Source: Macrostomum lignano
Lineage: Eukaryota
Length of the DNA: 64,000 nt
Direction: 5' to 3'
Assembly: GCA_002269645.1 (NCBI GenBank)
Contig: NIVC01000046.1
Location: 311,481 to 375,480 of the forward strand
Each line of letters opens with the position of its first letter. Position 1 is the stretch's first letter. The notes under the pieces were generated by a model that saw nothing but the letters and a program-made list of their open reading frames with translations, had not been told where the DNA came from and did no database searches. This document shows positions 1 to 64,000 of this stretch, piece by piece. A program made the translations under genes and the position numbers.

Positions 1-440
1 TGTTCCAGCCAATTTCATCGGATAAACACAACTATCTATCCCAATGCGAGCCGTTATATTTCATGCTTTTTTCAAAATGATAGAAAAATGCAATTAAAGT
101 GCTTTACAGTAGAGCATTAAGTAAATTAACACTAAAACTTTGGTTAAAGTGTCAAAAAGTATTTTAACTCAATTCAATCCAGTCAAAACATGAGTTACGA
201 TTAATTTTTTTGATTTTGGATACAAGTACGGAAATTAAATCTTTGCATAAATATTGAGTAAACTGCACTCACCAGAGAAGATTAGAGTAATTTTTTAAAA
301 AAAGATTTGAAAACAGTTTTATAATCGTGCCAGCAATGAATGATTGTTAACTAATTAATGAAAAGTAGTCATGTTGAAATAAACAGTCAGAATTTCTGCC
401 GCACAGCAGCTGATCTTGTTTGAAATATCGATTGAGTCTA

Positions 441-1318
441 GGTCAAGTGGGTCAGGGATCGGGTGGGTCAGGGGTCAAGTGAGTCAGGGATCGAGTGGGT
501 CAGGGATCGAGTGGGTCAGGGATCAAGTGGGTCAGGGATCAAGTGGGTCAGGGATCGAGTGGGTCAGGGATCGAGTGGGTCAAGGATCAAGTGGGTCAGG
601 GGTCAAGTGGGTCAGGGGTCAAGTGGGTCAGGGATCAAGTGGGTCAGGGGTCAAGTGGGTCAGGGGTCAAGTGGGTCGGGATCAAGTGGGTCAGGGATCA
701 AGTGGATCAGGGATCAAGAGGGTCAGGGATCAAGAGGGTCAGTCAGGGATCAAGAGGGTCAGGGATCAAGTGGGTCATTCAGGGATCAAGAGGGTCAGGG
801 ATCAAGAGGGTCAGGGATCAAGAGGGTCAGGGATCAAGAGTATCAGTCAGGGATCAAGTGGGTCAGTCAGGGATCAAGAGGGTCAGGGATCAAGAGGGTC
901 AGGGATCAAGAGGATCAGTCAGGGATCAAGTGGGTCAGTCAGGGATCAAGTGGGTCAGGGATCAAGTGGGTCAGGGATCAAGTGGGTCAGGGGTCAAGTG
1001 GGTCAGGGATCAAGTGGGTTCGGGATCAAGTGGGTCAGGGATCAAGTGGATCAGGGATCAAGAGGGTCAGTCAGGGATCAAGAGGGTCAGGGATCAAGTG
1101 GGTCATTCAGGAATCAAGTGGGTCAGTCAGGGATCAAGAGGGTCAGGGATCAAGAGGGTCAGGGATCAAGAGGGTCAGGGATCAAGAGGGTCAGGGATCA
1201 AGAGGATCAGTCAGGGATCAAGAGGGTCAGGGATCAAGAGTATCAGTCAGGGATCAAGTGGGTCAGTCAGGGATCAAGTGGGTCAGGGATCAAGTGGGTC
1301 AGGGATCAAGTGGGTCAA
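441..1318. repeat. G-rich minisatellite, ~16-bp unit GGGTCAGGGATCAAG(T/A)
   Basis: Direct tandem reiteration; explains the three overlapping GQGSSGSGIK ORFs at 416-1404. Confidence 0.95.
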
Positions 1319-1558
1319 AGATCTTTGAATCAAAGTCGCCAGTAACAATTATGCTTTTTACGAGCATGCAATTCAGTAAAAACCGAGTCAATAAACGAGC
1401 GTAACTACCAGTGGCCGAGGAAGATAGGAGAGCAATGACCTCAGTGATATCAGCCATAAAAATCTGCCCCATACCGGCTTCGGCAGAAACCAAACTATCA
1501 GTAAATAATAACTCTTTGCTGCATTAGTTTTGGTTGGTTTAAAGTGAATTTGAGGTCA

Positions 1559-10440
<8,882 letters not shown>

Positions 10441-13164
10441 TCTGTCTGCTGATTGATTTACTATTAAAAAAGACTTTGATTTGAAATCGCAGAAATGGAA
10501 AAAATTACAATAAAATATTTCAGACATTACCAGAGAAATAACCTTCTTATTATATAAGGCCAACTAGTAACTACTAAATCCATAATTTTCTCTTAATGTT
10601 GTCATATTTTAAACAGTAATTTTTACAAGTATCTAAACATATTTCTGTTAGGACTAAACGCGTAACAGATTCAAAATTAATATGCAAAGGAAAATTAGAG
10701 TTGAAATCTATCAATAGCTTATTTTAGCTTTGCTTCTGAATGGATGGTTTTAAAATTTCATAGAAAAATCTAGACATTTGTTCTTTCAAAAAGGAAAAAA
10801 ATGCAGAAATCTTTTTTAACCTGAATCCAGAAGAGCTTTTAGTTAGGATTTTTCTTATTATTAATATGTATAAAAATGCATTTTTTACTAAAGCTGAATG
10901 CTTCGCTCGTGTCTAACACTGTGTGTCTAAAATTGAGGAAAGCGGTCAGTACCAACTGGGCATGTCGGCATAAACAGGTATTTCTGGCAATTCTAAATGT
11001 TGAGGAAGCGCGACTACGCTATAATAAAATCTAATTAACGTACTAGTAAGTCTTCATTCAAACTATAAAGCAATATGTTCGAAAGCCTAATAACTGCCTT
11101 TATTTAACAATAACAACTTTAGTGAATTCACCAGTAATTTGATTTAATGGGTAGACTCCAAGCAGAGCACATTTTCAAAGGATCTATTGTTTCCACGAAA
11201 ACTCTTTGAAATATCGCGCTCTGCAGACTGCGGTGAAGATTGTTTTACTTATTTAAAAGCAAACTGAGCATTTATATTTATTTTAGCATGTAGTACAGTG
11301 CAGCCATTTTTTCTTTCTAGTGGCTCAAAAACTTTATGAGCAACCGTCTTTATTTTAAGTATATTATGTTTTTGGCTAGTACCTATGTATTAGTAATATT
11401 GCAATATGACAATTATTTAGACAGTGGTTTTTATCGCTCCGTCTAAGTGGGAGTGGCGGCTATGTTAAAAAAGCGCAAAAGGACTTTTTGTTTTAAAAAT
11501 AGAACATATTATCATTATGCCAGCTAAACTACTTGCTATCGAGTATATCATATTCGATATGCTTCCAAGTGTTACCTTGGCTTTTTCCTAGTGCTGGTGC
11601 TATTTTATCATATCAATATTGTTATCATTAAAATCTTTTTAATTAATATTTCTGTTAATGCTTAAAATCTAGGGTCTAGAGATCTAGAGATCTAGAGATC
11701 TAGAGAGATCTAGAGATCTAGAGTCTATTTTCTAATGCTTAAAATCAAATAAATAGCTATTATAAAATTGTTTTGCATTATAGTATTAATGATCAGACTT
11801 ATGTTTTATTAATTGAAATCTATTTAATATAAAAACTTATTCCATAAATAGCTAATAAAATTTATGGATTAATGTAGACATTTAAATCTCTTTTTAAATA
11901 CTAATTTCTTAGAAAATGTAGGTAATCTTTAGCCTATCAAGATTAGGATAAGATTGGTTAAGAAATAATATTAAGATATTAACAAATTATATTGTTTGAT
12001 TTTCTGTTTGAAATTGAAACTTTTAGTAACAATTTAATGCTAAAATTTACTTAGTTATTTAAGCAATTGACCATCTTTTACCTTCATTGTAATATTTTCA
12101 TTAAGGTTTTCATTTTACTTTATTTTCTTAAATATCCTATCTTAATGCCAGGAGAAAAATTTTTCTCAATTCAATAAAAATCTCTGTAAAAGTTTCTTGA
12201 ACTATAAGCAATTTCAAGCATATTGTATATAGCTCTGAAAAGGCGAATTGTTATTTATCTCATTGATACCTAAGCATGACAAGAATGTTTTATGCATAGG
12301 CCTATATAAATTAATGGTTAAATAGGGTATATATGCCTTAAAATCTCTCAGCCCTTCTGTATTTTAGCTAGAGGACCCCACTTCGATGCCCATGTTTTTT
12401 GGGCTCATTACTAATGATAATAATTACAGGAAGGATGCTGGGACACCCTGGTGCAATGCATTTGGCGACATTGTCTCACAACCAGAGCGCTGAGGCAATT
12501 CCGATGCATGCACTCGCTCACAGAGGGTGTGCAGCAGCCCTTTGACTTTTCAGAACCGTGTCACCTCTTTGGGCCAAGTTATCATGCACGAGTCCCAAAT
12601 TAATGTAGCCACCCTGCACAAAATCAAAACATGGCGTCGTATGTGGCGCGAGTTCTTGAGACAGCCACAGTTTGCTTGCATGTGTGCCGTCCCGCCTGAG
12701 CCACTGAAAGGAAGGGTTGGTTATAACGAGAAACGATGATTTATTAATGTTGCATAAAATCAGGAGAACTGGGCGCGCGTGCTGCAGCAAGTTGTTTTTA
12801 GGCTAACCTACCCAGCTATAGCAGAGCAAATATTAGAATTCAAGGCTGCCTTGGAGAGTGTCCAGAATCAGATTAAAAGAAGTATTGAGGACAAGTTGCT
12901 ATGCAAACACATGTTCCCTGTGTCTCCCTATGGCCTGCTTTACTTCTATGCATTATCAGTGTAGACATATGCAAACTGTCTTGTATTACTAATCAGTCCC
13001 GTGTTGTATTACTAATTGCCATATGATCGATATAGGCATCTGTGTAGCCGTATGCGTATTAAATTTGAGCCCCAACCCGATCTATTGAGCCTATTGATAA
13101 GATATTTGCTTTCACTAATTATACTTGGACGATTTCTGCTGGATGAAGAGAGGTCTGTATCTTG

Positions 13165-13350
13165 ACTCATGGAGGCTTAGAACCACGACTTGAAGGCCGG
13201 GGGTTCGATTCCCGATCCCACTAAAACAATTTGTGTCCTTGTGCAAAACACTTAACTCTGCATTGCTTCAGTCCACCCAGCTGTAAAATGGGTGCCAGCA
13301 TTAGCTGGGGTAATTGAGGGTGTGTCTGGCGACCCCCCAGTCCTTGGAGA
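13165..13350 (+). mobile_element. tRNA-derived CORE-type SINE remnant
   Basis: Pol III B-box GGGTTCGATTCCC at 13201-13213. It is followed by TTGTGTCCTTGTGCAAAACACTTAACTCTGCATTGCTTCAGTCCACCCAGCTGTAAAATGGG (13231-13292), which aligns by eye with the MIR/CORE consensus TGTGTGACCTTGGGCAAGTCACTTAAC...CTCAGTTTCCTCATCTGTAAAATGGG. Confidence 0.7.
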
Positions 13351-13744
13351 GTCGGCGCAATTGGCAGAATTCAAGATTGAAGTTGTTGAAGATTTTATCA
13401 AAACCAATTTCAGATTTCAGGGATTCAGCAGTCTTATTCAACTTCAATCGATTCCTTAATTCAGTGTTGCAAAGGGAGAGCTTGTTTTGACAAGATTTAA
13501 ATTCATCAATTGAGGCTTTTTGTCCTTGTGAATTTATCTAGCAAATCTCATTGTAATCAGCCTTTTGTCTCTGTAGTAATTATAATCACCCAGATTTAAA
13601 TGCAGCCTTTTTATAATTTTACCTTTGTATCTGGTAATTAAAATCTGTACTCGTTATTGGAGAAGCAGTTTCTCCTGATTCCTGATTGTTTTTTTTTTGT
13701 TTTGATAAGATATTTGATGAGTCTGTTTTGACTGGGTCAGATTA

Positions 13745-14335
13745 GCTATCCATTCTAATTATTACTAAAATTATTATTATAAGCGATAGATTAGCAATCC
13801 ACTATAATTATTAGTAGGATGATTATATAAGCGATAGATTAGCAATCCATTCCAACTATTAGTAGTATTATTATTATAAGCGATAGGTTAGCAATCCACT
13901 ATAATTATTAGTAGGATGATTATATAAGCGATAGATTAGCAATCCATTCCAACTATTAGTAGTATTATTATTATAAGCGATAGGTTAGCAATCCACTATA
14001 ATTATTAGTAGGATTATTATTATAAGCGATAGATTAGCAATCCACTATAATTATTAGTAGGATGATTATATAAGCGATAGATTAGCAATCCATTCTAATT
14101 ATTAGTAGTATTATTATTATAAGCGATAGATTAGCAATCCATTCTAATTATTAGTAAGATTTATTATAAGCGATAGATTAGCAATCCATTCTAATTATTA
14201 GTAGTATTATTAATATAAGCGATAGATTAGCAATCCATTCTAACTATTAGTAGGATTATTAATATAGGCGGTAGATTAGCAATCCATTCTAATTATTGGT
14301 AGGATTATTATTATAAGCAATAGATAAGCAATCCA
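13745..14335. repeat. AT-rich minisatellite, ~48-bp unit, just upstream of the tubby start
   Basis: About 12 copies of TATAAGCGATAGATTAGCAATCCA(C/T)T...ATTATTAGTAG. Confidence 0.92.
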
Positions 14336-14393
14336 CTCCCTCAAATCCGAACTCAAAGAGCTGCCCAGCAACAGCAAATCCCAGATCAGTGAG

Positions 14394-17300
14394 ATGTCAG
14401 ACCCCCAGCTGAGGCAGCAGCTCAATCAGCGCCAGCTCGACCTGGCCCAGCAGAAAGCACAGAAACGTATCGCAATGTCTACAGCAGTTGTTCAGCGCAA
14501 CAGCTCCGCTGCCAGCATGCAGGGCTCTCGCCCCGGCAGCGCCACGGCTGGCAAAGAGAACGAAAGGTCGCCTCTGCTATTGCCGATTCTGGGCCTGAAT
14601 TCTGGAGAGCGGGCTTCCCACTTTGGTGAGTAGTTTTGTTTTGTTTTGTTTTACTCCTTACCATTTTTTCTTCTCTTTGTCTTCAGTTCACTTTCCTGTT
14701 GCTGTAATCTTCCTAGGCCTTATCCTCCATTAGGTTTCTCTAATCCCCCTTTTAGATATCCTTAATCCCCTGTTCGATATCCCTAATCCCCTTTTCGATA
14801 TTCCTAATCCCGTATTCGATATCCCTAATCCCCGGTTCGATATCCCTAACCCTCTATTCGATATCCCTAATCCCCTGTTCGATATCCCTAATCCCCTTTT
14901 CGATATTCCTAATCCCGTATTCGATATCCCTAATCCCCTTTTCGATATTCCTAATCCCGTATTCGATATCCCTAATCCCCGGTTCGATATCCCTAACCCT
15001 CTATTCGATATCCCTAATCCCCTGTTCGATATCCCTAATCCCCTGTTCGATATCCCTAATCCCCTGTTCGATATCCCTAATCCCCTGTTCGATATCCCTA
15101 ATCCCCTGTTCGATATCCCTTATCCCTCAATTCTTTTGCATCCATCTCTCTAACCCCCCTTCCTAATCTTTCTAATCCCCTTTCTCTTCCCTCCAGTCCC
15201 GTTTCACCATCTCTATAATCCGATTTCCCCATCTCTCTAATCCCCTTTTCCCATCTCTCTAATCCCCTTTCCCCATATTTTCTAATCCCCTTTCCTCACC
15301 ACTTCAACACAGTTTCCCTCATTCCCTATATCCTCGTTAATTAAATCTCTCTGATCCCAATTTCCTATCCGAGCCATCAGCAGTGATTACGCAATTAGAA
15401 AACTAAACTTCCCAAATCCCCATTATCGCCTTCCAGCCTACGACGGTCCCCAAGCATTTCAAAATCCTGACGGTCCATCGCCAACGCACCAACTGGAAGC
15501 CGTGGCAGCGAAAATGAGTTCACTGGAGCTGTCCACCAGCCCCAATGCAGCTTCCTGCTCAAACAGCGTCATCAACAAGCCAGCACTTAGCGGTGCTGAC
15601 AGCAACTTTAACAGTCCGCAGCATCGAATGCTCAGCAGCTCAAATGCTAGCAGTGCGAATGGAACTCCGAGAAGTGTGAGCTCACTTTAATAATTGCCTG
15701 TCCGTGTACTCCGGTAGGGGCATTATGCAAAGCTCGAATCTTCACACAAACTTGAAACTCCATGAATTCGAATATTCACTGATTAGATTATTCACAAACT
15801 CAAATATGCAAACTTAAATATTCACAAACTTCACTAACTCGACTATTCACAAACTTGACTATTCACAAATTCGATTTCACAAAGTCGACTATTCACAAAC
15901 TCGACTATTCACAAACTACTATTCACAAACTCGACTATTCACAAACTTGACTATTCACAAATTCGATTTCACAAAGTCGACTATTCACAAACTCGACTAT
16001 TCACAAACTCGACTATTCACAAACTCGACTATTCGCAAATTCGACTATTCACGAATTCGACTATTCACAAACTTGACTATTCACAAATTTGGACTATTCA
16101 CAAACTTGACTATTCACAAATTTGACTATTCACAAACTTGACTATTCACAAACTTGACTATTCACAAATTCGACTATTCACAAATTCGACGCTTAACAAA
16201 TTTGACTATTCACAAACTTGACTATTCACAAATTCGACTATTCACAAATTCGACGCTTAACAAATTTGACTATTCACAAACTTGACTATTCACAAACTTG
16301 ACTATTCACAAATTCGACTATTCACAAACTCGACTATTCACAAATTTGACTATTCACGAATTCGACTATTCACAAACTTGACTATTCACAAATTCGAATA
16401 TTCACAAATTCGACTATTCACAAACTTGACTATTCACAAATTTGACTATTCACGAATTCGACTATTCACAAACTTGACTATTCACAAATTTGACTATTCA
16501 CAAATTTGACTATTCACAAATTCGACTATTCACAGATGTGACTATTCACAAATTTGACTATTCACGAATTCGACTATTCACAAATTCGACTATTCACAAA
16601 TTCGACTATTCACGAATTCGACTATTCACAAATTTGACTATTCACAAACTTGACTATTCACAAATTCGACTATTCACGAATTCGACTATTCACAAATTTG
16701 ACTATTCACAAACTTGACTATTCACAAACTTGACTATTCACAAATTTGACTATTCACAAACTTGACTATTCACAAACTTGACTATTCACAAATTTTACTA
16801 TTCACAAACTTGACTATTAACAAATTCGACTATTCACAAACTTGACTATTAACAAATTCGACTATTCACAAACTTGACTATTCACAAATTTGACTATTCA
16901 GAAACTTGACTATTCACAAATTCGACTATTCACAAATTCGACTATTCACAAATTCGATTTCACAAATTCGACTATTCACAAACTCAACTATTCACAAATT
17001 CGACTATTCACAAATTCGAATCTTCACAATTCAAAACTTCACAAGCCCGAATCTAAGATTGCATGTATAGAATGCTTAAAGTTTTTTGTTTCAACATTTG
17101 TAGCAGCTCTTGTTTTATCTGCTTGACTGCATGAATGACTATCTAGAATTTCGATAGTGAAAAATGAATGTATTTTGTTATATTGGAGTTGAAAATCATT
17201 ATTTAGATTTAGTTCCTCTATTAGTGCTTCTTGTGTTTATATTGATTTATGCTTGTGTGTAAATATTTCACTGGCTAAGTTTGTTAGTTACTTGATTTTG

Positions 17301-20300
17301 GGTCAGGGTTGGGTTTAGTGGGTCAGCATTGGGTGTAGTGGGTCAGGGTCGGGTGTAGTGGGACAGGGTCGGGTGTAGTGGGTCAGGGTCGGGTGTAGTG
17401 GGTCAGGGTCGGGTGTAGTGGGTCAGGGTCGGGTGTAGGGGGTCAGGGTCGGGTGTAGGGGGTCAGGGTCGGGTGTAGGGGGTCAGGGTCGGGTGTAGTG
17501 GGTCAGGGTCGGGTGTAGTGGGTCAGGGTCGGGTGTAGTGGGTCAGGGTCGGGTCTAGTGGGTCAGGGTCGGGTGTAGTGGGTCAGGGTCGGGTGTAGTG
17601 GGTCAGGGTCGGGTCTAGTGGGTCAGGGTCGGGTGTAGTGGGTCAGGGTCGGGTGTAGGGGGTCAGGGTCGGGTGTATGGGGTTAGGGTCGGGTGTAGGG
17701 GGTCAGGGTCGGGTGTAGTGGGTCAGGGTCGAGTGTACTGGGTCAGGGTCGGGTGTAGTGGGTCAGGGTCGGGTGTAGTGGGTCAGGGTCGGGTGTAGTG
17801 GGTCAGGGTCGGGTGTAGGGGGTCAGGGTCGGGTGTAGGGGGTCAGGGTCGGGTGTAGTGGGTCAGGGTCGAGTGTAGTGGGTCAGGGTCGGGTGTAGGG
17901 GGTCAGAGTCGGGTGTAGTGGGTCAGGGTCGGGTGTAGGGGGTCAGGGTCGGGTGCAGTTGGTCAGGGTCGGGTGTAGTGGGTCAGGGTCGGGTGTAGTG
18001 GGTCAGAGTCGGGTGTAGTGGGACAGGGTCGGGTGTAGTGGATCAGGGGTACCAGTAAATTTTGAGGTCAATGTTGTGATTCAATTAGCGTACGAACCAT
18101 TTTAGTCAATGAATTCAATAAACGGAACGCTTCATAAACAGACTTTCATTTCTTACAAAACTTAAAAGCATGAGCAGTCATCGGTGCGGCAGAGGAGAAT
18201 GCCGGTGAGTGAGTCGGGCAATCTGGCCAAGATGGCGCACATGAGACGCTGCAAGTTAAAAACTTCCACCCGTGCGGATTTTCTGCGCGAGCAGCAGTTG
18301 CTGGAGGTGAATGCTGAAAATAGAGTGCCAGGCAAGACAAAATGGATTGTTGTGCAGCAGCGGGATCAGCAGAGTGAGCAGCATGAGCAGCAGAATGAGC
18401 GACAAAATGAGCAGCAGAAGCAGCAAAATGAGCAACAAGAGCAGCAGAATGAGCAGCAGAAGCAGGAAGAGCAACTGAATGAGCAGCAGAAGCAGGAAGA
18501 GCAACTGAATGAGCAGCAGAATGAGCAGCAGAAGCAGCAAGAGCAACTGAATGAGCAGCAGAATGAGCAGCAGAAGCAGCAAGAGCAACTGAATGAGCAG
18601 CAGAAGCAGCAAGAGCAGCAGAATGAGCAGCAGAAGCAGCAAAATGAGCAACAAGAGCAGCAGAAGCAGCAAAATGAGCAACAAGAGCAGCAGAAGCAGC
18701 AAAATGAGCAACAAGAGCAGCAGAATGAGCAGCAGAATGTGCAGCAGAAGCAGCAAAAGCAACCGAATGAGCAGCAGAAGCAGCAAGAGCAGCAGAATGA
18801 GCAGCAGAAGCAGCAAGAGCAACTAAATGAGCAGCAGAAGCAGCAAGAGCAGCAGAATGAGCAAAAAAATGAACAGCAGAAGCAAAAGCAGCAAGAGCAG
18901 CAGCAGAAGCAGCACAACCAGCACTAAAAGCAGTAGAATGGGCGGTAGGAGCAGCAAAATAAATATATCAACTAAATTTTAAGCATTTTTGGGCGAAAGA
19001 GAAGAGAAGTAGAATGAAAGAGAATGAGCAGGGAGAAGAGAGGTAGATAAGAGATAAGAGAGGTATATAGTTATAGAAGAGAGGTAGGTGGCAAAAAATG
19101 GCAGAAGCAGCAAAGCAGCAGAATGAGCATCAGAGCAGCAAAAACAACAAAGCAGCAAAAGCAGCAGAATGAGCACCAGGAGCAGCAAAAGCAGCAGAAT
19201 GAGCACCAGAAGCATCAAAAGCAGCAGAAACGGCAAAAGCAGCAGACTGAGCATCAGGAGCAGCAAAAATGGCAAAAGCAGCAAAGCAGCAGAATGAGCA
19301 TCAAAAGCCGCAAAAAACAAAAGCAGCAAAAACGGCAGAATGAGCATCAGAGCAGCAAAAATGGCAAAAGCAGCAGACTGAGCATCAGGAGCAGCAAAAA
19401 TGGCAAAAGCAGCAGACTGAGCATCAGGAGCAGCAAAAACAGCAAAAGCAGCAAAAGCAGCAGAATGAGCATCAAAAGCAGCAAAAACGGCAAAAGCAGC
19501 AGACTGAGCATCAGGAGCAGCAAAAATGGCAAAAGCAGCAGACTGAGCATCAGGAGCAGCAAAAACAGCAAAAGCAGCAAAAGCAGCAGAATGAGCATCA
19601 GAGCAGCAAAAATGGCAAAAGCAGCAAAAGCAGCAGAATTAGCATCAGAGCAGCAAAAACGGCAAAAGCAGCAGAATGAGCACCAGGAGCAGCAAAATGA
19701 ACAGCAGAATAAGCACCGGGAGCAGCAGGAGCAGCTAAAGGAAGCAAAACAAAAGCAGCAGTAGCAGCCGCCCAATGAGCTGCGCAATCGCACCTAAGCT
19801 GGCTCACAAGAGACGCCGCAAGCTGAAGACGTCCACCACGGCAGAAAAAACCGCTCCCAGCAGCTGTTGGAGCTGCACAATGAAGATGCAGCGGTAGTGA
19901 ACGATGCCAGCAATATTGAGGTCTCTTCCTAGTTGATGTCTTTGTGCTACTTTACTCTGATTTTTTAATCGCGCGCACAGACTACCTTCTGCTTTCCTCA
20001 CGTCGCTAAATAAGGTGTCGTGTTTAACTTTTTAACTTGAAACTTTTGCTTTCGTGGAGTTTCTTTTCATTTTTATATAGTAACTAAAATAGCCCAAGTT
20101 TAGTGGTGTTCCGGGTCGTCGCCATGAATTTTATGGTGGGGGGACAAAGCAATGAATTTTACATGTACATGTACATGACTAAATTTCTACATGTACATGT
20201 TTTGAAAATCGGTGTTGTCAGCGCTCATTATAGCGCCGCAGGTACTCAGTTTAGCGCCGCAGGCAGTCAATTTAGCGCCGCAATTAGTCAATTTAGCGCC

Positions 20301-23300
20301 GCAATTAGTCAATTTAGCGCCGCAATTAGTCAATTTAGCGCCGCAATTAGTCAATTTAGCGCCGCAATTAGTCAATTTAGCGCCGCAGACACTCATTTAA
20401 GCGCCGCAGGCACTCATTTTAGCGCCGCAGGCACTCATTTTAGCGCCGCAGACACTCATTTAAGCGCCGCAGGCACTCATTTAAGCGCCGCAGGCACTCA
20501 TTTTAGCGCCGCAGGCACTCATTTTAGCGCCGCAGGCACTCAATTTAGCGCCGCAATTAGTCAATTTAGCGCCGCAGACACTCATTTAAGCGCCGCAGGC
20601 ACTCATTTTAGCGCCGCAGGCACTCATTTTAGCGCCGCAGACACTCATTTAAGCGCCGCAGGCACTCATTTAAGCGCCGCAGGCACTCATTTTAGCGCCG
20701 CAGGCACTCATTTTAGCGCCGCAGGCACTCAATTTAGCGCCGCAGGCACTCATTTTAGCGCCGCAGGCACTCATTTTAGCGCCGCAGGCAGTCAATTTAG
20801 CGCCACAGGCAGTCAATTTAGCGCCACAGGCAGTCAATTTAGCGCCACAGGCAGTCAATTTAGCGCCACAGGCAGTCAATTTAGCGCCGCAGACACTCAG
20901 TTTAGCGCCGCAGACACTCAGTTTAGCGCCGCAGGCAGTCAATTTAGCGCCACAGGCAGTCAATTTAGCGCCACAGGCAGTCAATTTAGCGCCGCAGGCA
21001 CTCATTTTAGCGCCACAGGCACTCATTTTAGCGCCGCAGGCACTCATTTTAGCGCCGCAGACACTCATTTTAGCGCCACAGGCACTCATTTTAGCGCCGC
21101 AGGCACTCATTTTAGCGCTGCAGACACTCATTTTAGCGCCGCAGGCACTCATTTTAGCGCCGCAGGCACTCATTTTAGCGCCGCAGGCAGTCAATTTAGC
21201 GCCACAGGCAGTCAATTTAGCACCACAGGCAGTCAATTTAGCGCCGCAGGCAGTCAATTTAGCGCCACAGGCAGTCAATTTAGCGCCACAGGCAGTCAAT
21301 TTAACGCCGCAGTCACTCATTTTAGCGCCGCAGGCAGTCAATTTAGCGCCGCAGGCACTCATTTTAGCGCCGCAGGCAGTCAATTTAGCGCCGCAGGCAC
21401 TCATTTTAGCGCCGCAGGCACTCATTTTAGCGCCGCAGGCACTCATTTTAGCGCCGCAGGCACTCATTTTAGCGCCGCAGGCAGTCATTTTAGCGCGCCG
21501 CAGGCAGTCATTTTAGCGCCGCAGGCAGTCATTTTAGCGCGCCGCAGGCAGTCAATTTAGCGCCGCAGGCAGTCATTTTAGCGCGCCGCAGGCACTCATT
21601 TTAGCGCCGCAGATGCTACGTTTATATTTTAGCGCCCTGAAACAAAATTATTGCTTTACACAACGGGTCATAAGGTGGAGTGGGGGGGGGGAAAGCATTG
21701 CCATGTCGCCACCCATAGCTTTTACTGGGGGGCTGGGGGCAGATGTCCCCCCTGTCCCCCCCCCCTTGGTGGCGTCGCCCCTGATGTTGTTTATAATCAA
21801 ATTTTTCTAATTTAGTTCTCATATTAGTTCACTTACTTCGCGTTGCCTAACATTCTAACTAATTCTAAGTATTTCGTATATATTATATAGAGGTAAATAA
21901 GTACAATCTAATTCAACCACTTATCTTAATAAGCTAGGAAATTAATTTTTCAAAATTTATCACTATGAAGGCTTAACATTTGTAGATTATGTTTACACCT
22001 TAACTTGATCAACCTTAATTGGTGGCATACTTTGTACCTAATCTTTTTTCTCTATCTTCTGTTTGCTAACTGTTTGCCTGCTTGATGCTGGTGGCAGCTG
22101 TGAAGGCACTGGAGCACTGGCTTGGGTGTGAGAGACTGCTTCAGAGACTAGCTAGAGATGTTGACTGAATTCTAACCATCTTTTCTTGGTCCTGCGATTG
22201 AGCGGAAAATGTGGGACAGATAACTACTGATTAAGTAGATAGAAAGGTAGATAAGTAGATAAAAGAGTTAGCTAGAGAGAGAAGAGAGGCCTAGATAGAG
22301 ATAAGAAAGGTAGATAAAGAGAGAGAGGAAAGGGGTAGATTGAGAGGAGGAGGGGGGTAGATAGAGAGGAGGAGGGGTAGATAGAGAGGAGGAGGGGTAG
22401 ATAGAGAGGAGGAGGGGTAGATAGAGAGGAGGAGGGGTAGATAGAGAGAGGAGGGGTAGATATAGAGGAGGAGGGGTAGATAGGGAGGAGGAGGGGTAGA
22501 TAGAGAGGAGGAGGGTTAGATAGAGAGGAGGAGGGGTAGATAGAGAGGAGGAGGGGTAGATAGAGAGGAGGAGGGGTAGATAGAGAGAGGAGGGGTAGAT
22601 ATAGAGGAGGAGGGGTAGATAGAGAGGAGGAGGGGTAGATAGAGAAGAGGAGGGGTAGTTAGAAAGTAGGAGGGGTAGATAGAGAGGAAGAGGGGTAGAT
22701 AGAGAGCAAGAGGGGTAGATAGAGAGGAAGAGAGGTAGATAGAGAGGAAGAGGGGTAGATAGAGAGGAAGAGGGGTAGATAGAGAGGAAGAGGGGTAGAT
22801 AGAGAGGAAGAGGGGTAGATAGAGAGGAAGAGGGGTAGATAGAGAGGAAGAGGGGTAGATAGAGAGGAAGAGGGGTAGATAGAGAGGAAGAGGGGTAGAT
22901 AGAGAGGAAGAGGGGTAGATAGAGAGGAAGAGGGGTAGATAGAGAGGAAGAGGGGTAGATAGAGAGGAAGAGGGGTAGATAGAGAGGAGGGGTAGATAGA
23001 GAGGAGGGGTAGATAGAAAGGAGGGGTAGATAGAGAGGAGGGGTAGATAGAGAGGAGGGGTAGATAGAGAGGAGGGGTAGATAGAGAGGAGGGGTAGATA
23101 GAGAGGAGGGGTAGAAACGAGAATGTAGGTAGATAACAAGAGAAGAGAACAATTGCAGTAGACAGACGCAGATAAGAAAAGTATATAGAAATTTTTAAAA
23201 GCGGTCAGAAAAACATTTGAGCAGTAATTTTGCCAATCAGAAATAAAAACAGACTCAGCCGCACACTCTGACAGCACAGATTCCAATGCAGTGCTCAAAC

Positions 23301-26300
23301 TTCAAACAAAACTCCCCTCTGCCCACCAACCCGCAGTCGCTACGGCTTCAGCCTTTTCACCAGACCGACATCCCGGATCTGGGCGACTTCGCCCTTCAAC
23401 CAGCCGGCAGAGACGCGGCCGGATCGCTGAAGTGTCGCATCAGCCGACACTCCCGCGGCATGGACGGGTCCCGCTACCCAACCTACTATCTGCATCTGGA
23501 ACGCGACGATGGCAAACGAAGCTTCTTGCTGGCCGCTAGAAAGCGCAAACGTTCGTCAACATCAAACTACTTGATCTCCTGCGATCCCACCGATTTAAGT
23601 CGACGCGGCGACGGCTACGTTGGAAAGTTGAGAGCAAATTTTCTTGGGACAGCGTTCACCGTGTTTGATTCGGGTTTGTCGCCGAAGAAGCTCACTGCGG
23701 CCAAGTCGCCGGAGGCTGGTAGGAGGGAACTGGCTGGGATCACCTACGAGACTAACGTGCTGGGATTTCGCGGCCCCAGGAAAATGACTGTGGTCCTGCC
23801 AGCGATGTTGGAGGCTGAGGAGGGCGACTGCGTCAGGGTGGACATCAGATCGAATTCTGAGGAGGAGGGGCTGGTTGAGAGGCTGAAACGGAGGGAGATG
23901 TCGCATCTGATGGAGCTGCATAACCGAACTCCGGTTTGGAATGAGGGTGAGTTGCTGGGATCTGGGACTGACTATTGGGATCTGCGACTGACTATTGGGA
24001 TCTGGGACTGATTGTTGGGATCTGGGACTGATTGTTGGGATCTGGGACTGACTATTGGGATCTGGGACTGACTATTGGGATCTGGGACTGACTATTGGGA
24101 CCTGGGACTGACTATTGGGATCTGGGACTGCTTGTTGGGATCTGGGACTGCTTGTTGGAATCTGGGACTGACTATTGGGATCTGGGACTGATTGTTGGGA
24201 TCTAGAACTGATTGTTGGGATTTCTTGAGGTTTTGTGATTCAGTGAGTATGTGCAATCTCGTTAGCTGGCTTTTTATTTTATCTCATAATTTCAGCAGCC
24301 AATCACACAGAAGCAACTATTTTGCATCAGCATTATGCATGGCTTATAAATATTATATCTATACATATATTGCCGTATTACTGTATTATCTGTGCGAAAT
24401 GAGATTTGAATAAATTTGCCTGCTTAGAGGATTTGAGCGAGTTTCGAGAATTTTCTCTCTCTCTACTCGCTCATGCGAAGTTCAGCTCCCTAACCTAAGC
24501 TTTGGGGTCGTTATGGGCAGAGTTGAGTGTGTCTGGAGACTGACGGGGGCGGGGCCGCCCTGATCCTGGGTGTGCTATGGATTAATGTTTATCGCAAATC
24601 TTTGACTGACCTGACTGAATTATTCTTTTGGAAATAATTTTTTAGCTGCAAATTTCCCGTGGGTGGCTAAAGTGATGGCTGAGACAGTGGACACATTTAA
24701 TTGAGACAGTGGACACATTTAATTGAGACAGTGGACACATTTAATTGAGACAGTGGACACATTTAATTGAGACAGTGGACACATTTAATTGAGACCGTGA
24801 GGACACATTTAATTGAGACAGTGGACACATTTAATTGAGACAGTGGACACATTAATTTGAGACAGTGAACACATTTAATTGAGACAGTGAGGACACATTT
24901 AATTGAGACAGTGAGGACACATTCAATTGAGACAGTGGACACATTTAATTGAGACAGTGGACACATTTAATTGAGACAGTGGACACATTTATTTGAGACA
25001 GTGAGGACACATTTAATTGATACAGTGAGGACACATTTAATTGAGACAGTGAGGACACATTTAATTGAGACCGTGAGGACACATTCAATTGAGACAGTGG
25101 ACACATTTAATTGAGACAATGAGGACACATTTAATTGAGACAGTGAGGACACATTTAATTGAGACAGTGGACACATTTAATTGAGGCAGTGGACACATTT
25201 AATTGAGACCGTGAGGACCATTTAGTTAAGACAGTGGACACATTTAATTGAGACAGTGGACACATTTAATTGAGACAGTGGACACATTTAATTGAGACCG
25301 TGAGGACACATTTAATTGAGACAGTGAGGACACATTTAATTAAGACCGTGAGGACACATTCAATTGAGACAGTGGACACATTTAATTGAGACAGTGAACA
25401 CATTTAATTGAGACAGTGGACACATTTAATTGAGACCGTGAGGACACATTTAATTGAGACAGTGAGGACACATTTAATTGAGACAGTGGACACATTTATT
25501 TGAGACAGTGGACACATTTAATTGAGACAGTGAACACATTTAATTGAGACAGTGGACACATTTAATTGAGACAGTGAGGACACATTCAATTGAGACAGTG
25601 GACACATTTAATTGAGACAGTGGACACATTTAATTGAGACAGTGAGGACACATTCAATTGAGACAGTGGACACATTCAATTAAGACAGTGGACACATTTA
25701 ATTGAGACAGTGAGGACACATTCAATTGAGACAGTGGACACATTTAATTGAGACAGTGGACACATTTAATTGAGACAGTGGACACACTTAATTGAGACAG
25801 TGGACACATTTAATTGAGACAGTGGACACATTCAATTGAGACAGTGAGGACACATTCAGTTGAGACAGTGAGGACACATTCAATTGAGACAGTGGACACA
25901 TTCAATTGAGACAGTGGACACATTCCATTGAGACAGTGAGGACACATTCAGTTGAGACAGTGGACACATTCAGTTGAGACAGTGGACACATTCAGTTGAG
26001 ACAGTGGACACATTCCATTGAGATAGTGGACACTTTTAGTTGAGACAGTGAGGACACATTCCATTGAGACAGTGGACACATTCACATGAGACAGTGAGGA
26101 CACATTTACATGAGACAGTGGACACATTCAATTGAGACAGTGGACACATTTAATTGAGACAGTGGACACATTCAATTGAGACAGTGGACACATTCAATTG
26201 AGACAGTGAGGACACATTCACATGAGACAGTGGACACATTTACATGAGACAGTGGACACATTCAATTGAGACAGTGGACACATTTAATTGAGACAGTGGA

Positions 26301-27590
26301 CACATTCAATTGAGACAGTGGACACATTCAATTGAGACAGTGAGGACACATTCACATGAGACAGTGGACACATTTACATGAGACAGTGGACACTTTCAGT
26401 TAAGACAGTTAAAGCTCTTTAACTTTGCTCTATATATTTATCAAGATCCAAGTCTAACGCTTTCTTCCGCATCTCTGTAGCTATTCAGAAGTTGATAAAT
26501 TATACTCTCTACAGTTTTATTACACCCTATTCCCAGTACATGCTGCCATTCATTGTATAAGCTTAAGCTTATTAAATAAATATGATTTATAATGCCTTCG
26601 GGTGGAACATACAAGAACTATCATACTTTATTATAGTAATCGGATGCATCCATTTTTGAAATGATTGAGTGCTTTGTCGCAGTTAAGTTAACCTGCAGAC
26701 TCAATTTCAAGCCTTGAATCACAATGCCCAGTCTAATTATACTGTCGTATGAACCTTTACAGAGACCCAGTCCTATGTGCTCAACTTTCATGGTCGGGTG
26801 ACTCAAGCGTCGGTTAAAAATTTTCAAATCGTTCGCGACAACGATGGTGAGTCCATTTGGGTAACCAGCTAATGACCTTCATGAGCTAATGACCAACTAA
26901 TGACCTTTATGACCTAATGACCAACTAATGACTTATATGAGTTAATGACATTCATGAGTTAATGACCAACTAATGACCTTTATGATTTATTGACCAACTA
27001 ATGACCTTTATGAGCTAATGACCAACTATAATGACCTTTATGATTTATTGACCAACTAATGACCTTTATGAGCTAATGACCAACTATAATGACCTTTATG
27101 AGTTTATGACCAACTATAATGACCTTCATGAGCTTATGACCAACTAATAAACTTCATGACTGAATGAGCAACCCAATGACCTTCACAGAAGCTTTATGAT
27201 CAATTTAATGACCTTCATAGAGGTTCAATGACCAACCTTATGACCTTCATAGGATCTCAATGACCAACCCAATGACCTTCATCAAAGCTTTATGATCAAT
27301 CCTATGACCGTTTTAGAGACTCAATGATCTTCATAAAAATGAGACAGTGTACAAATTTAGTTGCGACACGCAACTTTATGACACGCAACTTTACTTTTAC
27401 CACAAGAATTTATTTACAATCTTTGAACTCAAATAGCCCCTCATTAAAATTCGCAGTGGACCAAATCGTGATGCAGTTCGGCCGAATATCAGACGACTTG
27501 TTCACCATGGACTTTGCTTATCCGCTGTGCCCTCTGCAAGCCTTTGGCATTGCTCTGTCCTCGTTTGACAGCAAACTGGCTTGCGAATGA
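14394..27590 (+). CDS. TULP: Tubby-like protein, 5 coding exons, ~447 aa
   Basis: Exons 14394-14625, 15437-15675, 23292-23946, 26763-26846, 27457-27590. All introns are GT-AG and phase-consistent; total 1344 nt. Tubby domain motifs [75 protein letters not shown] and MQFGR...[29 protein letters not shown]. Confidence 0.93.
14745..15310. repeat. Intronic ~22-bp minisatellite TTCGATATCCCTAATCCCCTG
   Basis: Tandem copies in TULP intron 1, degenerating toward the acceptor. Confidence 0.9.
15830..17040. repeat. Intronic 16-bp minisatellite GACTATTCACAAA(C/T)T(T/C)
   Basis: About 75 copies in TULP intron 2. Confidence 0.95.
17300..18045. repeat. Intronic G-rich 20-bp minisatellite GGGTCAGGGTCGGGTGTAGT
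   Basis: About 37 copies, with three GGG tracts per unit. Confidence 0.95.
18199..18927 (+). CDS. Candidate nested ORF: basic motif plus Q/E/N-rich repeat (uncertain)
   Basis: ATG at 18199. A non-repetitive N-terminus [41 protein letters not shown] is followed by CAG-rich repeats. The motif recurs at 19793-19888 with synonymous changes. Confidence 0.3.
   Translation: MPVSESGNLAKMAHMRRCKLKTSTRADFLREQQLLEVNAENRVPGKTKWIVVQQRDQQSEQHEQQNERQNEQQKQQNEQQEQQNEQQKQEEQLNEQQKQEEQLNEQQNEQQKQQEQLNEQQNEQQKQQEQLNEQQKQQEQQNEQQKQQNEQQEQQKQQNEQQEQQKQQNEQQEQQNEQQNVQQKQQKQPNEQQKQQEQQNEQQKQQEQLNEQQKQQEQQNEQKNEQQKQKQQEQQQKQHNQH
18360..19765. repeat. CAG/GAG/AAG-rich low-complexity tandem array
   Basis: Units such as GAGCAGCAGAAGCAGCAA and AGCAGCAAAAATGGCAAA; open in several frames on both strands. 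Confidence 0.9.
20111..21783. mobile_element. hAT-like MITE whose interior is a 1.4-kb minisatellite
   Basis: Left end CCGGGTCGTCGCCA (20111-20124) vs reverse complement of the right end CAGGGGCGACGCCA: 11/14 match. Flanking 8-mers GTGGTGTT (20103-20110) and ATGTTGTT (21784-21791) match 6/8, consistent with a decayed 8-bp TSD. Confidence 0.55.
20226..21612. repeat. 21-bp minisatellite TTAGCGCCGCAGGCA(CT/GT)CA(T/A)T
   Basis: About 65 copies; source of the SAAGTHF and ACGAKLT ORFs. Confidence 0.96.
22320..23115. repeat. Purine-rich minisatellite GAGGGGTAGATAGAGAG(GA/AG), ~18-21 bp
   Basis: Tandem copies ending ~170 bp before the TULP exon 3 acceptor. Confidence 0.93.
23951..24222. repeat. 20-bp minisatellite TTGGGATCTGGGACTGACTA
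   Basis: Starts immediately after the GTGAGT donor of TULP exon 3. Confidence 0.92.
24680..26400. repeat. ~21-23-bp minisatellite GAGACAGTG(A)GGACACATTTAATT
   Basis: Long tandem array in TULP intron 3 with a sequence gradient along its length. Confidence 0.96.
26868..27305. repeat. Degenerate ~28-30-bp minisatellite TAATGACCTTTATGAGCTAATGACCAAC
   Basis: Begins ~20 bp after the TULP exon 4 donor. Confidence 0.85.
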
Positions 27591-27794
27591 TGCAGGCTTT
27601 TACCATGTGGGATGCTGTTATCGCGTGATTCTGCAGCTCTGCTTTTAATCTCTTTTTTGATCGAATTTCTTTTTGGGCAATTTTCTTGTAATAGGTCTGG
27701 CATTTCTGTGATTGCTTTATTTTGCTGTCGATCAGCTGTCTCAGCCACTCTTCTCACGTTCTGTCTCGTCTCTCATTCAATATGCTGTTTTAAG

Positions 27795-28030
27795 CTCTCT
27801 TATCTACTTCTCTCCCCTCCCTTATCTACTTCTCTCCCCTCCCTTATCTACAATACTTTTCCTCTCACCCTTATCATTTTTTTATCTCCCTTATCGACTT
27901 TTTTCTCTTCCTTATCTACCTCTCATCTCCCTTATCTACTTCTCTTCCTTATCTACTTCTCTTCTCACCTTTATCTACTTCTCTTCTCACCCTTATCTAC
28001 TTCTCTTCCACCCTTATCTACTTCCCATTT
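27795..28030. repeat. C/T-rich repeat CCTTATCTACTTCTCT in the probable TULP 3' UTR
   Basis: Tandem degenerate copies downstream of the stop at 27590. Confidence 0.8.
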
Positions 28031-28789
28031 TCTGCACTTTCTCGTCTGTAATATATCGTGTATTTCATTTATTTTCATAATACTAATTTTAAAAATCTCT
28101 CAAAGATTTAACAATTTATTGATGGAGCTTGTTAAATTTTTAAGCAATTACTAGAAGAAAAGATAATTAACAGCAATCTTAGCACAGCTTTTTTGTACAG
28201 AATTTTTTATGGTGTTACTTTCGAAAAATAAAGTCAATCAAATGTTTTTTAATGTTTCAGAATCAACGTTTCATTTGAAATGTTTATCGTTATAAATTAA
28301 GTTAATTTTTTATTTAACGAGTGCACTTCTCTGCAGCAGCTAATAGATTTAAGAAGTTGTAAATATTTATTTGTTTAAAATTTGTCTGTGTTAAACACGT
28401 TTTATCGTTTGTTTGTCTTCTGCTGTATTATGAGTCCTATCGCTTTCTTTGCATATATTCAGCTGGTTTGTCGCATTGTTTTACAAACTTGAAAACACGG
28501 GAGCCCACATTTTTTTAAAATGAATAAAAATATATAAAAATATGTATATATGACTTTTGATTTTTGTTTTGTACTGAATTTTAGCAGAGAAGAAAGATTC
28601 AATCATTTATTTGTAAATTTGTTATTTGTTAATTTTTTAATTTTTTGGATTCGCTTACAGTCTACTTTTAGTAGCCACTAGAAAAATGGAGGTGTTTTTA
28701 ATAGACGGCTCGTATTTGTGATTCTAGAATTTTTTCTAAAAAAACTGACTGATTATTTAGATAGTGGGAGATTAGGTATTGGGAGTTTA

Positions 28790-29065
28790 AGGAGTGTGGA
28801 TTAGAGGAGGCATTAAGGAGAGGGCATTAGAGGAGGGCATTAAAAGAGGCCATTAGGGAGAGGGCATTAGGGAGAGGCAATTAGGGACACGCTATTAGAG
28901 AGAGGGAATTAGGGAGAGGCCATTAGGGAGACGCTATTAGATAGAGGGAATTAGGGAGAGGCCATTAGGGAGAGGGAATTAGGGAGAGGCCATTAGGGAG
29001 AGGGAATTAGGGAGAGGCCATTAGGGAGAGGGAATTAGGGAGAGGCCATTAGGGAGAGAGAGCAT
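28790..29065. repeat. Purine-rich repeat ATTAGGGAGAGG(G/C)
   Basis: Degenerate ~15-16-bp tandem units containing TTAGGG. Confidence 0.8.
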
Positions 29066-29746
29066 TTCGGAGAGGGCAATCATGAAGATTAATCATATAC
29101 ATGTAGCTCTTAAGGGTTAAGTAATTTCTTCTCAAGTGAGAGGTAATTGCATTTTGATGCAGGTCGCAGCTTCAATGCAACTCCTAAAGCTCAAAAATGT
29201 TTATATAGACTGCTAAAGTATAGACCAGAACTCTCTCTGATGATGAAGAACAGACATTAGACCCGCCCTTACAGCGCTACAAAAAAGAATTATATATAAA
29301 TGCCGCTGTTATACAATAAGCCAAGACAGACTTAAGTAAAAGTGGAATCATTTCAACCGAGATTAATTTTTTTGAAGAGAAAACAGAAATAAAAATTTCT
29401 TTGTCTACAATGGAAATAGACATAGAAATTGAGTTAGACCGAGTGTGCTCAAAGTGCGGGGCTTGTTAAATGTGACGATTGTTCAGGTTTTTTCAGTCTG
29501 TTGTCTGCTGCGGCCTGTTAATTGCAGACCTGAGGTGGGGACTGACCCAGGAGCAGAGGGGTCAGGCGTGAATCTAGCTTCTCTTACCTCAGCAGATAAG
29601 AACAGACCCTGCTCTGACACAGGGGTAGCTATATGAAGAATAAGGGGCAACACTGTACATTATATTTAATCGCTCATTTAAACTGCTTTGGCTATTTCGA
29701 ATGCTTTAGTCTATAGAGAGCTGTCTCAGCGTAGATACACCTGGGC

Positions 29747-32700
29747 ATGGACGAACCGCCTTCAGATGAGGGTCGACAGAGGCTTGAGAAATGTTTGACC
29801 ATTCTGTCAAAGAATGTACCAGTGACAGATCAGCTGCTTGAGCAGTTGGAGGAATCTCAGTTGATATCGCAGCAGAATGGAGTGAAATCGGTGAGTTGCG
29901 GGTTTTATCTACCAGTGTTAGGCTTTGCAATCTCCGTGGGTCTGCAGTCTCCGGCCGGAGATCGCAAGACAAATGTGACTCTGCTTTGCAATCTCGAGTC
30001 CCGGACAACGCAAAGCATAACAAAAGAATTTGAGATCTCTGGGGGTAAAAATGTACATGAGCGGTGTACAGCCTCGGGGCTAAAACTCTGCCAAATAATT
30101 ATTGGTTGCATGTGCAGGAACTCACACAGCCTTTATATGCAAACAGCTAATATACTCAGCAACAGTCAAAAGTTCCACCCCACTAAGCGAGATATTGCGA
30201 GTGACGCAACTTACGGCACGCGCAAAGCTTATTGCCACTTGGGGGTGGCTTGGGTCTGCTTAATGGTCCAGGAGGACAACGCGCCGCCACACCAAGCCGA
30301 TGCTGTCAGTCAACCGAAAGAACAGCTACAGCTGCGCACTCTGCGCTGGCCTTCCCGGTCCCCAGACATGAATCCCATCGAGCATGTCTGGTGACTTCCT
30401 AAAACGCAACATTCGAAAATAGAATCCACTATGAATTTTGCGGAGAGCTCTGCGTCATGCTATTGAAACGTGAACATGCTTCGGAGCAGCTTCCCCAGGA
30501 CTTTCTGCGCCGCCTCATCCTTGGGATGCCAGTCAGATTCTAACTGAATATTGCATAAAAAATTTATGATTTTGTGCCACTGAAGTTTACTACGAGTATT
30601 GATATTCAATCAACTTTCTCTTCCTCGCGGCGGCTTTATAGTCGCGTAACTTGAGGGTTGAATTGTGGGTGTGAAGTTTTCGCAATTTGGAGGGTGGAAC
30701 TTTTGACTGTTGCTGAGTATACTACTGTACCTAGCAGAGGTGAGCTCTAGATGCTCAGTGTATTTTAATAGCTATTTAATCAAGAATTTAGAAGGCTGCA
30801 AGTGTGACTGAGGTACTTGCAGTTTCAAATAGAGACAGACATGGAAAAGGCGAGTCTAAACCAAGTGTTCTTTTGCGAGCTCGTATTGAAGGAGTACGTC
30901 GAAATTCCTGGAGACTTGCCGGCCAAAGTTAGGGACAATTTGAAGCGCAAAATTTGAGAGAAAAGTAAAGTCTTTTGTGACGAATAAAGGCAGGAAGACG
31001 TACGGTTTGTGTAGCGGTTAAATTTGACAATCTAGAGCCAGCAGCCGACTTCCCTTAGCGTAAATTGCAGATTTGGTATGTTGAATTGAAGGTTAGGTTT
31101 GGATTGGTAGCTGCCTAATTTTAGTGCGACTAAAGCAATTGAATGCCACGGCTAAGGGCCCGCGAGAAGCGGAGCGAAAACCCAGGAGTGAAGAGAGAGA
31201 CTGCAAGCGTATATTTAATTGGTAGGTAAACAGATAAAAAACAACAACACCCCTAATCCAAAACCCAGACAAACCCCCCACGCGGCGCGCAATGTATATG
31301 TACAAATTAATCGATAAATTATATCGTGCAAGAATAACATACGCCAGTACATGTACATAGGTAGAACTATTTTACGAGAAAGAATAACGATATGAATGAA
31401 ATACAAATAGTTAGAATAAATACATACGAGGCTACAAAAACAAAGCAATTAACTGTAACATTAGCGCAATAATAATGCGTATAGAATATTGTTAAAATAA
31501 ATTAAAGAATACAAGTGGTACGGTATGCATGCGAGATAAGGAAATACGATCAGATGATTCTACGAATTACACTGTCACAAGTGAGAAACCGCAAGAAAGG
31601 CGCCCAGAACAGCAGCGGCGTGTTGCTCTTTACGGAGGATGAAGTCAGGGAAAAGATCAAAACACTGCACGTCGAGTCATGTTAAATAGGAATGAAGAGC
31701 ACCATTGGCCTCTTTACCGCGCGATTTTACAACGAAAAATAACGGGAGGTTTTAGGGTGTGGAGATTCTTCATGGGGAATCGATTTTTATTCATGTACCT
31801 AAACTTCGATAGAGGCATGGGGGTCTATTGAAAATAAGGTATTTAAAAGTTTTTGGGGTCGAAAGGGGAGTGACCAACAAAGAACAATGACCAATAACCA
31901 GGGCCTTTCATTCACCAAATTATATAGTATTAAGAAACAAAATAAAAATTTTCCTAACAGTAATTTTACATCCTTGAAACACTTTCACTTACGACTCGTA
32001 GTCTTTTTGTTCCAAAATATCATTTTAGTACATTATTGTTCTTTGACCCGGACATCACAATCCGGATAGCTCGTATCTCAAAGCAAACCTTAGTTTTTTC
32101 GGCAGGATGTTTCAACCTAGCTTGTGACTTCCGGGGGGAGACCCCCGGAACCCCGGAGACCCCGGAGAACGTAAAGCAGCTAACACAATACTATCCGAAA
32201 GTACAACACCGGGTAATGAAACACCTAGTAGGACCTCTGTGACTTTATAGTGAGCCATGCACTGTTCCTTTGGTTTGTGGGATTTCAGATCATGTACTGA
32301 TGCGACAACATATATATTTACAGCACAGAGACAGACAGGGAGAGAGATGGAGAGAAATTGATTTAGGACTTGGAATGGAATAGCGAGTGATCCCTTAATC
32401 CCTAAGTCTTCTGTAAGTTTGTCGGATAGTGCATAGATACATGTACATGCGCGTTGCTGCCAATAGAGAGGGGGCGGTTATTATTGCTTTTATTTCTTCA
32501 ATGTTCGGAGGGGAACGCTGGAGGGGAAATGGAAATGGGAGCCACAGACTGACATGTAAAAATACTGCAAAATAGAATACAGCACACGATTAATTTTATG
32601 CAGATATTTTGGCACAATCACAAGGACATACATATGCATGTACAGACATAGATATACAGACAGATAGACATATCAATTAAACCGATACAAACCTGCAGAC

Positions 32701-32835
32701 ACAGACATACAGAAATATTGGCACAGACATACCGATACACATACAGATAAACACAAACACTAACATGCAGACAAGAAGACAGACATGCAGACACACACAC
32801 AGACACTGACAACAGACACACAGACAAACAGACAC

Positions 32836-32866
<31 letters not shown>

Positions 32867-35416
32867 TGCAGAGGCATGCAGGCAGACAGATACACTGATA
32901 CAGACTTGCAGACACACAGACATGCAAACACAGAAACACACTATATTTGCCAGCAGCCTACCAAACCCAACCAATCAAGTCCATTCAAGCTGATCAAACG
33001 CCGCGCTGCAATTCCTTCAGAGAGTCGCAGCAGCCCCTCTAACCCGTCGGCAATCCGATCCGAATCTGTTTGTCTCCATGGCAACGTTGGAACCGGATCG
33101 ACTTCACCAGCTGGCCCACTGCCTGAGAATTGCCGGCCACCCCCTGATGGCGGAGCTGCTGCTGCAGACAGGTTATTGCGGACACTTCAATCTGCTTGGG
33201 CACGGGAGCTTTTATCAAGAACTTGAGCAGCTTTTGTTCTATATAGAAAAATAGTGTTTGCTCAGTGTCAGGGACTTCCCCCCTACGAGACACCTGGACT
33301 GGAACGGAAAGCTTGTAAATTTCTAGTCTTGTGAATGTCTGATCTTGTGAATGTCTGATCTTGTGAATGTCTGATCTTGTGAATGTCTGATCTTGTGAAT
33401 GTCTGATCTTGTGAATGTCTGATCTTGTGAATGTCTGGTCTTGTGAATCTCTGGTCTTTTGAATTTCGAGTATTGTGAATTTCGAGTCTTGTGAGTTTCT
33501 GGTCTTGTAAATCTATTGTGAATATCTGTTCTTGTGAATCTCTGTTCTTGTGAATCTCTGTTGTTGTGAATCTCTCTTCTTGTGAATCTCTGTTTTTGTG
33601 ATTGTTTGTTCTTGTAAATTGTTGATATTGTGAATCTCTGTTCTTGTGAAAGATGAGTCTTGAACTTCCTATTGTGCCACTGAGGCGACAGTTTATCCCA
33701 GTCCGGATGGCTAATCCAGCGGTCCATGAAAGCAGCAGCAATAGTAGTGAAGAAACGCGGAAGCAGAGCAGAAGAGAAGTTCTCATATTTCTTTCTCTCC
33801 TCTCCTCTCCTTTTTGTGTTTTTCTTTCTCGACCTGGCATGATTTTAAAGAAGCCTTTAACGGCGCCACCCCCTGTGCCACATGCAGTGACGTCCTGGGA
33901 CTCCAAGGACCCCAGCGCAGCCGAGCACACGAACTCGCTGCTGTTCGGTACATCCAACCGCCTGCCTCAGTCTGTCGCCGATCGTCTCGTAGACTCGCCC
34001 GAAGCTCAGTCGGATCTCGCCGAGTTCCTGTCAGAGAGGCGGCTGCTGACCTGGTGCCGGGAGTCCCTGTTTGACCCAGCAGGTGCTGACGTCATGAGCC
34101 TGCGGCGTCAACACGCTGAGGAGTCCTGGCGAGCTGCTAGAGATGTGCGAGAGAAGACCGCTGCGATGGCTGAGCTGCAGGCTGAGGTGAGCTCGATTCA
34201 CATGTACACTCACTGATCACTGCTGCATGTACAGTCACTGATCACTGCTGCATGTACAGTCACTGATCAATGCTGCATGTACAGTCACTGATCACTGCTG
34301 CATGTACAGTCACTGATCACTGCTGCATGTACAGTCACTGATCACTGCTGCATGTACAGTCACTGCTCTCAGAGACACCAAACCAATCCCAACTCTGAAC
34401 TGATGCAGCTGACCCAAGCTCAAGCTGCCGTTACCGAGCGAGACCAGACCATCGCCCAGCTGGAGTCGCGCCTCTCAACACTGGCCGCAGCGGCAGGAGC
34501 CGCGGATGATGTCGGCGAGCTCCGCAGTCAGCTAGAAGTGTCTCGGCGTCACCAGGCAGCCAGCGAGAGCCAGGCCCAGCGAGCGACGGCCCGTCTGGAA
34601 GCCTACAGCGCCGCCTTTGATTTTGTGCTAGCGGAAGCTCGACAGTTCCAAGCCGAAGCCGCCGACCAGGTGCCGTCGATTTTAACCGATGGCGACGCTA
34701 CAGAAGGCGGCTTCGTTGAGAACCTTCGTCAGGAGCTGGACGACAGTCATCGATTAGCGTCGTTTCAATCGGAGTTCGCTGGACGATTCCTGGCGACCTG
34801 TCGCGCTCTGCTTGAGGAGCGGCGCCAGGTGGTGCAGCTGGCAGAGAGGTTGGCGAGTTCCACAGATGGTGGCAGCGGCGACTTCGACCCGCAGCAGCCT
34901 CTGGCTGAGGAGCTGTCCCGGCTTGTGGCAGGTCAAGCCGAGGAGAACGCCATGCTGACCGCTCGGCACCGCCTCCTACTGAAGGTGCTCGAGGGTGGCA
35001 GCGTTCAGCCGACGACGTCAGATTCCAACGACGAGCTGGTGGCAGCGGTGGAGTCACTTCGGCGTCAGCTGGCCGAACGCGACCGTCGGATCGCCAGCCT
35101 GACGACAAGACCTGCCGAATCGCCAGCCGCTGCCCTGTCGCCGCCTCCGCAGCCGCCGCAACGCTCGGCGGCTGTCACCCGGGCCTGGGACGAAGTCGCT
35201 CCACCACCGGACTCTGGTTCGACATCCGAGATGAAGCGCTACTCAGTGCTGCCGGAAATCCAGTCGGCTTCCAGCAGCAACAGTCGGGGCCGGTCTGGCC
35301 AGACTCCCAGCGTCATCCCGCACAGCCACCGGAAAGCCACCAAGCGGGAGGGCAATGTCAAGAAGCGGGAGCCGCCGGGGAAGCCGATGCCAGCCAATGT
35401 CGTGTCGCTCAGCTGA
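29747..35416 (+). CDS. Candidate CARD (death-fold) plus long coiled-coil protein, ~580 aa
   Basis: Proposed exons 29747-29890, 33021-33171, 33702-33778, 33851-34186, 34373-35416; phases 0,1,0,0 are consistent. Exons 1+2 give RQRLEKCLTILSKNVPVTDQLLEQLEESQLISQQ..RVAAAPLTRRQSDPNLFVSMATLEPDRLHQLAHCLRIAGHPLMAELL, which is CARD-like. The last two exons are heptad-rich (ERDQTIAQLESRL, ELVAAVESLRRQLAERDRRIASL). The 3' exons are more secure than the CARD join. Confidence 0.55.
30260..30545 (+). mobile_element. Tc1-family DD34E transposase remnant
   Basis: QEDNAPPH...WPSRSPDMNPIEHVW with exactly 34 residues between D and E; after frameshifts, EQLPQDFLRRLILGMP. Lies in intron 1 of the CARD-CC model. 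Confidence 0.85.
32640..32940. repeat. (CAGA)/(CA)-rich microsatellite
   Basis: Degenerate CAGACACA/CAGA repeats upstream of the 33021 acceptor. Confidence 0.8.
33325..33650. repeat. 16-bp minisatellite TCTTGTGAATGTCTGA
   Basis: Tandem copies in intron 33172-33701. Confidence 0.88.
34205..34365. repeat. 25-bp minisatellite CACTGATCACTGCTGCATGTACAGT
   Basis: About 6 copies filling intron 34187-34372. Confidence 0.93.
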
Positions 35417-36321
35417 TGGCTGACTGTGCTGAGACAGCTTCCATGGATAGCTTCCATGGACATGGACCCCACAAGGCCCAGTGAGTGTACAAGCTGGTAT
35501 GCGCTCAGGATTCAGAGGAATGCGCAGAATTGCCGTCAAAGCTCATTTTGGGTCCAACGTTTATTTTATTATAGTGGCTTATTTATTTATTTATTTATTA
35601 TTTTCATTCATAAATCGGGGTGTCCCTCTTAGTGAAACCTGCACACAGTTTGCTAATGTGGCTCCGGTTGTCCCTGTTTAAACTTGGTTAAATTTTCAAT
35701 AGCACTGAAAGTTTGAAGAAAGCTGATTTTAAGTATTTATATCTTGATATTTTAAAACTTCATTTTAACAAAAAATATACGATAGGTCAGATAATGTCTC
35801 TATAAATTAACCGTTGAATTAACAGACTGTTTATTTAATAATAATTTTTTCAAGAGCGCAAAACTGCTCTGATTGTTTAATAACGGTTTGTCTTTGAATT
35901 TCGTATACTTGACACGAAAAAAAACAGTAAAACAAATATCGCTCCAGTAATTGTTTGAAAATTACCAAGTGAAAACAGTTTTTTTGATAAACAGCAGTTA
36001 AAAAGTTTAACAAAAAACTTCCTGTTTATGATAGCTTGTTTTAAACAATTTTATGCTACATTTATTTAAATATGGTTTGATTTTTTAATGCTTTACATTA
36101 CACTCAAATTATTAGCTAAGTTATATTCAGTAGTACTGTATTACTCGTATTCGAAGCGTTGAACAATAAAAATCAATTTTTTATGTTCATTTGACCTTCA
36201 CAGCATAAACTTTACAAATGGCCGTCGAAAATGACCCCTGATAGTCAACTGCGATTCAACAGAATGACCGTCCCTACTTATGAAACCAAATGACCCACTG
36301 AACACCTCACTTGCCGCCCAG

Positions 36322-38260
36322 TGACCCAGTATGACCCAATCTGACCCAATCTGACCCAATCTGACTCAATCTGACTCAGTCTGACCTAATCTGACCCAGT
36401 ATGACCCAATCTGACCCAATCTGACCTAATCTGACCCAATATGACCCAATCTGACCTCATCTGACCCAATCTGACCCAATCTGACCCAATCTGACCCAAT
36501 CTGACCCAATCTGACCCAATCTGACCCAATCTGACCCAATCTGACCCAATCTAAACTAATCTGACCCAATCTGACCCAATCTGAGCCAATCTGACCCAAT
36601 CTGACCCAATCTGAGCCAAGGTGACCCCATCTGACCCAATCTGACCCAATCTGACCCAATCTGGCCCAATCTAAACCAATCTGACCCAATCTGACCCAAT
36701 CTGACCTAATCTGACCCAATCTGACCCAATCTGACCCCAATCTGACCCAATCTTACCCAATCTAAACCAATCTGACCCAATCTGACTCATTATGACCCAA
36801 TCTGACTCATTATGACCCAATCTGACCCAATCTAAACCAATCTGACCCAATCTGACTCAGTATGACCCAATCTGACCCAATCTAAACCAATCTGACCCAA
36901 TCTGACTCAGTATGACCCAATCTGACCCAATCTGACTTAGTATGACCCAATCTGACCCAATCTAAACCAATCTGACCCAGTCTGACCCAATCTGACCTAA
37001 TCTGACCCAATCTGACCCAATCTGACCCAATCTGACCCAATCTGACCCAATCTGACCCAATCTAAACCAATCTGACCCAATCTGACCCAATCTGACCTAA
37101 TCTGACCCAATCTGACCCAATCTGACCCCAATCTGACCCAATCTTACCCAATCTAAACCAATCTGACCCAATCTGACTCATTATGACCCAATCTGACTCA
37201 TTATGACCCAATCTGACCCAATCTAAACCAATCTGACCCAATCTGACTCAGTATGACCCAATCTGACCCAATCTAAACCAATCTGACCCAATCTGACTCA
37301 GTATGACCCAATCTGACCCAATCTGACTTAGTATGACCCAATCTGACCCAATCTAAACCAATCTGACCCAGTCTGACCCAATCTGACCTAATCTGACCCA
37401 ATCTGACCCAATCTGACCCAATCTGACCCAATCTGACCCAATCTAAACCAATCTGACCCAATCTGACCTAATCTGACCCAATCTGACCCAATCTGACCTA
37501 ATCAGGCCCAATCTGACCTAATCTGACCCAATCTGACCCAATCTGACCCAATCTGACCCAATCTGACCCAATCTGACCCAATCTAAACCAATCTGACCCA
37601 ATCTGACCTAATCTGACCCAATCTGACCCAATCTGACCCAATCTGATTCAGTATGACTTAATCTGACCCAATCTGACCCAATCTGACCCAATCTGACCCA
37701 ATCTGACCCAATCTGAGCCAAGGTGACCCCATCTGACCCAATCTGACCCAATCTGAGCCAAGGTGACCCAATCTGACCCAATCTGAGCCAAGGTGACCCA
37801 ATCTGACCCAATCTGAGCCAAGGTGACCCAATCTGACCCAATCTGACCCAATCTGACCCAATCTGACCCAATCTGACTCAGTATGACCCAATCTGACCCA
37901 ATCCGACCCAATCAGACCCAACTTTACCCAATCTGACCCAATCTGACCCATAATGACACAATATAACCCATAATGACACAATATAACCCATAATGACACA
38001 ATATAACCCATAATGACACAATATAACCCATAATGACACAATATAACCCATAATGACCCAATATGACCCAATATGACCCAATTTGACCCAATCTGACCCA
38101 GTTTTAACCAATCTGACCCAATCTGACTAAGTATGACCCAATCTGACTCAATATGACCCAATATGATCCAATATGACTAAATATGACCCTATATGACTCA
38201 ATATGACCCAATATGATCCAATATGACTAAATATGACCCAATCTGACCTAATCTGACCCA
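36322..38260. repeat. 10-bp minisatellite TCTGACCCAA (~190 copies)
   Basis: Starts upstream and ends ~60 bp from the innexin stop; shows higher-order duplicated blocks. Confidence 0.97.
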
Positions 38261-38318
38261 GCCACCTCCCCAAAGCTCCACCCAAGTCAGCAGCCACCTC
38301 AGTCCATCATCAGATATG

Positions 38319-40531
38319 CTAAGCATACTCAGCCGCAGTCTTCAGCTGACTCGGCTCAGCCTCTCGCGAAGGCAGCTGAAGTGTTTCACTGCCAGCAGTC
38401 GGCATCAGCGGGATGTCACCGGCATCGTTGTCAACCGAATCGTCCGGAGTTCTGCGCAGTCCGAATTCCCGCCAGACGCAGCCGAGCAGGTGACTGGCAG
38501 TTCGCTCGTCCGCATTCGCAGCGATGAGCTGGAACACCAGAAGGCCATCAGAGCCCAGGCAGTTGTCGGTGAAGTCTTCCAGCTCGAACCTGTCCACGTC
38601 TGGATCGCTGTTCAACTGTGCAACGAACCCCCGGCGTCTCCATGGCAACAGGAGTGCGGTCAACCAACCGAACGAATGTAGCACGGTTACTATGGCAACT
38701 AAGAGCATCCAGAAGCCGGCGAATATGAAAATTTTCTCCGTGAATATGTTGATAGCGAGGACGCACTGGATTGAGTAGCTTTTGGGAGTTGGGGCGGTTT
38801 TGTAATGCAGTCCATCTAGTAGGTGTCTGGTGTGGAAAACTTCTTTATGGCAACTACATATATAATCTCTATATTAGTAATAGAGTTCGATAATCAAGTA
38901 TCTGGAGTAGAACCGGATTTTTTATACACAGGTCCATGGAGATCTAAACCCAATATCTGAAATAGAAACCTGATTTGTAATGCAAAGGTCCGTGGAAGTT
39001 TAAACCTTATATCTGGAATAGAAATCTGATTTGTTATGCAATCGTTCATGGAGACTTAAACTCAATATCTGGAATAGAAACCTGATTTGTAATGCAAATG
39101 TCCATAGAGATCTTTACCTAACATCTGGAATAGAAAATTGATTTCTAATTCAAAGGTCTATGGAGATCTAAACCCAATTTCTGGAATAGAAACCTGATTT
39201 TAAATGCAAATGTCCATGGAGATTTAAATCCGATATCTGGAATAGAAACCTGATTTCTAATGCAAAGGTCCATGGAGATTTAAACCCAATATCTGGAATA
39301 AAAGCCTGATTTCTAATGCAAAGGTCCATGGAGATTTAAATCCAATATCTGGAATAGAAACCTGATTTGCATTCGATGGCTCACGGAGATCTAAATAAAA
39401 TATCTGGAATGTTAACCTAAAAACATAACCAAAATCAGAATTGATAAAGAATCTCACTTATTAATATTCCCCAGCCGTCTAATTGAGAAGTCGCAGAATG
39501 TAATCCTGGGAAAATGTCCGGACTCATGCCACTCCACTCCTAGCGCCAGGTCCCGGGTCACGGAGAACAGCGAGTCAGTTGCTCGACCGAAAAAGGACGA
39601 CAGAATGAAGAACTGAGCCAGGGAGTTCACCGAGTACAGCAGCTTGGTGATGAGGTACAAGCAGGTGAGGAAGCTGCGCTGAAAGAAGAAGCTGTTTCGC
39701 TCTGAATCCATTCGGGTGAGCAGGTTGGAGCTCAGCTGGAAGCCAACACCGTCCAGGTTGTCTCGATTGACGGCTCGAGACACGATCGTTGGCAGGTCCA
39801 GGCCTGAGGGCGCAGTGGGACCGGGTAGGACTTACGCATCGCTTCGATTTGGGAGAGATCCTCATGTTCTCTTCCCCCACTGTTCTCCTCCCAGTGACTT
39901 CCCCCACTGTTCTCCTCCCAGTGACTTCCCCGCACTGATCTCCTCTCAGTGACTTCAGTCAGTCAGTCAGTCAGTCAGTCAGTCAGTCAGTCAGTCAGTC
40001 AGTCAGTCAGTCAGTCAGTCAGTCAGTCAGTCAGTCAGTCAGTCAGTCAGTCAGTCAGTCAGTCAGTCAGTCAGTCAGTCAGTCAGTCAGTCAGTCAGTC
40101 AGTCAGTCAGTCAGTCAGTCAGTCAGCCGCTCACCGCATTTCCAGTTGAACATCCGCCAGACCATGGCAGGGAAATAATAGCAAAAGGCTTGCAAAGTCA
40201 TCACGTAGGGAATCCATTGGTAGTAGCCGATCTCCTGAGTCTTGCGCACCTCAGCGTGAGGCGACAGCTCCTCGCTTTTCGGCACAAAGTAGGTATTTTT
40301 GACCCAGCAGTAGTCCTCGGCGTACTGAATCCAGGGGTCCTTGAACTCCTGCGGCGTCCAGCATTTCAGAGGCTCACCAACGATCTGCTTGGCGCTGAGA
40401 ATGATGGCGAACATCACCATGATCAGCGAGGTCCAGTACCGGTTCAGCCGGTCCACGAAGTCATCATCCAGCTTGGAGTCCCCAGCCAGGGAGTTGAAGC
40501 CGCGAAACGTTTCGAACAGGGCGAAATCCAT
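38319..40531 (-). CDS. inx: Innexin (gap-junction/pannexin family), 3 exons, ~400 aa
   Basis: Exons 40135-40531, 39458-39803, 38319-38778; GT-AG, phase-consistent, 1203 nt. Motifs DDDFVDRLNRYWT, KQIVGEPLKCWTP, YAEDYCWVKNTYF, YYQWIPY, FPRITFCDF, YSIQCVLAINIFTEKIFIF.GFW and LGSDGLLVFQLI; two Cys per extracellular loop. Confidence 0.96.
38930..39400. repeat. ~59-bp minisatellite in innexin intron 2
   Basis: About 8 copies of GGTCCATGGAGATCTAAACCCAATATCTGGAATAGAAACCTGATTT...ATGCAAA. Confidence 0.88.
39950..40126. repeat. (AGTC)n microsatellite in innexin intron 1
   Basis: Pure tetranucleotide run adjacent to the donor. Confidence 0.98.
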
Positions 40532-40844
40532 GACTGAATTCTGGTGCAGACAGTAACTGCTGTGCGCTCCTTTCTGCTTCTTCTGAAGAATGGAAAAAAT
40601 AATTCTCTGCTTTCCTGACTAAAATGGGCATTTCTTATCACTGTTTAAACCTGAAAATGTTTGTGGCTCCGTTCAATGTTGACTGCAAGCAAAGCATGCA
40701 GAACTGGTGGCTAATCTTATCTTTGCGAATGCTGAGTTACCGTCTGAGTGAGCAGCTTTCTCAGTTCTGAGAATTGGGAGCGTCTCTTCTAATTTCTGAA
40801 GCAGAAACGAATTTGAATAATTAGATCGACAAATAGATCTACCT

Positions 40845-41596
<752 letters not shown>

Positions 41597-41907
41597 CACT
41601 GTTATGTATTTTGCGTGGGTGTTGCATGAGCATATTTTCTACTTGAAGCCTTCTGCAAAGTCCGCACCCAACCCTCTATCCTTTTTGAGCTGCTTTGACC
41701 AACCATTTGAAGACCCACCCCGGCCCGGACGAAACTAACCCAGAGTGCTCAACAGGTCGCGCAGCCAAAGGCGAAATTCTATTTTTAACTGCACATCTAC
41801 AAGGTACTGACTCAGAAGGCAGTGCATATTTTAGCTTGCCAGTCTGTCAGTGGCTTAACAAAACCAAGTTAGAAAAAACCACAGATACACAAGCGAATGA
41901 GTCCGGC

Positions 41908-44722
41908 ATGTCAGCTGATGAAATCCTTGAGTTCGCCGCAGATCTGGGCCTGCCAATCAGGACAAAAGCGCTGCAAGGTATTTAACTTATTGACTCTGCA
42001 CTGATTGACCGTTAGTGCTGGTCTGGTGGCCAATTTAAAAAATGACCAATTGATAGTTTCAAGAGTGACCTGCAATTGATAGTTTCAAGAGTGACCAATT
42101 GATAGTTTCAAGAGTGACCTGCAATTGATAGTTTCAAGAGTGACCAATTGATAGTTTCAAGAGTGACCAATTGATAGTTTCAATAGTGACCAATTGATAG
42201 TTTCAAGTGTGACCAATTGATAGTTTCAATAGTGACCAATTGATAGTTTCAAGAGTGACCAATTAATAGTTTCAAGAGTGACCAATTGATAATTTCAAGA
42301 GTGACCAATTGATAATTTCAAGAGTGACCAATCGATAATTTCAAGAGTGTCCAATTGATAACTTTATGAGTGACTAATTGATAATTTCATGAGTGACTAA
42401 TTGATAATTTCATGAGTGACCAATTGATAATTTCAAGAGTGACCAATTAATAACTTCAAGAGTGACCAATTGAAAACTTCAAGAGTGACCAATTGATAAT
42501 TTCAAGAGTGACCAATTGATAGTTTCAAGAGTGACCAATTGATAATTTCAAGAGTGACTAATTGATAATTTCAAGAGTGACCAATTGATCATTTCAAGAG
42601 TGACCAATTGATAATTTCAAGAGTGACCAATTAATAGCTTCAAGAGTGACCAATTGATAATTTCAAGAGTGACCAATTGATAATTTCAAGTGTGACCAAT
42701 TGATAGTTTCAAGAGTGACCAATCGATAATTTCAAGAGTGACCAATTGACAATTTCAAGAGTGACCAATTGATAATTTCAAGAGTGACCAATTGATCATT
42801 TCAAGAGTGACCAATTGATAATTTCAAGAGTGACCAATTAATAACTTCAAGAGTGACCAATTGATAATTTCAAGAGTGACCAATTGATAATTTCAAGTGT
42901 GACCAATTGATAGTTTCAAGAGTGACCAATTGATAATTTCAAGAGTGACTAATTGATAATTTCAAGAGTGACCAATTGATCATTTCAAGAGTGACCAATT
43001 GATAATTTCAAGAGTGACCAATTAATAACTTCAAGAGTGACCAATTGAAAACTTCAAGAGTGACCAATTGATAATTTCAAGAGTGACCAATTGATAATTT
43101 CAAGAGTGACTAATTGATAATTTCAAGAGTGACTAATTGATAATTTCAAGAGTGACCAATTGATCATTTCAAGAGTGACCAATTGATAATATCAAGAGTG
43201 ACCAATTAATAACTTCAAGAGTGACCAATTGATAATTTCAAGAGTGACCAATTGATAATTTCAAGTGTGACCAATTGATAGTTTCAAGAGTGACCAATCG
43301 ATAATTTCAAGAGTGACCAATTGACAATTTCAAGAGTGACCAATTGATAGTTTCAAGAGTGACCAATTGATAGTTTCAAGAGTGACCAATCGATAATTTC
43401 AAGAGTGACCAATTGATAGTTTCAAGAGTGACCAATTGATAGTTTCAAGAGTGACCAATTGATAGTTTCAAGAGTGACCAATCGATAATTTCAAGAGTGA
43501 CCAATTGATAGTTTCAAGAGTGACCAATTGATAGTTTCAAGAGTGACCAATCGATAATTTCAAGAGTGACCAATTGACAATTTCAAGAGTGACCAATTGA
43601 TGATTTCAAGAGTGACCAATTTATAACTTCCTCCGCCCTCGCCATCACAGACTGGAGCTTCGAGGACCAGAGAAGGCTGCTGAGCACTCTGATATTTCGG
43701 CACTCGCCCCGGATCCAGCGGTCTTCTAAGCACTCGATGGCCGCACTGAGCCACAGTGTGAGCAGCCATCTCAGATCCCATGGCCTCAGCGGCATGGACC
43801 GCTACTTGTTTGACAATTTTGGCAGCTTCCTCAGTGACGAGTTTCTGCTCTGGAAGAAAGGTTTTGATGGCTGGGGTTCTCTGGTGGGGATTAGCGGGGA
43901 TTCTCTGGTGGGATTAGCGGTATTCTCTAGTGGGATTAGCGGGGACTCTCTGGTGGGATTAGCAGGATTCTCTGGTAGGATTAGCGGGGATTCTCTGGTG
44001 GGATTAGCGGGGATTCTCTGGTGGGATTAGTGGGGATTCTTTGGTGGGATTAGCGGTATTCTCTAGTGGTATTAGCGGGGATTCTCTGGTGAAAGTAGCG
44101 GGATACTCTGGTAGGATTAGCGGGGATTCTCTGGTGGGATTAGCGGGGATTCTCTGGTGGGATTAGTGGGGATTCTTTGGTGGGATTAGCGGGGATTCTC
44201 TACTGGGATTAGCGGGGATTCTCTGGTGGGATTAGCGGGGATTCTCTGGTGGGATTAGTGGGGATTCTCTACTGGGATTAGCGAGGATTCTCTGGTGGGA
44301 TTAGCGGGGTTCCCTGGTGAGATTAGACAGCAAGATCTCTAATCCCATATTCCTCATTCTGTCCCACAGTCCTGGAGCCGACAGCCCAGTTGCCAGTCCC
44401 CAGCCGACGCAAAGTACTGTGGAAGCACCTGCTGCACCTGCTCATCAGCAGTCACCCATCAGTGGAGTGGCTGGACGCCCCGTCAGGCCTGTTCCGCTTC
44501 ATCAACAGCGAGTCAGCAGCCCGCACCTGGGCCAAGGTGAAAAACCGACCATCGATGGACTTTGAGAAAATGACTCACTCAATCCGACTGTACTATCCCG
44601 GCAAGAAGAACATCATGTACAAAGGTGTCAGGGACTTGGAGTACGGCTTCAACATGGGGAGCGCTGAGGTGCGAGCTTTCATGGAGCTGAGCCAATGTGC
44701 TGAGCCTCAGGTGCGCAGATGA
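41908..44722 (+). CDS. Divergent ETS-domain transcription factor, possibly with a PNT-like N-terminus; one apparent frameshift
   Basis: The last exon 44370-44722 encodes VLWKHLLHLL...VEWLDAPSGLFRFINSESAARTWAKVKNRPSMDFEKMTHSIRLYYPGKKNIMYKG..LEYGF (ETS fold). It is joined in phase 1 to an exon ending at 43860 (starting ~43651). A preceding exon 41908-41977 ends at CAAG/GTATTT. The middle exon needs a +1 shift near 43740. The true start is uncertain. Confidence 0.7.
42045..43620. repeat. 23-bp minisatellite TTCAAGAGTGACCAATTGATA(A/G)T
   Basis: About 68 copies filling ETS intron 1 up to the acceptor. Confidence 0.97.
43875..44325. repeat. 23-bp minisatellite GGGATTAGCGGGGATTCTCTGGT
   Basis: About 19 copies starting right after the donor at 43861. 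Confidence 0.94.
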
Positions 44723-45345
44723 TTGGACAGCAGCTGCATTGCAAGCATGAAGTCATTTTTACTGAGCTGTACAGACTCCTGACTCTTGATGAGCGCATGC
44801 GGATGTTACTATAGTTGTACTTTTGATTTGCTCACTGATAAATAGATTTAAATAGCCTTTTTTATTTTCTAATTCCTCATTTGTTAATTGATTTGTCACT
44901 ATGGACTGGGACTTGAGCACTGTGATCTGTTGTGTTCTCCGCTTCTTTGATGAACCGGAGTTGAAGTCGTGAGACACGAACTTCTGCGAATTCGAAACTC
45001 AATATGAGCTCTTCTTCTTCTTTACCGACTTCAACTTGTTTCCGCTCATCGCTTAGGTTGGGTGGTGGTGTTGGTGTCTCAACCTGTGTTACCACTACAG
45101 TTGCTGTGAAACAGGGCGTGCTGTCGCCTCCGCCTTTGGTAGCTGTTGGCACTTCACTTCAGGTCTCTAAGCATCGCAAATCTCCCATCTGAAGTCGTCT
45201 TGTGCAGGTGCGAATCCGTTGAAGTGTTTTTGCCTGTAGAGCAGACGAGTGTGGCTTCCTGACTCCGCGTAGATGAGGCTCTCACTTCTTGAGAGTATAG
45301 TGGCGGTTGAATCTTCCTGCCAAACAGTAACACTGACAGCTTGAC

Positions 45346-45582
45346 TCATGGCCGTTGGCTCAAATTGCCTCTTCGATGGTGCGTACAAAGCGTTTTGTTA
45401 ATCCATTGCTTTGCGGATGGTACGCAGAAGTTGTGACCAGATTGCAGACAAACCTTTCCAGCCAGCTGCGCGTCTCCCTCTGACAAAAACTTGGATGGAC
45501 CGTTGTCGGACACGAGCTGATCAGGAACGCAGAGTTGGGAGAAGGTTCTGCGGATTCTGATCACCACTGTTGATGACACCAT
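45346..45582 (-). mobile_element. Gypsy integrase fragment
   Basis: STVVIRIRRTFSQLCVPDQLVSDNGP resembles the window's own Gypsy integrase (TTVISRLRRTFSQLGVPRVLVSDNG at ~56355-56430). Confidence 0.7.
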
Positions 45583-45872
45583 GTCCTTAGTTAGGTGAAC
45601 TAGCAGCAGGCCTAGCTCATTTCAGCATTTGCGTACTTGCGACGCCATGCATTGTTGTGTTCTTTGCGTCTTCGATGAACCGGAGTTGAAGTTGAAGCGA
45701 GTTCGAAACTTAATATGACCTCTTGGCCCTCTACAATGCGTTTGTATATTTTCCAGCTAGCAAGCGCTGGCTTCAAGCCTATATCTGTAAAGCGTGAGTC
45801 CCCCAGAATGTCTATGGGAAATCTCTTAGTCACAGTAATATTATGCACTATTAGTCATCAGTGCGACAACAT

Positions 45873-46040
45873 GATCTGTCACTCTGGTCTGGGACCTGAG
45901 CACTGTGATCTGTCACTCTGGTCTGGGACCTGAGCACTGTGATCTGTCACTCTGGGCTGGGATCTGAGCACTGTGATCTGTCACTCTGGGCTGGGACCTG
46001 AGCACTGTGATCTGTCACTCTGGGCTGGGACCTGAGCACT
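45873..46040. repeat. 34-bp tandem repeat GATCTGTCACTCTGG(T/G)CTGGGACCTGAGCACTGT
   Basis: About 5 copies. Confidence 0.9.
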
Positions 46041-46509
46041 TTAGCGTTGGGCGACAGCGAGGGACACCGGTCTCGGACGCCACCGGATGCCATTGCACTG
46101 TCGGGTGCCGTCTTGACGGCATCAACGTGGAGGCGCCAGCAGCGCACCTGAGCCCTTTGTCTCAATTCGCACTGGAAAAAGTGGTGGGGCGGCAGTGAGG
46201 GTGAGACAGAGAGAGAAAGGCAGAGAGCCGAGCTGCTTGCCAACAAACTGGCTGAAGCTGCGGCAGTTGAGATGGCCGTGCAGCGGCAGAGTGAGAGAGA
46301 AAAACTCAGCAATGCAGCGTAACAGGGAAAGCGGGGTCGCGGAGTCCTCAGCCGTTCCTAGGCCAAAGAAACGAAATCAAGTGGGGATTATAATATTTAA
46401 TTGCCGCAGCCAGCGGGAGGAAATGAGACTAAGCCTCGGCCATAGACTATTGGCTATAAAGCTCTATAAAGCCGAATATTCTGTCTAAGATCAGAAAAGC
46501 TTCAGTTGT

Positions 46510-46836
46510 GTGTGTGTCAAGGACGCCGTGGCCGTGGTTGCTCCCTCCGACACTGGACTCTACTCGAATCAGAGTCTCCGTAAGAGTTGCGCAACCCCGC
46601 GCCTCCGCGAGGCTGGTATGGGACGGGCGGATATCTGCCGTGTGACTGGCCACAGCTCCAGTGCAGTGGAGAAGTACATCGGTACCTCGGTGACCATGGA
46701 GAAACGCACGAGTGCACTGTTAAGTGGCTCCTCAACCGGCCAACCGGTGAGTGAGTCTCAGGTGACTGCGGCGCAGGTGCAAGTGCCCTTGCCTCCTCTG
46801 GAGGTGCAGGCTCCTACGAAGAAAAAATGCGCATAG
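46510..46836 (+). mobile_element. Crypton-type tyrosine recombinase, C-terminal catalytic fragment
   Basis: YSNQSLRKSCATPRLREAGMGRADICRVTGHSSSAVEKY matches the YR box II pattern (H)SLR.T.AT.L..AG....I...TGH.S.....Y; R, H and Y are retained and the first H is replaced by Q. Confidence 0.72.
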
Positions 46837-47277
46837 AGGCTTTTGGAGACAGCAACAGAGTGGTGTTCCACTTTGATTAGTTTCATCCTCCCTCCTTCGC
46901 TGACTCCCTCTGACACCCTCTGCTACAAGACTGCTTATAACTGTTCGTTGTTAGATTTTTCACTTTCGATCCCCATTTGTTGCTATTCAGTGTTGTCAAA
47001 CCGGTCTTGTTTCAAAAGTATAACAGCATCTTTGTGTTTCTACCAAAGACAATTATTTCTTGGCCTCCAAGAAACGCCTGATGAGAGTCTCAACTCATTT
47101 GAAAGAATGTTTTTTAGCCATAGACAATTATTTCTTGGAGTCCAAGAAATGAAAACACACAGAGGAGAAAGGCAGCTGGCCGGGCCAAAGCGGGGATTAA
47201 AGTAAATTTACTTGCATCGATGCAAAGTGAAATAAATAATTTATTGCACTAGTGCAAATAAATTAAAAGCTTAAAAA

Positions 47278-47480
47278 CATAGACGACTGCCCGGGGCAAG
47301 TGGGGGATACATGGTATATATTCCCCATTTATTTTGTTGTCTAGCGGGCAAAAGCAAGAGGTGTCTCGTTTATTGACCGAGGCGAAGCCGAGGTCAATGA
47401 TCGAGACACCGAGTGCTTTTGGCCCTAGACAGCTAAATGAGTGGGGAATATGATATGTATCCCCCGTTCGTTGTCTATGG
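47278..47480. mobile_element. ~200-bp palindromic (fold-back) element with CATAGAC...GTCTATG ends and a GGC-GAA-GCC apex
   Basis: The arms pair by eye: GGGGGATACAT/ATGTATCCCCC, ATATTCCCCA/TGGGGAATAT, GCAAAAGCA/TGCTTTTGG, GGTGTCTCG/CGAGACACC, ATTGACC/GGTCAAT. A truncated second left arm begins at 47565. Confidence 0.8.
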
Positions 47481-47645
47481 TTGTTGTCTCGAATTTAGCA
47501 GCCCGCGGGGCAGCGGGAAATAAATGATTTATTCACCTAGGGAAATAAATGAAAACATGCGTCACATAGACACTCGCCCGGGGCAAAAGGGGGATACATG
47601 AAATGGAGGTATGAATTAAGCGCGACACCCAAATAAATAAACATT

Positions 47646-48420
47646 TTGGATCTGTCCTGGTTTCCTGATCAAATGATCAGCGGTCTAACCAGTGCTGAAA
47701 TCGCGAAGCAAGTCCAACTGATTGATAGAAATTCAGAGATTAAGAAGATCATATTTGATGACCTGAACGAGAATATTGACGGACGAGCTGCAATTGAGGA
47801 ACTTTTTTCGCTGTTACCGGATTGCCAGACTGATAAGTTGAAGGCACTGCTGATGAAACAGCATGCAGGAAGACACCAAGGTCAAGTCGACGGCCAGACA
47901 AGAAGACAGGGCCGTGGATCGCTTTCGGTGATTCCTGGAAGAGTATGTGGCTCTCACCTGTGCCTCTTTCAACATGATCAGTTGCGAAGAAAAAGAACTA
48001 GCCAACAAGTTAAGGTATTTTTATGCTACGTTGCGCAAAGACCAACGGTAGCTACTATTCACCGGCAACTTTGATGTGCATGCGTGCCGGTCTTTTCCGT
48101 TTCCTTTTGCGCACTCGGCAGCAAGTAAACATCAGCGCAAGCGAGGCGTAGAAGGCTGTTTGTAGACTGTTTTGCAAAACGGTGGACGCACTTAGCACTT
48201 CGAGGTTGTGGAAAAAGAGGCCTTCAACGAGATACGTAACTACATAGACCGGTCTTTTGTCACAGTGCTGCTTCACAAAGTTAATTTCATTGTTTATTAT
48301 TTATGCTGGCTAAATAAAGCAAAACGCCATCAACTATTGCTGCACGCTGGCAGCGTGCGGTATTGCGTGAAGTTATGGGTTTTTACACGCAGTCTATGGC
48401 AATACCTCGTATAAAGTAGG
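47646..48420 (+). pseudogene. Degenerate Crypton-type tyrosine recombinase, N-terminal half
   Basis: Across frameshifts and stops: DTKVKSTARQEDRAVDRFR*FLEE, ELANKLRYFYATLRKD, NGSYYSPATLMCMRAGLFRFL, LLHKVNFIVYYL. These resemble the Crypton/ZMYM-KCTD1 (DUF3504-associated) pattern L..F....RK.DG..Y.P.TL..R.GL.R.L. Confidence 0.65.
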
Positions 48421-48861
48421 CTACGGCTAGTTTGGCAATGTACTTTCCTGTGCACCCGAGCCGCCCCACCAAACTGATGCGATTTCAAGCCATTCATTGT
48501 TTTGCTTTGAACATGAATTTGCAAAAACAGACTCAGTACAGTTGACACACTGAGCAGCTTTTTACATCTCACAGTGGGCCATTAAATGCATTTAAAGATC
48601 TCACACTGTACTGAGGCACAATGGGTCAGCTCAGCCTCATCAAGTACAGCTTGGGGTGGCCGCTGCAGCTGCAGCCTCTCCGTTGCCATGCTGGGTGCAC
48701 AGAGGCGAAGGCGGAGGATTCAGCGCTCATGCTCGGGAGAGAAGCTTCTGTTGCTTGCTCAGGCCGGGGGTGGTTGGCCTCGCCAGAGGCTGAAAAAGGG
48801 AGGGCAGCTGAGAGATGAGGCGGTAAAATCTTTCTGGCAACCGGCTGCACAAACCTTTGAA

Positions 48862-49102
48862 ACATCTGCCACTTTGACAGCAGCCGTGACTGACATCTGC
48901 CACTCTGACAGCAGCCGTGACTGACACCTGCCACTCTGACAGCAGCCGTGACTGACATCTGCCACTCTGACAGCAGCCGTGACTGACATCTGCCACTTTG
49001 ACAGCAGCCGTGACTGACATCTGCCACTCTGACAGCAGCCGTGACTGACACCTGCCACTCTGACAGCAGCCGTGACTGACATTTGCCACTTTGACAGCAG
49101 CC
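48862..49102. repeat. 31-bp tandem repeat GACAGCAGCCGTGACTGACATCTGCCACTCT
   Basis: About 7.5 copies upstream of the ankyrin exon. Confidence 0.93.
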
Positions 49103-49464
49103 AAGGGTGATAGGTAGGATTCAAAAAGTTTAATAAAAATTCGTTTTTTAAAGGTCAAACCCCCCTCTCATTCTGTCTTGTCTATCTCCGTTTTCCTCCC
49201 CTTTTTCACTTTACTCTACCACTTCCGCCCTTGTACTAATAGTCTTTAACTTTAATTAATCAACACCGCAGAATGGATATATCTATCAGTGGAAGGATTC
49301 AAGTAACCAAATGGTAGTTAAAATGAGGTAAAACTCTTTAAAACTCTTTTTCAAAAAATTCACAACCGTATATAGCAGCCCCTTCTCCACATATTTCTCC
49401 CTCCCTCCCCGCATCCCTTTCTCCCCTCCTCTTTCCCTTTCCTTCCACTGCTTCACTATCTTCA

Positions 49465-52163
49465 ATGTCACCAAGCTACATTTTAACTATCAACAGTCGC
49501 ACAATGGACCAAAACCAAAGCCGCCAACTTCGAGAACAATCTCGACTGGCTGGAAGGCTCGGTGACTTGGAAGACGTCAAGTCTCTTGTTCAAAAATTCA
49601 CTGACCAAGCAAAAAGAGATCACTGCTGCATCGAGGCTGCCGAATCTGCTGTAAGAAATGGTCAGTGGGATGTCGTCAAGTTTGTAGTGTCGACAGTCGC
49701 TGACCAAGGAGAGAGAGATCAGTGCTGCATCCGGGCTGGAGAAAAGGCTGTAAGAAATGGTCAATGGGATGTCGTCAAGTTTTTCGTGCCGATAATCGCT
49801 GACCAAGCAGAAAGAGATCAGTGCTGCATCGAGGCTGCTAAATATGCGGCAGAAAATCGTCAGTGGGAAGTCGTCAAGTATCTCGTGCAGACAGTCGCTG
49901 ACCAAACGAAAAGAAACAACTGCTGCATTGACCTTGCGAAATCTGCTGAATTTCATCGTCAATGGGAAGTTGTGAAGTTTCTAGTGAAGACAGCAACTGA
50001 CCGGACAAAAAAAGATCAGCTCTGCACCAACGCTGCAAAATCTGCTGCAAGAAATGGTCAGTTAGAAGTCGTTAAGTGTCTCGTGCCACAAGTCGCTGAC
50101 CAAGCAAACAGAGATCGCTGCTGCATCGAGGCTGCGGAATCTGCTGCAAGAAATGGTCATTTAAAAGTCATCAAGTTTCTCGTGCAACAAGTTGATGACC
50201 AAACAAACAGAGATCGCTGCTGCACAAAAGCTGCAGAATCTGCTGCAAGAAATGGTCATCTAGAAGCCGTCAAGTTTCTGATACCGACGGTCGCTGAAAG
50301 AGATCAGTGCTGCATTGACGCTGCGGAATCTGCTGCATACAGTGGTCACTTGGAAGTCGTCAAGTTTCTCGTCCAGACAGTCGCTGACCCAACAAAAAAA
50401 GATCACTGCTACATCGAGGCTGCCAAATCTGCCGCAAGAAATGGTCACTTAGAAGTTTTAAAGTTTCTCGTCCAGACAGTCGCTGACCAAACAATAAGAG
50501 ATCAGTGCTGCATCAAAGCTGCGAACTGGGCTGCTATGAAGGGTCACTTAAATGTCGTCAAGTTTCTCGTGCTGACAGTCGCTGACCAAACAAAAAGAGA
50601 TCAGTTTTGCATCGACGCAGCAAAATCTGCTGTGAGCATTGATCAGTGGGAAGTTGTCAATTTTCTGGTGCTGACGGTCGCTGACCAAACAAATAGAGAT
50701 GATTGCTGCATGAAAGCTGCTGAATCGGCTGCAACCAAGGGTCACTTAGAAGTTGTCAAGTTTCTCGTGCCGACATTCGCTGACCAAACAAAAAGAGATG
50801 AGTGCTGCATGAAAGCTGCAGAATCGGCTGCAACCAAGGGTCACTTAGAAGTCGTCAAGTTTCTCGTCCATACAGTCGCTGACCAAACAAATAGAGATGA
50901 TTGCTGCATGAAAGCTGCAGAATCGGTTGCAACCAAGGGTCACTTAGAAGTTGTCAAGTTTCTCGTGCCGACATTCGCTGACCAAACAAAAAGAGATGAG
51001 TGCTGCATGAAAGCTGCAGAATCGGCTGCAACCAAGGGTCACTTAGAAGTCGTCAAGTTTCTCGTCCATACAGTCGCTGACCAAACAAAAAGAGATCAGT
51101 GCTGCATGAAAGCTGCAGAATCGGCTGCAACCAAGGGTCACTTAGAAGTCGTCAAGTTTCTCGTCCATACAGTCGCTGACCAAACAAATAGAGATGATTG
51201 CTGCATGAAAGCTGCAGAATCGGCTGCAACCAAGGGTCACTTAGAAGTCGTCAAGTTTCTCGTGCCGACAGTCGCTGACCAAACAAAAAGAGATGAGTGC
51301 TGCATCAAGGCTGCTGAATCTGCTGCAAGCAATCGTGAGTGGGAAGTCGTCAAGTTTCTCGTCCATACAGTCGCTGACCAAACAAAAAGAGATGATTGCT
51401 GCATCAAAGCTGCTGAATCTGCTGCGAGAACTCATCAGTGGGAAGTCGTCAAGTTTTTGGTGCCAACAGTCGTGGACCAAACAAACAGATATCAGTGCTG
51501 CATCGAGCCTGCGAAATATGCTGTAAGCATTGGTCAGTTAGAAGTCTTAAAGTTTCTCATCTCGTGTCTCTCAAGTCCGGATCAGAGAGCGAATCTCCGT
51601 TTCCAATGCGCAGTCGCGGCTTGCTCTCGTATTCACGAAGATGTCGTTGCCTCCCTCGGCCTCGAGCCCGACTGGCTCTTTCAATCCAGCTCCATCCTCA
51701 GCTTCACTGCAGCAATGGCCATCGAAGGAAGGAACTCTGTTCTCACCAGCACCCTCTCTCGAATGCAGCCAGCTCACATCACACAGCTGCTTTGTCTCTC
51801 CATCTCTCAAAGACACGTCGCTATTGCTGTCACACTGATCAATGATAACCGAGTCAGCACACAGCATGTCGATCTGCCAGACAACACTGGAGCCACTGCT
51901 CTCATGCTGGCAGCTGATGCAGGTCATCACGAGGTCATTGAGAAACTCATTGATCTCGGTGCGTCAGTGCGTGCTGAAGACAGTCAGGGTCGGACTGCTC
52001 TGTCACGAGCGTGCGAAGCCGGTCACGTGCGAGCAGCCAAGGCTCTGATAGACAGAGGAGCGAATGCGAGTCATCGAGACGGTCGGGGTCTGACGTGTGC
52101 GCAGGTGGCACAGCGGTTTGAGCAGCGGCAGGTGCTGCGACTGCTGGATCTCAGTGGAGTGGG
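49465..52163 (+). CDS. Exon 1 of the ankyrin-cGLR gene: 20 tandem 33-aa Cys-Cys ankyrin-like repeats plus 3 canonical ankyrin repeats (899 aa)
   Basis: Uninterrupted ORF. The array at 49600-51570 has consensus ADQTKRDxCCxxAAxSAAxxGHLEVVKFLVxTV. C-terminal canonical repeats are TGATALMLAADAGH and QGRTALSRACEAGH. The ORF's TGA lies inside a perfect GTGAGT donor at 52164 (phase 2). Confidence 0.92.
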
Positions 52164-54006
52164 GTGAGTGACTTGACTAACGTGACTTGACTCAGCTGCA
52201 GTGAAATATTTTAAATATGGTATCGTTCTTCTGGTCTCTCACTCCTATGGCTCTATGTCTACTTCAAGTATTAATGTGAGAGCCAAATAACTGAGGCGGC
52301 GGATTCAACTGACTTTTCCTGATGATGCAAACACTTGATTGTAACTTACAGACCGTTGTATTTGATGGTCACAATCTCGAGATGTACTCGTAATCTTACA
52401 AAATTTAATGTCTAAGATGGAATTCCAAATAAGAAGCTCGTTCAGCTCAAGTTACAAGGAGTTTCTGATTGTTTGAGTGAACCGAAGGTTCAGTCTATTG
52501 TGGAGCGTGGGTTGGTTGTTGGTTTAGTTTTAGTTAGTCAATTTATCAGTTTTGGTGTTTTGGTTGATATCCTAACTGTGTCAATCAAAGGTTGTCCTGC
52601 GGAGAGAGCGTGCAAAATAAGGTAGGCAGAGGAGAGGCAAAAGAGGGGAAAGAGGGGCGGACTAGAAAGGGGAAGAGAGGCGAGCTTCTTGCTTGGTTAA
52701 AATGAGCTTTTATAGTTACTTTTCAGTCTTGGTCGCATTGGTTGTTGCATAGGTACTTTCCATTGGTTGGGGTCGTGTCCTCAGCTTTTGCTAGTTGAAG
52801 CGCATTCATTGGTTAAAATACACTCGATCTGGATGGGAACTTTCTTAGGGCCAAAATGTGTCACTTCAGAAGGCGGTTCTAGGCATCCGGATGCGGCGAA
52901 GAGGCGTGTGTTGCCAACCATTTTGCTAACCCCTCGCGACCACGGGCAGCTAGTGCTGCGGTATCGTACAGTGCCAGTGTTATGCCAAGGATTATCCTAG
53001 GCAGAAAAGTACTCGCCTGGGTGCTGTGACTGTAAGCCAAGCCGAACCATAAACAAAATGATTTGCTTGCCAGCGCACCCTACGCTTTAGCGATCTACGC
53101 GTAACAAGAGCAAGCTAGGCTTGCAGAAATAAATATCAAGACTTGCTCATTTGATTTGTCATTAAAAAGCAGAAGACACAACAGCGGCATCGCAAGCAGG
53201 ATGGCACCACCAACACCGGCATCTGAGAAAAATGGCATCGCCAGTGAAGTCTGCAGCAAAGACGGTGACTAAGGATGGCAAAGTGCCACTGCCTTCGAGT
53301 CTGGAAGGAATCGGCCAAACTGCACAATTCCACCAGCCAATGATCGGAAACAAAATGCTTAACATGATCGACATTGAGAAGCTGGAGGAAGGAAAGTCAT
53401 TTTTACGATGTATGGAACGCTTCACAGTTACGGCCAATCTCTGCAAATAGGTAGAAGAAGAAAAGGCGCAGATTTTGCTCATGCGTCTGTCTGCTGGTCT
53501 GTCCGACACTCTGGCGGATCATCTCGCTCCTACATTACCGAGCACAATGTCTTTCGAAGAGCTCAAAAAGGCGCTGAAGGAGATCCTGGTGCCTAAAACA
53601 TATGTTTTGTCTGAACGGTACGCCTTTCAAAATGCCAAAAAGACGCAAAAGAGGGCATTCGAGAATTCGCTGAGAGGCTGCTCAAAGCGTCGGATAAATG
53701 TGCATTTAGCAACAAGGAGGAACGGCTCCGGGACCAATTCATCTGCGGACTGAATGATAAGGTCATCATAGCAAAGCTGCTAATCCGAGATTTTGAGGAG
53801 CTAACCTTCAAGGCTGCTGTGGCGGAAGCCGAGGCGTATGCGTCACTGAAGAACACACAAATAATGCAGTCAGCGACGGCATCAAAAGCAGAAGGGACGG
53901 TCATGAAAATCGGCAGCTCAAAACCAACACTGTCATCCCACCCAGAGGAGACAAGAAGTGCCCTCGGTGTGGTGGCAACCAGCATCCAAAGACAGCATAC
54001 CCGGCT

Positions 54007-56319
54007 ATGGGAAAAACCTGCAAGAGATGCGGTAAGCCAAACCACTTTCAAAAGGCATGTCGGTCAAGCGTATCCGGTCAAAAGAACTTTGTGGCTCAGG
54101 ATTCTAAAGAAAGAGACATTTTGCACACTGACACTGGCAGAGAAGCGTCGTGCTCTACAGTGAAGCTGGCATGTCAAGTGGAAGGCAAAATGCAATCCAT
54201 AATCTGTCAGATTGACACGGGAGCTTCAGTTTCAGTTCTGTCCAGCAAGCTGTGGTGGAAATTTGGAAAGCCGAAGTTGCAAGGTAGCACCTCGACTTTG
54301 GTGGGCTACACCGACGGACACAAATTCGACCAATTGGGTTCATTGCCTGTCGTCACGGAATGGAAAGGAAGAAACATCAAGATTACGTTTCAAGTAGTAC
54401 GCTCAAACCGCAACTTTGCATTGCTCGGACGAGATGTCATCAAACTCAATCCGGAATGCGTCTCTATTGGACATACAGAGATGAAGGATTCAGTTCCGTT
54501 CAAGGCAAGCTTACGATTAGTCGATGGCGCAGTGCCCAAGTACATCAAAGCGAGGCCTGTGCCATTCGCATTGCGTGAGCGTCTGAAATGCGAGATCGAC
54601 AAGCTTGTGACTGACGGAGTTATCAAGCAAGTTAGCTTTTCGCAGTGGGCGTCACCCATTGTGACTGTGCAAAAACCCAATGGCGGTCTCAGGATCTGTG
54701 TCGACTATAAGACGACAGTCAATCCACAGCTACAGCAGGATAGCTACCCGTTGCCGACAGTTGAAGAAGCATTCGCAGCAGTGACAAATTGCAAATACTA
54801 CACGATTCTGGATCTCGAGAAGGCATATAACCAGGTGCACCTAGATGACTCTTCCAAAGATATCACTGTGATGTCTACACCATTCGGGAACTTCAGATAC
54901 AACCGCCTTGTCTTCGGGTTAAAGACTGCCCCCAGTATTTTCCAACGTTACATTGTGGAAGTGATTCAAGGAATTTTTGAAGCAGCAGAATATGTCGATG
55001 ATATTCTCATTGGCGGCGAGACCAAAGAAGACCTCAGAGACAGAGAAGCTGAAGTTAGAGCACGGTTGGCCAAGCACAACTTGACAGTAAACGAGGAAAA
55101 ATGTCAGATAATGCAGACTTGTGTCCGCTTTCTGGGTCACATTCTCGAGTCAGGGACAGTGAAGCCAGATGAAGAGAAGGTGCGTGCGTTAAGGGAGATG
55201 TCAGCCCCTAAAAATCTACCGGAATTGGAATCGTTTCTTGGCCTCGTTAATTTATGCGGTAAATTTATTCGCAACCTCGCAGAACTCATTGAGCCCCTGT
55301 CACAGCTTAGACGCAGAGGAGCCGAGTTCACTTGGACAGACAAGCACGAACAAGCCTTCAATAAGATCAAGATGGCACTGTCGACTGAGTCTATGTTGCA
55401 TTCGTACGATCCGAAGAAACCAGTGGAAATCGAATGTGACGCTTTGCAGGTGGCCATTGGTGGCGTGCTCTCTAAGGAAGGCAGGCCCATAATCTCCATT
55501 AGCAAGTTGTTGTCACCGGCAGAGAAGAGGTATTCGCAGATCGAACGCGAAGCATTGGCGATTGTCTGGGGCATTCGGCGATGTCACCGGTTTTTTTGTG
55601 GCAGAGAATTCTCGCTAGTAACTGACCACCGCCCTCTGACCTTCGTGTTCGGACCCTCCAGTCAGCTACCAGAAAGGGTTTCGGCGCGCCTGCAAAGATG
55701 GGCTATTTTATTGTCCGGCTACGACTACAGCATAACATATCGGAAGTCGGCGGAGATGCGATCTGATGCACTATCTAGGCTTGTAAACGCTTCGATGGAG
55801 GCTCCAACTCACGCGATTGGTGCAATCCATCTTTCAGAAAGTCATCTGCTCAAGCTGACCGATATTCGGTTTTGGTCCAGGAAGTGCCACGAACTGCGAA
55901 ATCTCCGAGAGGCAATTCAAACTGGACAGTTCTCGAACAGTGAGATGCGTAGCTACAAACCACTGGCTGGAGAACTATCAACTGAGGGAGACTTGGTGCT
56001 TCGTGGGTTCAAGATAGTCTTGCCAGTTGCACTTCGAGATAAAGCAGTGAACGCAGCTCACGGTGTACACCTAGGCATGGCACGCACTAAGTCTCTATTG
56101 CGCGAGTACTTCTGGTGGCCAGGTGTCGATAAGGCGGTAGAGCGTGTAGTTGGTTGTTGTCTGACATGCAAGAAGGCGAAGCCTCTAAATCGGAATTTCC
56201 GAACTTCATGGCAAGCACCACAAGTCCCCTGGGATCGAATTCACATCGATTTTGCGGGTCCGATGGAAGGACAATATTTGCTCGTTATTGTTGATTCTCA
56301 TTCGAACTATGAACTATGA
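54007..56319 (+). CDS. pol: Gypsy gag-end/pol: CCHC knuckle, protease, RT, RNase H, integrase Zn finger
   Basis: CKRCGKPNHFQKAC, DTGAS, LRICVDYK, FGLKTAPSIFQ, YVDD, IECDA, TDHRPL, HLGMARTK..C..C, RIHIDFAGP. The frame is broken by a GAACTAT duplication at ~56304-56335; the integrase core continues to ~56800. Confidence 0.93.
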   Translation: MGKTCKRCGKPNHFQKACRSSVSGQKNFVAQDSKERDILHTDTGREASCSTVKLACQVEGKMQSIICQIDTGASVSVLSSKLWWKFGKPKLQGSTSTLVGYTDGHKFDQLGSLPVVTEWKGRNIKITFQVVRSNRNFALLGRDVIKLNPECVSIGHTEMKDSVPFKASLRLVDGAVPKYIKARPVPFALRERLKCEIDKLVTDGVIKQVSFSQWASPIVTVQKPNGGLRICVDYKTTVNPQLQQDSYPLPTVEEAFAAVTNCKYYTILDLEKAYNQVHLDDSSKDITVMSTPFGNFRYNRLVFGLKTAPSIFQRYIVEVIQGIFEAAEYVDDILIGGETKEDLRDREAEVRARLAKHNLTVNEEKCQIMQTCVRFLGHILESGTVKPDEEKVRALREMSAPKNLPELESFLGLVNLCGKFIRNLAELIEPLSQLRRRGAEFTWTDKHEQAFNKIKMALSTESMLHSYDPKKPVEIECDALQVAIGGVLSKEGRPIISISKLLSPAEKRYSQIEREALAIVWGIRRCHRFFCGREFSLVTDHRPLTFVFGPSSQLPERVSARLQRWAILLSGYDYSITYRKSAEMRSDALSRLVNASMEAPTHAIGAIHLSESHLLKLTDIRFWSRKCHELRNLREAIQTGQFSNSEMRSYKPLAGELSTEGDLVLRGFKIVLPVALRDKAVNAAHGVHLGMARTKSLLREYFWWPGVDKAVERVVGCCLTCKKAKPLNRNFRTSWQAPQVPWDRIHIDFAGPMEGQYLLVIVDSHSNYEL

Positions 56320-57269
56320 ACTACTCGAACTATGACACGGGACATGACATCCACTACGGTGATCTCGAGGTTGAGAAGAACATTCTCCCAGCTAGGGGTA
56401 CCGAGAGTCCTGGTGTCCGACAATGGATCAAGCTTTGTTAGCTAAGAGACACGAGTTTGGTTGACTCAAATCGGGTGCGATCATGTAACAACCCCAGCAT
56501 ACCACCCAGCTAGCAACGGTCTGGCTGAGCGATTTGTTCGTACAATAAAAGAAGCTGTCAGTGCAAATGGATTTTCCAAAGCCGCAATCGACAGGTACCT
56601 TCTATTCTACCGTGCATCAGCGGGCAAAGGAGACACATCACTAGCAGTATTACTGATGGGAATAAAACTGCGTGTACCTTTGATGTCAGCAGCTGGATGG
56701 AGTCCTGGTGAAACCGTAGTTTACAAGATGGAGAAGTCAACACACGAGGCCAAGCTGATCAAGCCATTAGGAATACCGCAATTGTCAAGCTGGAAGACGG
56801 AAAATTCCAGAAAGTGCACAGAGATCAAATTCAACGAACAAGCTCAAACCCGAAGTCTCAGGAAGACGATCAATTAGATTCGAACAAGAATGTCAGCATT
56901 GGAAACCCAATGATGCGTGAAAACGATGGCAACCCTGGTGGAAAGCATGTGCACGATGACGATGGCATTTCGGAACTGCAAATGGATTCTCAGTCCGAGT
57001 GGACCATACGTTTAAGCCAGCTATACCAGAATTACCACGGCGCAGCACACGGCTGGAGCAAAAGCCAAAAGTGAATTACAAGGAGTGACTATTTTGAGAC
57101 TTCCTTCATCACTCAAGTTTGGGACTTAAACTGTTCAAGTTATTTTTATAAAAAGGGGAGACGCTGTGGCTATAAGCCAAGCCGAACCATAAACAAAATA
57201 ATTTGCTTGCCAGCGCACCGTACGCTTTAGCGATCTACGCGTAACAAGAGCAAGCTAGGCTTGCAGAAG

Positions 57270-57655
57270 TATAAGATAATCCCCACTTGATTTCGTTTCT
57301 TTGGCCTAGGAACGGCTGAGGACTGCGTCCTCAGTCGAAGTCGTTCTAGGTCAAACTGAGTCCGAAGTCGTTCTAGGTCATAGACAACCAAATCAAGTGG
57401 GGGTTATAATATTTAATTGCCGCAGCCAGCGGGAGGAAATGAGACTACCATAGACAATTATTTCTTGGCCTCCAAAAAACGCCTGATGGGAGTCTCAACT
57501 CATTTGAAAGAATGTTTTTTAGCCATAGACAATTATTTCTTGGAGTCCAAGAAATGAAAATACACGGAGGAGATGGCAGCTGGCCGGGCTAAAGCGGGGA
57601 TTAAATAAATAAAAAGACAAGAGTCGAAGATCGGCTGGTTAATTTAACATTTTAA
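57270..57655. mobile_element. Non-autonomous CATAGAC-family element inserted in the Gypsy 3' LTR
   Basis: Absent from the 5' LTR. Contains an inverted copy (57276-57325) and a direct copy (57388-57449) of the 46340-46432 region, and a direct copy (57446-57610) of 47040-47205. Confidence 0.8.
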
Positions 57656-58299
57656 GTTCAAGACTTGCTCATTTGATTTGTCATTAAAAAAACAGAAGAC
57701 ACAACACTGGGTAACTTTGGATGCGTTATTTTATTCGAGCCCAGATGGAATACGGCACGACATAAGTCATGTCAAGCGCACTTCTAGAGTGATTTCTCTC
57801 TGAGGATTACGAAATAAAAAACTTGTCAATAATCGCAGAGAATGATCTGATACGACGTGGTGATTCGTATTCGTATTACCTCAATGGATATTACCGAATT
57901 TTTATAGCCGCGCATTCTCGTCCAAAAGTCTTGAATTTTTTTTAAGTCCTCTGACTTTCAGTACATCTAAATCTATACAGTATGATATGTATCATTGTAC
58001 ATTTTGTTACGCAACACGTTGGCATGTATATCCACTACTAGTACACTGGACTTCGTGCACTTGGCTTTTTATTTTAAGGCACTAATATCATAAATATGTG
58101 TGTCGCGTATTCCGATACAAAACTTTACTTGCATAGCGGCGCAAAAGACATCCCTGCGTCTTTTACAATAACAAAGGAGAAGAACAACTTCAAAAGCAAG
58201 TTGAAAAAAAGCAAGATGGCCAGCAGCTGTTCCATCAGATCTCAGGAATGATAGTCAGGAAAAGCGCTATCGGTCAACGGTGCGTCGCCTGGAGGTAGA

Positions 58300-58635
58300 A
58301 CATCAAGAAGAGTGGTGTGGATTGATCCATGAAAATCGGGCATCTGCCACTGGTATAAGCTATCGAAGCTGACCTATCACTGGGACGGCATGAAAAATCT
58401 ATTTAAGATTGCGTTCAAAAGTGCGCTGTCTGTCAGCATCCTCAGCTTCAAAGTCGGTGACAAGGTGTTTCTGCGGAACTTCGACCGTGACGATCGGAAG
58501 GGTGGCAAACTGAAGACACCGTGGTGTACCAAGATTTACATGGTCGAACATGTCATAAACAATAACCTGTACGGACTTGAGGGAACTGTACAGAGATCAT
58601 GCAATGGCCGCCACCTGAAGAAATACCAGGAATAG
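58300..58635 (+). mobile_element. Internally deleted Gypsy/Ginger-type integrase fragment
   Basis: IHE..GICH..KL.KLTYHWDGMKN (Zn-finger region) is fused to FKVGDKVFLRNFDRDDRKGGKLKTPW (GPY/F-type C-terminus). Confidence 0.55.
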
Positions 58636-59613
58636 GTCATTTAAAGAATTTCTAACATTTTAAGAGTAATTTTAGGCTATTAATTTAAACAATTGTTGCA
58701 AAAGTTCAAATTGTCGTCATCTAAAATGTTTGTTATGAACTGAAGACTAAAAAGGTTTCTAACTTAACTCAACTGCTATAGAGCAATGCAAAATATACCT
58801 GCGTTGTTTTATTCGGCTGAATGATTAAAGACGACAACGTATTTTGCCAAATACTTTTCAGCATCCAAACTTATTTGGTCATCTTGAATTCTCTCACTCG
58901 CTTAACAGAAACTATCTCTAGTCTATTTTATTTGTCTTAGATACTTCACTTTGCAACAAAAAGACAAGGACCAAGAACTTAATGAAGTACTCGTACACAA
59001 AATTAGCTACTGAACTTAATACTCGAATAAGTATACTCGACTAAGTAAGCAAGTCTAATGCAATAGTCGACTTGATTTCAAAAATAAATTAATGGCAAAA
59101 GGCATATTTTGCCTCTTTTTACAAAAAGATAAAGCCTGCACGTTTTAGAAAGATCCGCAAAGAAATTACGAAGGAAGTTGAATTATCAAGCCTCATTTTC
59201 CTTAACTTCCTACTTTATAGATCTTTCATTAGGCTTCATTAAGTTTTCCAATTCATACTAAGCATTTAAGGTGCAGCCACGTTGAGCTTGTGTTGCAATT
59301 ATTTTATTAAGAGCCTAAAGTTACCCTAAAATATGTCCAGTAAGCATAGGATCCATAGCCAGTTAGAAATTCTTTAAATCACCTATTCGTGGTATTTCTT
59401 TGTGTGTGCTTTCTCGTGGTCTTTTGCTTCAGCCTGTCTCTCCCTCCACTTTTTGTTTTTTTTACTTGAAAAGCGTTGCAATTTTGATAAAGCACTGACT
59501 GAGAATTTAACTTCAAATACAATAGGACTTTGCGACTCACTGAAGTGATTTGTGCCGCCTGAGAATCTGACTCAACAGCTGTGAGAACTCTTGCTTTCCT
59601 TCCAACATTGCAG

Positions 59614-59667
59614 AATCACAGAGACCCAGCAGGCAGCCGCTCACCGCTGGGATTCGGGCCTCCATCG
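59614..59667 (+). CDS. Exon 2 of the ankyrin-cGLR gene (54-nt linker exon, phase 2-2)
   Basis: Acceptor TTGCTTTCCTTCCAACATTGCAG and donor CG/GTGAGT; reads (G)ITETQQAAAHRWDSGLH(R) with no stop, bridging exon 1 and exon 3 in frame. Confidence 0.6.
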
Positions 59668-60879
59668 GTGAGTCTGACCGGTTCAGCTTTCCTTACCTCA
59701 TTTGCGCAGTGACATTTATAATATTGTGATATCGGCAAATAGTTTAGGCCCTAGACAAACCTATACTGGAGCGATCGGAGATTTTAAAACTTTTAATTCT
59801 TAGCTCCTAGCTAATTTGCCTATCGCCGGTCGGCGAGTCCTACCAGACTTTCTCCAATAGTCGCAGATACGGTACGAGAAATTGAATAACACAGAATTAA
59901 GACTAATCCAGATAGATTTAGATTGAGTGATAGTCCTTATCTGAGAGAATAATGGCTGAGAGTTGAATGTTTATAATTGATTAACACGGAGTTACACGGA
60001 TTAGATAACGCAATTTGCAATTTAACACTCGATAAAATAATAACGCACTTTGGCCAGCGGATCTTGGCTAACGGAGAAGCTTTCCTACAAACCTGGCCTG
60101 ATCCTACTCTCAGAAGAGGACACTCAGGGCCTGGTAGTTCAGTGAATCCCTGGCCAAATCCTACCAGATATGCCTTTCAGTGAAACACTGGGGCCCTCGG
60201 GATCGAGGTCGCGTACTGTGTCAAACCGGAAGCTCCTGTCTAGACCGTGCTTGCCGACGACAAACTCTGAACGAGGTCGTCGCGAATGTTACGCCGGCAA
60301 GGCTACTGCGGTCGGGCAACGGAATAAAATATGGGCCTGGGCTCGACTCGATAGGCGCCTCAAAGCGCGGCAGGTGGCAAAACGGCCAGCAGATGAGAAC
60401 AGAGGCCGGAAAGAAAAACCAGCACTCGAGATCCGACTGCCAAAAACATAGTTTCATATACAGTTACTCCAAAACCCCCTCAGGCCGGTGGTGGGTTTTT
60501 GGCTGGCCGATCAATAATTCCACTTGCATTTAACCCGCGGCGCGCTCTCAGGCCGGGTAGATCTGGCTTGCCGCGTGCCAGGGGCCCAGGCCGATCCTGA
60601 TTTGCTGACCGCGCAAAGCCGGCTACATTGCTAAGTTTTCGACCCTCCGCTGAGCCTGAGCCGGACTGGTTCTGGAAACGTGTCGAACTGTTTTGAATTA
60701 TTTTACAAAAATAAACTCTAACTAACAAAAAGAAATTTAATAAACATGACTAAAAATTGAACAAATCAACAATTAGTAATTCGAAGACTAACAGTAATTT
60801 ACATTAGATGCTCACATTACAGCGTCTTCCAACAGGCTGGCAGCGAAACTCAGGGCAGTTAAGTTAAGATTGGGTTGGA

Positions 60880-61220
60880 CTGAGTGCTGCAGGAGCTGCA
60901 CTCTCAGCTCTCCTGCTTGAGATGCCAGTCTGAATGCTGCAGCAGCTGCACTCTCAGCTCTCCTGCTTGAGATGCCAGTCTGAGTGCTGCAGCAGCTGCA
61001 CTCTCAGCTCTCCTGCTTGAGATGCCAGTCTGAGTGCTGCAGCAGCTGCACTCTCAGCTCTCCTGCTTGAGATGCCAGTCTGAGTGCTGCAGCAGCTGCA
61101 CTCTCAGCTCTCCTGCTTGAGATGCCAGTCTGAGTGCTGCAGCAGCTGCACTCTCAGCTCTCCTGCTTGAGATGCCAGTCTGAGTGCTGCAGCAGCTGCA
61201 CTCTCAGCTCTCCTGCTTGT
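60880..61220. repeat. 50-bp tandem repeat CTGAGTGCTGCAGCAGCTGCACTCTCAGCTCTCCTGCTTGAGATGCCAGT
   Basis: About 6.5 copies just upstream of the cGLR exon acceptor. Confidence 0.95.
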
Positions 61221-61273
61221 TCTGTCCATCCAACTCTGAGCAAATCACCCACACGCATCTCGGATCATTCCAG

Positions 61274-61638
61274 GCTCTCAGACGACTCCCAGCAAGACAG
61301 GCGCCTGAGCGAGGAGCTGCATCGACTGCTCAGCGATGCGGGATTCACCGAGCAGAGAGCAAAGTGTCAGCAGAGACTGGCTGACTGGCTGGAAGAAGTC
61401 GCTCGAGTCCTCACACAGGATGGCAGGCGGATGACGGGCAGCTACGCAGAGGGCTGGGCCAACAGTCTGGTGCAAGTGAACGGCAGGACAGCTGCAGACT
61501 CGGACATTGACTGGACTGTGCTGGTTGCTGGGCAATGGTTCCATCTGGAAGGTGGCTGCAGTGGACAATATGGTTTCTGCAGAGACGCCACTCGGCTGCA
61601 GGTCACGGAGGGCCACGCACAGGTGGCAGTGGGAGCAG
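61274..61638 (+). CDS. Exon 3 of the ankyrin-cGLR gene: Mab-21/cGAS-like nucleotidyltransferase, N-terminal catalytic half
   Basis: Acceptor CATTCCAG and donor G/GTGAGT. The spine-like helix RRLSEELHRLL...RLADWLEEVARVL is followed by MTGSYAEG, DSDIDWTVL (GS plus DxD) and EGHAQV. Confidence 0.78.
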
Positions 61639-61891
61639 GTGAGTGAGGCTGGGTTCATCATCAGAATGCTGAGATCCGCATGCAACTGGAAGCTCAATAA
61701 CTTTGTGCTATATCTCGTGGATTCAATATTGTTTTATTTGCGAGCGTAGCTCAGCTCAGCCGCGTCTTGAGTGGTCTAACGCCGAGACCCTGTCTTTGTC
61801 TGTCTTTATTGCGAAATTATTTCGAAAAGATTCGGTCTATATACATTAGCTCATATATTGTCCAAGCAACAAAAATACTTAAAACATTAAA

Positions 61892-64000
61892 TCACGACAC
61901 AGTGTCTTCCCCCTCTCTAAAAGGTTTACCAGCCGTAGCGTTGCACCGGTGGCTGCTGCGGTTCGATTTGAAGTGAGCGGTATAATCGCTCGTCCTGAGG
62001 CTGGTCTTGGTATGTTGGTGGTCGCCCCTTCCTGCGCTGGTCGGTATAAGCCGCCGTTCGCTGCTGTTCTCCCTAATTAGCTGAACGATATCTGGCCGTG
62101 CTTCCGTGGTGTACTTAGATAGAGCCAGTACAGTCAGTGCGGTGTGCGAACGTCTTCCTAGCATCAGCTCCGCTGGACTCTTGCCAGTCAGACCATGCGG
62201 CGTACTGCGATAGGTCTTAAGGAATTGCAGCAGCGCGTCTTGCATGGGGACATTCTCTGCCCAGGCCACTCGTATGCTGTCTACCAGAGTCCAGTTAAGC
62301 CTCCCCGTCTGACCGTTAGTGCTCGGACGGTAGGGGATGGTCTTCTGATGCTGGATGCCGCGCTCCCGGAGGAACCCTGTGAGCTCACCGCCTAGCTGCG
62401 GTCCGATGTCCGTGAGCAGCATCTCGCAGAGGCCCCAGCGTGCGAAAAGGCTGCGTAACACTTTGCAGGTCGTCTCATTGGTGATGTTTGACGTTGCGAA
62501 TACTTCCGGACATTTACTATGCAGATCCGTAATGACCAGAAGGAATCGTGACGATGATGGTGCTGCCTGTAGCTCACCCACGATATCGATGGCGATCTGT
62601 GTCCACGGCTTATCTGGTCACCGCAGAGGCTGCAGAGGAACCGGTCGCAATTTGAAATTCTTTTCTGCGGCCTATGACAAACGTCTCCACGTCGCAGTTT
62701 ATCATTGGCCAACAGGTGAACTCACTGCTGCTTAGTGTGAACCACACTCGAATGAACGGTGTGCGCCGATTCCAGTAGCTTACGCCGCAGCCGATGTGTA
62801 ATGACTGCTCGCTCTTGAAAAGCCAGGCACGTGCCATCCTGTCAAACGCTAAGGGCTCTCGGACTTTGACAAACGGGTGCAACCCGTGTCCTTCGTTGAG
62901 CCCCAGTTGCCGTTAGTCACTCGCTCAATCAACTGTCGCAAAACCATGTCCTCGGCCGTGGCTGTCGCTAGCTGGGTAGGTTTAACTACTTGGACTTGTG
63001 GCGTCGCAGTGTCCGCTAGCTGTACGATGTTCATGTCCGACCCACAGCTCTACCTTAACACAATGTCGGCAACGAAGTTCCGATTGCCTGGCAGATATTG
63101 TACGTGGAAATCGTACTGTTGAAACCTGTCGCACCAGTGGTGGATGCGCAGCGGCCGATGTCCCGTGCCGCTACGGGTAGGTCCCAACAGTAGTTGACGT
63201 AGCGCTTGATGGTCTGTTCGTAGCTCAAACTGGCACCCATACAGATAGTAGTGCCACTTCTACATGGCCAAAAGACTGGCCAATGCCTCCCGCTTATTTG
63301 CAGCGTATCGCTTCTCGGTGTCAGTCAAAGCTCGGGAGACAGAGGCGATTAGGCGGTCGACGCCGTCTTGGACCTAGAACAGCTGTGCACCAAGAGACTC
63401 TGCACTGGCGTCGGTGGTGACAATCATCTCGGCCTCTGGGTCAAAGTGCGCCAGGATTGGTGGATTGCAGCTCGCTGATTTTAGCTCTTGGAACGCTCTT
63501 TCGCAGTGCGTCGACCACTCGAACTCTGCATCCCCTTTCAGTAGGGCCCTCAGAGCTGTCTTTAGCAAAATTGGGCAAAAAGCGCATTAGGTAGTTTGCA
63601 GATCCTAGGAACGCCTGCAGATCCTTTCGGTTCGACGGCGAGCGCAACTGGCTGAATGCCTTGGTCTGAGACTCTGAAGGTCGCATACTGTCGGCTGTGA
63701 AGATGAAGACGAAAAATTCGACCTCCGTATTGCGCAGCAGGCATTTGTCCTCCTTTTTGGCCGTTAGGCCGCGCCAGCGTCGTTCACACACCGTCGTGGC
63801 TCTCGCAGTCTTGAATCGTGTTCAGTCATGTTTGCCCCGAAAACAAAGAAATCGCCCAGAATATGTTAGACCCCGTCAAGTTCGGCTACTATGTCGTCCA
63901 ACATCCTTTGGAAGGCCGCTGGCGCTGACGCTAAGCGAACGGCACTCTGCAATACCGATATAAACCCCGGTGCGTGATGAATGCCGTCAAGTCACGCGAT
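61892..64000 (-). mobile_element. Second, degenerate Gypsy pol (RT-RNase H-integrase), antisense, running off the window
   Basis: TAFITHRGLYRYCRVPF (RT, ~63920-64000), LQAFLGSANY, IVTTDAS (RNase H), WTQIAIDIVG/FLLVITDLHSKCPEV and TDIGPQ...PYRPSTNG (integrase); many frameshifts. Confidence 0.9.

Follow-up and report, generated by a model that had tools for sequence, protein, structure and literature searches.

A split gene of Macrostomum lignano that very probably encodes an ankyrin-bearing member of the cGLR family

Introduction

Within the 64,000-nt stretch of Macrostomum lignano DNA analyzed here (the window), an open reading frame of 900 codons with its own ATG and TGA (49465-52167) encodes ankyrin repeats, and a short stretch further downstream encodes the GS and DxD motifs of a nucleotidyltransferase (NTase). 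The locus thus raises the question of whether these are two unrelated coding units or parts of one gene and, if they are one gene, what its product might do. A preliminary description of the sequence had proposed that the two are spliced together through a 54-nt exon and that the product belongs to a modular innate immune receptor family with a variable ankyrin array as ligand sensor. The novelty implied was overstated, as ankyrin-cGLR (ANK-cGLR) fusions, including those of M. lignano, had already been recorded by Li et al. 2023 (PMC9980059): such fusions are described in their text, M. lignano cGLRs that carry Ank_2 appear in their Table S2, and their Table S3 lists five M. lignano NTase-domain constructs (89-93) that entered a biochemical screen. 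Two of these five, PAA93208.1 (cGLR-92) and PAA68676.1 (cGLR-93), belong to the subfamily of the window gene (PMC9980059). Li et al. 2023 was the only study on flatworm or Macrostomum cGLR, cGAS or STING that our search of the literature retrieved. The window gene is another member of this known ANK-cGLR family, on record since 2023, and we examine below its structure, its integrity and the signature of its NTase domain.

Results

The apparent stop codon of the ankyrin ORF is contained in a consensus splice donor (Table 1). Exon 1 is 2699 nt long up to this donor and ends in phase 2, in agreement with the preliminary description. The M. lignano paralogue PAA62074.1 has the same donor, GGGTGAGT, with its TGA likewise in frame. 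The proposed 54-nt exon is bounded by canonical GT-AG sites (an acceptor ending in TTGCAG and a GTGAGT donor), joins in frame, and encodes (G)ITETQQAAAHRWDSGLH(R), a linker of 18 aa; it matches the 54-nt exon of PAA62074.1 (P0030 in our set, encoded at locus L001), including conserved flanks. Exon 3, whose product is 83-93% identical to M. lignano proteins, lies between a TTCCAG acceptor and a GTGAGT donor. Joined together, the three exons form a single open frame of 1039 aa with MTGSYAEGW...DSDIDW, in which GS is encoded at 61437-61442 and DID at 61503-61511. About 3.1 kb of coding sequence is thus free of stops and frameshifts, and five of five splice sites in the window fit the consensus.

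Table 1. Features of the ankyrin-cGLR locus (window coordinates)
Feature	Position	Strand	Evidence or remark
Upstream block, putative promoter / 5' UTR	48590..49103	+	Conserved with paralogues
Coding exon 1	49465..52163	+	ORF, Pfam, TRF period 99, colinearity with PAA62074.1
GTGAGT donor	52164..52169	+	Contains the ORF's apparent stop, TGA 52165-52167
Intron 1	52164..59613	+	7450 nt by exon mapping; ~460 nt in the PAA62074.1 paralogue
LTR retrotransposon, Ty3/Gypsy-type, in intron 1	53023..57706	+ (sense)	Pfam domains and direct repeats
Coding exon 2, linker mini-exon	59614..59667	+	54 nt, phase 2 to phase 2
Intron 2	59668..61273	+	1606 nt
Coding exon 3	61274..61638	+	365 nt; predicted N-terminal spine helices and first beta-strands of the cGLR/Mab-21 nucleotidyltransferase core
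Intron 3, start	61639..64000	+	GTGAGT donor at 61639; last coding exon outside the window
Retroelement pol remnant in intron 3	61892..63752	- (antisense to gene)	RNase H-region similarity and integrase core

The paralogue provides an independent view of the same exon plan. PAA62074.1 (BOX15_Mlig034155g1) is a complete M. lignano protein of 1217 aa, with which the joined window protein shares 76% identity over 629 aa and is colinear across both junctions. Its locus comprises a long ANK exon, a 54-nt exon, an exon of ~366 nt and a last exon of 555 aa, with splice-site flanks near-identical to those of the window. The shared exon plan, flanks and colinearity place the in-frame join beyond chance. 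Seven more partial M. lignano models (P0005, P0006, P0008, P0012, P0015, P0025 and P0027) cover ANK, linker and NTase, and the GenBank annotation of the assembly that includes PAA62074.1 was derived from RNA-seq and transcriptome assembly (PMC5730564). It is very improbable that the gene is ankyrin-only and ends at the TGA at 52167, with the NTase-like exon a separate gene or a stray fragment. The ORF does possess its own ATG and stop, and retention of intron 1 would give exactly the 900-aa protein, so an ankyrin-only isoform is conceivable; however, the paralogue shares the TGA in the donor, yet its transcript-derived CDS reads through by splicing, several independent models link ANK to NTase, and exon 3 lacks an ATG-initiated context of its own, its acceptor and the mini-exon being conserved. 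The sequence therefore supports a single gene uniting the ankyrin ORF with the GS...DxD exon, a split eukaryotic gene readable from raw sequence in spite of a stop hidden in a donor, a mini-exon and exons ~9 kb apart.

Conservation also extends upstream of exon 1. The block found there is 80-83% identical at the DNA level to L001 9534-9841 and 29563-29863, each of which directly precedes a paralogous ANK exon. The block, in which a 31-bp unit is repeated in tandem (48862-49102, 7.8 copies), may act as a promoter. An ORF at 47646-48074 was considered as an additional N-terminal exon, perhaps of a death fold, and was rejected: it matched neither a Pfam domain nor a family protein, and nothing corresponding to it precedes the paralogue.

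At the 3' side, tblastn of P0030 residues 665-1217 against the 64,000-nt window gave no match to the last exon. Intron 3 spans ~6 kb at the PAA62074.1 locus, and the single last exon of that paralogue accounts for both the C-lobe and the third catalytic Asp, from which it can be inferred that these elements lie in a later exon beyond the window, as had been anticipated. The last exon of the window gene would then lie beyond 64000 and, as in the paralogues, encode ~555 aa that comprise these two elements together with a helical extension at the C-terminus. The region very likely holds coding exons 1-3, out of four, of a Macrostomum ANK-cGLR family paralogue.

The introns were said to be filled with transposable elements, which holds for introns 1 and 3, where retroelement sequence was found. 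Intron 2 has only a tandem repeat (50 bp, 60880-61219, 6.8 copies), no transposon being recognized there and its ORF showing no transposon domain in Pfam. The element in intron 1 has the domain order protease, RT, RNase H, integrase (Pfam RVT_1, RT_RNaseH and Integrase_H2C2 on ORF 54007-56319; rve_3 on 56461-56877), and its pol frame is interrupted between these two ORFs, after the integrase zinc finger and before the core. Its direct repeats (53023-53183 versus 57163-57271 plus 57658-57706) are 95% identical, and the ORFs of the gag region had no domain match in Pfam. The second element had been called another Gypsy. It is indeed a retroelement pol/integrase remnant, and the Gypsy class is unsupported, the evidence being an rve match just under the cut-off (E 1.3e-7, 32.2 bits against 32.6) and 31-42% identity in tblastx to the pol of the intron-1 element; its minus-strand ORFs at 62613-62882 and 63444-63791 had no Pfam match. 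Retroelement insertions have very likely swollen introns 1 and 3 while sparing the coding sequence and the splice sites.

Such insertions raise the possibility that this copy is dead or dying, the intron-1 retrotransposon, the intron-3 element or loss of the last exon preventing a full-length mRNA. Intron 1 is ~16 times longer than in L001 (7.4 versus ~0.46 kb), the last exon is absent from the window, an exact-protein look-up found no such product on record for the 900-aa ORF, and loss of a single copy is plausible in a family so large and redundant. We nevertheless regard this as quite unlikely, as the coding sequence is intact, all five splice sites differ little or not at all from those of the expressed paralogue, and the upstream block is conserved. 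The lack of a model at the locus could reflect the annotation procedure, which left out transcripts overlapping repeat annotations (PMC5730564).

After its ATG, exon 1 encodes an array of 20 ankyrin-like units, degenerate and 33 aa long, which a non-repeat linker connects to canonical ankyrin repeats (~51811-52080). The array corresponds to a 99-nt tandem repeat at 49561-51558 (TRF period 99, 20.3 copies), with units in strict 33-aa register. Pfam recognized the 900-aa ORF with Ank_2 at 316 bits (E 3.7e-96, 15 matched stretches, the best at residues 783-872), Ank_4 at 244 bits and Ank at 201 bits. The array had been described as variable, which stands as far as copy number among paralogues is concerned, since the window gene has 20 units and the relatives retrieved have 0-8. 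Recent duplication is suggested by six nearly identical units in the center of the array. When the most variable positions of the units were counted, three appeared to coincide with canonical ankyrin binding-surface positions, according to an inferred mapping.

Assignment of exon 3 to the Mab-21/cGAS-like fold was less direct. The check proposed earlier, HMMER with Mab-21 PF03281, failed for exon 3 alone: neither the 121-aa exon of the window nor any close relative scanned matched PF03281. The short relatives P0019, P0021 and P0023 had no significant Pfam match, and for PF20266 (Mab-21_C, cut-off 24.1 bits) P0026 passed at 28.8, P0024 (24.0) and others narrowly missing. A phmmer search with P0024 reached canonical Mab-21 proteins, with PF03281 in 22 and PF20266 in 31 of 34 distant matches; against PDB sequences, P0024 alone gave no significant Mab-21 match (MAB21L1, E 0.31), and the family profile was needed, reaching Sp-cGLR1 (8gjy) at 3.8e-8 and cGAS at 5.7e-8. 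Profile-profile comparison with canonical Mab-21 proteins (hhalign) gave a probability of 100% (E 2.3e-39), and the columns of GS, DxD and the third D coincided. A search with the family profile also returned at least 30 proteins among the matches listed.

Structure prediction gave the same picture. The AlphaFold model of P0030 residues 541-1010 (pLDDT 88, pTM 0.90) represents a paralogue domain ~88% identical to the window over exon 3, of which the window encodes only the first ~121 residues. All of the top 50 Foldseek matches in the PDB were cGAS, MAB21L1 or Sp-cGLR1, each with probability 1.0 and with target-normalized TM of 0.45-0.58. In the model, strand 54-57 precedes GS and strand 80-94 opens with DxD. 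These comparisons and the paralogue model support the assignment of exon 3 to a divergent Mab-21/cGAS-like NTase fold, which the preliminary description had put forward.

Whether the domain is catalytic depends on its acidic triad. Of 39 family members, 31 retain the G-S-D-D-D signature, among them every member of the subfamily nearest to the window gene; column by column, GS is conserved in 37-39 and DxD in 33-37 of the 39 relatives. The third catalytic Asp occurs as RPAxD in 32 of 39 and aligns with the canonical D-x-V column. The segment 'ELRVSFSF' was considered as a third catalytic strand lacking its acid and was rejected, as it aligns with the 'WRLSFS' motif of cGAS, the true third Asp being the upstream RPAxD. 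For the window copy, with the third Asp expected in the last exon outside the window, an intact triad is predicted from the paralogues.

These data bear on a non-enzymatic alternative, in which the Mab-21-like domain is a scaffold resembling MAB21L1 and the protein an ankyrin adaptor, for example in caspase or death signaling, that produces no nucleotide signal. MAB21L1 is among the structural matches, and Mab21L1/2/3 are without a predicted functional active site according to Li et al. 2023 (PMC9980059). In P0035 and P0152, two paralogues in which the cGLR-like domain is combined with ankyrins and a caspase domain, DxD and the third D have been lost, and none of the 15 active enzymes described by Li et al. 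2023 is from a flatworm, their sources being insects, anemones, molluscs, hydras and corals (PMC9980059). Exon 3 of the window, however, has intact GS and DID, and retention of the triad in so many members would be hard to explain without selection for catalysis. A scaffold therefore appears rather unlikely, and an enzyme remains the preferred reading.

Discussion

The protein encoded by this gene would be a signaling nucleotidyltransferase whose ankyrin array may control the activity or localization of the enzyme by binding a protein or another non-nucleic-acid partner. An immune or cell-death context is suggested by the assignment of these proteins to the cGLRs in Li et al. 2023 (PMC9980059) and by the caspase-fused paralogues. 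The NTase core of the window's subfamily is basic (pI 8.3-9.3), like that of nucleic-acid-sensing cGLRs, so the array need not be the sensor.

By analogy with NLR and VLR logic, one could imagine a large, fast-evolving Macrostomum repertoire in which amplified, copy-number-variable ankyrin arrays are direct ligand sensors, a reading that we consider doubtful. If it were true, the repertoire would belong to a phylum from which immune cGLRs are otherwise reported to be absent, signaling might bypass STING, as the caspase-fused paralogues hint, and retention of the first intron, with the conserved stop in its donor, might give an ankyrin-only isoform that serves as a decoy or regulator.

The locus alone leaves existing knowledge unchanged. 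It contributes one more copy, whose ankyrin array exceeds all others seen here in length, to a Macrostomum-specific ankyrin-cGLR expansion so far recorded only in supplementary tables. That expansion is mainly of value as a candidate system for cGLRs that are perhaps activated by non-nucleic-acid ligands, work for which the transgenesis available in M. lignano would be useful (PMC5730564).

Among known proteins, the closest are PAA62074.1, PAA68676.1 and PAA93208.1, which share the architecture of the window gene: degenerate KRDxCC-type ankyrin units, canonical ankyrins, a linker and a divergent cGLR domain. PAA62074.1 also has the same four-exon plan and the same splice flanks, with 76-89% identity over the shared parts. 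The window copy differs from all three in its array length, its retroelement-bearing introns and the lack of an exactly matching annotated protein. The ANK-cGLRs of other animals, such as Stylophora pistillata, likewise combine a cGLR core with ankyrin repeats, which have been proposed to serve protein or ligand interaction (PMC9980059); in contrast, the window family belongs to a different lineage, its NTase core is much more divergent, and the ankyrin units of the window gene are amplified in tandem and have no TPLH motif. With cGAS and Sp-cGLR1 (PDB 4k9b, 6cta, 8gjy), the window family has in common the bilobal Mab-21 fold, the N-terminal spine helix, GS after beta-1, DxD on beta-2 and a third Asp on a later strand, whereas identity is only 13-17%, the GS-DxD spacing is 20 residues rather than ~12, and the protein continues beyond the domain with a helical C-terminal extension of ~300 aa. 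Finally, MAB21L1 (PDB 5eog), found by both Foldseek and sequence profiles, has the same fold, but most members of the window family, unlike MAB21L1, keep the full acidic triad.

Gene structure and junctions between the ankyrin and NTase parts

Three exons in the window were found to join into a single open frame of 1039 aa, which reads ...LDLSGVG-ITETQQAAAHRWDSGLHR-LSDDSQQDRRLSEELHRLLSDAGFTEQRAK...MTGSYAEGW...DSDIDW... across the two junctions and into the nucleotidyltransferase (NTase) domain. Exon 1 corresponds to an ORF at 49465-52167 encoding a 900-aa ankyrin protein (Pfam Ank_2, E 3.7e-96; 15 matched stretches), and its apparent stop codon lies within a splice donor. A preliminary description had proposed this TGA within a phase 2 donor, a 54-nt exon and an in-frame join at 61274, and the sequence and the joined translation agreed with it at every base. 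Furthermore, some 300 bp preceding the ATG are conserved with two paralogues, which, as far as sequence goes, fits a complete 5′ end of the gene. The 31-bp tandem repeat just 5′ of the ATG also occurs ahead of the paralogues, with fewer copies.

Coordinates of the features of the ankyrin-NTase gene and of its surroundings in the window
Feature	Position	Strand or orientation	Details
Exon 1 stop	TGA 52165-52167 within GTGAGT 52164-52169	+	Exon end in phase 2
Exon 2	59614-59667	+	54 nt; flanks TTGCAG / GTGAGT
Exon 3	61274-61638	+	365 nt; flanks TTCCAG / GTGAGT
GS motif, exon 3	61437-61442		
DID motif, exon 3	61503-61511		
AG, 8 nt into exon 3	61280-61281		
31-bp tandem repeat	48862-49102		7.8 copies
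99-nt tandem repeat, exon 1	49561-51558		
LTR retrotransposon, intron 1	53023-57706	Sense to gene	Protease-RT-RNase H-integrase order
Repeats of the intron 1 LTR element	53023-53183 and 57163-57706		
ORF, intron 1	58390-58635	+	81 aa
50-bp tandem repeat, intron 2	60880-61219		6.8 copies, 98% matches
Pol/integrase remnant, intron 3 start	61892-63752	Antisense to gene	
Match of P0056	61350-61544	-	92% identity
Tubby-like ORF	23286-24011	+	Pfam Tub, E 3.1e-46
DDE_3 ORF	29747-30394	+	E 1.7e-6
Minisatellite tracts	400-9900, 18100-23300, 37600-38200		

The same join was observed in related genes. The exon 3 peptide matched only Macrostomum lignano proteins (83-93% identity, the best at 89-93%), and all named close matches among those listed were from this species. 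Seven partial protein models (P0005, P0006, P0008, P0012, P0015, P0025 and P0027) contain ankyrin repeats, a linker and the exon 3 domain in that order, and the complete paralogue PAA62074.1 (P0030, 1217 aa) is colinear with the joined window protein over both junctions (76% identity, 629 aa), the window reading ...LDLSGVG/ITETQQAAAHRWDSGLHR/LSDDSQQ versus ...LDPSGAG/SPEARQAAAHPLDSGLHR/LSDDSKQ in P0030. The locus of this paralogue (L001, contig NIVC01001976.1 of GCA_002269645.1) follows the same exon plan, namely, a long ankyrin exon, then exons of 54 nt and ~366 nt and one last exon (555 aa), with splice-site flanks nearly identical to those of the window, including GGGTGAGT with its in-frame TGA. 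Because RNA-seq data and a genome-guided transcriptome assembly underlie the GenBank annotation of this genome assembly (PMC5730564), these junctions have transcript support at the paralogue rather than at the window locus.

Several further features of the family were noted. The 54-nt mini-exon (window 59601-59675) is read in two frames by the paralogue models, 'QAAAHRLDSGLHR' versus 'AQRPDRQPLTAWIRASI' (proteins compared: P0010, P0014 and P0017 versus P0001, P0002 and P0006). The second frame requires a different acceptor, and an AG exists shortly inside exon 3; either the linker frame truly differs among paralogues or some gene models are wrong. A public model, P0056 (3379 aa), matches exon 3 in antisense; part of it appears to be a family exon translated from the opposite strand. 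L001 carries another paralogous ankyrin exon (30026-31065), which lies ~9 kb beyond the PAA62074.1 gene on its downstream side and is preceded by the same conserved block. At least part of the family is thus arranged in tandem.

The NTase domain and its catalytic signature

While the exon 3 peptide alone matched no Pfam family, its relatives placed it clearly. A phmmer search with P0024 (329 aa), which covers the remainder of the domain, returned 126 hits among 1.84 billion cluster representatives. All eight close hits scanned carried ankyrin repeats and Mab-21_C, and the distant hits were canonical Mab-21 proteins (PF03281 in 22 of 34, PF20266 in 31 of 34). Using hhalign, a family profile of 26 sequences (A2) aligned to canonical Mab-21 proteins with a probability of 100% (E 2.3e-39), with GS, DxD, the third Asp and the WR.SFS..E and SYH.KT motifs in register; the third Asp lies in RPAxD in the family, aligned to the canonical D-x-V. 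The profile also matched Sp-cGLR1 (8gjy) and cGAS among PDB sequences (~4e-8). In an AlphaFold model of a paralogue's domain (pLDDT 88, pTM 0.90), GS follows strand 54-57, D80 and D82 stand at the start of strand 80-94, and strand 139-148 contains D141, and the best 50 Foldseek matches in the PDB were all cGAS, MAB21L1 or Sp-cGLR1, each with a probability of 1.0. Profile, hhalign, AlphaFold and Foldseek thus support the earlier assignment of exon 3 to the cGAS/Mab-21 family. Of 39 members of the gene's own family, 31 keep the full G-S-D-D-D signature.

The last exon, carrying the third Asp and the C-lobe, was absent from the 64-kb window, as had been anticipated, and must lie beyond 64000. The main risk to the model is that the window copy is unexpressed or lacks this exon. 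An exact-protein look-up found no product of the 900-aa ORF on record, and the annotation dropped transcripts overlapping repeats (PMC5730564), so this copy may be unannotated; the active-site motifs of exon 3 are intact. We consider such a defective copy unlikely and favor a gene that continues past the window.

Introns and surrounding sequence

Intron 1 measures 7450 nt in the window versus ~460 nt in the paralogue and contains an LTR retrotransposon with a pol frame interrupted between 56319 and 56461. Outside this element, an 81-aa ORF without a Pfam match resembles, by eye, the C-terminal portion of an integrase from a retroelement. In intron 2 (1606 nt), no transposon was recognised and a 50-bp tandem repeat was present, ending ~55 nt before the exon 3 acceptor. 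The description of the introns as TE-filled consequently holds for introns 1 and 3 and not for intron 2, and the second element, previously called Gypsy, can be taken to the level of a pol/integrase remnant.

Elsewhere in the window, one ORF strongly matches the Tubby C-terminal domain and probably represents an exon of a tubby-like gene, and another, ending in a DDE_3 transposase match just under the cut-off, resembles what is left of a DNA transposon of the DDE (DDE_3) type. Long low-complexity minisatellite tracts, in which GC and AT skew are locally strong, give rise to spurious ORFs (150-480 aa) on either strand.

The ankyrin array

The exon 1 array is made up of 20 degenerate units, each 33 aa long and all in strict register (consensus QTKRDQCCIKAAESAARNGHLEVVKFLVPTVAD), matching a 99-nt tandem repeat, followed by a non-repeat stretch and canonical ankyrin repeats at residues 783-872. 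The relatives retrieved, some of them N-terminally partial models, have 0 to 8 units. Six units in the middle of the array differ hardly at all, which suggests a recent amplification. Entropy is highest at unit positions 3, 6, 10, 17, 18 and 29, three of which would be canonical ankyrin binding-surface positions. Together, the varying unit number, the apparent amplification and the variable surface positions favor a binding role for the array.

Proposed function and relation to known cGLRs

Taken together, frame and family comparisons show a gene that fuses ankyrin repeats to a cGAS-like receptor (cGLR) and whose family preserves the catalytic NTase site. Its protein would act as an enzyme in signalling, activated or positioned according to what the array binds. 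Two M. lignano paralogues, P0035 and P0152 (PAA59752.1 and PAA80948.1), combine a cGLR-like domain and ankyrin repeats with a C-terminal caspase domain (Peptidase_C14, E 2.7e-25), which connects the family with signalling in cell death or immunity, although these copies have lost the DxD and the third D to degenerate residues (D-N, S). The NTase core of the window gene's subfamily is basic (pI 8.3-9.3), like that of nucleic-acid-sensing cGLRs. Five NTase constructs from M. lignano were in the screen of Li et al., which used dsDNA and poly I:C, and the 15 active enzymes they described include no flatworm enzyme (PMC9980059). The basic core and this absence caution against over-reading a binding role for the array.

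The structure and family of the proposed receptor stood, while its novelty had been overstated. Ankyrin- and TPR-fused cGLRs were reported by Li et al. (2023, PMC9980059), with examples from Stylophora; their Table S2 lists M. lignano cGLRs with Ank_2 (PAA68676.1, PAA86972.1, PAA45980.1, PAA67649.1 and PAA58690.1), and Table S3 gives the five M. lignano constructs (numbers 89-93), of which 92 (PAA93208.1) and 93 (PAA68676.1) plainly belong to the window's subfamily. This kind of gene and its family were therefore already catalogued, and what is added here is one further paralogue, with an unusually long ankyrin array and retroelement-laden introns.
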